DNA from: Tubulanus polymorphus
Taxonomy: Eukaryota; Animalia; Nemertea
NCBI RefSeq assembly: GCF_964204645.1
Contig: NC_134031.1
Coordinates: 6,324,001 to 6,388,000, forward strand
Reading direction: 5' to 3'
DNA length: 64,000 nt
Numbering within the stretch: the stretch's first letter is position 1; each line of letters starts with the position of its first letter. Both the position numbers and the translations under genes were made by a program. This document shows positions 1-64,000 of the stretch, in pieces. The notes under the pieces were generated by a model. That model had not been told where the DNA came from. It worked only from the letters and a program-made list of their open reading frames with translations, and did no database searches.

Positions 1-3000
1 CAGCGCTTTTGGAGGTGCATCAATCAGGAGAGGAGGTTTCAACGTCAGCCGATCTTACAACTCATCAATGGGACAAAGCTATCCACGAAGCAGTCATCAC
101 CGGAGGTGATGGAAACCGCAAAGGATTGATTAACTTATTCAAAGCGTCCGACCCGAGCTCTAAAAAGGGTATTAAAGAACTTTTTAAGAATTCAGTGTGA
201 ATACATTGGAATCTCCGTAGGCTCAGTTACTTCTGGACTATTGAATCAGCAAATGCCTTCTGGGTGCTTGTGTATCTAAATATCTTCCAGTTGGAGATAC
301 AATTTACTATGGTGGCTGATTTTGGCCATACTAAAAAACTTTCTGTATGGCTAGAGGAACGAAAAAAAACATTTTCACATTGGCAGTTATTTGGTTTTCT
401 CGCGCGAGAATTGAAAACTCTTGGTTTTCTCGCGCGAACATTTTGGTTTTCTCAAGTTTGGTTTTTTTTTCGCGCGAGAATGTGTGTGCAATTGGTTTTC
501 TCGCGCGAGAATTCAAAAGTCTTGAGTTCTCGTGCGAGAAAGCCAAAAAACGGGCCAATGTGAAAAAGTTCTTATCGTAGCTCTAGCCCTACAGAAAATA
601 TTTGACTATGGCTCGAATCAGCCACCATATTGTACGGCATTTTACAATCAAAGTTTTTATGTTTATAGAATGCAATAAAATCTCTAGGCCTATCACCGGA
701 ACAGGCTTATATTTACAATGAGGAAGCAACACACAATTAGTGCGTGTGTTCTGATTTATGCATCTTAATATTCCAGGAAAGCGAATACAAATGTTTAAAC
801 TTCTGTTCCTGACAATGATACCGATATTTACACTATGCGTGCTGACAATTCTGGACATGGCTGTCATAAATAGAAACAACATCATAAAAGGGTATGTTTT
901 GTGTGCGTAGACGTTTCAGTGTTCTAATTTCAATCCTTATTCTGATAGAACAGAATATATACGATATGCACATTTTTCTCCAGTCAAGGTAATTTAGGAT
1001 TTTTTGTAAGTGATAATTGTTTGTTAGCCCGTTTTCTTCATTGGTTCCATCCTGAATACCTAATCAGAAATCCAGAAAAAATCTAAAATTTCCTTTTCAT
1101 GTACATGTTAATATCTATATTCATATTCATTTGTTTCTCAGCATGATACGGGACGTGATCAAATTTAGTACCGAAGCTGGTACGCTGGTTCACCAATTGC
1201 AAAAAGAACGGGATATGACGACACTCCATCTGAGCACGCTGGGCTCAGAAACGCGTATGTTTCTGAAAGAAGTTTACCCGCAGGTCGACATGGCCGTCAG
1301 CAAAATGTCTAAATGGCAAGGTAACACGAAGAAGGACGGCGCGCATTTCCGAACTAAGTTCGAGTTCCAGCAGCTGCTCATGGAGCACAGACTACGGCTG
1401 AAACCAGAAAATACGAACGTCTACAAAGAAATTGATTTCTACACGCGAACGATCGCCGTGTTCATCGACTGGATGTACGACGCCATTCAAGAATCACGTG
1501 ACGGGGACGTATGGCGCACCCTGGTGGCGTACCAATTACTGGTAATGGCAAAGGAAGACCTAGGAATCGAAAGAACCTTAGGTGGATTGTACTACAGCAA
1601 AGGGCGTTTTTCAAGTTATAAAGATTATCTCTGGTGGCTGGAAAGACATCATGCTGGTACGTAGGCCAATCTCCTTCCCTAAGAATATTCATTGCCAGGA
1701 ATGCAGTACCCTCCATCTAAAAAGTTTATAAATGCTTTTTGGACTAATTCAGTAACCGATGATTTTGACGTTCCTTTCTCTTGATCAGGTATTGGTAATT
1801 TGGAAACCGCTATTCAGTTCAGCGGTTTCGTCGCTAAAATCATGGAGGAGGAAAAGAATTCACACCGCAAGAATTTCACTTTGTCCATTACGAGCATGCG
1901 AGAAGAAATTAGTCGTAACGATTACATGTCGACAAACGCCTCCCTCGAAATGAGCACTTGGTGGTTTGATAACATGACCATCTACATGGATATGTATTTC
2001 AAAGTTCAAGTTAAACTGGCCGATTACATCATGGAGCGTCTCGGGGCCTCTATCCTCCGAGATGTCAAAGATATATCAGTCGGTATAGGGCTATTCATGA
2101 TAGTTTTAGTAATATGTCCGGTGATCATCGTATCGGTCAGGGCTATTATGAACGACGTTCAGCGCTACGCCTTCGCCCTGGTCGACCGCTCGCACGACTT
2201 AAACGTGGAGCGTCAGCGCACGAATCAGCTCTTGTACCAGTTGCTGCCGAAACCGGTGGCTGCCCAGCTAAAGCGCAATAAACACGTAGCCGCTGAAGTT
2301 TACGACGACGCCACCGTATTTTTTTCCGATATCGTAGGATTTACGAAAATCTGTTCTAATTGCAGCCCGATGCAGGTACCCTCTTCTATTGAGAGATAAC
2401 TACAATACGACGATTGATAAACCCATAAACGAAAATAATCTTAAACCAGCACTACCAATATTTGCATCTATCATCACTTAAATCTAGCGATAGAGTTCTT
2501 ACTTTCCGAAATATGTTTTCTCTAACTGCATTTTAAATTCTAATCAATTCTAGGTCATCGATATGTTAAACAACATATACAGCTTGTTCGATGGCCGCAT
2601 AGAACTCTACAACGTCTACAAGGTTGAAACAATCGGCGATGGATACATGGTCGTTTCTGGTAAGTTCGTGCGCCTATATTCATTAGTCCAAATTCGGTCA
2701 TGTACATGAACAATGAAGCGTGGCTGAGATAATGCGGTAAAAACTACAAAAATAACTATCAAAACCACCTCCTTTTTAAGATGAATTCGTAGTCTTAACG
2801 GCAGGAATAACTCGCGAGGACAAAATTTGCAATCTAATGGGGCATTCTGACATTGATCTCATTAAGCATGACATACGGAAATATTTCTCGAAACTTTATT
2901 TTCTCATTCCTGTTTACCTTTGATTGATAAGCCAACACGAGTGACTTGTGACTCTACGTCTTTAATAGATAAAATATCTTGTAACGATTTGCAAAATATT

Positions 3001-4298
3001 CAAAAATCTGGGTTTGTTACAACCGATATAGAATCGTAGCTTCATTTCAAACTCGTTTGTTAGTCGTCGCGCTGTTTTTGTTGTAGGTGTGCCCAAACGG
3101 AACGGCAATAAACACGTCTATGAAATCTGCATGATGTCGCTCGACCTGATGCACCACATTACTCATATAATCATTCCGCATCTGCCCGGATTGAAAATGA
3201 AACTACGAATCGGTGTCAACACAGGTAAAAAGTAGATATACCACGGTGAATAGTTCTGTCGTTTTATAGAATGTTAAAATAAACGCAGGGTTTTAGCGTA
3301 ACACATTATTTTCATTGAGTCGAGATGATACACAATATCCTCGTAAGATGAATAACGAGAGAAATCCCACATTAGGTTCAGCCAAAAAATGAAAAGTTCT
3401 ATAGTAAAATGGTTTATACTTCGAGCAAAGATATGACACGGCTGATGATGGCTAAAAGTACTTAGCCGTAACGTTACTCGAAATATATACCATTTTACTA
3501 TAGCAATTCTCATTTTTGGCTGAATTTATATAAAAGATATATAATAATATATAATACTGCGATTTCGTTGTTATAATTTTCGATGATAGGATCCTGTGTG
3601 GCGGGTGTCGTCGGATTCAAGATGCCCAGGTACTGCTTATTCGGGAACACGGTGACGACGGCTTCTATTCTGGAGCAAACAAGTTTGCGTAAGTTTATGT
3701 CACGTTATTCAAAATGAACTAGGTGGAACTTTAGGTCCGTGCATAAATATCCTTACCCTGAAATACTGGCTCTATTTCCACGTCAGATAAGAGAATATCT
3801 GGGAATCTAGGCTTCAACATAGATTCCTGAAAACTAGAATGTTTTTGATAGTTGAAATTTTGTCATGTGCACCACTACTGATTTTGATATCTTTTGAACA
3901 GCAAACAAAATTCAGATGAGTCGTTCTAGTAAATTGTTACTGGATAGTGTAGATGACGATTTCATCACCAATAAAAGAATGTCAGAAGAATCAGAGTTGA
4001 AGGTAAATTTTTCAGACGTATGTAATAAGTGTACAATAGCTGTGGTCTTTCAGAAAAACAGAAGATCTATTATCCTTCAAATTCGATTAAATTGCAGGAA
4101 CTCGGATGCACGGAAACATTTTGGCTGGACGGAAAGAAAGGATTCGAAGATAGGCTGCCGTGTTTCCCTGCGTGCCAAGTCGTATCTCCATTAATGCCGG
4201 GTGACCATTCTGCCAGTGCTCTCCCATCGTGGATTACGTCATCTCCCGTATCGATGGCGGAATCGTTTGTCACGCCGCTGAGAGGTTGGTATGCATGA
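1..4298 (+). CDS. NIT-domain transmembrane guanylyl cyclase (NIT-GC), multi-exon, 5' end outside the window or uncertain
   Basis: In-frame GT-AG exons at <1-168, 777-891, 1142-1656, 1789-2375, 2554-2659, 3087-3224, 3590-3688, 3902-4002 and 4098-4298. TM1 is [21 protein letters not shown]; NIT-like LVHQLQKER...[11 protein letters not shown]; TM2 is [22 protein letters not shown]; coiled coil [11 protein letters not shown]; cyclase motifs [24 protein letters not shown] and MPRYCLFG. Confidence 0.9.
305..633. mobile_element. MITE with TATGGTGGCTGATT terminal inverted repeats
   Basis: tactatggtggctgatt at 305 and aatcagccaccata at 616-629; internal repeats of ttctcgcgcgagaa. The same end sequence recurs near 13787-13803. 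Confidence 0.65.
3315..3527. mobile_element. Palindromic MITE family A (copy 1 of 3)
   Basis: Shares gagagaaatcccaca...ttcagcca / tggctgaat arms with 14644-14901 and 25943-26196. Confidence 0.65.
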
Positions 4299-5491
4299 TT
4301 TATAGAGGTGTAAAATTGTCGCGCATCAATCGCTTCTTCAGCGGTAAATACACCGTTTATCACACATCGGTCTTCACTTATATTTTTAGCGATCACTCCT
4401 CCAACGTAAGCGAAAACGGTCGAAGTTCCCCAGGTACGGTAGACTCGTTCGAATGCTCTCAAAACGAAATTCTCTTGACGTATATACTTATTATTTTCAA
4501 TTTGGAAGTTGGAAGTGTACATTACGAGGTGCATTTGGTATTGATGGTTTTTCTAGATTATTTACTGAAAGATACATTCACTATTCTCATTCTCTGTGTC
4601 CTAGATGATATGTTGATGGGATCAGCTATCTTGATTAAATTCCACTTTTTCTAAACTTTATAATCTCCGATTAGGATGAATAAAATCCAGTACGCGGTCC
4701 CAGTTTGCGTAAGCCGCGGGTGCAGAGTATCACCGTGAAATGGATCATATTATGTTCGGACTGATATCATTATTGGGATTAAATCTACTATTTATTTTTC
4801 AAGCAGGAACCAATTCTTTCGTGTCATCGGACGCAGCACAGAGGAGTTTCTTAAGTATGCAGGATGAATTGGACTCGGAAATAAAGCTACCCCGGACGGA
4901 CAGTCTTTGACGGTGTTAACGAAACGTTCCATGATCTATCTACGAAATAAAATGTAGTTCACACTTTCAATCACAATCATATACATCATAAAACATTAGT
5001 GTATATGTTAGATGTTGAAGGATGTAAATTTAAATACATGTATACGTTAGACACCAAGAACTAAAAGTATTATATGTATTTTGAAATGAATGTACACATT
5101 ATAGTTGCTATAGTTTATAGATGTTCATCAGAATATATAAGACGTGTATAACTCTGACATCTGAATTGTATTTCCGAATTTAATTCATCACGATGGCTAT
5201 CGCGTTCGAAATGTCCAAACGGAATAACAAAAGATTAGTTTCTTCCGATCCACCCATTCCCATTACCAAAACAGGAACTCGCAGTTTTGAGAAAAAAATG
5301 GGAACTAATGGAAAAAAGATACATCGTTTCTCATGGCCGTCCAGGTAGCTAAAATCCGTGAAACAAAAAACGGAGAAGAAAAATCAATTTGATAAAAAAT
5401 CCGGCCGAATCAGTTCCGTGACATTTTCATTATTTCTATAAAATACATAAACAGCCGGGTGGGTGTAGAAAAGTCTGGGTCATGTTTAGGG

Positions 5492-7846
5492 CTAAACGTT
5501 CTTTGTGAAAGTTGGTATCTTTTCTAGTGGTACAGGGTAGTGCTTTAACCATTTCGGTCCCACGTGAACGTCTGAAGTTGTGTCGTCTGTCCAGCTTCCT
5601 GACGGTACATAAATATCTCGCATTGTTGCATCCTTGTCCAGAATTGGTGCTACGAGAATTTCGTCGCCAACGACAAATTGCGAGTCTATCGTGTGACAGA
5701 CAGAATCAGTCGGATCAATCCACCACAAAGGTCGTAGAATAGGGCTTCCTGTAATAAAGATACATATATTTGCTCAAAGCTCACAACATCATCATCAATA
5801 ATTTGGCCATAGTGCGAATTTTGTGACCATTTCCTTCATCGACAACCGATGAATAGATCTAAATCTTTAATGCGCTCTACAGTAGACTATGCACAAGTCG
5901 GATCTAGTTGGATTGTAAAAATGTGTCCGACTTGAGTGATATCCGAGTTGGATGTTATGCATTTCATACTGTCACAGAAATACAGTAGAACCCGCTTGGT
6001 TCGGATCATTTGGGACCAACGAAATTAATCCACTTTACGGGAACTCCGAATTAAAATTTATTTTCCTATGATTTTAATGAACAAATGGACAGCAAAAATT
6101 AGGCTGATCGGGATTATGCGGATTTGACTTATTTCAAATAACATCCGAGTTGATCCGATCCGACTTGGACAGAGTCCGCTGTACAAGGAACCCTTGTATT
6201 GTGTAAAAAGTGCATGTTCATTTGGCTTAATTCTTACCATCGACAGCAGTCGTCTGGGCGGCTCTGACTATAGCTGGGTAGACAATCTGGTCGTGGATCT
6301 CCACCAGATGTTTACATACAGCGACGACCTGATGGTCGTATTGCCAGGGCGCGATGGAGAACTGCATTGCCGGAAAATACGCCGTAACCTGGGCCCATCG
6401 AACGAATAATTCTCTATCGGGTATTTTCCCCACATCGGACCCGTTGTAAGCATTGCCACCTATCATATCCGGTAGCACAAATGGATATCCAAGCAGTCCG
6501 AAGAGTAACGCTTTCGGGATAAGCGATCTTAAACCGTTGTCGTACCCCCACTTGGAATCCAAGTCCATGATTCTCACGAATAAACCGTGACGTTGCGTCC
6601 GGTAGCCGCTCCGTACCTCGACCAAATTACCAAATATGGACGCCATGTCAACGAACAGTGTAGTATAGTTTGAAATATCATCCTTAATTTCGTCCGTAGA
6701 GCTAAATTTTGGAAGGATCGGTAAAAAGTTCGCTTCTCCGGCATCGAACTTAAACGAATCGATTTTATACTGCTTTTGAAATGCAGTCAACCGCGAGACG
6801 AACCAGTCGAACGCAGCGGGGTTGGTGACGTCCAATATGGCCGCGTTTTCCCCTTGCCACCAAGCCACGTGACCGGGATTATCGCCCATTTCATTCTGAA
6901 CCCAAAACCGATGACGACGACCATCGTCGTACGCGGCGGAATCACAATTAGCAAATGGATGTACCCAAACTGTAACGAGGAATCCATTTTCGTGGAGCTT
7001 CTCGACCATACCGGATGCATCTGGAAATTTTGCCGCGTCGAAGTCGAATTCACCATATTCACTAGAGTATTTATCATCAATTTCTAACTGACTGAAGAGG
7101 AAGTTGTGTTCGAGTATTTCGAGCGAGAATTGTAGTACTTTTTCCTGATCGATATCCGCTTTAAAGCGAGCCCAGGTCGACCAAATAGGCCGCCGAATCA
7201 TAGACGTATGGGGAATACTTTTTGGCCATCCGAGGAACCTTTTCTGCGCAAACTGATGAACGCTTTTGATACTATTTCCGATTAATATCGTGTAAGACAG
7301 ATGTAATGGTTCTGAAACGTGTTCGTATCGTTCCTTATTGTCGGCTCGGAGACGGAGCCGACCATCTCGATTCTGATTTAAACTTACATAAAGCGGCACG
7401 CCGGGGTCAACTACGACGGCAAACCCGCTAGTCGAGACCCAATAACGTTCCTGTACCGATCCATGCCCGGGTACGAAGTTGAACGGATCTTTCGTTATAT
7501 ACGCGCTCATACCGTGCATCTGTTCGTTGATCGGCCAACGTTGCTCGTAGATCTCAGCACCTCCAAACCAAAACGCGTCGTCCAGCACGATGGCATCTTC
7601 TAGTGGAAGGTTCGGGCGCGTGGCTTCCCGACGGATTTGTATCCGACATGGATCACCACCTCGAACATGATCTTCCGTTATTTGTAGTGTAGCGTCGTCA
7701 GAGACGTACCGATGCGTGTTGGCATTACCCCGGTCCTCGGTCTTAGATCTTGTAAACGATCCACCTAGTGATTCTATTTTCAGTATTTGCCTCTCGCCTC
7801 TGCGGATCGTCAACTCATTATTAACTACTTCGAATTCTACAACCAT
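5492..7846 (-). CDS. Glycoside hydrolase family 31, MYORG/tobi-like alpha-glycosidase
   Basis: Exons 7846-6238 and 5748-5492 join in frame (GAT G|GA AGC CCT ATT CTA CGA). Motifs PIWSTWARF, LEIDD, SFKFDAGE (nucleophile), VRIMDLDS (acid/base), LPDMIGGN and SPILRPLWW. Start codon uncertain. Confidence 0.92.
5878..6183. mobile_element. Tc1/mariner/pogo-type MITE remnant(s) in the GH31 intron
   Basis: TA|CAGTAGAC... and ...GTCCGCTG|TA ends, with a second TACAGTAGAAC end at 5981. Related ends at 25242, 34921-35100 and about 44549. Confidence 0.5.
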
Positions 7847-8172
7847 TGCACTGTCTAATGGATACGCACCAATAAATGAACGTAATATCAAGTAAACCTG
7901 CGTATACTTACAGATACATTTTTCAACAAAATTTTTTGTATGTACGGATATACTGCTGCTACACTACGGCTGTTGTACAAAGCGCAGTGCGAGCCCGATC
8001 GATAAACCCGCTACCCGTACTCGATATACGGCGATAACGGTTGTCAGAATGTGTAGACTGGTTGTCGGTCTCTATTTTCGAATGCAGGTGGCCTATGTGC
8101 AGGTGGGAAGTGTTCACCAGATGGCGCGAACGATAGTCATCTGAAATAATCTAATGGAAAAAATCTAATCTA

Positions 8173-8584
8173 ATGAAATTTTCAAACCTTCATTTAGACA
8201 GAGCTGATAGAATATGCCCCACTTGTAATACTTTAGGTGATCAAGCCCATTTTCTGTTTGACTGTACCTTACTTAACGAACCCCGCAAAAACTATTTGAA
8301 TTTGAATACCTTTAATACCCTTGATATTCTGAAAAACCCAACGGTCCAATTAGCTAAATTCATTAAGACCGGCTTAGATGTATATAGATCCCTCCAATAG
8401 TATATGTAGTACAGTAAGTAGTTGATGTATATATATTTTGTTACGTTTTCATTCTCTAAATTTTAATCACTCCAGTGTTGTTTTGTAAATACATGTATTT
8501 GTATATACATGTGTAATAGTTATCCTCCATATACCATGGAAATGGTTGGAGTGTAAATAAAATCGTAATCGTAATCGTAATCGT
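8173..8584 (+). mobile_element. 3' fragment of a CR1/L2-type non-LTR retrotransposon
   Basis: RICPTCNTLGDQAHFLFDCTLLNEPR resembles the C-terminal CCHC zinc-binding region of LINE ORF2. It is followed by AATAAA and an (AATCGT)n tail at about 8556-8584. Confidence 0.7.
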
Positions 8585-9287
8585 TTGGTACGAATCCAAA
8601 TACATGTAAGCGTTAAGTCCTACTCATTCTAAATCCTCCTCAAAAAGATGGAAATAAACGCATGAATTCAAAAAATTATTTTCAAATTTATTTCATACAA
8701 TTTGGCGTAGGGTACGAAAGACGTACCAACATGATAAGCGTGTATAAGTATTTAAACGAATTGATGTATCACCTCCTCATCAAAATCCTCCTAAATATGG
8801 CAATAAACGCATTAATTTAGAAAAAATAGGTTTTTATTTATATGAAAACTAGAAAAACTTGGCGTACCTATACACGCTAGTATGTAGAGTAGCCTATAAA
8901 CGAATCTATGTTTAAGTAAAAAAAGTTGATGGCCCCTTATTTTACCGGTTGTTATGAAGCCTACATTAATTTATTACAAATCTACATTGTCTACACTGCG
9001 TATTTCACGCTCTATAAGCATCTAAAAGATCTCATTTCTTTCTTTATTTCTATTTCAACAATATCACTCTTCATCATTGAACAATTCGTCCGGTATATAT
9101 CATTTGGACGGAGGTTAACTACAAATCAAAGTATATATAATTGAAGTTTCGTCGATTATCTTATAGGATACCAATCAATGTCTTCGTGCTGATTTTAGGA
9201 GATAACCCGAATTCATATTCGTTCCAGCTTTCGAACAAGATTTCCAAATAAGACTAGAGATCAATATCATCGGCGTGAGTCCACGGT

Positions 9288-12200
9288 TCAGAAAACTAAG
9301 CAGAAAAGCGATATGATCAAACCGAATGTCACACTAAAAGACGTCGTTGGACCCAGCGAAAGTGGAGAGAACGCTGCGTTTGATCCTGAAACATAACAAA
9401 TTCGTAAATGAATTCAATTTGCCAACGTCGTATTGATAATCTTTGTAAACAAGTAGACAACGCATGACGGGTGACGTATCATTTCCTCAAAAATGCATAT
9501 TTTCAATCCATTTTCAAAGCCAAAACTCTCAGAATCTTAACAAAGTTATGAAAACCATTGAATTAGTCCAGGTGGGTCGGTTGCATAGTCATAAAGCTTA
9601 GACTTAAGACCAGTATAAGACCAACTAAGTTCTATAGCCAATCTAAAAACTTAAAACCACTTTTAAACCCACTTTTGGACTTAAATCACGACTATGCAAC
9701 TGGCCCTTGTCAGGAGTCATTATTGGTTCTATCGTAGATCTAGCAGGAACGAAACATTTACTAAATCATAGCATTTCACTTAGACTACTTTCTTCGAATG
9801 GTATATATTGTTATAATGAGACTGCGGATGAACTATGAACAAACCTTTTAACAGTTTTTCAGCGGTGTTGGATGTCGGCCGTACGTCGACTTCTCCCTTC
9901 GGCGAAATACCAGGGGCGGTCTGCTGATCCTTTTCATCATTCCTAACAACTATGCTGGCGATGCCTTCCGAGTTAACTTGTATCGCGCCCGATATCGAAT
10001 GGAAGACGATTCTACCGACATTGTCGACGACATTACCGACGGACCGTTTGCGTCGCACTCCGCACGTGCGATCGCATTGGGGCGTTTTCTCGTCGCTTTT
10101 GCACACGTACGAGTCGCAGTGGATGTACACGTAATCGTAATTACCCCAGAACTTAAACGTCTGAAATCTGAACGCGTAAACCGTGTCGTTCACGGGCATG
10201 TACGTCAGCTTATCGTACGACTTGCACCTGCAACGCAAAAAGATACAAAAGATGCAGTTTTAAACCGGGACATGAGATGAATAAGCTATAAGGTAAAGAG
10301 TATTGAAATTCTCTCTTTTTGGATGATCATCTGAAGAAATTACTTTTAGCCTTTTTGTGAGCGAGTTGTAAAATGTGAATAGGGTAAGCTATTTTGGAGA
10401 GGGAATGTTTGATGTGCTTGATTTCGGATTCTAGATATTGAGGGTGACATATCTTGTTAGCTCTGAGGAAGAGATTCACAGTATTATGGATAAGTATAAG
10501 GTATAAGGCAGTTGAACAAGGACGGTTGAACAAGCACAGCTCAAATCCGTAGACAAATTTAACATCTAAAATAAGAAGATTAGATTTGAATCTTTATTGG
10601 TCAGGGTCTTTAGGGCAAGAAATCTTTCAGTATGCCTTCATCCCCAATTATTTTGAAAACAAATTCTACCTTTCAAGTAGACTATATTATTTACTTTGGC
10701 TATCTCATACGAATATTGAAAACACGTGCGCTTACTTGTACTGAATCAGATCAAATCTTGGCGCCTTATTCGGGTCCGGAGTCGTCGTGGCGAAACATTT
10801 AGGAACGATCAATTTAAGCTTTTTATCGGCTGCACTTAAGTGCAATCCAACCGACAACCAATTTCCGAGCTTAATCTTCACGGGAAACTGCGTAAAAACC
10901 GCCGATAAGTTATGTTCAAACAGGAATATCGACACGACATATTTGTGAGCGGCTTCGATCGGGCCAACGTTTCTGGGATCCGGGTTGACCTCGGATGCCG
11001 TGTTGTTGTACTCGCGAGGGAATGCGCACGTAGCGGTGATGTCCCACTGCGGCTGTAGCGTAATACCGTTCCGTGGAGGAATGTCCTGTACGATGACGTT
11101 TCTGTATAGAATGTGCGTTGTGTTCGTCTGGAAAGTAAAACAGTTTTTTACAGTCTTTTTTCTGTGACGATCGACGTCTTATCCCGTCTTTAATAGCCGA
11201 TGTATGAGAAAGAATTGCTCGAAAAAAAACCAAAAGCGTTATAGATCAAAAAAGATCATGTAATATATGGATAACTTTTTCTTCTATTCCATAACATACT
11301 CGTCGTCTGGTACGAATATGTGAAAAATACGCAAAATCGGACAATGCGACTTCTACGAACTCGGCGGAAATGTCATCAATAATCAAAAGTGCAATTGTTG
11401 CCATGATAATGTAAGTCTGATTCATACACCCCAGAACGTACTCTACCCCATGTAAAAATTTCAGCCATATATCATTTCTGGTAAACGAAATGGCATTTTA
11501 AGAGCCCTTCAAGTTTACATGTTTACGCGTATACAGCAGTACATTGATATTCGTTTACAATTTGCATATTTTTGTCTATGGCCTATATATAGTCGCTTTG
11601 TGTAGTTTCTTCGCAAAATTCGTGATAGAATGTTACAGCAATATTGTTCCTGGAAAATGCCACTGGCTTGTCAATGCTTTCATATCACGAATCGCCCACT
11701 GAACTTACCAGTCGCACCGTATCACAGCTAGTAATGGGCACGTAAGCAGTGACTAGTTGACTCGTTTGGTTACTAATGAATCCGCAATTCGTTGTAACGG
11801 TTTTATTGGTCAATCTGACGTGAGAAGCGTCGATTCCCGGGTCGTGCGTGCGATTGAACTCGACGATGATCAATTGGTCGGTACATCTGATGTTCGGTTG
11901 CGGCACTGAAAGAACAATGAGTATTCAAAAAAGGATCGCATACTAGAACATCAAGGAGTCCGAGACTTTTGGAGGGGCCCGTCCCAAAGAAGATAGTCAC
12001 GATAACAAAACACTACTGATACTCTAAGGAAGCTACAAGTTGTCTGTGAAACAGCCTAAATTCCTGAACCAGCCCCCTGTCGCCTGTAGTTCCGTGTGAC
12101 ATTAGATTCGATGAATTTCTACTTACGCGGTGGAGGAGTTGGATCCAGTGGGCTACATATAACACCGGCATCTTCAATGTGGTTCGGATTACAGTTGCTG

Positions 12201-14287
12201 TTCCCCCAACCTCTATGAGGGCATCTTGATAAGTCAAGTTCATTTCCGACGCAATTAACTTCGTCGAGCCAGATCGGACCACTCCCAGTTCCGAACACGC
12301 CTCCGGAAACGGCTTGACCATATGCCGGACTAGAAAATAAAGAGATTCCTATATTATGGTCGAACTAAAGCCCAACGCGCACAACGCACTGAAACAGGAA
12401 ACATAGAAACATGGAATCAAACATGTTCGATTTCGGAAACATTGCTGCGCGCTTTGTGCGTTGGACTGAACACGCGCAATGGCGGCTCTGCATTTTCCGT
12501 CCGTGTCATTTTTCGAGGATTGTTCGCAAACAATTATTCATTTCAAACAATAATATTCAACATTACTAGTTCATATAAACATATTTTTCGTTAAGTTGCA
12601 GGATGGAACTCAATCGTATTAACTAATACGTATTACCTCGAGACTGGGATCTTCCAAACTAAAGCATTAAGATAACGAAAACAAAAAATTTCCAAAATAT
12701 GAAAAATATAAAATTTTGAATTTTGCAATAAGATATGCCCGATATCATATATTCTTATACTGAAAACGGAAAATGTAAACTTACTTGAAGCATAGCATTC
12801 TGCAGACAACTTGCGCATCGCTGTTACCCCAGAGATCATCGCAAACGGTTCCCCATTGATTATTGTAAAATATTTCCACTCTACCTTCGTAGATATTGCT
12901 ACCGTTAACGAGTCGAACGTTCTTGTTCGGATTAGAACCTGTGAATACAAGTAATGCAAGTTCAAAATATATACAAGATGAACGGCTAATGTGGAACAAC
13001 TGCTGTCAATCTAAAGTCCAAGAGCATGCTGTGAATATTATATCAATTCATAAGAATATAGGATTTTACAATAGCGTCCTTAGGACGTATCTACAAAAGA
13101 AAAGATTTTTGGAGGTTAATTCCGAGTTTGTAACTAAGTCACTACGTCAACTAAATCCACTGGTTAACTCTAACCAACTTTTGAGCAACTGGTCCCACGT
13201 CGCTTCCTTTTAATTTATCAAATATACTTACACGTAACGAGGGGTAATGTAACCATACTGGGCGGGGTCGTGGTCGGAGTGGGTTGATTTATCTTTCTAC
13301 CCGTGCATTTCACGCCGATATCCTGCGCGTGCGTACAAGTGGAAGTCTGCCCGAATCCGTTGTGTTGACAGTTGGCTAAAGTTCGAGCGTTATTTGAACA
13401 ATCCAATTGCGTCATCCAAATAGGGACATTCGCGCCAGCGTCGGTCACACTCCCGGGAGCGATGTATTCTGCTTTTGCGGTATCGCTAAAAATGATTAAA
13501 AGACTTTCAACTATATTCTTCTCCAGCACGTTTTTGTAGAGCTTTTCACATCATCAAGTCTTTATATGTGATTGATTATCAGTTCGTCTATCCGTCTGTT
13601 TCGTAAACCTTCGGTGTTGATAGGTCGTAAAAAATTAGGTTTCTCAATGTGCGTTTTAACAACTTGAGACAAATGAATATGCTTCATGCTTCTTTCAAAA
13701 CGAATTTGAAGCGAACAAATACCTACGATGACCTTACGATTTTGCGCGTTTTCGGGGAGAACAAAAAAAAATTTTTACATGTCCCGAATCAGCCACCATA
13801 GTGTCTCTATGTTTCTTTGATTTGAAAAGCCCAGCATTCGTGGATGGATTCATAATCGCTATACACTTTCAGTTAAACTGGTTAGAAAAAAAATGGAAGA
13901 ACTTACTCGTACTGCATCATGCGACATACGACAGTCGCAACGACATTGGGATTTCGTAGATCACTACAGACGGTTCCCCACTGTCCACTGTTGACGAGAT
14001 TTGGTCCTGTTACTTGGATCTCAACGCGTCCGCTCTCCGATCCAGCCGTTGATATACCTCCAACCAATCTCACATCGGTTATAGTATTCTCTGTCATTAT
14101 TCAAGAAATGTAACAATAATCGATTATTTTAGAATATTTGGAATGGGATTTTTTTTACTTTATAATATGGTATATTCAAGAATTCAAATGTGTGGTTGTT
14201 TGTTTCGTAATACTTACGGCCATGGGACGTCACTATCAGACAACTGACCACAATGGCAGTGATAGTGCAGATTACACCAGGAACCAT
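9288..14287 (-). CDS. SRCR-SRCR-ZP domain protein (DMBT1-like), probably GPI-anchored
   Basis: Exons 14287-14218 (signal peptide [23 protein letters not shown]), 14090-13907, 13485-13232, 12938-12785, 12329-12127, 11905-11709, 11127-10736, 10227-9845 and 9385-9288 join in frame. SRCR motifs VRLVNG..EGRVE..WGTVCDD and [10 protein letters not shown]; ZP motif [13 protein letters not shown]; furin site RRKR; hydrophobic C-terminus [12 protein letters not shown]. Confidence 0.9.
9574..9706. mobile_element. Harbinger-like palindromic MITE
   Basis: Imperfect inverted ends gggtcggttgcatagtc ... gactatgcaactggccc. Confidence 0.55.
10327..10500 (-). mobile_element. Penelope-like element fragment
   Basis: [31 protein letters not shown] resembles the helical region between the RT and GIY-YIG domains of Penelope-like elements; intronic. 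Confidence 0.6.
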
Positions 14288-14643
14288 TGCGATAATATCA
14301 GACTTCAACGAAAAATTTGCTCTATAAGGGAATAAGTAATATATGTAAAAAAACAACATCAAAATAGCAACTTTTTAAGTACCACATTTCGGAAGTCATC
14401 GATTGGGATTTAAAAGGAAGCCTTCTGTGTTTATGTACCAATGGATGGATAGTTTGATTTCTTTAAATTTATAAAAAAGAACATAAAGAACATAAATGAG
14501 TACGTCGATATTCGTGCATATCACGTAACAGTGTCTGCTATAGTTAGCCAACAAAATACCTATCTGGACATAGACTTGCATTTATTCACGTAGGCCTATA
14601 ATATACGACCGTTTTTAATGAATCTCTAAACATCAGCCGGTTT

Positions 14644-14901
14644 GAGTCTGAGATGATACATAATATCCGTGTAAAGATGAATAAACGAGAGAAATCCCAC
14701 AATAATTCAGCCACAAAGATTTTAGGTTCTTGAGTAAAAGGTTTATATATTTGAGCAACGTTTCGGCTAAAGACTATTTGTCATCGTACGCCTGTTGATG
14801 GCTAATAGTCTTTAGCCGAAATTTGCTCAAATGTTTTACACTCTATTCGAGAACATTTCATATCGTTGGCTGAATTTTGTGGGATTTCCCTCGTTTACTT
14901 T
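14644..14901. mobile_element. Palindromic MITE family A (copy 2)
   Basis: aacgagagaaatcccacaataattcagcca ... tggctgaattttgtgggatttccctcgtt inverted arms. Confidence 0.7.
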
Positions 14902-15867
14902 ACTGCTATACTTTAATCAGCCAGTTTATTTACGAATCATTATATACACATTTAGATATCATTCCAGGAATATAGACCAACTGCTTAAATACGTTAAATT
15001 GAACTACACCCCCGCGATTAATTAATTCCCATTCTATTCTACTTATTCAGTTTCGTGACGAACGCCATAAAATCACCTGAACACAATACTTACTAAACTG
15101 TGTACGTATATAAAATGAGTTTTACGATGTGTTACCACAGCAAATCTTACCTTATCTACGGAACATTAGTCCATTAGTCATATACTGTTCATATCTGAAA
15201 TATTGTGGAAAATAAGACGATTTTTACCCACACGTATTCCCTATAGACTATAATGGTATATTTGATACGTACCGACTACGCGCGGTCGGAACGCTGTAAC
15301 TATGACAACGACGACAAACAACGCGACACGAAAAAAGGGCGGGTGCTGTCAACAACTCGTACGCTGTGTCACTAGTGCTGATATCAGGAACGAACTGGAA
15401 TCGATTTATATCTATTATCATTGAAGATAATGCATTGAACACCGCAAACCAGGTATTGAAGCACCGGTAGGCCTATAGACGTCAAATATTCGAGAATTCC
15501 TTTGCGCTCGTTTTCCTTCGCTTTTGTTTCAATGGAAGCCGTTCCAAATGACGGACTATACTGAATGGAAATAACTAGGCCACCAACAGCGCAGACGTTT
15601 TATATTCTAAAAAAAAACTACCGATTCAGTTCAGGTAAGTGATATTTATAGACTCGCTGCTAAGCAGTACTGTTAGAGAGATTAGCGCTGTAACGTATTG
15701 CCTAATACACAGCTGAGCATCAAAATCAGCGCCGACGGATTGTCTTAATCAATGTAATTAGCGATTCGATATAAACCGGTAACTCTATACGTGTGACTAC
15801 ATTATCAGGTATGTCGTTATTAGTATATCTCTTGCTGCGCTAGGTTCAGATATTTACGTCGCCCATA

Positions 15868-15967
15868 TCTTTTGCAACGGATTGTCTCGGCAAAGGAAAG
15901 GCATGGCCGTGTATCAGTCTTTTGCAACGGATTGTCTCGGCAAAGGAAAGGCATGGCCGTGTATCAG
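15868..15967. repeat. Perfect 50-bp tandem duplication
   Basis: tcttttgcaacggattgtctcggcaaaggaaaggcatggccgtgtatcag occurs twice, at 15868 and 15918. Confidence 0.95.
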
Positions 15968-17036
15968 TGAAAAAGCCGAGAGGGAGTGCGAAGATCGGTA
16001 AATAAAATCAGCACCACCACCGATCATAAAGAGCCTATTGCTGATCGAATATTTGAACTGCGAAAAAGCTAATATCTTGACGATGCTAATTAATCAATCT
16101 ATGAATTTATTCATACGTTCGAACACTGAATAGCGAGATTCATCAGTAATTATTCCAAAAGAAGCCGTCGTTATTAAAGCAGGTCGAATTTGCATCCACT
16201 TAAGAATGCGTTAGGTCCATTGATATAGAAATAAGGCGAAATAAGAATTTTTTGTCTAGAATTAGCCTAAACAGAAAACTAAAACGTAAAACATTTTTAA
16301 AAATCTAACATTTTTGGCCCATCTGTGGTTAATTAGAAAAGATGAGCATAGATATTGTATAGTATCAGCAGATGAACTTGGTACGAACCAAATTAGATTT
16401 TAATGTTTGCAAACCTAAAGACACGTACATTCATTTAGAAATAAGCCATTTAGGCTATGTATATATAACTATAGTAAATGGTAGACCTACTGTATGCTGA
16501 AAGCGTTAAAAACAAACTGGTTGGTGACCCGGACCGGTATCCTCGGCCTATAGGACATACATTCTCTTAGTTGTTTAAATCATTTCTACTCTGATATCGC
16601 ATTTACGTATGTAAATAGATACCATGCATATTTATGTGCATGTTATTCAAACAGATACGGTTTGCAATACAGACCGCGAAAATGATGATCTAAGGTTTTA
16701 AAAATGTTTGCGGACAAAGTATTTCAATAGATTATATAAATTAAAAATACTTAGCTGAGTATTTCATTGCCCGTGGACAAACACTTTTGTAGAAGGTATA
16801 ATAACATTTATAGAGGTTACGTATACTAACCTCTCGATGAAAGGTCAAGTATAGTGTATTGCATAGATTGAGGGGTATTCTACCTAATTGAAGCTTTTCT
16901 TCAAGATGTCTAAAATAATTGCTGGCCAACAATCGTGGCCGTTGTGTTCATGACCCTAAAAAGACCTTAGAAAGCCCACTCATGCATGCTGCACTTTCGT
17001 TATGTTTTAGGTTTATATTCAGTGTGAAATGAAACC

Positions 17037-20000
17037 ATGAAATATTCTCTATTCTTTCTGACAATTTCGTTTGTTGGATTAGAGCTTCTACCGTTGACAA
17101 ACCAGCAAGGTAAGTGAAATATGCGCGTTTTTTTGGGTTAAAATGCAACAGTTGTGGTTTCACAATGAATGAACTTCAATAGTTTATACTCCATCATTCA
17201 ATGCATTATGTAATGATTATCTGAGAATCGGCTTATTTCCTCCTAATACAACATTGACCAATAAGCCTTTTTACAGTTTCCAGGCGCCACATGTTTGGGT
17301 AACCGCCGGGTCTGCATTGTTGAATTTTTCGTCCCTATTTCTCTCCGGTTTAATTTTTTTATTCCGTTCATATCTCTGGATTGGATTAAGATAGAAACAA
17401 AGTAAAAGTATCGATGAACTCAGCTGACAATTAAACGTCTGTTTTGCTTTTCCAGCCACCTGTCCACCAGGAATATTTGGTCCACGGTGTGAGTTGCAGT
17501 GCCATTGTTCTGGAGGCAGTGTTGAAGATTGTACTCCGGATGGCCGTTGCATTAGTATGTTGTGCGACTTTGGATGGGGAGACCCACCATATTGTCAAAA
17601 ACGTAGGTATTTTGTTTCAGAAGTATGCGCCCGCTCTTGTCTATTACATTTGCACCTCATACTACGATGTCCGTGGGGAAATTTAAATTCATCGCACTCG
17701 TATGAGGCCTCGAAATTAACCATTTGATAAAAACAATTCCATATTTACTTAAACATATTAAAAGACACCCAATAGAGAAGTTAATTGCACTTGTGGTCAA
17801 CGCCACCACACAATAGATAGCTCAGACGATGCATAGATAATGTGGACGAATTCAACTTTTAAAAAGTGGGAAATCATTATCGACCAACGTACTAAGCGTA
17901 TTTATTCACTATAGATATGAATAGGAAATCGTACATTTTACATCATATTACCGGGAGTTTCGTATTAACGTTATCGAACTAATCAGACATTTCTGTGTGG
18001 AAAATGCTACAAGAAAAGCTGGGAATTTTTAGATTCAACGCATAACTGAGTTTTGCGTTGTAAGCAGAATCGTACTAATGAGGTCCGACCATACACCGTG
18101 TCCTGGAGCGTGGGTCGTGTATGCGTTAGTCTTCACAAGACTCTCGTACGCCATCGGACGCTAAGGTTTTTGGTGAAGTTCATCACGTCATCATTCATCT
18201 ATAGAAATCTTTCATTTTCGTATGTTTTCGCACGACTGATTTCTAGCTTAGTAAATCCCTATTATATCATCTCATAATATCATACGAATTTCTGTATAGT
18301 ACCACATTAGTTTCACCTGTTCGACCGCTCCTGGTGTAAATCCTCGATTCATTCTATTTCATTCTTGATTCTGTTGTGTTTCAGCTTGCGATCAAGGCTG
18401 GTTCGGAGAGAGCTGTTTACTAGAATGTCATTGTCCAACCGGCGATAACTGCTCGAAGATAAACGGTCTTTGCGATTCCGGAAAATGTAACCCAAATTTT
18501 GGTGGTGCAGGTTGTCAAATACGTACGTATATGTTCTGTTGAAACGCAACGACGTATAAGTTACTGTATCAAAATGTACCAAATCAGGTCATTGATTTTT
18601 TCATTTATTTCAATCATATTATTGTAATTAAAAAGGAAAAAAGTGAACACAAGGCTAAAGAATTGATACCTTGTTTAACCGCACTGCTGAGCTTAAAAGT
18701 TGACCCGGCCGGCCGCCTATCTACCATGTATATTACTTTCTTAAAAATCGTGATCAATTTTACCAAAACAGACCCGGCAGCTATAGAAGTGAAGTGATTA
18801 CAAATTTTATTGTATTTTACAAAAATTATGCGGACGCTGCAGAGAAACAAGTTATCATTTTTATTAAGCCCGAATTATCAATTCTAGCTTCGTTGTAGTA
18901 GGTGTTTTTACAATTCTTAGATCTGCCGAAGATGGAAATCCCTCCGACGGTGGCCAATATAACCTGTGATACTGTGTGGCTCACGTGGAGAAAATGGAAC
19001 GACGCTCTCGACATGGGAGACAAACCGGTCGGCTGGTATCAGTATGTATAGTCAGAATAAATAGGCTCGAAAATCTAACTAGGCCTATAGGTTATAGACT
19101 CGACTCACATTTCGAGAAGTGAGAACGAGACGAGTGAGAGTTTGATCAACAATTAAACCCCGGAGTGACCCCCGAGTGATTGGACTCGCCGAGCTAGGTG
19201 CAAACTTGGAGTAATCAGACTGAAGTCTGATTACTTCAAGGTGCAAAGAAGCACGTTAATTCGACTAGTAGAGGGATCGAAATGGATGAAATACCGTACA
19301 ATTTAAAACGATGAATTACCAACAAAATACATCCCCGAAGTCTTCCTAGCTGTCGAACGAAAGCCTTTGACATTTTCACGGAAGTCCTGTAATGAGCAAA
19401 ACAAGATAGATCTATTATATGTTAGATGCTTTTTAGCCCACAGCGGGCTATTGCGTTCACTTTTCGTCCGTCGTCCGTCCGTTCGTCCGTAGACGGAATC
19501 AAGTTATTTTGGGAAGTTTTGAAGACGCTTCAAGGTAAATGTCTTGATATTTGGTCTATACATGTATCTACCCTAGACACATCTTCAGGCCAAAAACTGG
19601 CCCTATCAGAATCAAGATGGCTATTCAGTATTTCTATATTATATTTGTACCAATACATATTTTGTTACCCCAATCAATTACAAAGTTGTAGCTCATGACA
19701 TCGTCTATGATTGTGGTGAGTTTTAAGGAAATTAGTTATTCTATATGGTCACCAGGAGGTAGTGAATAGTAAGTAGAATAACCTTAGTATTTCCTTATTA
19801 TATTGGTACCTAGGCATATTTTGTTACCATGATCAATTGCAAAGTTGTAATTCATGACATGTTCTATGATTGTGGTGAGTTTCAAGGTCATTGGGTTTTG
19901 AATATGGTCACCAGGGGGCGTAGAATAGTAGAATAACTTAGAAGTATTTCCATATTAAATTCGTAACAAGGCATATTTTGTTATCACAATCAATTACAAA

Positions 20001-23000
20001 ATCGTAGCTGCTGACATGTTCTATGATTGTGGTGAGTTTCAAGGTCATTGGCTTTTGTATATGGTCACCAGGGGGTGTTGAATATTGAAATTGTTAGATT
20101 GTTGAGCATTTGAAACCACTTTCCAAGTGGGCATGGTGTCCCTGGACCCCTAGTTTAAGAAGAGTTTTCTAAGAAAGAAGGAAAACTGAATATTTGCAAC
20201 GCATTTCTAAATAAGAATTATAGATACGTCATATATGTTTATCACGATAAAATGAATTATCGCAAAAATTTCAATTTTGATCAGTAAATAGACGGAGTAT
20301 GACGCAACAAAGAAAATATGACCTGTGATAAGAAAGAATTAATCTATGACGTTTATCATAATACTTCATCAAAACATTTGACATTTTTTCGGCTTTAAAT
20401 ATTTGAACTGTCTAAATGATATATGCACGCAAAATATGAATGGATTTATATATCTCCATTGATTCCCAAACTGACGAAAAGTATTCCCTTTGGTCACGAT
20501 GACTCGCCTCGGCTCAAAAATAAAATATATTTTCGATCGAATTACCTCATTTTCTGAAAGTTCCCTGAAATTCTGGATCCAGCTCCACAGTCGTGAGTTA
20601 GAATCAACTCCGAGTTAGAATTTTTTCATTTTCAATTAGTTAACTTTTAATGAGTCAAATCCTAATTCTGTGGAACGTAGACTTACGAATATGCAAACGA
20701 TATGATAAATTATACGTTATTCTATGATAACGGTTCTTGTTAGGGAATCTATCTAGCTGAAAACGAAATTCATTTACGGTTGTTCTTGTAGGATTCTTTA
20801 TTCGGATTCGGTTGATACAACCATTCGCTCCAGCAGTATGATTCCAGAACCGACATTGCAGAACGTCACCTGGTCAACAAACGGACTGATCAAGGGCCGA
20901 CGATACACGTTCCAGATAAAGGTTTTCAGGAAAGATTTCGGCAAAGCTTTTCCAGGTTTGATCGGCCCAAAAACGGATGAGATTTTGCCCCAATGCCCGG
21001 GTAGATATTGATTTTTACTTTAAAAACATAACACGAAGATCATACATTCATTAATCATTAATTTCAAGATTTAAAAAAGATGCTTCGAACACTTTTGTAT
21101 CGCTATGGCGTTTCTTTTAAAGAAATGAAATATGATTTTCCCATACAAATTCATAATGGAGATTAAAATATGAAAGAATTGCCTGCCTTGATTTGGTGAT
21201 TTAATGAAGAAATTTCTCCCATGAACCTTTATCGTAGCTCAAGAGCCTGGAGTGGTCAATTCGGCAACTTATCAACAAATACCGCCAGACACCGCTAGAA
21301 TCACTTGGTCTGCTCCAACACTGCACCCAGAAGATGTTATCGGATACACAATTAAATATTACAGACACGGTAAATGAAGATTCTAAGAACGACTCAATAA
21401 GTTCCATATGAGATCAGAATTCGAATCACTCTTATCCGCATGAACTGTAGATGAATTAAGAACTCCCGCAATAGGACTTATTACAATAAAATCTTATCGT
21501 ATCGAAACCTAAACGAACGAAGGATACAATAACATATGATTTGCCATTTTATTCTTGGACAATTATACCTAAATGATAATAAGACAAGGGACAGCCATTG
21601 GTTGAGATACGAAATACATGGAAAATGGACATCGTAATATTGCGAAATTCTTATGTGGGATTCCTAATTCTTCATGTGAAATGTTTAGTTCCTACTACTT
21701 ATACATTTAAGGGTTTTTTGACTCGTATGAGTTGCATATCTGAACTGATCTCAAGTCATGTCTTAATCCTTAAATCAAAGCGGTGTCCTTCATTTTCGCT
21801 TTGCTTAAGTAACAAATCTTAAGTAACGCATTATTCTTCCATATATTCTAAATATCGATAGTCGTTGGAACCTGCAACACTTCCTATCCTGGTCGAGTGC
21901 TCTTCGTGAACACATTACCGACTGCAAGCGCAGCGAATCTAACAAACCTGCAACCGTGGAGCACGTATCACGTCGAAATTTTCGCTCAAGGCCGCGATGG
22001 TTTAAAAGGTGCTTCGACAAATATCAGCATCACTACTGACAAAGCAGGTACTTCGTAATTTCCTGTTGAATACCAGTGTTTTTTTCAAATAAGGAAAGAA
22101 TCATGTGTCTGAAGTTAGATCTAACGCATATCAGGTTTTCTTTTTTTTTGATTTTGTCATTGTTGAAGTCATTTGCTTGCATATCTGATAAGCTTAAAAC
22201 ACCTATGCTTTTCCTTCCAGCGCCCACCGGTCGAGTAAGAAACCTCCGTACACAACAGAAATCCAGTTCTACCATTACTATCACATGGGATCGCCCGGAA
22301 TGTATAGAAAGAAACGGGCCGTTCTCAAACTATCAAATCAAAGCATCGCATGCCACAGTGATGGTGGTAAATATTAGTTTTCTTTCATAGGGCTTTGACT
22401 AAATGGAAAATGCATTTTATAGGGGCTTGGAGAAAGAAAAACGGAGGTTATTTGTATTCAGAGGAAGTGCTCAGTACTAGGTTTGATATGTAGCCTGTAT
22501 GAATCTGACTTAAATTTCTGAGTTGGGATTGTGCGTGTTTTCATTTCAGATAGTAACGAGTCAGTCTTTCATGTATCAAAACCTACAACCGAGTACTGAC
22601 TATACATTCTCAGTGCGTTACGTGAATGCCGTGGGTCCTGGGCCTTTTAACAGCATTACCGAAAGATCGAGTGCCGATAGTAAGTGGATTTTATAGTTAG
22701 TAGGCTAAGGGATATTATATTCGATGAAATGAAAAGATTCGTAGAGGAGCCATTTTAACACGATGTCGAATCAGTAAAACGTAGTGACAGGGGGTAGGTT
22801 TTATGAGTGAATAAGTCAGCAAATGACCCGATGAAGCTGCCATGCAGTAGTAGCGAAAAAAATGTTAAATCTTGAATAAACTAGTTAATCTATCAGGGCC
22901 GTACGTAGCATTTGAATTTTAGGGAGGGAGGCAGAGAAATCTGAAAAAGGGTATCTATAGGATAATAATATTCGCAAAAAGGCACTTTTCCAATATTTCT

Positions 23001-26000
23001 GGAGGCAACAGCCCCTTTGCCTGCTAAATGCGGTCCTACCTACGAATTACTAGCTGTCTCTACGCTGTGATGAAAGAAATTAATGCAATCAGGATGAGTT
23101 AGTTACATGTTGCTTCTCTTTTACGCGTACCCTCTATCAGCTTCTACGGAGAATCATTTCTCTCTCGCCTTTCAATTTCAGCCTCAGCTCCCGGACCTGT
23201 ATCAAACATTCAAGCGGCATCACCAACCAGTAACTCTGTCAGTATTTCGTGGGATAAACCTGTCAAACAAGGAAACACTGTGACCAGTTACACCATACAA
23301 TATACCAAAATTAGTAAGTTCATATTTATTCAAGCAAATTTATTTTATAAGTGGTACCTTTTACAAATCCGTATATTGTACGTATATATTGTGCGAAATA
23401 TCCGTATATTTACTTAGGCAATAGATATTTATTATCGATGATCAAATCAGCTTAGATACTCGAAAAACCTGCATAACATTGACACGTTGATTGAAGAGAA
23501 TTGAAACAAAACCCCGGGCCCAGTTCCACAGTTGTGAGTTAGAGTTAACTCTGAGTTAAAATTAGTTCATTTTCAATGAATTAACTCCGAGTCAAATCAT
23601 AACTCCTGGTCTAATCTCCCACGTTCGCTCGCTTGGCTTAATCCATAATTGAAAACCCAAAAATACGCGTAATATAACGTACAGTGAACTAAAATATAGG
23701 TTATTTCCAAGTTTCATTTTAGTTAACTCAAGAAATGCAATAGGCTCGTGGACTGTATGTTAATTGACGTATTTTATTTTAGGTACAGGTAATTGCGACA
23801 CCACACCCGGCCCGCTGCAAACAACTAAATCTGCTAGTAATATGCTAGTCGCATCGTTAACTGGTTTGAAACCCTGGTCGACTTATAAAGTGCAGGTATT
23901 CGCTATTGGTGTAAACAATCAAGCAGGGACTGCTACGGAACTATTGCCATCTCCGAAGACACTTCCTGCAGGTACGTTGATCCAAGATATTAGCTTACGT
24001 ACTTTATTGTATGAATCCTTGACCTTGAAATATTGATGATCGTCTATGCAGTGAATTAAATATTTGCGCGGTTTCATATTTCGGATGATCCGAAAATAAG
24101 ATTTAATGACAATAGTATTGAAATACTATGCTGCATAAGTATATAGAAACACAATTTGGCCTAAGATGAAAATAAGGAAAATAATTGTTCATTAAAGCTC
24201 TATCAAATTTAACACAGTAAGCCAACGCAGACACACTCGATTAAGAATACCGTATCAAAGAAAATAATTATTTTCATTATTACAGTACCAGCGACGGGAG
24301 TGACCAATATAAGATCGACCGGTACGACTAATTCACAATTGAATATCGCATGGGATGACCCACCATGCGCGGATAGAAACGGTGCTTTCCGACGATACAA
24401 GGTAACATGGTCTGGTTTCTCAAGAGGTCAAACTCAATGTTTTCATTGGGAAAAATTAAAACTAAGTGGTTTTGGAAGCCATCCAAGTGAATGATCGATT
24501 ATCAAAAAATGAACATTGAACTAGTCGGCTTACCATCTGCAGCGATTAGAATAGCGACGTTATATGACAAGAATTTGTAAACGCCAGTATCAGTTGGCAA
24601 TCGACCAGCAACATTGCTATTATCATTATTGTTTATTTTCTGAAAATTATAGCAATTTATAACGAATAATATACAATAAATAGACTATGATGTTGTTGTA
24701 CTATTTCAATATGAATTATGACATAATCTATCAGAGGGGAAGATATCTGAATAGTAACCTACTGCAAACTTCATAGATACGCGGATCGTCAAAAAATTTG
24801 TATACATCAAACATCAAATCAATAGGAAAAAAAGCAATTCGTCATTCAAATGCGTTTTAAACGATTTTGATGGATGGCAGGGTTTTTAAATGTAGCATAA
24901 AATATAAACCATTACAAATTTTGGGATCATTTACTTTTAAGAAGATCTTTTTTAAGTCGATTTAAACTGTTCATATCGAATATTTCTACCGTCGTCGGTT
25001 TCTTGTGAGGTTACCTTTTGCTCATCTCTAGAAATTAAATATTTTCAGTTAATGATAAAACGTGGAGCGTCTCTGATCGTAGATGAATTTGTACAGATAA
25101 AACAGAAAATACAACCTGGTTTGCAAGCCTATACTGATTACATCATCCAAGTTGCTTACGTTAACGAAATTGGCGTGGGTCCTTTCAGTGAACAAATCCT
25201 AAAAACAGCCCAAGGAGGTAAGAGTGTGTTTTACAGCGTTGTACAGTGGAACCTCGTTATAGCGAACTTCACACCGGGATAAGAAAATATATTCGTTATA
25301 ACCGATAGTTCGTTATATCCAGTGTGTATTTAATCAAATTATTCTACTTGAGACGAAATTCAATATTCGTTATATATATCCGCTGAATCGTTGTATATCA
25401 TAGTTCGTTTAACGAGGTTCTATTTTATTTCTTAGTTTTACCCATGTTTATGAGAGACAAACTTACTTATTCTTCCGCAAGGCCTACATGGAACAGCTCT
25501 TAAAACCCATCGCTTTCGTTGGCAGACCCCATTGTTTTTTTACGCAACGGAATAAAGGTCTATTAATGTTTGTTTTCACCAATATTTTTAATTTTTCTCG
25601 TTAATTTCAGTACCATCTCCACCGCAGAATGTGCGCGCACGGGCTATCGGTGCCAGTAGAATCCGAGTAGATTGGACGGCGCCAAAAAATCCCAATGGCG
25701 TTCTGAAAACCTACAGCATCATCGTAAATGATGGCAATCAAGTCGTTCAGAATAATCCGGTTGCTGCAACGGTTACAAACAGCATTATCACCAATTTGCA
25801 ACCGTTAACAACGTACACTATAACGGTAAGGTTTCAAAAATATTACTGAACAGCTGAAGGTTTCAAAAGGTTCACAACTTTTAAGATTTTGTTAAATTTA
25901 TATGGCATATGCATCTAAGAAAAAGCGACGTCTGTTCTTCAAATACGATAGAGAAATTCCACATTATAATTCAGCCAAAGACGAAAAGTTCTTGAATAAA

Positions 26001-29000
26001 AATGTACATATTTTGAGCAAAGTTTCGGTTATAGACTATTAGTCGTCATCAGACGTACGATAGCTAATAGTCTTTGGCCGAAATGTTGCTCAAAAGGCTT
26101 CAACCTTTTATTCAAGGACTTTACATGTTTGGCCAATTATTGTCGGATTTCTCTCTATATTCACTTTACGGATATTATGAATCATCTTGACTTAAATGCT
26201 CTTCGTGAAGTGAAAATTATTCAAATGGATATTTTGCGTTCACCGGTATATGATATGATACACATATTGTGTGTGACGGGTGTTTTTGGTGGGGTAGACG
26301 ACGATAACATATTCGATCACGTCTAAAAAGAATGTTAAAAAAACCACATTCAGTGACATTATCTAAAATCTATTACATCCCGTCATGGACACAAATCATA
26401 ATCAAAGTTAACAAATAATCAAAGCTACGTGATTATATTCCTGATAGTGCAATTTTTTGTACATTTTACGCGTGCAGATGACAGCTGCCACAGATTTTGG
26501 AACAAGTATAGTTAGCAACGCAGCACAAGCAACCACATTGGCAACAGGCGCCCCTTCCATGCCTACCGGGATCAAGATGATCAGCCGAACCGCGACCGCT
26601 ATAACGATAGGTTGGAGTGAACCGATTAGCCCAAACGGTGTCATACAAAGCTACCAGGTATATGAATTATCATGAAACCATTCGTTCAAATGAAATGTTT
26701 TCTTATCATGTGTACAGAATGACGCCCACCACGAGATATGCACTTAGTCAGTAGAAGTCTATATCGTTCCTTACTGCATTTTTGAATATCGATCCCGGCA
26801 AAGAATTCGCAAGTTATTTTGTAAGATGCTGTATGGGAAATAGTATAGAACCTTGTGTTCTTCTGTCAATTTAGTTTTGATACTATGCATTACAATCCAT
26901 TGATACTATGCACGGATTACATGTATTTCGATAAGTTTTCAGTTAGCTTTAGCGGGGTGGATCTGGATTTTCAAAGTGGGGATGTCCTTCTGGTGATCCC
27001 CGAGAAAATCCTTAAAATTATTCTAATTTCATGCATTTTGATCGAGCTTTTTTAGGCACTGCTTGATCATTTTGTATGACAGTACACTTTGAAATGTAGT
27101 GTTGATAAACTAAAAATAGAAATCACGAAGGAAATTTTCCAAAGAAGGGATGCTCTAGCGCCTAAAGCACCCCCTCAATCGAAGCCTGTGATATTGCGGT
27201 TGTATGACAGAATGTTTTACGGTACCTATTTTACACTAGGATAAAACTCAACGATGACTTCAACATGTCTCTTGTGAGTTTTAAGAGTGTAAAGATGTTT
27301 CTGAAAATTCCATTTATTCATTCATTTCTAGGTTAATGTAACTTACGTTCAAACGAAATCAACAACTGGGCAGGCATCGTCGACGATAAGCATAGATTTA
27401 CCCGCCGATGCCAGAAGGAGAATTGTGGACGGATTACACCAAGCTACCTTGTATAAGTTCGCCGTCACGGCCAGAACGACCTCATTCGGGCAATCGGCGT
27501 TAGTGGAACTCTGGACCGAAGTCGGTAGCCCGCCGGTACCCGACACACCCGAACAGATCGGCGTTACCGCGACGAATATTACGCTGCGTATCAAACCGGT
27601 GCTAGCCACAAACGGGCCGATAACGTCTTACCGAATAATGGTCGAGGAAGTGGCGAGCAGACGGCGTCGAGCCACGCCCCGGGTCGCCGCCGAACTGTTA
27701 CCCGATTTCTTCGCCGGCAACCCTTCCCGAACTTTCGTGGTAGGGGACGACTCGACTTATAACGGCTACCAGAACGCGGCGCTTAAACCGGCGACTAAAT
27801 ACAAAATAGGGTATTCGGCTGTCAGTTCGAACGACGGCTCGACGAAAGAAACGACAGTGTGGATGGCTCCGGTGACTAGCGAATCGATCACCGCGACAAA
27901 CAACGATTGGATATGGATCGTCATCGTGGTCATCGTCATACTCATCATCATTATCATCATAATCGTCATCGTCGTATTGTGCCTGCGAAAGAAGAGAAAG
28001 TCGCACGATTTCAACAAGACCTGGTTGAATAACTACAGCATGAATCAGGATAAGTTCGACACGATGTCGCTGAACATTCGGCCGTACGGCAAATGGAGCG
28101 ACGTCACGAACCTAGGCGAACCGAGGCACGTCGTCCACATGAAAGATCCGATTAAAAATCCGGATCCCAACATAATTCCGCTCGAGAGCGAGTATCACAA
28201 ACTGCCCACAGATCCGAAGGGAACGTTGCACGTGGCGTCGAGACCGGAGAACAGGATTAAAAATCGCTTTCAGGAATTTCTTCCGTACGACCACAGTCGC
28301 GTGAAGGTGGTCGACCCTCATCATCGATCCGACTATTTCAACGCCAACTACGTCGACGGTTACCGAAGACAACAGGCTTACATCGCGGCGCAGAGCCCTT
28401 TCAACGGCGATACGATCAACGACTTCTGGAAACTCGTCTACCAAGATAACGTGGCGAAAATCGTGCTCATGTGCGAGCCGATGGAGTACAACGTTTTCAA
28501 GTGCGAGAAATACTGGCCGGACGAGGGCACGCACACGTACGGCGCTTGCGTCGTGCACGTCGTTAACAGCCAACAGTTCGCGCATTACATCGTCAAGACG
28601 TTCGAAGTGTTTCCGCAAGGGCAGACGAAGAAAACCGTCCACCATTACCAGTTCACCGGCTGGCCGCCCAGATCGATACCGTCCGATCCGATTCCGTTTT
28701 TAGAATTCGTCCAGAAAGTCCGTTCTCACGCCAGTGAAGATATCGGCATCGAGCCGATCCTGGTGCACGGCGGGACAGGGGTCAGCCGATCGGCCGTGTT
28801 CATCGCGGTCGACGCAATGCTCGACAAGGCCGCCAACGAAAACGGCGAGATAAACTTGTTCAGATTTTGTTGCAAAATGCGCGAGCAGCGTTTCGGGATG
28901 GTGCGCACTTTGAAGCATTATTTGTTCATTTACGACGCGCTTTTCGAAGCGCTGATTACCTCGCCGACTTTCATAGACATCGACATGCGAGCCGCCTATA

Positions 29001-30513
29001 AAACGCTGGTCAGACGAAATCACGAGAACGGACATTCGTATTTACAAGAACAATACAAAGTGCTGTGCTATTACACTCCGGAATTAAGCGAAGAACAGTG
29101 CAAAGTGGCCGTGCGGGCTCAAAATAGGAGCAAAAACCGCTACGACGCGATAATTCCGCCCGATGCATACCGACCGGTGTTGAAAACGCCGGGCGGGGTC
29201 AATCGCACCGATTACATCAACGCGTTGGTAATCGATAGCTTCCTTGTACCGATGGGATTTATCATAACGCAGACACCTCTAGCCGCAACCGTCATCGACT
29301 TCTGGAAGTTGGTGTACGATTATAACGTAAGAACGATAGTGACCATGCACGATCACACCTTCAAAGACGATACGGTCGTCGACTACTGGCCCAGCGCCGT
29401 CGACACCGCCGAGCGACAAGGACCGTTTTTCGTCAGCGTGAAAACGATCGTCAAAGAAAAAGAGTTCGTCTTCTCGCGGCGGATGAATCTCACGAATTCT
29501 CTGAAACCGAACGCGAAAGCGCGCGAAATTAAGCAATTCCAGTTTTCCGGTGAGTGGCACATGTACGACAAGGTGCCCAGGGACAGGGAGGCGATGGTAC
29601 AACTGCTAGAGACTGTCATTCAGCACAGAACGCATCACTCGATCGGGCCCGTTTTGGTGCATTGCGTCGATGGCGCCGGGCGAAGCGGTATGTTCTGTTC
29701 GCTGATGAATCTGATCGAAAAGATGAGAAATGACGAATACGCTGATGTATTCCATACGATAAAACACATCAAGAGACGAAGGCCTCAAGTGGTCAATGAC
29801 TACGTAAGTATCAAGGGCATATATCATCCGGTGTATAGGTATTGAACTTACCTGAAACAATACGTGGCTGTGATCTACGTTCCACTGCTGCAAACTTCGG
29901 TTATCGGACGTTAGTCGACTATTTGCAAACTAAGTGAAACCGAACGTTGGTTTTGGTCGGAAGGATAGTCAGGAAATAGCGAACTACGAGCACGCTGATA
30001 CCAGACCTAGCATGCCTAGATAATTCGAATTGCCTATAATAAAACAGTGTAACAGTATATAGTAAATGAACAGCAATATTCACGTTATACGTATTATCTT
30101 TGCAGGAAATGTACAAGTTTGTTTTCAAGACTTTGTGGGACTACATCAATCTCCACATGCGAGACGCCCTTATCAGTAACAGTGGCTACGTGGCAAGCAA
30201 CAGTAATTACCGACTGTCCTCGACGAATTCGGTCGATTACACGCTGTCGAACGGTCGCTATCCCAGTCGCCTGTCGAATTCCATCATCGGCTATGACGAA
30301 CCGGACAGGTTCGGCAGCAAAAACCGGCTGTCGACTTTGGGAACTACGGCCAATTCGGCGAACTTCGATTCGTCGTCGTCGCACGGGGGCGGTAGATACG
30401 GCAGCAAGAGTCGCCTAGTTCCGCCGTCGAATACTTCGCGATTGAGCGATCGCTTTTCGTCGTCGAATTCGTTGAACATTCACTCACCAGCTAAAGCTAA
30501 TTATTACGCCTAA
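17037..30513 (+). CDS. Receptor-type protein tyrosine phosphatase (EGF-like repeats, multiple FN3, TM, tandem PTP D1/D2)
   Basis: Signal-peptide exon 17037-17109 (MKYSLFFLTISFVGLELLPL); EGF-like exons from 17456 (TCPPGIFGPRCELQCHC) and 18386; many FN3 exons between about 18922 and 26657 (WDRP, WDDPP, WTAPKNPNG, WSEPISPNG). Exon 27332-29803 carries RRRR, the TM helix, D1 (KNRF..LPYDHSRV, YIAAQ) and D2 (KNRY, HCVDGAGRSG). Last exon 30106-30513. Not every internal exon boundary was verified. Confidence 0.9.
18652..18826. repeat. Interspersed repeat with an inverted copy at about 46915-47085
   Basis: cagacccggcagctatagaagtgaagtgattacaaattttattg matches the reverse complement of caataaaatttgtaatcagttcacttctatagctgccaggtctg. 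Confidence 0.75.
19430..20155 (+). mobile_element. Non-autonomous Helentron/DINE-1-like element (HINE)
   Basis: 5' TTTTTAGCCCAC, a (CGTC)n microsatellite, three internal tandem units of about 158 bp (19656, 19815, 19972), and a 3' subterminal CCAAGTGGGC followed by ...CCCTAGTT. Confidence 0.75.
20575..20679. mobile_element. Short palindromic Harbinger-like MITE family B
   Basis: ccag(c/t)tccacagt.gtgagttagagttaactc core; further copies at about 23516-23605 and 35843-35952. Confidence 0.6.
25943..26196. mobile_element. Palindromic MITE family A (copy 3)
   Basis: Same arms and central gactatt/aatagtc palindrome as the 14644 copy. Confidence 0.65.
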
Positions 30514-30939
30514 ACTAGATGGAAGTGAACTTTTTTAATCACGTTATTCATATATTTCCATCATATATAATATAAGTATGATTTTTCTAAATTCCTGACT
30601 CTGGGGAAGTATTAATCCAGAGTAAATGTTCGACTAAAATTCGATTTTGCGTGATATTTATATTTCCAAATGGCTCTTGATAAATTCTATACGTATTTAC
30701 CCCGGCTTATAGCGCTCAAAACCTATGCCGTTTTGATACAAATTTATATACTCGATAGGGTAGTTAATTTGGAGAGCTATTTAATAATTATCAAGTAAGA
30801 TGAGGTGATTTTTGTAGGCATCCGACTGTATATTGTATATTATATTTAACGATTTCGATTCTTGAAATGACATTTTAGAAAATTTGCATATGTATGTACT
30901 GTGCTTAGATATAATATGTCTTCCAATGGATGGTGGGTG

Positions 30940-31050
30940 GTTTTAGCCCCAAAGGGCTGTTGCACTCGCTTTCGTCTGCCCGTCCGTAGAGACAGAAACA
31001 CATTTTTTAGGAAGTTTTCAACGTTCTCTGACGGATTGCATTGACATTTG
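30940..31050 (+). mobile_element. 5' fragment of the Helentron/HINE family
   Basis: ttttagcccc...cgtccgtaga...ggaagtttt resembles the 5' end of the 19430 element. Confidence 0.5.
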
Positions 31051-31756
31051 GTTTCTTACCATTTGTGTATTGATATGAAATATATTTTTATAAGAAAAGT
31101 TTAATTCGTTTAAGATTTAAAATGAAAAATCTAGTTATATAGTAACTTGATATTTGTATCGTAAAAAGAATTCGTAAAAAGCGGTGAAAACGACTATAAA
31201 CAATTCCTTAGCACTTGGTGAAAATGAAGAAGACCAACCTGTGCCTAAAGGTCACTCGCAAGTTTGAAAAGCGAGGTTTGGTATCGGAACTTTATTTCAT
31301 CGTCTTTTACGTAAAAAGTATTGCATCTCTGTCTCACAGCCAGTTGGTATGAATTGTGGCCATAAACCTGGGCAGACGTTTGACCTGTTGTGATTCCGGG
31401 GCACACAAATCTTAACATTTATGATATCAAAAGTTAATAGATTTATTTTTTGTAACATGTAAAATCCATATTATTGTGTACTTATTTATTGAATTTGAAA
31501 ATTTTAATGGCATTTCGTCGTCAGGGGAATGTTGTATTAAGAACTCCAAACGTTGCTAGTAGTTTCTGAAAGCATAGCCAGGATAATAAACTACTTATCG
31601 CATCGGGATTCCTGCATACCATTTTAGTCTCTTTGTAGCGTTAGAAATAAAGTTACATTCTAAATTTTCAATATTTACCCTTCCGACTTCGTGTAGACTT
31701 CATACTTCTTTTTTGCCGTTTGAATAAGGTCTCGAGCTTTATTTGATCATTTTCAG

Positions 31757-31908
31757 GGGCCGGTTTCACAAAGCGTATAATTAACCCTTAATTATGATTA
31801 AATCACTAATCACGATTAAATCATCATGATTAAATCAAGTTAGGTGTTTCACAAGACGTAATTAACTTTAATCATAATTAAGTTAATTATGCTTTGTGAA
31901 ACCGGCCC
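31757..31908. mobile_element. PIF/Harbinger-type MITE
   Basis: TIR gggccggtttcacaaagc / gctttgtgaaaccggccc, flanked by CAG and CTG (CWG-type target). Confidence 0.75.
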
Positions 31909-32120
31909 CTGGCAATCAACGAGCAGCGTAATGCTATGATCGTCAATGAACTCAGGAAAGTTATCTCGGCGGATGCAGGTGGTACAGAATACGACAGGCA
32001 ACCAGTTTAAAGCGCATCTTCGCCTGTGCTTGGAGTAATCATTTGACAAATGATTACTCCAAGGCCTGTGTCACATCCTCTCTTGCCTCCAGTCGAGGCT
32101 CTACCACAAACAGTCCATAA

Positions 32121-32478
32121 AGCCTAGCGCACATCGTCACTACGATTGGAGACAACTAGTTGCTACCGAACGATTACCCCACGCACATCGAAATCTAGTT
32201 ACAACCGGTCAGTTGCAGCAACTGCATGGCGCGTGTCGATCGTCGAGATCCAGAGCGCGCACATCGACGGATATGACTGCGATTGAGTACAACCAGTTGC
32301 TCAAAAGCAAAACATGGGCAACTGGCTGGAACTGGAGATAGATCGACGCTTACCAATCGTAAGCTCGCTCACATCGACACATTCAAGCAACTGATCGTAT
32401 CCAGCCAGTTCCTCTCATGCGCCGAAAACTGCCTTGCAACTAGTTGTCTCCAATCGCAGTGTCGATGTGCGCTAGGCT
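32121..32478. mobile_element. PIF/Harbinger (Tourist-like) MITE with TAA target-site duplication
   Basis: About 40-bp TIR agcctagcgcacatcg.cact.cgattggagacaactagttgc; TAA on both sides (32118-32120 and 32479-32481). Confidence 0.85.
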
Positions 32479-32791
32479 TAACATGGTTTGTAGAGAAATC
32501 AAGTGTAATCTAATATCTTATCTTAATCTAACAGCACCTCGCCATTTTGATGTGGCATGCGAGAGGAAACCAGATATTTGTCTAGGTCAGTACTAGTTCG
32601 TTTTAGATAAATAATCTCTATATTCTAGGTGAAAGTTTTAATCGAGGGGGATTTGCTTTTTAAAAACTTTTTTTCAAACCATTTTTAATAGAACTCTTTT
32701 CTCAGCGAATGTATATAGCACCCAGTGAAGCGGCAGAGTCGCATGCCATGGCGTATTGAATTTTATACGAAGATTTTCAGACCTATTAATC

Positions 32792-32976
32792 TACGGAAGC
32801 GTCCTGGGGACATCTATTTGAAAAACATTTTCGAGGTTAATTCCGAGTTTGTAACTCGGAATAAACTTAACTCCAAAATCAAATTTAACTGAGAAAACAA
32901 TCTATTCCGAGTCATAAACTCGGAATTAACCTCGAAGAATCTTTTTTAATAGATATGTCCCCAGGACGCATCCGTA
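32792..32976. mobile_element. Palindromic MITE
   Basis: tacggaagcgtcctggggacatctatt...tcgaggttaattccgag and its inverse; a partial copy lies near 13072-13135. Confidence 0.7.
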
Positions 32977-33092
32977 TGAATCTATATTCCACTGATGCAT
33001 TTCGAGAATAATTATTTGAAATTACATAACCAGTTTAACAGTTGCCCGATCAGATCTCGCGGGACTAATACATTTCACTTGTCATTATTCAT

Positions 33093-34297
33093 CAGGGCTG
33101 CCAACCTTTCAAAATTCCATTTAGGGATGAATGGCAGATTAATTAGGAATATTGAAGGTTTCAATAGGAATATATCGAAACCGAAGAAATTGTGACTTTT
33201 CCAAGTAGGAATATTTTGCTTTCAATTAGGAATACCTTTCACGTGTAATATATGAAAGCTGGATATGAAAATATGGAATTATTAGCAAAATAAAAAATCA
33301 GCAAATTCTACAGAATGTATTTTTTCTTTATTATTTTATGAAAGATAAAAATCAACAGTGTTTATCAAAAATATACAATAGACTAAAAAATAAGAACATA
33401 AAACTGGCATAAATTGTCAAACGAATTACATAACACTATACAGCTGTCATGCGAATATATCCATTTCCAGTATCAATTCCACGATACTGTCCAAGAGAGA
33501 CTCCACGTACAGAACTGAAAGATACAAACAGTAAAAAGTCTCTAAATCTACATGCTACTCGATGGTGCTGCCATCTGCCAAATATGCGAACTAAAAGTTT
33601 ACTTTGAGATGCACTGCTCAAAAGCATCTTAAATTATCTTTTTAAATCAAACTAACACAAGAGTGACAACATTAAGGTTCAAACTAGCAAAGCAATTGCT
33701 TACCGAAACATTTCAAAGAGTCCACACGTTGAAATCTAACCCGGATCTTCGAATGCTAATCGCGCTGCGAAAACGAGCTAATTACCGCAGTAAACCGATT
33801 CTTCTCCGAAACGATGCGGAGCAATTTGACAATAACAATCACATTTTGCCACATGTCATAATATTTTCACAAAAATGATTGAAAACAACGTATTTTAAAA
33901 CGAATGAACTTTATTTTTATTCTTGAAACAAATTAAAAAGCTGCTCTCCTACTACGAAATAATCGTACGCCATGCGTAGATAAAATCAATAACACAGCTA
34001 CTCTCATACACACACACGCACGCACGCGCGCGCTAGTAAGCGCTGTTTATCGCCTGACCCACGTACACAGTATATAGCCACGCACTCATCCACCGCGGGC
34101 GTGCATATAAATTCCCCACCTATTCAATTCTGTTCTACCAAATCATCATATTGTGTTACAACGCGCTGGCGGGTGGAAAATCGGACATCGCCGAAAAAGA
34201 AAAAAAAGTCGGAATTTTGTATACCCGATCGTATCGTCGGAATTTCTTCACGCAAATCGGGAGGATTCCGAATAATTCGGGAGGGTTGGCAGCCCTG
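33093..34297. mobile_element. 1.2-kb non-autonomous DNA transposon with hAT-like TIR
   Basis: TIR CAGGGCTGCCAACC / GGTTGGCAGCCCTG; ATTCAT directly repeated on both flanks; no transposase ORF. Confidence 0.8.
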
Positions 34298-34920
34298 ATT
34301 CATGAACGTCCTTTCTAACTTGTCTTTTGAAGTAGTTATTCCGGAACTTAGTGCTACGAGCAATCGTCTCAACTTGAGATGATTGCCCGTCGGTTAATAT
34401 TTATGCTAATGCACTGATCGACTCGTATCAGCGAATCCTGTGACAAAATCTTTTCAGATAAACTAAAAAAGTAGGGCTTTTCGGCACTTTTTTCAGATAT
34501 TTTTGTGAAAGCACAAAGTTTTTCAAACCAAAAAGTAGCACTAAGAAACTCTAGTAGAAGCACTAAGTACGCATCAAAATTAGAATACCCCCTTCACATA
34601 GATCAAAATAAAACCACAAAAATGATATTTGCTACTATCGTAAAGTTGTACATGTACCGTTAATCGTTTTATTAAATAAATCTCTCATGAGTCAAATAAA
34701 TGGACAATATCAATATGAGGAACTAAGATATTAAGAAGTATAGTAAGCCGTAAACCAGTGAAGTAACAGAAAAGGACAGCAGAAAAATTACCAGTATTTG
34801 TAATTAAGTAAATAATTTTTAAGAAAATTATGTTGTAACGCCAGTAAATGAGAAACAATAGAGAATTAGAGATTGTCGGGCACAGCAGAAAATATTATCA
34901 ACTGTCATTCAACATACTTT

Positions 34921-35100
34921 TACAGTAGAACTCGCATAATTCAGATTTTTCAATCCGGATTTCCATTTCATTCGGATGAAATAATTGGTGCATTTAACCC
35001 GGAACCGTGTAAAATATTATTCATAATTCGGATTTTACTTAATTCGGATTAATCTTGGCACAGCTCCTATTCATAACCGAATTAAGTGAGTTCTACTGTA
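34921..35100. mobile_element. Tc1/mariner/pogo-type MITE
   Basis: TA|CAGTAGAACTC ... GAGTTCTACTG|TA. Confidence 0.7.
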
Positions 35101-35719
35101 CTAAGTTAGAGGTTATAAATATTTACAATTATTCATATATTCAAAAGAGCTGCATACGTGAAATACTCAGTCATACTGATCGAGTGCTTATAATTCGGTA
35201 TTGCCTATCAATGCACGAACTGGGAGAGATATCCTTGAGCTAGCGAGTTATGTTGATTAATTCATTTGATAAGTGAAAAGATAATCCCGTATTATTTATC
35301 AGTTCTGGAATCATTTACTGGTATACATAATTAAACAATTCAGGAATAATCTATTCATAAATCATTTGCTGGTATACGTAATTAAACGATTCAGAAATAC
35401 TCGGTAATCTATTCCAGTCTGTGCCTCCAGATTGTGACCAGTAAATGATTCCAAAATTGCTTGCTAGTGAAGACGTGGCAAATGATTAGTATGGCACGGC
35501 AATGATTTGATAACCAGCTACTAAAGGATCATGTCATTGCGCAATGCGTTGATAGCTCTCGCCATCTATTATTGCTCTTGTCATGGAATAAGCATTCCTT
35601 ACGTATCATTTTTTCAGTTAGGTTTTCGCGATTCGAATACAGTGTTTCATGAATGTTTAAGACTCTGATTCATCAATTAAATTTACACTCTCAATCGGAA
35701 TACAATGTTTTATGTACAT

Positions 35720-38700
35720 CTAGGACTTTGCCTGCGTCAACAGCTCGCGCGAAATGATCAATCTCTGAATTTGTGCAGTTCCTTCGTAGATCTGAAATTA
35801 CAAAGGATGACAATCAATTATCAAGATATGTTCACTAAAATCCTTCCACAGTTCCACAGTTGTGAGTTAGAGTTAACTCTGAGTTAAAGTTAGTTCATTT
35901 TCAATGAGTTAACTCAGGGGTAAATCTTAACTCACAACTGTGGAACTGGACCCTTATGTACATGTATCATCAGGACAGGACAATAGCCCCTAGAAAATGT
36001 TCATTGTAGTCCTATAAGCACATCTACACTAGCTCTAGAGAAAATGCAGAGTTTTACGGGATGGCAGGTTCAATGTGGAGAGTAACCTTCTTTTTCAAGA
36101 AGCCTATCTAAGACCAGGGAACGAGAAGCAAGTGTAGACGTAGCTTTAAAGTATGAATGGACGCAAGTGAAATTCAATTTCTTTCGGTTCCACAGTTCAG
36201 AGTCAGTGAAGATTTCAATAGGGTTAAACAGTTGGAAATGAACTTGTCTGAACTCGATATAGACAAACCTCGTTAAGATTACAGAACTATGGACTGTGGT
36301 CCAGACCGCAATTCAAGATATACGAGTCAGAATTGACTTTGAGGTAAAATAAGTTCACTCGACATTAATATCTAACTTGGAAGTCAAACTTGAATGAAGA
36401 TTGGCAGAACTGGGTGGTAGTAAGAGTTATCAAATTCAAGTGAAACATGCAAGTTTTGCAAAGTATTTCCGGTGCCTGAAATTAACCTCTCAATCGATCA
36501 AATAATCACCTGATAAATTTTGGCATCTCGCATGAGTTTTTCCACTGGATATTCAGTATTAAATCCATTTCCACCAAACACCTTGAAAATGTAGAGAAAT
36601 CTTTAAATAATCAACAATTTTCATTAAAAACAAACTTATTTTTACTTTCCGTTGAAGCTCACCTTCACTTCTGCTGTCAATGATGAACTTTCGTTATAAT
36701 GTACATTTAATTACAATTTTTGCCTTTAAAGGACAACATCACCTCTATAATAATTATGTGATGTTAAAAAGACATACCTGTACAGCATCAGTGGCGCACT
36801 TGTTGGCAACATCACCCGCAAGAGCCTTGGCAATGGACGCGTAGTAGGTATTACGCCTTCCTTGGTCGATTTCCCATGCAGATTTCTGCCAAGCCAATCG
36901 AGAAGTTTCGACTCCAATAGCCATGTCAGCCAACAGGAATGCAATCGCTTGATGCTTAAAAATAGTAAAGAAGAAATTAATTGACTTTTCCATAACTGAA
37001 CATTTTAGCCTGAGGAAGTTTGTTTCAATTGGCTTCATTTCAGATAGTATGTTAGATACCAACATATTTCAATATAAAGGGTACCCTAGAAACTAAGCAA
37101 ATTGGGAAAAATAAACAAATTTGACTATTTTGAAAAAAACCGTTCGAATCTGTGGGAGGAGCTACAAGGAGGACGGTAATAGGCAGACAAATAAAATATT
37201 TCCGAATAAACGATTTCCACCGACGGAAAGAAATCACTGCTCCAGCTACTTTTACCTGGGCAATAAGATGACCCATAGTTTTTCGCTCTAATGCATATTT
37301 TGTAGCTTCATCGAGTGCGCGTTGAGCCAAGCCCGCAGCACCAGCAGCGACCTTAAAAACAAACATTCGAGTTTATACATTAGTTTTATGCAAGCAACAA
37401 CATCCTACAGGTACAAACTTTTTTTATCAAAGATCTCGTAAGAACACAAAATTCCTACCCCTCTCATCACCCGCAATAATGCCACAAGGTAAATTTTTCA
37501 ATAATATCAAAAAGGTCAGCGATAAGATTTTGATGTTAATACTCTTACATTTCAATTGGTGAGAATTGGTTATCTAACCATCGTTTCTTAAATCGTTTCA
37601 AATAAAACATGTATTGAATGATTTCAGGTTTCAGGATTTTTTTGAAATCCCTGACAGTCCTGCTTTATACTGTAAATCTTCCTAGTTAGTTTTAACAAAA
37701 TTTTGTAAGTTGCAAGACTGTCGAAATAAAGAAATGAAACCTAGTCCAGTAATTATGCCGAAAAAAGAAACGCGCTCTGAGGAACGAATGCTTTTGTTTC
37801 CATACTTACCGGTGGTCGAGTTTTGTCAAAAGCTCCCATAGCAATTTTAAAGCCCATTCCTTCCGCTCCCAAAACATTCTGTAAGAAAAGGAACCATTTC
37901 AAATATTTTGCATAAAAAAAATCTTAAATTGTTGCTTATTTTTCAAGTACGACGTCATACCTCAGCAGGAACTCTGACATCTTCGAACGTAATTCCTCTG
38001 GTATCAGATGCGCGCTGACCCATGTTCCATTCCTAAAAGCCGCAAGCGGCGTCATAAAATTGATCAATTCATCATTTAGGGATGAACATGTTATGCCAGT
38101 TATGATGAATTCATGTATATCAAATACACTTATGGGTACGAAGCACGAGAAATGCCCCAGTGAAGCTAAATTTCCTTCAAACCATGTCTACTACAGATAG
38201 CTGCGCCATGCAACCACTCGCTCCTAATCTCATTCGTACCACCCTACTGGCAAAACCACTCACCAACAACCAATTATGAAATATTTTCTTTCCCGTACCC
38301 ACCACTACAGGGTAAGGCGGAGTTTACTGTTTTACCAAGGAACTAGGGCAGAAGTAATGACAGTGTAATACAGTGACATACCTTGCGACCACGGGTAATA
38401 CCAGGAGTGTCTCCTTCTACTACAAACCCTGTGAACGCTTTACCAGCCGGACATTTTGGATCGGGGTTCGTTCTGGCGAGGACGAAAAACCAATTCGCGT
38501 GTCCGCCATTCGTAATCCACATCTTCTGTCCGTTGATGACGTATTCGTCGCCTTTCTTTTCCGCTTTCGTTTTTATTGCGGCGACATCAGAACCGGCCCC
38601 CGGTTCGGTAACGGCATACGACTAGAAACATTTATGATTACTATCAGCGATTTTAGATACAGTAAACAGGGTCCCTGCACGTCAGTCATTCCTGGGTATA

Positions 38701-41700
38701 TAGGGAGTTTTCAACGAGCTTTAGAGAAAATATCGAGGAAGTGTAATACATCACGTTCATATCCCAATTAGTAAATGGTAAATTAGGCGGTCTTCAGTGT
38801 TTTCAAGAAGAGCCAGGTCCCAGACCCGTCTGTCGCTTGCAAAGGACCTGCCTGTTTTTTCAAACCAGCTTTCATTTCCGGGACTGTGACATATTATGGG
38901 ACCCTCCTGTTTTCAAAGGGACCTGGCTTGTTAATTTCTTATTGAAATCACTGGTCTTACGCATAGGTTTTTATCCTTAACACTACTAAACTCAGTTTCT
39001 AATTTGATAAATGCCTAATAGGGTAACAAACAGATCCTGCTTCAAGCTGTACTGACTTAGGCCTCAGTCTAATGTACACATCTTAAGTATTTAATTGTCC
39101 CTTTCTCAAAACTGAAGAAGTTTTAAAGGAGTTTCTGACATTTTGCTCAAATTAAAGGAGTTTTAAGCACCTTTAAAAGCATTTTCCATATAGAATGAGT
39201 TTTTATCAGGAATCAAGGAATCAGGGACCCTGTACAGTCAGCTTGCCCTGGACGATATCTTAAACATTTTCCCAAGGGTAAGCCATTGTTTCTCTGACTG
39301 CCCCCTTGAATTTGTATGCCTCAGAGAAATCAAATTACTTACGCACATCAGCGGCTCTTCGGTCATTCGCGTCAGAAATCGCTTTTTCTGTTCGTCATTT
39401 CCGGCAATAATGACTGGCATTTGCTAGAGAGACACATTTTAAAATGTTTGAATAGAAATTGCGTTTGATAAATGATCCGATGAAGATAATTTTATTATCA
39501 ATCGCGCATACTTACACCAAGAGAGTTGGCTTCGATAGCCGTTTGAATACCCGTGCATCCGTACGCAAGCTCTTCAGTCATCATACACGCATCGAATATT
39601 CCCAATCCAAGACCACCTACATAGTAAAACAGTTATTCATTAGACACGCAGCCGGTTCGGATTGAGAGAACTCTGTCCAAGGGTGAAAATCTAACAAAGC
39701 AGGGACATTTTTCTCTTGCAACAAAAAACTTCACTCATATGATCAATGCTGTTGTGATATTTTCTTTTAACACTCATGTAAAACAGATTCAAAATAGCAA
39801 TCATCTTAAATGAACACCGCTGAATATGGAAGAAAATGTTAGATAATCTCAAAAAGATATACTAACCGTATTCTTTGGGAATGTGTGAATTGACCAATCC
39901 GAGTTCCCATGCTTTCTTTATAACAGGCCAGGGAAACTAGAAAAAGAGGAAATAAGACTAATAGATTCATACAAAATTAGGGGTCTTATTTACTGTATAT
40001 CCAGACTAGTTCATTGTTATGAATTAAAGATTTACATGAAGATGAAATTGAAAGCGCTCTAGGTATGGGGCGAGATTTGTGTGACGGACTGATACAAGGG
40101 GTCAGTTGCCGAATAGTTTGTTAATGATAACCGGCGGATAGATACAATAGCAACAATGAACTTTTAATTCTGACTTTTGATGTCAACTACGCACTGGTCA
40201 ACTCTTAACAACTATTAACCCTTTCAGTGCGTCTACACCACAGTACGGTGTATTGATGTAATTAGTAATTAGTTTTTATCTCTATTGAAAGAGGCAGCAC
40301 CTGTCAAACATAGTAAATAACAATACACCGTGCCGCGGTTTAGACGCACTATAATTTTCTTAGTGGTATTCCCGTTATTCAACACACTAGGGTGGAATTA
40401 TTCAAAATTTTCTCCAGTACTATAGGGTATTAATTAGTCAGCAACAGGTTAAGCAACTGACTGGTCAACTATAAATAACTATTAAGTAACTGGCCCCAGG
40501 GTGACAATTGCAATGCTTCCACTCTTATTAACTTCCACTTATTTTTGTACTTATAGCACCACGACAAAGACTAATCAAGTCTTTATGACACGCTCTCTTA
40601 TGACACGTATCCCAATCACTTCAGACTCATCCTAAATCGGTACTGTTTATCTCAGTAAACTGTTAATTCGGTGACTTAGTACTAAGCAAATATAATCCAT
40701 TACACTAACTAGATTCGGTTTCTAATTCCGTAACTGCCTAAACCATTTAATTTGGACGAATCTGTGGGTATTAGGCCTATGACTACTAACTAGGCCTAAA
40801 ACCTAAAAATTTTCAAATATACAATTTTTCAAAATTCAAGGAGTCTTCAAGGAATTGAACAACATGTTTGGTTTAGGAGTTTTCAATAACAAGGAATCAA
40901 GGAGTCAAGGGACCCTTTAAGAGAATATTCTCTGACCATGAAGATAACATCTTTATTCAGACTTTGAAACACTTACTTCTCCAGATTTATCATAATCAGG
41001 AGCTACCGGAATGATTTCCTCCCTGGCAAACTTACGCGCCAGCGACTGAAATTGCTTTTGTTCCTCCGTTAGTTCTGAAAGCAAACGAAAACATTTGACC
41101 TCAAAAGCATGTTCCCGCAAGAAATTTTTTGTTGCCATCACCCATTTATTTAATACGTAATGCTTAAAATTAGACTTTTTCAACCCCCCCTTCCCCCAGT
41201 ACCGGTACTCAATAATATCCGCCATTTTTTATATATACATTAAGCATGAACAGTATACAATTGCACCGGCCCGACCCCTTCCATAATGCGTATGTTAATA
41301 AATGCTCGCTGGTTCAGATAGTCTGAATACCAGTCGTTGTTAAGGGTTCCCTACAACCTTGTTCGTAGAACGACGGCTAGGTACTAGACTACGGTTCAGA
41401 CTGGTTGGAAGATTGTTTGAATGATCCGTAACCGAAAAATCTGTTAAAAAATCAGTCGAACGCAGATCACACAATCATTAATATCTGCACTTCGATGTAC
41501 GATTTCAAAATCAAACCCCCTGTTTCGCTCCTGGCAGGTTCGGTGGGTCTGTAAGGGACACTCAATCAAAAATTTACCAACCAAATAAATAACAGGGAAA
41601 TCCTTATTTCAAGATAAAACTAGGGGTCCAGGGACACCATGCCCACTTGGGAAGGCTTGCAATGCTCAACAATCTAATAATTTCAATATTCAACGCCCCT

Positions 41701-43108
41701 GGTGACCATATACAAAAACCAATGACCTTGAAACTCACTACAATCATAGAACATGTCAGCTGCTACGATTTTGTAATTGATTGTGATAACAAAATATGCC
41801 TCGTTACCAATCTAATATGGAAATACTAAGTAATTCTACTATTCTATGCCCCTGGTGACCATAGGCAAAACCCAATGACCTTGAAACTCACCACAATAAT
41901 AGAACTTTGCGATTGATCATGGTAACAAAATATGCCTAGGTACCAATCTAATAAGGAAATACTAAGTTATTCTACTATTCAACGCCCCCTGGTGACCATA
42001 TAGAATAACTAATGTCCTTAAAACTCACCACAATCATAGACAATGTCATGAGCTACAACTTTGCAATTGATTGTGGTAACAAAATATGCAAAATAGGTAT
42101 CAATATAATCTGGAAAAACTTTTTCCCACCTACGAATGAGTACTGATGATACCCTGAAGATGTATGCCAATTACGTCATAATTGGCCGATCAAAAATTCC
42201 TGGCTCAGGTATAAAACATCCCTTTCCAAAGAATACCCTTCACAAATTGCAATGAGGAATGGCAAACCAGTAGGAAGCTGCAGGACTAAGAATTTGGGCC
42301 AAAATTGACATTTTTGGTCATAGGATGGCCATCTTGAGTCCGATTGACCCAATTTTTCCTATGGTGATGGGCCCTTGGGGGATTCAAATATATATATGAA
42401 AGATCAAGGTAATTGATTTAAGCGTCTTCAAAATTTCCCTAAAAAAAGTGTAAAAAGTGCTGATTTTGACAAACAACAATGGCTGCCAGTCGGCCATCTT
42501 GATTGTGACAGGGCCAGTTTTTGGGCTGAAGATGTATCTAGGGTAGATACATGTATAAACCAAATATCAAGACATTACCTTGAAGCATCTTCAAAACTTC
42601 CCAAAATAACTGGATTCCGTCTACGGATGGACGGATGAAAAGTGAACGCAATAGCCTGCTGTGCTGGGACTTAAGTCCCAAGTGGGCTAAAAATAAATGA
42701 ATGATCCCCATTGAAAAAAACATTTCATTACCGAAACAATAGCCGAATGATCCGCCAGCAGTAGCCTGCGCGGCTTCAGCAGTAGAGTAGCATCGACGAC
42801 GTATCCCAGCAAAAGCCGATGATGAGCGAATAACCTGCCGAACACCCTAGCAGTAAAAAAAGAGAGAAATTGAATACATTTTTCTAGGAAAGGAAAAGTT
42901 ATCACTCAATCATACTAGACTGGCTTAGTAGCAAAGCCTTTTTTAGTGGTGTAACTTTTGGCTTCTTTGCCATTTGGTTAAATTTAGCCCGGTGGGTGCG
43001 GTGTGCAATCTACTGCCTATTAAAAAATCTTTGTAAGTATCAGAAAGTCAATTAATCGCCACCCACTAAAAGAGTCTTACTCACTTTAGCACAAACGGAC
43101 AGCATCAT
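35720..43108 (-). CDS. ACADM: Medium-chain acyl-CoA dehydrogenase, mitochondrial
   Basis: Exons from MMLSVCAK (43108-43085) and an Arg-rich targeting peptide (42846-42732) through [79 protein letters not shown], to [15 protein letters not shown] (catalytic Glu); stop at 35720-35722. Confidence 0.95.
38795..38953. mobile_element. Small MITE with CAGTG ends and 5-bp direct repeat flanks
   Basis: cagtgttttcaa ... ttgaaatcactg, flanked by GTCTT on both sides. Confidence 0.55.
40219..40448. mobile_element. piggyBac-like non-autonomous insert nested in a Harbinger-like MITE (about 40097-40497)
   Basis: TTAA|CCCTTTCAGTGC ... GTCAGCAACAGG|TTAA inside ggggtcagttg...taactggcccc. Confidence 0.55.
41618..42693 (-). 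mobile_element. Helentron/DINE-1-like element, second (longer) copy
   Basis: Reverse complement of the 19430-20155 element, with sub-terminal inverted repeat GCCCACTTGG/CCAAGTGGGC, a 5' hairpin tgggacttaagtccca, three tandem units and an extra internal segment. Confidence 0.8.
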
Positions 43109-43677
43109 GAAGCAACAATACTAGGAATCTAACCCGTACAACTAGAAATGACAAGTTCAACTGAATAAGTAGGTCAGATTATATAAATATTTACCACTGA
43201 TTATTTTGTTACTCAACAGCGGTATTAAATATGGGAATACGTAAAGTATGGAACCGACTTAGGGATGGTCCTCGCTTGCCAGGGTTTGGTCGATAGGAAA
43301 ACGGGTGCAAAATTCCGTAAGATAAGATGCCTGCAATAAGGATACTAAGAAAATCCCACAATAATAACGAGATAATAAAGTTAAGACCGAAAATATTTCC
43401 TTGAGCTCACAGGGGCCCGACATAATAAGTTATAGACCCCAATAGGTCACAGTACTACTAATTAGTTCAGATTCCCGCTCCAGTCTGGTAGGTACTGCCA
43501 GCGGGACAGCGTGGTGAAACCTGTTACCAACAGCACAAAGAAAGCGGTCCTATACTTAATCCTTACCAATATGGGCTCATTAAAGCAGAATTGATATCGA
43601 GACTTCGCCAGTGGGCTGGAAAAAGTTGTGGTGGTAGTGTGCCTGAAAGTGAAACGCCTTCAGTCATAGGAAAATCA

Positions 43678-43887
43678 AGCTCTCAGTAGCTCAGTGACAT
43701 AAGGCGTGATGCTGTTGCATCCACTATCAGTACTGAGTGACAAGTGGGTTCGAATCCTACTTGCTGCTTATAGTGTGCGGGCAAAACTTCAAAGGCCGGC
43801 GTCCAGTCGAAGTCACTAATAAGCTTGAATAAGGTTAGTCTTGGGGAACCACACTTCAAGCGACGTAAAGCCAAAAATCAAACAAAC
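43678..43887 (+). mobile_element. tRNA-derived SINE
   Basis: A box TAGCTCAGTG, B box GGTTCGAATCC, tail gacgtaaagccaaaaatcaaacaaac; a homologous copy lies at 48481-48675 (-). Confidence 0.75.
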
Positions 43888-44013
43888 TTATGACACCTAA
43901 ATACTATAGTGGATTCTTCTTACGCACTATGCATGAATCAAATCTAAACAGCATTCACTAATAATATATTTATATAGATTTATTGTTTTTGCTACAAAAA
44001 ATTCATCGAAAAA

Positions 44014-47000
44014 TCACGTTTCCGCATCAAGCCTTTGCCTTGCTAAGTCGACTATTTCATCTTGTAATTCTGGTTTCAGAAGATCCTTCGACTAGAATGA
44101 AAATGATAGGAAGGAAAATTCATGACGATACATAGCAAAGGGGACACATTCTTAACCAAGCAACTGACAAATTGAACATTATCGATTACAATGATTAAAG
44201 AGTTTCTATAGCTTGAAAACAAACCATATCCATACATTGTACCAATAATTGGAACTTGGATATGGTTTTGTGAATTTTGAAGGCAGCATAATTAAATATA
44301 CCACCTGAACACACCACTAAAGACATCAGACCATTCCATCACTGTTCCAATAAGTACTTGTACAGACTTTACATGTTAACGAATTCACCTTAGACATTTT
44401 CGTTTGAATGTCAAATCACAAATGAACGCCTGACCCAATGATGGCCAGATTTCTCCGAGTTAAGTAAGATCAGAATTATGAATAATATTTTACATGTTCC
44501 AGATTAAATGGACCAAATATTTCATCCGAATTAAGCGAGTTTTACTGTACCAGCAGTTTGGGTTCAGGCCTAAAAATTACGAACATTCACAATGCGATAC
44601 TCACGGGAAACGCAAGTGAAGCTTCGTAAGTGTACAGGATAATAGTGTCAAAAAGCATCATTCTATTAGCAGCCAATGCTAAAATACAATTCCTCAGGCG
44701 CGCCATAACTTCTCTGTCCACACGAGCAACAGGCTGGAAAATGAATAAACTAACAATCAGCATATGACCCTCTAAAAATGGCAGAGAATGGAGGAGATAA
44801 ATGTTAATTGGACATGCAAAATTTGAACTTGATAAGTAATTAACTTTCAGGTTTTATGGGGTAAAAAGTAACCACAGCAATTTGATTCTAAAAAATCTTT
44901 CGAGATGAATAGAAGAATGCTGCACTTAATGACATAACAGTAAGCTCTGCCTTATTCAGAATCATTCATGATTCATTATTTATTAGGAATCGACAAACTA
45001 GACGATTCCACCAATTCGCCGATCTCTTCATTTCATTTGATATTTTACCTCTAAATTTTGTATGAATCCACCAGTGTTATCGGTATCTTCGTTCACGGTC
45101 GGCGATATCCACACATAGCCATTATTCCCCAAGATGATGCTGGCGCCGCACGTCAAATTGTGGAAATGAGTTTTACGACGTTTGATTAAACTGGGCGACA
45201 CGTGCAACAAAATGCCTTGACCTAGCTGAAAGTGAATAGGATAATTTCATCCTTCGATCGAACAGAGGTAGATGGTGCATCTAGTATAACACCGCAGAAA
45301 CTATAGTAGACTTCACTGACGGTGGTAGTGCAAGGACCAGCAAAGTCTTACCACTACAGATAAATGCCAGTATATGGATTTTCGTATTTTTTCACATTGA
45401 CAATATTAGGAAGGACAGAAAATCTTTTTCTTCTTATTCTAATGGTTTGAACGGAATAGACCGGTACCACTTTAGGTGGAGTCCACTGTAGCTTCCAAAT
45501 TGCGTAAAATGTCAATATGTTTTAAGTTATGTTATTCAGACCAGGAGGTCAAAGCCTGACTAGCAATTCATAGTTGATTACATCATCTTGCTAGCCTTCG
45601 AAACCTCACCTTTCCATATTTTAGACTTCGTGTGTGCAATGATAATGAGCCATCATGAAACACGGACTGCACTTCAGCCTGATAACAATCCGTTAAAGAA
45701 AATCATAGTTACATCCAGATTAAACCATTATTTGTACCATAAACAAGTGGAGTTAACTGAAATGACTTATTTATTGATAAAAAGATACACTGATTAGGTC
45801 CCCTTCAGCTAGATAATCACGCATCAGTCGTTCATCTTCCTCAGATCTTCTTCGCTTTAAAAAACAACAAATACAAATCAAACTTGGGTCAGATTTGTTA
45901 GTTTGCTCACGTATGCACTCCCCTATTGATAAACCTGAGATGTTGAAGATCCCTTTCCATTTCATTTCATTTATTGTAACTTTGTACATAGTACAGTATA
46001 CAAATATCGTTCATGTAATGCATAATATAATATAGTGGCAATACATACATACATATAAATATATAGTGTAGTATTTAGTAATTTAGGGGGATACATCATG
46101 GAGGTTCAAAGGCTGCTTTCAGAAACTTACATAATTTGACTAGAGTATTTTTTGGGGAGTTGAAAAGGGTTGTCAGTTTATAATGACTAGGTCTTGTTAA
46201 ACAGAATTGTGGTAAGCACTATGATCTTAGAATTGTATATTCTGGACATTCAAATAAAAAGTGATATTCATTTCCAATTACATTTTGGTTGCATTTTAAA
46301 CAAAATCTCACCAAAGTGTACCCATCGCAAATTCTATTGTTAATACACAGTTAACCTCGAAGTCATCATTGTATTGTGATAACTTACAATGAGTCATCAC
46401 ATTACTTAAGTCGCCCAGTCCTTACTTTGGAATCCCAATTTGCATTTCTAATTCAATCTATTTATTTTCTAATTCAATCATCATTTGGATAAGTCGTCAA
46501 CATAACAACAAGTCGCAACTACAACAAATTAAGTTTGACCGTGTAACAAACCGTGTTAAGGCTTACGAATTCAGACCAAAGACAGACACCTTTTTGCGAC
46601 ACAAAAAAAATTTTTAACTTACCAATTCACCACCAGGTAGATTCACACTCGACAGCAACAATACTGAGTGAAGTTTTGAATGAGTTTCAACTTTCCATCT
46701 TTTCTGTCCGACTTCAATAACACGGCCAACAATAACATCTCCTATTTCACCATTATACCTACAGGGATTACAATCAAAGCAGCCTATCACAGATGTGAGA
46801 CAGAACTTTCAAATACATGTTTCTAATATGCGAACATCCCCTGCCCGTATATTCCAAAGAATGGGTGAAAAAATTCTTGCAAGGCTTTACAAAATTATGA
46901 AACCTTGTTTTTCCTCATCGACTGGGTCACTTTTGTATACTGCAATAAAATTTGTAATCAGTTCACTTCTATAGCTGCCAGGTCTGTTTCGGTTACTCCG

Positions 47001-48230
47001 ATTATGATTCTTTTAAAAGCAATGTACAGGGTAGGCGGCCACCCGGGTAAACTTATAAGCACAGCAGAAAGGAGTAACAAGGTTTAAATTTTTTTAGCCT
47101 AACATGAAGATAGAGATATTTCTGTCATATTAATTGCTGCCGGAGATAGGAAAATTTGCCTTGGTTAGGCCATTGGCGTATTCATTCAGAATTTCGAAGT
47201 AATTCATTAAGGGCCATTTATATGTTCACTTGCATGACTGAACTATTCACATTCTTAGGCGTAAAAATGTTTGAATTTGAATAAATACATCAAGACGCAA
47301 AGCTTGTATGTAGACCTACCTCGTTTTCAGGGGAGTTACACAAATCAACTTGTTCACTCGTTCAACAACTCCAGCGACTGATGCATGCAAGTTTTCATCT
47401 TGAAGATATGTTCCATGACCTCTACAATGAAAACAAAAATTATTAAAAAATGCAGATCTCCTCCTTCGCCTATTCTTTCCAAATTTTGACAAAAAAGCGC
47501 ACATTCCTATGTAGTTAAAACATTTGATTGGTTTTCAGTGAGCTGGGTGGTCTAGTGGTATGATGCTGATATGATGTATGATAATTTACTGGCCCGGGTT
47601 CGAGTCTCGCTCTATCCGCTCTATTTTCTCTAACTCTGTTCTCCACACTTGCCGTGAATTTTCGCGCACCCTAGTGCGCATACGCAACATGAATTGGCCA
47701 ATCAGAATGAAACGTCGTAAATATAGCTAAATTCTATGTATTTTTGATTGTCCACATTCTTTTTGGGATATTTCGCAATCAAAAATAAATAGACTGGGAC
47801 TTTAGTGTCGTCCGTCTACGGCGTTGTAAAAATAGCCAAAGCGTATAAAATGCTTACCACCAATGATTTAAGGTAACAACTAACCAAACCTAGTCAGTAA
47901 ACTGTCTGTGGTTTAGTTTCACGATCGGATATTTTCACAAACCACAAAGTATGGTATAAGCCCATCCGATAATAAAAAGCTTAACACCAACGATTAGGCA
48001 ACTAACGTTAAAACTAACTAAACCATGAGTATGACAGACATGAGTTTTTGAACTGCTGAAATTGATTTGAATTGAATCACGTAAGCGCAACATTTACTGT
48101 GAAATTCGGACCTCATGAAGCCAGTATCAGTCGTGATTACATCTCCTGGAGTTACCAGATGTAACGGTTCCTCTAATTCCTCGCCAACTGCCTTTTTACG
48201 GCGGTTTCCGAAAAAACGTACGTCCACCAT
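44014..48230 (-). CDS. EXOSC2: Exosome complex component RRP4
   Basis: [17 protein letters not shown]|GHGTY...[22 protein letters not shown]|[12 protein letters not shown]...RRRSEEDE...[25 protein letters not shown]...; stop at 44014-44016. Confidence 0.95.
47538..47620 (+). mobile_element. tRNA-like head (degenerate SINE)
   Basis: A box TGGTCTAGTGG and B box GGTTCGAGTC; no convincing cloverleaf. Confidence 0.45.
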
Positions 48231-48480
48231 ATCGATAATACTTGAAAATGTGTGATAATCGACTGAACTACCGCCTGGTGAGTTATTTTGGAGTTAGTCA
48301 ATTCAATGCGTTCAATTTTATTTTCATAAGTAAACGGCGGGATCTTATGAAAACTATAGTTTAACGAACATATGTAAGGACTTTTTAGAAATTATTTTGA
48401 GTACGGATCCGCCTCTCAGAATTCTGCAAAAACCAACAAATTAAAAACATTTTTAGTCTTCCTTCGCGTTTTCATCATTA

Positions 48481-48675
48481 GTGTTTGTTGGCTTAGGCGT
48501 CGTGGTCTTGCCGGACTACCCTATTGGATTATTAATTTAACCTCACGACGGGACGGCCTTTGAAGTGTTGCCCACACACTGTAAAGCAGCCGGGACTCGA
48601 TCCCACATGGTCACTCAGCACAGATAGTGGACTGATACAAAAGCATCACGCCTGATCTCAGCTACCCGCGAGGCC
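48481..48675 (-). mobile_element. tRNA-derived SINE, second copy
   Basis: Reverse complement reads aggcgtgatgct...ccactatc...ctgagtgac..gtggga tcgagtccc...cttcaaaggccg...taagccaacaaac, matching the 43678 copy. Confidence 0.7.
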
Positions 48676-49859
48676 GCAATTAACAAAAAAAAACTAGTTT
48701 TTTTTTGCTATGTCCCTCATCATTATTTCCAATCTAGGAACTTGCAAAAGTTTTGTTAATCTCAATTTTCAGTGATTTGCAAAAAACGTTAAAGTTGCTT
48801 TCATTTTCCCATAATTTTAATCAATTTTAATGTGAGGTGAGCGGGTCTTACAGTCGTGTTGGGTTCGATTATTCGTTGCGGGACGACTGCCGTATTCGAA
48901 TATGGAAGTGTGTTTGTATACTTTTGCCCGGTTTTTTTTGTGGAACGGAGGCCTGTGACAACAGAATTTAACTTGCTGACAGACGGTCAGCAAGTGGCCA
49001 GGAACAAATCTGAACAGTACCCGCTCGATTTCTTTTCCGCCCTCGGTCGTTTCGTGTTGGTTTTGTCGCGTTGCAAGTCAGATACTCCAAGTAAGGACAA
49101 CGGACAGGAGAACCCATCAAAAATCTCGTAACGGCGAAAACTACGGCGAGATCGAGGAAGCTGTTACGTTATCTCCTTTTTAAACTGTTTCTACAGTTCT
49201 CCCGAGATTCCGAGGGTAATGCCGGCAAGGCTGGCGCTTTCTTCCGAGACAGGAGTGAGTGCATTCGCAGTGATCTCCATCAATGATCTGTGTATCAAAC
49301 CCGCATTTAGAATTTATAGTTGGGTTTACAATCTAGTCATTATTTGCTACATTCTTCCTCCCAACCATAACTTTAATACTTTGCTGGCCGGGCCGTTTGA
49401 ACATTCCCACTAGTATATTCCGAAACTTTACATAAACAGCACATAAACAAAAAAGTTCAAGAAAGAATCGTTTACTGATATTATAGAGCAAACTTCCTCA
49501 TTGGCATTATCCATTCTCTGCGGTCTCGCGCCCGTCTGTCAATACATTGCAAATAATAAACAACAAAACAATGATCATAACTGTAGTGGTCGCTCGTGAT
49601 GACGATTTAGATCCTTTTTTCAATGGCGCCAATTTTGTGCGATCTGAGTCTGGTGGCTTTCATAGAGAATGGGAAAATTAGCAATCATAAGGGCTAACAT
49701 TGGACCAAACGACACTGCAACATAATACCTAGATCTAGTTGCAGGTGGAGCGGGTTTTCTTATATGGTGGATTTCCAGCGACCCGTCGCATTTGTTGGGC
49801 TTGTATCCCAAAGTCGTTTGGCTGCGAATAATCCCGTGGTATCTCCAGATCACCGATAT

Positions 49860-50220
49860 TAAGAAAATAATTACAAAGGCGTAAATTTCGTTTTAGTGAT
49901 CCGATGGCGCACAAAAAGGGAACATACAAATAGATCACTCTGTCGGTAGATATTGCAGGAATGAACATTACCCCTGAATTGCAAAGATGTTCCATATGCA
50001 TTCGTAATGTCGGTATGTAAAATCCGGGGTAGACATGCAATCCTTCCATTCTCAACGCCAATTCTCCCTTTAAAATATAGTACGACGCAAACCTTACAGT
50101 AAAGTAGAAAAACGAACACAACAAGTATAGAATATCAGCTGCGGTGTTAGATTAAAAGACGAAGTAAATTGAAACAGGAATTTGCGACACTACTTCTATG
50201 TCACGTTTTAAAAGACGGTA
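49860..50220 (-). pseudogene. Degenerate class A (peptide-type) GPCR fragment
   Basis: Translation PVSIYFVF*SNTAADILYLLCSFFYFTV (TM2-like) ... HLCNSGVMFIPAISTDRVIYLYVPF (TM3 with a DRY-like motif); in-frame stop and no intact ORF. Confidence 0.4.
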
Positions 50221-50980
50221 ACCGTATTCAATCTAAATATGTACGTCTTTTGCATGTACAATAATTATTTCAGAAAGCGTCCGATGGTAAACATATCCGA
50301 TGGTAGATGATACATGGGATGAGAGTTCTTAATCCTGCGTAAGGAATGTAAAGACAATTGCGATTACTCTTTCTCGACACAGGTCGGTTTTTAGGAAAGC
50401 ACTCCATGCAGTAACTGATTCCGCCAAACGAAATGCGACACTCTCGCCACTGAGAGGTTTAGCCCTCTGCACAACTTCCAGCTTATGACAGACTAGGTGA
50501 CGCAGTTGACACTTTAAGACAGATTCGCCGACCAATATGATCAGATGAATGTATTTTTTCGCCGAATGTTCGCCAATATAACGATTCATCGCGGGCGAAT
50601 ATGAAATCCGAAAGGTCGGTGTTGACATCCACATTTCATCTATTTCATTGTTCTATCCGAAAAATAAAACATTCTATCGTGTGTGTTGTTCAGGATTTCT
50701 GTCGAAATCGTTAGTTAATTCTCCTCTCCTATAGTTTTGGACTTTCATTGGGCCCCCGATCCGTTCGGTGGCAACAATCGTGACAATGACGCCGTCTACA
50801 TTCATGGTCGCTTCGATCAACTCTTTTCGGGATTTCCGTCCGGTGAAACAGCACAGCCAGAAATTGATTCACGTACATCAACATCGCTGAAATAGCTTGG
50901 ACCAGAATCGAAAACTGTTCAAAATCGAGTTGTCGGTATACAGTAAACGGGAGTAGTATAGTCAGAGGGGGGTTCTGGCA

Positions 50981-51380
50981 CAGCTAACTTTTGGGCTAAC
51001 TGTGCTAATGTGAGCTAACTTTGAGCTAATGTAAGCTAACTTTTGAGCTAATCTGAGCTAACTTTTGAGCTAATCTGAGCTAATGTCGGTTAACATCTGA
51101 GCAAACTTTTGAGCTAATCTGAGCTAATGTTGGTTAACATCTGAGCTAATCTGAGCAAACTGTTGAGCTAATGTGAGCTAATATCGGTTAACATCTGAGC
51201 TAATTTGAGCTAATGTCGGTTAACATCTGAGCTAATCTGAGCTAACATTGAGCTAATGTGAGTGAATGAATGTTAATACCGAGCTAATGTGAACTAGTTA
51301 TCGGGCTAATGTCTATGTGTTATATGGAGCTAATGTGGGTTAACTATTGAGTTAGCTATTGAGCTAATGTGTGTTAATGT
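50981..51380. repeat. Subterminal GAGCTAA(T/C) tandem array in the Polinton left TIR
   Basis: Roughly 30 degenerate 10-11-bp units (tgagctaatc, gagctaactt, ggttaacatc). Confidence 0.9.
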
Positions 51381-52479
51381 TGTGCTGATGAGGGTTAACA
51401 GCGGGTTGTTTATACTATTTCTGGTATATGAGTAAATTTCTGAAAGTATTGTGAAAGGGGGTACAGTAAAATCTGATAGAACAAAGTATATGTTATAAGT
51501 ATGGTATGATGATGTAATTATTTCGAGTGTTAATTAAACAGGGGAGACAAAACTATAAGTATAGCAAGATATTTTTTATTGAATGTGTCTGAAATGAATT
51601 CAACAGACAGGTGTGGATGTGATGGTGAATGTAGTCGAATAACAATAGGGGCTAACATGATAGTTGGGATATGCATCGAACCCAGATGACCTGTTAATGA
51701 GAATACAGAACAATAACACTCCGGTGTAATTTCGAGAGTTCCCACCGACGGTAATGGCATTTTTTCTCTTTATAATCTTCATTATGAATACTGGGTTCAA
51801 TGTGATTTATTAGGTTTTGCTTCCGAGAATACTATCATAAATGAATTTATCGTCGGACATCTGTATTGAAACTCCCTGTTCTTTTCAAAAAGTAATGTGT
51901 TCAGAAGGTATTATCTGTTTGTTTTATTCGTTTCTGTTGATGACTGTTTGACTGAATAGATAGTAATATAGATTTTCTACTCTGATGACCATCCCGGTGG
52001 TAAACCGTGAGAAAGTTTGAATATTCTCTTAACAGGGGGGTAAAACAGACATAGGTGGAGTGACAGTATTTAAAGAAACAATGAAGATCAATCACGTGAT
52101 TTAAAGTAGACCAATGGTATGATTCTGTGGTAACTTAAAAATTACGTTGATTGGTAAATTTTAACATCCTATTGTTGATCGAACATTTAAAAATGCCGAC
52201 TACCGCAGCACGGTCTTTTTCGTTCCAACGCGCCGAAGTATCCAACAACGCAGAACCACGCTATCGTCATCATCATCATCATCATCGACATTATCGTCAC
52301 CAAAGGAGACTAAGGAAAGAAAACTCATTTACTAAGGTAAGCTACGTATTATTTTCCTTAATTCTACATAATTCTTTTGTTTAGATATTCTCAATGTGAA
52401 ATATGTATACTCGTTATCGAAATTTTTGCATTGTATCGAAAAATATTTTACAATTTTTATCAATTTTTTAAGATGAAAT

Positions 52480-52947
52480 TTACATTCTAATGAAATACTT
52501 GCTAACAAATTGTTTAACATAATAATCATTATACTCGTAATCAGTTTTACTAAAACTACTGAATATCTCGGGAAAACACATACCGTGTGAGAGAAGAGTT
52601 ACAAAATATATGCAATAATATCCGCAATTCGTACTAAACAAACTTTGTACTCTAACTCGAGAATAATCCCAGTAATGACAGTGTGTATCTAAATAGTTTC
52701 TTAATATAATATTATAGAATTGCGGTTGTTGTCCGTAACTATCTAGGAAATAACCTTGTTTATTTGCAAATATTATAAAACAAATCCAATGTTCTCCGCT
52801 CTTATCACTATTTTGAGAGTTTACAATGAAAATACTGGGATACTCAGGAGGTTCGGGTAAACGATCAGCTGCGTAGACACCTTTAAACAATTTGTTCGCA
52901 CAAGTATCTTCGCGCAAAATATTAATTAATTGATCGGTATACAACAT
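52480..52947 (-). CDS. Adenain-like cysteine protease (Polinton PRO)
   Basis: Probable start MLYTDQL at 52947, 4 nt after the MCP stop; catalytic motifs GEHW, FLDSYG and VQSLFSTNCGYYC. Confidence 0.92.
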   Translation of the reverse strand: MLYTDQLINILREDTCANKLFKGVYAADRLPEPPEYPSIFIVNSQNSDKSGEHWICFIIFANKQGYFLDSYGQQPQFYNIILRNYLDTHCHYWDYSRVRVQSLFSTNCGYYCIYFVTLLSHGMCFPEIFSSFSKTDYEYNDYYVKQFVSKYFIRM

Positions 52948-52951
52948 CTTT

Positions 52952-54271
52952 TTAAAAATCTGTGACAACAGTGCGGTCTTTTGTAATTTCCAACACTTCA
53001 TCAAAGTTGGCGTATAATAGTAAATTAATATTTTCTGGTAGAGGTTTTGAAAATTCCAATTCCACGCGAAGGGAACCCTTTTTACTGATAGCCAGGTCAC
53101 TGAATCCGAAATCCGGTGTCAGATCGAATGCGGTTAGGAAATATCCGTTAGCATAATCTTTTCTGGTTATTCCAATTGTCTTATCTTGATATAAAATACC
53201 GGTGCCAGTGAACAATGAGAAATATCCTTCACTCAAGTCTTTCGACTCGAAATTTATTGCCGACGCTTCAACTTGCGACCCATTGATGGACACCGCAATT
53301 CTAGTGATATCATAGTGTTTAAAGTCGAACGGGTTTTTATCGTAACTTCCACTCAGCGATTCGTCCGAGCAGAATCCGATAATTATATTCCTCGGTAAAT
53401 TTCCAATTATCAGATTATCTCTTATAACACTGCGTACTCCACGTGGTATATTCACCGGAAAAATGCTTGTTTTTACAAAATGGTATTTGGCATTACTAGT
53501 AGCCAATGCTTTCTCATGCGCTAACTGAACTGACGGGCTTAGTTGTACTCGTCGCACATTTAATGTAGCGTTTTCAATTTTCACTTTGAACTTTACGTCT
53601 GGATTCGGGGACATTAAACAAAATGCATCCTTACTTCTGATTAACTTAACTTTAACCGTTACATTCGAGAGAAGTAGTTTATCTAGTCCGAACGCATCGC
53701 TGTGTAATCGAAGTTGCGCTTTTACGAGATTGTTCGGCTTTTTCAGTAAATCATAACGTTCTTTGAGACCCGAGTTACAATTCGCGCTTCTAGGATCTGT
53801 ATCGTTCATACGCCCGGCTTCGTCTTTATATATCATAGCACTTTCCATCCATCCCGGTTTCGTAGATGATTGACAAAATATCAAGTTCTCAATAGCGGCT
53901 CTAATCGGGTGTAAGTCCATTCCATTACTAATTAATTTGTCGTTGAATCGTACCTCGACGTCACTGAATAGTGACTGAGCGTAATTAATAAGGGTAGCTA
54001 CGGGATCATCTGCTTTGTCATTGTTCATCGGACTGCCATCGCCCTTTACAATTTTAAACGTTGCATCTAACCACGTGTGGTTTAAATCTAGATAATGTTG
54101 TGAGTTACCGGTTATAAGAAAATCGATATTTCCGCTATCCGTAATTGTAGCTAACGGTTGATATTTAGCATAATGTGCGGACTCCATAGTGATATTAGTC
54201 ATCGGCAGTGAAAAGATGTCCAATTCACTCTTGAGTGCAGGGTGCGAGTCTTTGTGTACTTTCAAACCCAT
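52952..54271 (-). CDS. Polinton major capsid protein (double jelly-roll)
   Basis: 439 aa; KSELDIFSLP, YLDLNHT, GSYDKNPFDF, GYFLTAFDLTPD and GSLRVELEFSKPL are typical Polinton MCP motifs. Confidence 0.9.
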   Translation of the reverse strand: MGLKVHKDSHPALKSELDIFSLPMTNITMESAHYAKYQPLATITDSGNIDFLITGNSQHYLDLNHTWLDATFKIVKGDGSPMNNDKADDPVATLINYAQSLFSDVEVRFNDKLISNGMDLHPIRAAIENLIFCQSSTKPGWMESAMIYKDEAGRMNDTDPRSANCNSGLKERYDLLKKPNNLVKAQLRLHSDAFGLDKLLLSNVTVKVKLIRSKDAFCLMSPNPDVKFKVKIENATLNVRRVQLSPSVQLAHEKALATSNAKYHFVKTSIFPVNIPRGVRSVIRDNLIIGNLPRNIIIGFCSDESLSGSYDKNPFDFKHYDITRIAVSINGSQVEASAINFESKDLSEGYFSLFTGTGILYQDKTIGITRKDYANGYFLTAFDLTPDFGFSDLAISKKGSLRVELEFSKPLPENINLLLYANFDEVLEITKDRTVVTDF

Positions 54272-54334
54272 GTTATATCAGTGTTGATGTTGGCGATAAC
54301 AATGAAGATGTTAACAATGATAACGATCAGTTAA

Positions 54335-54727
54335 TTAATATGCTTCCAGGCTTTCGATTGTTCCACGTTGACGTTTCACCCGACGTCTATTCGACTTCGA
54401 TTTTACTTTACGTTTTCTCTGATTATTCGGGGCTTTTAATACATTTCGAACGGCTGTTTTACCGTTATTCAATAACGATTCTCCTAGATCTCTTCCACCA
54501 ATGACGTCACCTATTGTGTTGACACCGGCTTTAACTATATGTGGTGCTGCTTTCTTTGCAATTGTCTTAAACAAAGGGATCGCTCCCCTGAATAATCCTC
54601 CCAGAATAGATCCGATTCCTGCTCCTTTTTGTATCGGTCTACCGTGATAGAAATCATTCCCGCCACCCGCCTGCCGTAAATAATAATTACAGCAAGCGTC
54701 TTGATCTATGATACATTCGGTTTTCAT
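54335..54727 (-). CDS. Polinton virion core / membrane-active protein
   Basis: YYLRQAGGG...QKGAGIGSILGGLFRGAIPLF followed by a basic C-terminus; lies between mCP and MCP. Confidence 0.8.
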   Translation of the reverse strand: MKTECIIDQDACCNYYLRQAGGGNDFYHGRPIQKGAGIGSILGGLFRGAIPLFKTIAKKAAPHIVKAGVNTIGDVIGGRDLGESLLNNGKTAVRNVLKAPNNQRKRKVKSKSNRRRVKRQRGTIESLEAY

Positions 54728-55536
54728 AGTAACAACTTTCGTCTAAAATGTAACACGAGGGATACTTTGCCCCTTTTAAAGATGGGCGGAGTACCACTGT
54801 CCTTAAACATATAGATTTCAATAACGTCCAGTCGATTACTCCTGAGCGGAAGATAATAAGGTCGTCTAAATTCACGATCTATAACTGTTTGATTTATATC
54901 GTTTACACCTACAATCCTTAACAAAGGTGCGCTATCGTGTCCAACTTGTTGATGTTGAATTAACTCTGAATAGATTAAGATGTTATGATTATCGGCCATA
55001 AGGTCGACCGGTCTAGACGCTATGACCTCGACGTAGCCGAAGTTATCGGATGAACTTGCTTTTCCTATGATTTTAGTTTCGGTAATATCATCACTAAAAA
55101 TGTCGGCGTCGACTACATGCATCGAAGGGAAGCCCAACACCCAGGCTAATTCCTTCCTGAACTTAATTTTCGCGTTAGCGGATAATCTAATCGAAACTCG
55201 TTGGCTTATCTCATTATACATTAGTTGTATTTTATTCGCTGCCGGTGATCGCGTTATAACCGAGTTCACATGTTCTATCAATGTTTCGATATTTCTATAC
55301 ACACCGCCTGGCACGCTATACGCGTCACTCCATTGTCCATCACCAGAGTCCACATAAAATTCTCCAGTAATTACGTTGTCGAATTCGCAATTGAAATTTA
55401 TGTGAACTAACGCGACTTCCCAATTACCTTCTAGGTTAATCGTCCCTCTCAATTTAACTTTAAACTTTTCTTGAGAGTTTCCTGGAAATTCATCCACGCT
55501 TCCATCGCTCAATAATGTTAGATAAAAGTCATGCAT
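54724..55536 (-). CDS. Polinton minor capsid (penton) protein
   Basis: FYLTLLSD...WEVAL...IYSELIQHQQVG..APLLR...LVLHFRR single jelly-roll signature. Confidence 0.88.
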   Translation of the reverse strand: MHDFYLTLLSDGSVDEFPGNSQEKFKVKLRGTINLEGNWEVALVHINFNCEFDNVITGEFYVDSGDGQWSDAYSVPGGVYRNIETLIEHVNSVITRSPAANKIQLMYNEISQRVSIRLSANAKIKFRKELAWVLGFPSMHVVDADIFSDDITETKIIGKASSSDNFGYVEVIASRPVDLMADNHNILIYSELIQHQQVGHDSAPLLRIVGVNDINQTVIDREFRRPYYLPLRSNRLDVIEIYMFKDSGTPPIFKRGKVSLVLHFRRKLLL

Positions 55537-56623
55537 TCTTCTTCTTTAGTTCTCGTGCCGGAATCCACGAATTGAATTTCGTCGGGTATCCCAACCACTT
55601 CACGAGCAACTCGCGGTTTCTTCCTCGACCGCGTCTTCTTATAATCTTCTCCACTCGGTAAACATCGTCGTTTTTAATTACTTTTTGTAATTCGTGACGA
55701 TAGAATTGTCCCTGAACCTGCTCACCCATTTGATCTATAACGTTATATGTCGGTGGGTTGTGCGGGATCTGTTTTGAAACCGAGAATATTTCGTGCGACC
55801 ATCCGGGTAAATAACCCTTGTCGAAATCTTTCTTATATCTTGCGATTCTGACGGTATCCCCAATAGAAAACTTGTACTGTTTGTTCATAAGAGACTCTTT
55901 TCCGTATAGGTTTTCCCACACCAACTTCTCATTATTTTCACTAACTTGAGACGGGTTCATTTTTATCGACCTATGATACGAATTGTTGTAGGCATTTATA
56001 ATCTTAGGAAGAACATCTATATAGGTTTTCGTCTTGTACGCGGTCATATAGCGGAATAATCTTCCCTTTAACGTTCTGATGAATCGCTCGACAATACTAC
56101 ATTTCACTGTATCCTCGCTCGTAAAGTGATGAATGTTATACTTCTTTGTTATCTTACTAAAATATGCATTCAAAAATTCTTTGCCCTTATCACTTTGAAC
56201 TTTTTTCATACGACTTTTAATCGCTATACCTTCGAATGCGCTACTAACTTCTCCACCATTTTTCGACTTTAGGGGTATGGCGTAAGCGAATTTAGAAAAA
56301 ACGTCGATCGAAACCAGTAGATATTTAATTCCTTTATTATACTTAGATATATTCGATAAATCACACAAATCGATTTGATGCTGTTGATTGATACCGGATA
56401 CTATTGTTCTATTCCTCTTGAAACGCACGCGAGTAGGACGATGAAGCGTATATGCCTCTTGCGATTTCAGAAAGTCTCTAATAACGTCTATACCAATTTC
56501 ATTTCCGGACAGCTTCGCGGCGCGATGTAATGCATTCAAACCACCGAATGCGCTTGGGTTTTCTGGGTTGTAGTACAGGTTGTTCAGTATCTTTTTCAAG
56601 TCCGAGGTCAGGCGAGTCGACAT
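55529..56623 (-). CDS. Retroviral-like (rve) integrase with C-terminal chromodomain
   Basis: YYNPENPSAFGG; DDE triad in QIDLCD / QSDKGKEF / IVERFIRTLK; chromodomain YRVEKII...LVKWLGYPTKFNSWIP. Confidence 0.95.
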   Translation of the reverse strand: MSTRLTSDLKKILNNLYYNPENPSAFGGLNALHRAAKLSGNEIGIDVIRDFLKSQEAYTLHRPTRVRFKRNRTIVSGINQQHQIDLCDLSNISKYNKGIKYLLVSIDVFSKFAYAIPLKSKNGGEVSSAFEGIAIKSRMKKVQSDKGKEFLNAYFSKITKKYNIHHFTSEDTVKCSIVERFIRTLKGRLFRYMTAYKTKTYIDVLPKIINAYNNSYHRSIKMNPSQVSENNEKLVWENLYGKESLMNKQYKFSIGDTVRIARYKKDFDKGYLPGWSHEIFSVSKQIPHNPPTYNVIDQMGEQVQGQFYRHELQKVIKNDDVYRVEKIIRRRGRGRNRELLVKWLGYPTKFNSWIPARELKKKNA

Positions 56624-56733
56624 CGTCTTTCACTTTTGACTGTTGCACACAACACGAAATGTTGAATTTTTTACAATTAATGTTAATGAGCGATTGCGGT
56701 AAACAATCAGACTTCATCATTTCGTTATCCCGA

Positions 56734-57270
56734 TTATTCACACATATGCATATTGAACAACACATGCGGCAACACCGAAATCATCTGCTTTAAAGATTTA
56801 CACCCGCTAATAATCACACATCCCTTATGTTGTATTATAAATGTAACATTTCCACAGCGAGATATGAGGCTGGGGGTGATCTCCGGATCATATCGCCCAC
56901 CTAATAACGTGTGTAGTTGGGATAAGTTAACTTTAATTCCCGTTCTCGCAACACCTGTCATTGTTTGAATTTTAAATTCTGTCAATCTAACGGCGGCAGT
57001 GGTATTAATCTTTTGTATCAATCTAGCAAATCGTCGCACACTGGTATAACTCTCGCTGGATGACTTTGCTCCGTTACATACTATTCTCCCGCTTGCGAAT
57101 AATAGACACGTGCCCCTGATGCGCTTATTCCTAAGAATTAATGCGTTAAATTTACGAGGGTTGTACACTACGTTTGACATTGTCCTAGACAACTCCTCTA
57201 GATTGAGCTTACAATTAAGATTTGCAGTCGCTACTACATTAACAACGTCGATCATTTCTGATGTTACCAT
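56734..57270 (-). CDS. TATA-binding protein (TBP)-like protein encoded within the Polinton
   Basis: 178 aa, core only. VVNVVATANLNCKLNL, YNPRKFNALILR, LLFASGRIVCNGAKS, RRFARLIQK, FKIQTM, YDPEITPSLI and GCVIISGCKS align with both TBP repeats; intronless. Confidence 0.9.
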   Translation of the reverse strand: MVTSEMIDVVNVVATANLNCKLNLEELSRTMSNVVYNPRKFNALILRNKRIRGTCLLFASGRIVCNGAKSSSESYTSVRRFARLIQKINTTAAVRLTEFKIQTMTGVARTGIKVNLSQLHTLLGGRYDPEITPSLISRCGNVTFIIQHKGCVIISGCKSLKQMISVLPHVLFNMHMCE

Positions 57271-57536
57271 TACGAGAACTAGATACTAAATGAACTTGGA
57301 TAAAATGAGATAGAATCTAAATTTTCTCCATTCATTCTCTTTCAGATATAGATCACTCGACGACAACGACGACGACGACGTATATTAGAATTTCAAACTT
57401 ACATTAGATTCATCAAAACGTATCAAGACAATCGAATAAAAAAGGTAATCCGATGATAAATTAGCTTTATCATTATTATTATTATTACTATTATTATTAT
57501 CATTATATTCTACAAATACACTAAACAAAAATATGT

Positions 57537-58274
57537 TCACATATAAATCCAATTTTCGAAATCTATATCTTTAGAATTTTTAGATGGCGTAGTCATCCTC
57601 CTCCTCTTCGTCATCTTTGCTTCGAATTCATTCTTAACGTTCGGGCGATTGTTAATTAATTTATTTCTAACGAATTTATTCGGGATAAACGTCTGTGGAA
57701 CGGACATATCTTGTAATGCCTTGATGAAATCGTCGAGTCCGTTCATTTGTTGAGACTTGTTAGGTGTCATGCAGAGATTGATTAAATCGACGATATTACT
57801 ATCATCTCTTTTGACACCTTTTACTATTATCTCCCCCTTATCGGTCCATGACAATATTTCGGAATATCGCTTTATTCGCTCCAATAACATTTCCGATTTC
57901 TTTCTATAGTTTTTCGGTACGTTATTCAAAATTTCCTGGTCGAATTCACTTTTAGTTTCGGTAGTTCGTTTTAAATCACGATCGGTATTCAATGCACTGC
58001 TTTTACTTACTATGTTAGAATTAGTGATCGTCGACTCCTTTGAATGTTTTTCGATTTGCATTAGTTTATTCAACGCGTCGTTATACATCTTCAATTTCAC
58101 GTCGTCCTTCACATCATTATCCATTTGAAGGATATCGGACATTTGACTTTCTATATTTTTCACGCGATTCGTTTCACCACTCGAAGATTCTCGCTTGTCA
58201 TCGGTTGATGTGATTTTTTCAATCATGGGAATAAATGATCCCGGAACAACGTAAAGTTTTTCAACGTTCTTCAT
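57537..58274 (-). CDS. Conserved Polinton protein of unknown function
   Basis: 245-aa ORF; the WTDKGEIIVKG...SNIVDLI motif and position resemble ORFs seen in animal Polintons. Confidence 0.75.
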   Translation of the reverse strand: MKNVEKLYVVPGSFIPMIEKITSTDDKRESSSGETNRVKNIESQMSDILQMDNDVKDDVKLKMYNDALNKLMQIEKHSKESTITNSNIVSKSSALNTDRDLKRTTETKSEFDQEILNNVPKNYRKKSEMLLERIKRYSEILSWTDKGEIIVKGVKRDDSNIVDLINLCMTPNKSQQMNGLDDFIKALQDMSVPQTFIPNKFVRNKLINNRPNVKNEFEAKMTKRRRMTTPSKNSKDIDFENWIYM

Positions 58275-58597
58275 TCCATAAACCCGAGTAGTCGACCGAT
58301 TCCTTTCAGTATCAGTCCAAGGAAACCGCCTTTTTGCACGATTAATGATTTTTTCGATTTAATCGGTACTCGTCTATTAGCGAGAATTCGAATCCACTTC
58401 TTATGTCGCTTCAATTTCTTTTTATCCGATTCGCTGTGTTTGATATTCCCTCTTAATGAATTTATACAGACTTCGCAAATAACTTTCACTAATCTGTTCG
58501 ACGATGATGACAGAATCGCATCGCGCATATTTTTCTTTCCATCGCATAAAAGTCTTAAGTGAGGAGCGAATTCCTTCAAATGCAAGTGGTTCCTCAT
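58271..58597 (-). CDS. Small basic Polinton protein with a C-terminal QKGG-amphipathic tail
   Basis: ICEVCINSLRGNI...KKLKRHK...IVQKGGFLGLILKGIGRLL. Confidence 0.8.
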   Translation of the reverse strand: MRNHLHLKEFAPHLRLLCDGKKNMRDAILSSSSNRLVKVICEVCINSLRGNIKHSESDKKKLKRHKKWIRILANRRVPIKSKKSLIVQKGGFLGLILKGIGRLLGFME

Positions 58598-58630
58598 TTT
58601 ATCAATTGACGATGTTCGCGTGAAATTACA

Positions 58631-59278
58631 TTATTTAATACTTTTTATCTTATAATAAATATGATATCCCTCGCTGGGAAATATTCGTGTGCGTAATCTC
58701 CATTTGTCCGACGTTTGTGGTTTGAAATCACAAAATAGATATCCACGCGGTGAAATTGAGGTCGCATCTGTAAACGCCTCCTCGAGCGATTTACCTAACC
58801 CGGACTGCATCGCTAAAGTCTTTACTTGGAGTCGATCCCTCGGATGCTTGAATAGAACTATATAATGCGTGTTTAACGATATTGTCCGAAAATGAGGTCC
58901 TCTCGGGAAAAGGGTTTGCGATATTAGAATCACTTGAAGTTTTCTATGATGACTACCACGTGTAAAAATGGTCTCCAATAATTTGGGGTCGCACTCGTTC
59001 AATACATCATCCAAAATAAGTAGTTTTGTTGTCTCTGAACCTGACAAACTTTCGTACAATTCCTCTGTTAAACCCTTAATAAACTCAACTCCCTCTGTAT
59101 CGTGATAGATTTCCTGATCTTCGGCGTACACCCAAACTATACGATCGGGAAATGGATCGAACATTCTTTCTTCAATCAATCTTTTAGTAAAGACTGTCTT
59201 CCCGATACCAGTCATTCCATTGATAATCGACGTGAACCATCCTTGCAATTTAGTCGGCGGTAAATCAGCTATTTCCAT
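58631..59278 (-). CDS. A32/FtsK-like DNA packaging ATPase
   Basis: Walker A GMTGIGKT, Walker B LLILDD, FTRGSHH, RTISLNTHYIVLFKHPRD. Confidence 0.93.
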   Translation of the reverse strand: MEIADLPPTKLQGWFTSIINGMTGIGKTVFTKRLIEERMFDPFPDRIVWVYAEDQEIYHDTEGVEFIKGLTEELYESLSGSETTKLLILDDVLNECDPKLLETIFTRGSHHRKLQVILISQTLFPRGPHFRTISLNTHYIVLFKHPRDRLQVKTLAMQSGLGKSLEEAFTDATSISPRGYLFCDFKPQTSDKWRLRTRIFPSEGYHIYYKIKSIK

Positions 59279-59400
59279 TGCCCCCTTTTACCACAGATTA
59301 ACAGAATCAAAATTAACAGCGATCTATCCAAAACACGTTCATTTTAAAGATTATTATCCACACATTATATTTATTTCTGTCTTCCTTTCTTTTTCTTTAG

Positions 59401-59942
59401 ATGGCACAGAAACAAGTATCAGAACGACTCAGCTTAGGACCAGTCGCCCTACCCAAGCGGTATGGGTGCACAATGTGCGAGCTGGTGTTCGCACACGCCA
59501 GCTCGAGATCCCGGCACATTAACCGGGTGCACAAAAAGAGTAAACCGCTTTGTGCCAAATGCGGGGAGGGGTTTAGCACGACGGCCTACCGGGACAGGCA
59601 CCAATCACGTTGTGCGAGACCCCTCCCAATCCCAGCGGCACGACGGCGACTGGTCCTTGAAGCACCGGCACCGCCAGCAGCAGCAGTAGGGGCGCCGCCA
59701 GCAGCAGCAGTGCCAGCAGCAGCAGTAGGGGCGCCGCCAGCAGCATCAGTGCCAGCAGCAGCAGTGCCAGCAGCAGTATTGCCAGCAGCAGCAGTAGGGG
59801 CGCCACCAGCAGCATCAGTGCCAGCAGCAGTATTGCCAGCAGCAGCAGTAGGGGCCCCACCAGCAGCAGCAGCAGTGCCAGCAGCAGCAGTGCCAGCAGT
59901 AGTAGGGGCACCACCAGCAGCAGCAGGGGCACCACCAGCAGC

Positions 59943-59986
<44 letters not shown>

Positions 59987-62900
59987 GGGCACCACTGGAA
60001 TGGGAATGGGAAGAGTTACCGGATCTTGATGAGGAAACTCTTGCCCTCATCGGGATCCGGCAAGGTGGCGCCTTAGAGGGGTATGTACGAAAATACGAGT
60101 TCCCATCCACTGAAAACAACAAGTTTGATTTAATTAAATTTTATAACGATATCAAACCGCATCTCATCCGACTGCTTAAAGATGATTTAAGTAGATTGGG
60201 TGGGATAAAATGGTTTACCAGCATTCATATAATTTTAGAAAAAGATATCGATGGTGTCCATCAACAAAGGACTGTGTATTTTACTAGCCACACTCGAAGT
60301 GCTTTCAATGGTGAACAATTTGACGAGCTCTTGGATCAGGCTAAGAATAAAATGATCCAATTATTGGAACAATACAATACTGAGGGTACTGGTTGGAGGT
60401 TTGATTATGTCGAAGTGTTCGATCTACACGTCGGCATATATGAACCATTAGGTGGAGGTTCGTATATACCCTCTCCTCGTGTAATCGTTTCACGAGGAGG
60501 GGTTATAAATATCCAAAATTTCGACAATATGTGCTTTCTTTGGTCTATACTCGCCCACCTCCACCGAATGGACACGAACCCCCAACGAGTATCTAAGTAT
60601 TTACGGTACAGAGACGAATTGAATATGAACAATATCAATTATCCAGTAACCGTAGAACAAATACCCATTTTCGAACAGCAAAACGATATATCAGTTAACG
60701 TATTTGCCTATGAGGATGGAAATATTTTTGTTCGTCGTTTGAGTGATAATCCACGCGCAAATCATGTTAATTTATTATTACTAGTTGATAACGATAACGC
60801 CCATTATTGTTTGATAAATGACCTTAGTAAATTCCTTTTCCATCTAAACAAAAAGAAAGCCAAATGTTTTTGGTGTTTTAAGTGCATGCACTCTTTTTTA
60901 TCGCAAGAAAATCTTGATGTTCATACTCGGTACTGTATTCAAGGAATACAAAAGACAATCATGCCACCGACAGATGAGAATGTCTTGAAATTTGTTAATG
61001 TCACAAAACAGCACAAACTGCCATATGTGATATATGCTGACTTCGAAATGTTTTTAGAACCGATTGAGGGGTGTAAATTGAACCAGAATCAATCTTGGAC
61101 ATATCGTTATCAGGTTCATGAACCGTGTGGATTTTGTTTTAAAGTCGTTGGCCCTGACACCAGACATTCCCATCCGACAGTCCTTTATAGAGGAGACGAT
61201 GTTATGAAGAAATTCTTAACATCCCTCCTCGAAAAAGCAGAGGAAATATTAAAGGAATACAAAAATCCTCAACCTTTGGTTATGAACGACGTCGATGAAA
61301 CACACTTCAAATCAACTGATATTTGTCATATATGTAAGGAAACCATAAATGGTAAGAAATGTCGGGATCACGATCATATAACCGGCAAATACAGAGGCCC
61401 AGCTTGTAATTCATGTAATCTGAGTTATAGGGTTCCTAATTTCATACCTGTGATATTTCATAACTTGAAAAGTTATGACAGTCATGAAATTATTAGATCA
61501 TTGGGCTTGGTTGAATTTAGGGGGTATAGAATTTCAGTGATCCCGACGAACACTGAAAAGTTTATCGGATTTACACTTGGTCCCCTACGCTTCATCGACT
61601 CGTTGGCATTTCTCAATACCTCTCTCAGTACTCTTACAGAAAATTTGGTCAATTCGGGTAGAGAGAAATTCATTCATTTAAACTCGGAGTTCCCCGCCAA
61701 TAAACTTGATCTTTTATTACGTAAAGGTGTTTACCCATACGACTACATGACAGGTTCGGAGAAATTTAATGAGACAAGTCTCCCTCCTAAGGAGGCATTT
61801 ACCAACACCCTGACGAACACTGAAATTTCGGTAGATGACTACAAACATGCACAGAATATTTGGTCGCAGTTTAACATGGCAAACATGGGCGAGTATCACG
61901 ATCTCTATCTTAGAACCGACGTATTGCTACTTTCAGATATTTTCGAGGAATTCCGCAAGTTCGCTCATAAGAGCTACGGATTAGATCCTTGTCATTACTA
62001 CACTCTACCCGGCTACTCATGGGATGCCTGCTTGAAACTGACAAAAGTCGAACTTCAATTGTTCACTGAAGTCGATATGTATTTGTTCATAGAACAGGGG
62101 ATACGCGGCGGAATATCTGTTATTACCCATCGATATTTCGAGGCTAATAACAAGTATTTCGCCGATTACGACGAGGCCAAGGAGTCATCTTATATCATGT
62201 ATTTAGATGCTAATAATCTGTATGGGTGGGCAATGTCTCAGGCATTGCCTGTTGGTGAATTTAGGTGGTTAGAAACAGAAAACGATCCCCTTTGGCCCGA
62301 CGCTCAGGATATTTTAACGATGACGGACGACGCCCATTTCGGCATGATACTCGAAGTGGACCTTGAATACGGTGCCGAGTTACACGATCTACATAACGAT
62401 TTACCGTTAGCTCCGGAGCGCATGTTAGTCAACGAAGATTTAATGTTATCTCCGTATCAAAAGCTTCTATTTCAGACTTTGAAACTATCGTCCAGCAAGA
62501 TACACAAGCTTATCCCTAATCTTTACAATAAAACTCGGTATATTGTTCATTATAGGAATTTGAGGCTTTACATGAAACTTGGTATGAAATTAACAAAGAT
62601 TCATCGTGTTCTCCATTTTCGACAATCAGCCTGGATGTCACCGTACATTGCTTTGAATACCGAATTCCGAAAAAATGCGAAATCCAATTTTGAGAAAGAT
62701 ATGTACAAATTACTGAATAATGCAAGTTTTGGCAAGACAATGGAGAACATTAGGAATCGAATCAACTACCAAATTATTAACGAACCGGGGAAATTGAGAA
62801 AAGCTCTAGCGAAGCCATCTACGATTTCATGGAACATTATTTCGGAGAATGTTGTGGGGGTAAAAAAACAGCAGATTTCGATCAAGTTGGATAAGCCTGT

Positions 62901-63513
62901 GTATCTTGGCTTTTCAATTTTAGACATAAGCAAAACGTTAATGTATGATTTTCATTATAACACCATCAAGGCAGGATACGGGGATAACGCTAAACTTCTT
63001 TTTACAGATACGGATAGTTTAACGTACGCTATTCGCAGCAACGATTTGTACACGGATATGGCGGGGATTTCCGACCAGTTCGACTTTTCAGCCTATCCCA
63101 CCGGCCATCCTTTATTCTCGGACAAAAATAAGAAAGTACTAGGCAAATTTAAGGATGAGACCAATTCTTTTCCCGTTAAAGTGTTCTGCGGTTTACGGAG
63201 TAAGATGTATTCAATGACATATCTTTCTCCGGATAACAACGGAACACTTGTGGAAAAGAAAACTGCAAAAGGTGTTGCGAAGTACGTCGTTAAGCAGTCC
63301 GTATCCCATAATAACTACGTTGATTGCTTGCGTAATCAATCACGTATGATGGCTAACATGCGGTCTATCCGGAGCTTCAATCATAAGTTACATTCAGTTA
63401 ATTTAAATAAAGTCGGATTATCACCATACGACGACAAACGTTATATACTAGATGATGGTGTAAGCACATATGCTTATGGTCATCATAAAATTCCGGAGAT
63501 AAATCATCATTAA
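59401..63513 (+). CDS. Protein-primed family B DNA polymerase (pPolB) with N-terminal zinc fingers and an EndoVII-like insert
   Basis: 1370 aa. ExoI IYADFE, ExoII FHNLKSYD, ExoIII YLRTDV; polymerase motifs YLDANNLYG, KLLNNASFGK and TDTDS; CHIC..RDHDHITGKYRGPACNSCNL (HNH/EndoVII-like). Confidence 0.96.
59660..59995 (+). repeat. GCA/CCA-rich coding repeat encoding an Ala/Pro linker in pPolB
   Basis: Repeated PAAAV(G/P)APP units and a poly-GCA (poly-Ala) run; GC-rich relative to the rest of the element. Confidence 0.9.
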
Positions 63514-64000
63514 AAGAACAAGTCGTTATACTTAATATATATTTGCATATCTTTATTTATTCATAGTTATAAACATTGATTTATTTACACTCACTTATAC
63601 ATGCGTTTATGTTTTCAGTTTTACTTTAAACTATTTAACTAATATATATATTTATTTATTTATCTTATCTATTTATTTAAGATTATATGAAAGTTGGTAA
63701 ACCATTGGTTTAATATCGTTATAAGTGTTTTCTATATTTCTTTTTATTTCAGGGATGGGATCTAACTCGTACCCCCTCTAAGCGCACCTTTTCCCGTTTT
63801 TTTTTTTTTCTTCCTTTTCTACTTTTTTATGCCAATTTCCCTATAATTCTTTTTTAAAATAAATAAAGAAAAAACCAGCATTTGATTATTAACATAATTC
63901 ATGACTTTAGTTTTTGATATTTATCTATATATGGATTGAGGATACAGGAGATACATATATTCATTAATCATCGATTTGGAATACAGGATGAGGATTACAG

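Follow-up and report, generated by a model that had tools for sequence, protein, structure and literature searches.

A divergent TATA-binding protein gene in a Polinton of Tubulanus polymorphus: a candidate late-promoter factor for host RNA polymerase II

Polintons carry no RNA polymerase. What, then, would one of them do with a gene for a TATA-binding protein (TBP)? The question arises from the window, a 64,000-nucleotide stretch of the Tubulanus polymorphus genome, in which a TBP-family reading frame lies within a Polinton with the following features.

50952..51400, strand not assigned: probable left end of the element, starting with AGTAGT, which we take to be a Polinton end, and continuing in short tandem repeats.
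52480..52947, minus strand: adenain-like cysteine protease (Peptidase_C5, E 0.0011, under cut-off), the second ATG being assumed as its start.
52952..54271, minus strand: putative major capsid protein, 439 aa, without a Pfam match, 26-34% identical to ORFs in five related loci.
54335..54727, minus strand: basic ORF130, whose start overlaps the minor capsid stop.
54724..55536, minus strand: putative minor capsid protein, 270 aa, without a Pfam match, its start overlapping the integrase stop; the name is our presumption from position and similarity.
55529..56623, minus strand: retroviral-type integrase with a C-terminal chromodomain, 364 aa (Pfam rve, E 2.9e-9; Chromo, E 1e-8; both above cut-off).
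56734..57270, minus strand: core-only TBP-family ORF, 178 aa, or 173 aa when counted from M6; its first repeat is canonical and its second carries N159T/F190T/V203T/F207Q/T215S.
57537..58274, minus strand: ORF245, whose start overlaps the ORF108 stop; one relative, in locus L005.
58271..58597, minus strand: basic ORF108, conserved in related Polinton loci.
58631..59278, minus strand: putative packaging ATPase, 215 aa (Pox_A32, E 0.003; Adeno_IVa2, E 0.012; both under cut-off), 32-46% identical to ORFs in five related loci.
59401..63513, plus strand: protein-primed PolB with motifs DANNLYG, KLLNNASFG and TDTDS; its sole Pfam match is Endonuclease_7, with none to PF03175.

The minus-strand cassette runs ATPase, ORF108, ORF245, TBP, integrase, minor capsid, ORF130, major capsid and protease, with PolB divergent on the plus strand. 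As an earlier note on this DNA had it, the TBP gene is co-oriented with the integrase (55529-56623) and ORF245 (57537-58274) and lies between them. The same note called ORF245 a conserved Polinton ORF: it does stand beside TBP, but its conservation is thin, with one match among related loci (L005, 29%). Membership of the Polintons is indicated by the PolB motifs and by rve and Chromo matches above cut-off; the ATPase and protease matches are under cut-off, and the ATPase and capsids are conserved in related loci. The window has one probable end of the element, on the left. No inverted-repeat partner of the left end occurs among the 25 of 34 inverted repeats listed, and the right end lies beyond the window. 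The other cassette ORFs are intact, as TBP is. The 90% cluster of the major capsid protein includes a Tubulanus polymorphus record on another long contig that differs by one residue, and a second recent copy or allele of the element exists.

Several further features of the region were recorded. ATGA-type stop/start overlaps at 54724-54727 (minor capsid-ORF130), 55529-55536 (integrase-minor capsid) and 58271-58274 (ORF108-ORF245) link these genes, and the same overlaps are present in L005. The genes downstream of these overlaps mostly have no near box of the kind described below, which suggests translational coupling. At the PolB N-terminus (59401-60050) a pair of C2H2-like zinc fingers is accompanied by an Ala/Pro-rich repeat with periods of 54-69 bp, and PolB aa 638-674 form an endonuclease VII-like zinc motif. 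In the adjoining part of the window (49620-50652, minus strand), the left end stands ~300 bp upstream of an ORF at 50329-50652, near host-gene exons at 48018-48293; the element may have inserted close to a host promoter. Farther away, a host receptor-type tyrosine phosphatase (27332-29845, plus strand) has an 837-codon open stretch that spans a transmembrane segment and both phosphatase-like domains, its upstream exons being short.

The TBP frame (56734-57270, minus strand) is intact, with neither stop nor intron. The earlier note had described an intact, intronless, core-only 178-aa TBP homologue and proposed a Pfam search as a check; the description is borne out, with PF00352 matching well above cut-off (E 1.4e-33; 115 bits, cut-off 22.9) in two stretches that are the two TBP repeats. 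All PDB sequence matches (35/35) are TBPs or TBP fusions; identity to cellular TBP is ~31%. Because the nearest relatives begin at the residue matching M6, M6 is probably the true start, giving 173 aa.

TFIIB contacts stirrup residues of TBP, and TFIIA contacts helix 2. In yeast numbering, anchored on alignments to known TBPs with an offset of 60 that we assume for chain 1tbp, repeat 1 of the element TBP retains N69, V71, F99, L114, F116 and V122, with T124N changed; repeat 2 retains P191 and carries N159T, V161T, F190T, V203T, L205I, F207Q and T215S. Helix 2 keeps R137, R141 and K145, with K138R, Y139F and K133Y changed. The earlier observations that repeat 1 keeps both Phe and a basic helix 2, and that repeat 2 has lost both Phe and its Asn, are confirmed residue by residue. 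Of the four intercalating Phe and two central Asn of a canonical TATA-binding TBP, two and one remain, respectively. An acidic TFIIB stirrup had also been reported as kept. Half of it is retained: E188 is unchanged, and substitutions at the flanking positions (E186D, L189I) make the stirrup D-P-E-I rather than the canonical E-P-E-L; in the nearest relative, P0031, positions 186, 188 and 189 are N, D and I. E93 is V here and E in 7/86 family members.

Structure prediction, which the earlier note had proposed with TFIIB, TFIIA and DNA, gave a normal TBP saddle for the protein alone. AlphaFold2 with a 26-row alignment gave a pLDDT of 96.3, as against only 37 from the single sequence, and the predicted fold superposes on human, plant and yeast TBP structures with TM 0.91-0.93 (0.92-0.93 for human and plant TBP, 0.92 to 1cdw) and on human TBP-DNA structures with an rmsd of 1.1-1.3 Å. 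Viral TBP models in BFVD reach TM 0.7-0.77 (at most 0.77) at 12-19% identity, and the model is nearer to cellular TBP than to any BFVD entry.

Is this protein a peculiarity of one element? A full-library search gave 4106 matches at E 0.001, and the best 150 of the 4106 were listed. In a quick tree of 162 cores, the element TBP falls within a 27-row clade of core-only proteins of 162-210 aa (SH-aLRT 98). Among the top 64 new ids of a profile search, alignment placed 59 more rows in the family, which then comprises at least 86 clusters of core-only TBPs. Megabase contigs carry the 198, 84 and 66 members of some of these clusters, many of them truncated, as would be expected of transposon copies. 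Across the 86, F116 is conserved in 84, R137 in 82 and R141 in 84, and position 188 is acidic in all 86. Asn159 is retained in none (T 81, S 3, A 2). Both repeat-2 Phe are kept in 56; F190 alone is lost in 14, F207 alone in 11 and both in 5 (one of them Y/Y). Since 0/86 keep Asn159 and the 5/86 that lost both Phe include P0031, the Asn loss is a family trait and the double Phe loss a conserved subclade trait.

P0031 is 53% identical to the element TBP and has QTM, the F190 loss and the exact IQHKG in common with it. The two proteins are identical at 46/84 positions of repeat 1 (55%) and 36/73 of repeat 2 (49%); the family norm at similar distance is 51% and 46% (419 pairs). Judged from these alignments, repeat 2 is remodelled rather than decayed, and the earlier word 'degenerate' does not hold for a repeat whose divergence from P0031 is within the family norm. 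That a once-useful or passenger gene is decaying in this element seems very improbable: key residues are lost and the dN/dS values given below come from relatives only, but the frame is intact, the same losses recur in P0031, repeat 2 is no more divergent than is normal for the family, and the remaining cassette ORFs are intact.

Other core-only TBPs came to light in the same searches. P0007, considered as a close relative, was rejected and belongs to a separate family (P0007, P0010-P0029; ~170 aa) with the opposite asymmetry, F116 of repeat 1 being Tyr and repeat 2 canonical; one member is named from a tardigrade assembly, and the viral-contig scan yielded no genomic context for the P0010 family. 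P0246 and P0258 are near-canonical core-only TBPs with clusters of 88 and 30 members on contigs of 9-260 kb, possibly a separate multi-copy capture. A word-index search with the element TBP gave only 7 distant TBPs. Viral-contig scans with the element TBP, the capsid, the P0010 family and an alignment of the element TBP with P0031 gave no matches, and neither did a prokaryote genome scan.

The genomic company of the family is more informative. A metagenome scan gave 51 loci, of which 21 were counted as family (L001-L020, L025); L021 (a split match), L022-L024 and L026-L051 were not. A co-oriented match to the element integrase, at 33-48% identity, is present in 19/21 family loci, the other two being 1.1-kb contigs. 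Nine of these 19 also match the capsid or ATPase (tblastn), and L017 bears a PF03175 PolB. The other 30 metagenome loci and 41 viral loci match none of the non-TBP proteins of the element; the viral loci, considered as family relatives, were set aside as other TBPs without Polinton neighbours. TBP and integrase trees of 17 elements (L015 dropped) agree on most of their shallow groups, namely L001-4, L008/9, L005/6/10, L012/17 and L013/14/16. L007/11 form a clade in the TBP tree only. Nei-Gojobori dN/dS is 0.07-0.22 in all 20 relative pairs with unsaturated, non-zero dS, of 37 listed; these pairs are of relatives only, the element's own TBP being in none. The earlier suggestion that TBP-like ORFs should be sought beside Polinton integrases elsewhere is answered by the 19/21 loci, and a one-off capture is contradicted by a family of at least 86 clusters, the integrase linkage and the dN/dS of the relatives.

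PC4, which binds single-stranded DNA, also has a place beside these genes. PC4-like genes (PF02229) adjoin TBP at L005:1321-1806 (E 1.5e-17), L013:261-800 (E 3.2e-15) and L015:255-716 (E 0.008), making up 3/9 of the TBP-neighbouring ORFs scanned, and a TBP+PC4 transcription module in relatives is possible. None was seen in the part of the element within the window.

The origin of the gene had been sought in capture of a host TBP mRNA. An LG+G4 tree built from 37 of 57 rows unites the family in one clade (100/99), which sits with other fast-evolving short TBPs and outside animal TBPs. It lies outside the animal group in three trees, these being quick trees and the one LG+G4 tree, all without any TRF2; a TRF2 motif look-up gave one protein, which resembled a divergent TBP. 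Recent host capture is unsupported for a gene whose family is old and separate from the animal TBPs. Yet constraining the family with six animal TBPs costs 34 log units at p-AU 0.07, so a sister relation to animal TBPs is not rejected by this test, and long branches make the placement unsure.

What might such a protein bind? Related elements have a TATA-like box, YRTAAGAR, 25-70 nt before the start of the integrase in 14/18 ORFs, of the minor capsid in 8/8, of the major capsid in 2/4, of ORF108 in 2/3 and of the ATPase in 1/3. In the same zone it precedes 0/17 TBP genes and 0/1 ORF245 of the related loci. The shuffled rate is 1.2%, and L006 and L016 were dropped from the box counts as near-duplicates. 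In relatives, 63 boxes lie on the gene strand against 4 on the opposite strand, and the stop codon of a called upstream ORF falls within 19 of the 63. Distances from box to ATG (28/75 at 30-48 nt, 6 shorter) fit TATA-to-start spacing. Upstream of the relatives' TBP genes, TATAWAW occurs in 4/17 and CCAAT in 7/17, the latter being as common before the integrase (7/18).

The first two bases of the box follow the TBP lineage: TA in L001-L004, CA in L005-L011 and CG in L012-L017. Residue 203 is T in 6/6 full-length TBPs of the CG lineage and N or H in 12/12 of the TA and CA lineages. In the available text of PMC1636458, the C-terminal TBP repeat binds the 5' half-site, wild-type TBP cannot read G at position 2, and yeast TBPm3 (I194F/V203T/L205V) does read it. 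The Pro191 rule in the same text (PMC1636458) fails for position 1, as L001-L004 are without Pro191 yet have T1, and L012-L017 have Pro191 yet C1. The element TBP has T203, and the element's own boxes admit G at position 2. With only 3-4 clades, the covariation of box and TBP is not independent evidence.

The box might instead be read by another factor, whether host TBP, another element protein or the late polymerase of a helper virus, with the TBP doing something else. YRTAAGAR contains RTAAG, the baculovirus late initiator; TATAAGAG and TATTAAAT resemble ordinary TATA boxes; and many boxes overlap stop codons (19/63). We nevertheless regard another reader as unlikely. The 28/75 distances at 30-48 nt, with few below 30, are as for an upstream TATA-like element, and in this element the 25-70 nt zones of the nine cassette genes contain no YRTAAGAR. 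In addition, CGTAAGAA would be a poor site for wild-type TBP, which is blind to G at position 2 in the available text of PMC1636458.

In the element itself, the following candidates were found upstream of cassette genes.

53023-53030, minus strand: further copy upstream of the protease, TATTAATT at -83.
54309..54340, minus strand: candidate boxes before the major capsid gene, TATTAATT at -69 (holding the ORF130 stop) and TGTTAACA at -45.
55636-55643, minus strand: family-type TATAAGAA before the minor capsid gene, at -107, a match of a kind that chance can give.
56675..56688, minus strand: candidate box before the integrase gene, CATTAACA at -65 and CATTAATT at -59.
58633..58640, minus strand: candidate box before ORF108, TATTAAAT at -43.
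59296..59318, minus strand: candidate box before the ATPase gene, TGTTAATT at -40 and TGTTAATC at -25.

The nine cassette genes have no YRTAAGAR within 25-70 nt, the nearest being at -107 of the minor capsid and -131 of ORF245. A different hexamer, YRTTAA, stands before the four free-standing non-TBP genes (ATPase -40, ORF108 -43, integrase -59/-65, major capsid -45/-69), and ORF245 and the protease have further copies, at -73 and -83 respectively; the TBP, minor capsid and ORF130 genes have none. It is the only YRNNNN hexamer common to all four free-standing genes. In 1000 dinucleotide shuffles, to be read with the limits that this AT-rich hexamer was picked by eye before testing (post hoc) and comes from four genes of one element at mixed distances, YRTTAA was common to the four zones 0 times and any YRNNNN 15 times (zone 30-70) or 2 times (30-60). 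For a wider motif class, zone 30-70 holds 67 common hexamers (TTAAT variants) against a mean of 4.6, and zone 30-60 holds 6 against 3.1, with 8/100 shuffles as high. YRTTAA is at background in relatives (integrase 2/18), and scans of viral contigs and prokaryotes found no DNA of P0031 or its subclade for replication. As the element's box, YRTTAA is a lead from one element. Ten further minus-strand copies lie in the 1.5-kb left end, where the subterminal tandem repeats (50995-51400; periods 10/22/54 bp) hold it several times on that strand.

Within 200 nt upstream of the element's TBP, no TATA, CCAAT or E-box was found, and for this reason the term 'early promoter' is limited to some relatives. 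The TATA-less viral promoters of the earlier note give way to a TATA-like variant box, YRTAAGAR in relatives and, as a candidate, YRTTAA here.

We favour, at somewhat better than even odds, the reading that the element TBP is an element-specific late-promoter factor for host Pol II that reads a private TATA-like box. The direct results behind it are the intact gene, its family membership, the integrase linkage with tree congruence, purifying selection in relatives, and a box with strand bias that precedes late-type genes but is absent before TBP. Travel with the integrase and purifying selection in relatives speak for a functional TBP, carried by the element and probably redirecting host Pol II, as the earlier note had it; function is argued from the family, and the mechanism that follows is put conditionally. 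The TBP would be made early and would then bind the TATA-like box that precedes the genes for capsid, packaging and integration. Once bound, it would recruit host TFIIB and Pol II; it would thus resemble herpesvirus ORF24 in its work, but would use the ordinary TFIIB route suggested by E188 and helix 2, possibly with TFIIA. A single kink at the box would be made by the intact repeat 1. The remodelled repeat 2, whose counterpart reads the 5' half in cellular TBP, could explain YRTTAA here as against YRTAAGAR in relatives, and a box switch where the TBP lost both upstream-side Phe would fit a changed 5' readout. If this late-factor reading is true, the element TBP would prefer YRTTAA over YRTAAGAR, TATAAAAG and scrambled DNA.

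The main objection comes from analogy. In the accessible text of PMC12529657, all four Phe of KSHV ORF24 are required for late activation, and the element TBP has two; Giardia TBP, in which three Phe are replaced, shows a preference for single-stranded DNA in the accessible text of PMC12209930. The apparently weakened stirrup (E186D; N/D in P0031) and the loss of E93 also count against a late-promoter factor.

The Giardia precedent (PMC12209930, in the same portion) could be taken further, the subclade protein being a single-strand or structure-specific DNA binder that serves replication or genome ends and not promoters. The ten YRTTAA on the minus strand of the left end and the PC4 genes that adjoin TBP in relatives would suit such a role. 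It appears distinctly improbable, as the model is a normal saddle at 1.1-1.3 Å from human TBP-DNA and the boxes stand before genes.

A decoy or repressor would forgo productive promoter binding and titrate host TFIIA, TFIIB and other TBP partners through the convex face. Loss of the repeat-2 Phe pair and Asn159 while helix 2 and E188 stay is what this would predict, and TRF2, which lost an intercalating Phe, cannot bind TATA (PMC10005294, available text). We consider a decoy rather unlikely. Repeat 1 retains N69, F99 and F116; both repeat-2 Phe are kept in 56/86 family members; the unchanged IQHKG in P0031, which is 53% identical overall, suggests constraint on the DNA face; and the box, with its absence before TBP, is left unexplained. 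A late-promoter factor that acts through the box remains the reading we prefer.

Set against known systems, the protein resembles cellular TBP (PF00352; human 1cdw, yeast 1ytb) in its predicted two-repeat saddle, repeat-1 N69/F99/F116, basic helix 2 and E188. It differs in having no N-terminal extension and no intron, in the replacement of N159, V161, F190, F207 and T215, in its ~31% identity and in its separate clade. Large TBP-bearing dsDNA viruses mostly bring their own polymerase. Nucleocytovirus and mirusvirus TBPs share the virus-encoded TBP fold, whereas those viruses, unlike a Polinton, are large; viral TBPs occur in at least seven large dsDNA virus families in the accessible text of PMC11410667, and in Cymbomonas mirusvirus-like elements TBP is sporadic, as far as the available source text goes. 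TRF2/TBPL1 and Giardia TBP have likewise lost intercalating Phe (available text of PMC10005294 and PMC12209930), but they are cellular genes, and here the loss is confined to repeat 2 of a gene in a mobile element.

The closest functional parallel is the beta/gamma-herpesvirus vTBP. KSHV ORF24 imitates TBP and directs host Pol II to TATT, a variant of the TATA box (PMC12529657, accessible text). Like the element TBP, it has a polar DNA face; Asn occupies its T124 position, just as here, and its V122 position, just as in 25/86 family members. Unlike it, ORF24 has 752 aa, binds Pol II directly and needs five partner proteins and its four Phe (same portion of PMC12529657); ORF24, BcRF1 and UL87 are multidomain proteins with a Pol II-binding N-terminal domain and four Phe, and the element TBP is a 178-aa core with two. 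Across the family, Asn at the V122 (25/86) and T124 (38/86) positions parallels N485/N487 of ORF24, and convergence of viral TBP DNA faces is possible on this alignment.

Starrett et al. 2021 (PMC8502044) label a gene as TBP in a polinton-like element, a MELD virus whose PolB is adintovirus-like. In the available text, that TBP is a Fig. 5 legend abbreviation only, in a section on non-animal datasets and without family, residues or promoter; 'promoter' has 0 occurrences there, and TBP has 0 matches in the one supplement searched. Because of this 'TBP' label, the novelty of a Polinton TBP is lowered. TBP, TATA and TFIID have 0 occurrences in the accessible text of PMC11131425, PMC8097293 and bioRxiv 2026.06.19.733378. 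In the searched literature, beyond whose reach lay subscription papers, Repbase, figures and bioRxiv supplements, neither a family of Polinton TBPs nor a box belonging to it was found.

A wider proposal is put forward only tentatively: that an animal Polinton lineage uses host Pol II for a minimal transcription programme of two stages governed by a private TBP, with repeat 2 and the box (TATAAGAG, CATAAGAR, CGTAAGAA, YRTTAA) changing together. This element, with one Phe pair, would be the extreme case, and the family a natural library of altered-specificity TBP-promoter pairs. The timing of Polinton capsid genes bears on their status as self-sufficient viruses, and a conserved TBP with a defined box brings that timing within reach of tests on a single 20-kDa protein and a motif of 8 bp. 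The lineage-specific boxes are natural tests of the TBP-TATA recognition code, including the need for both Phe pairs. If the late-factor reading is true, the viral-TBP strategy of herpesviruses and giant viruses would extend to elements of 15-20 kb.
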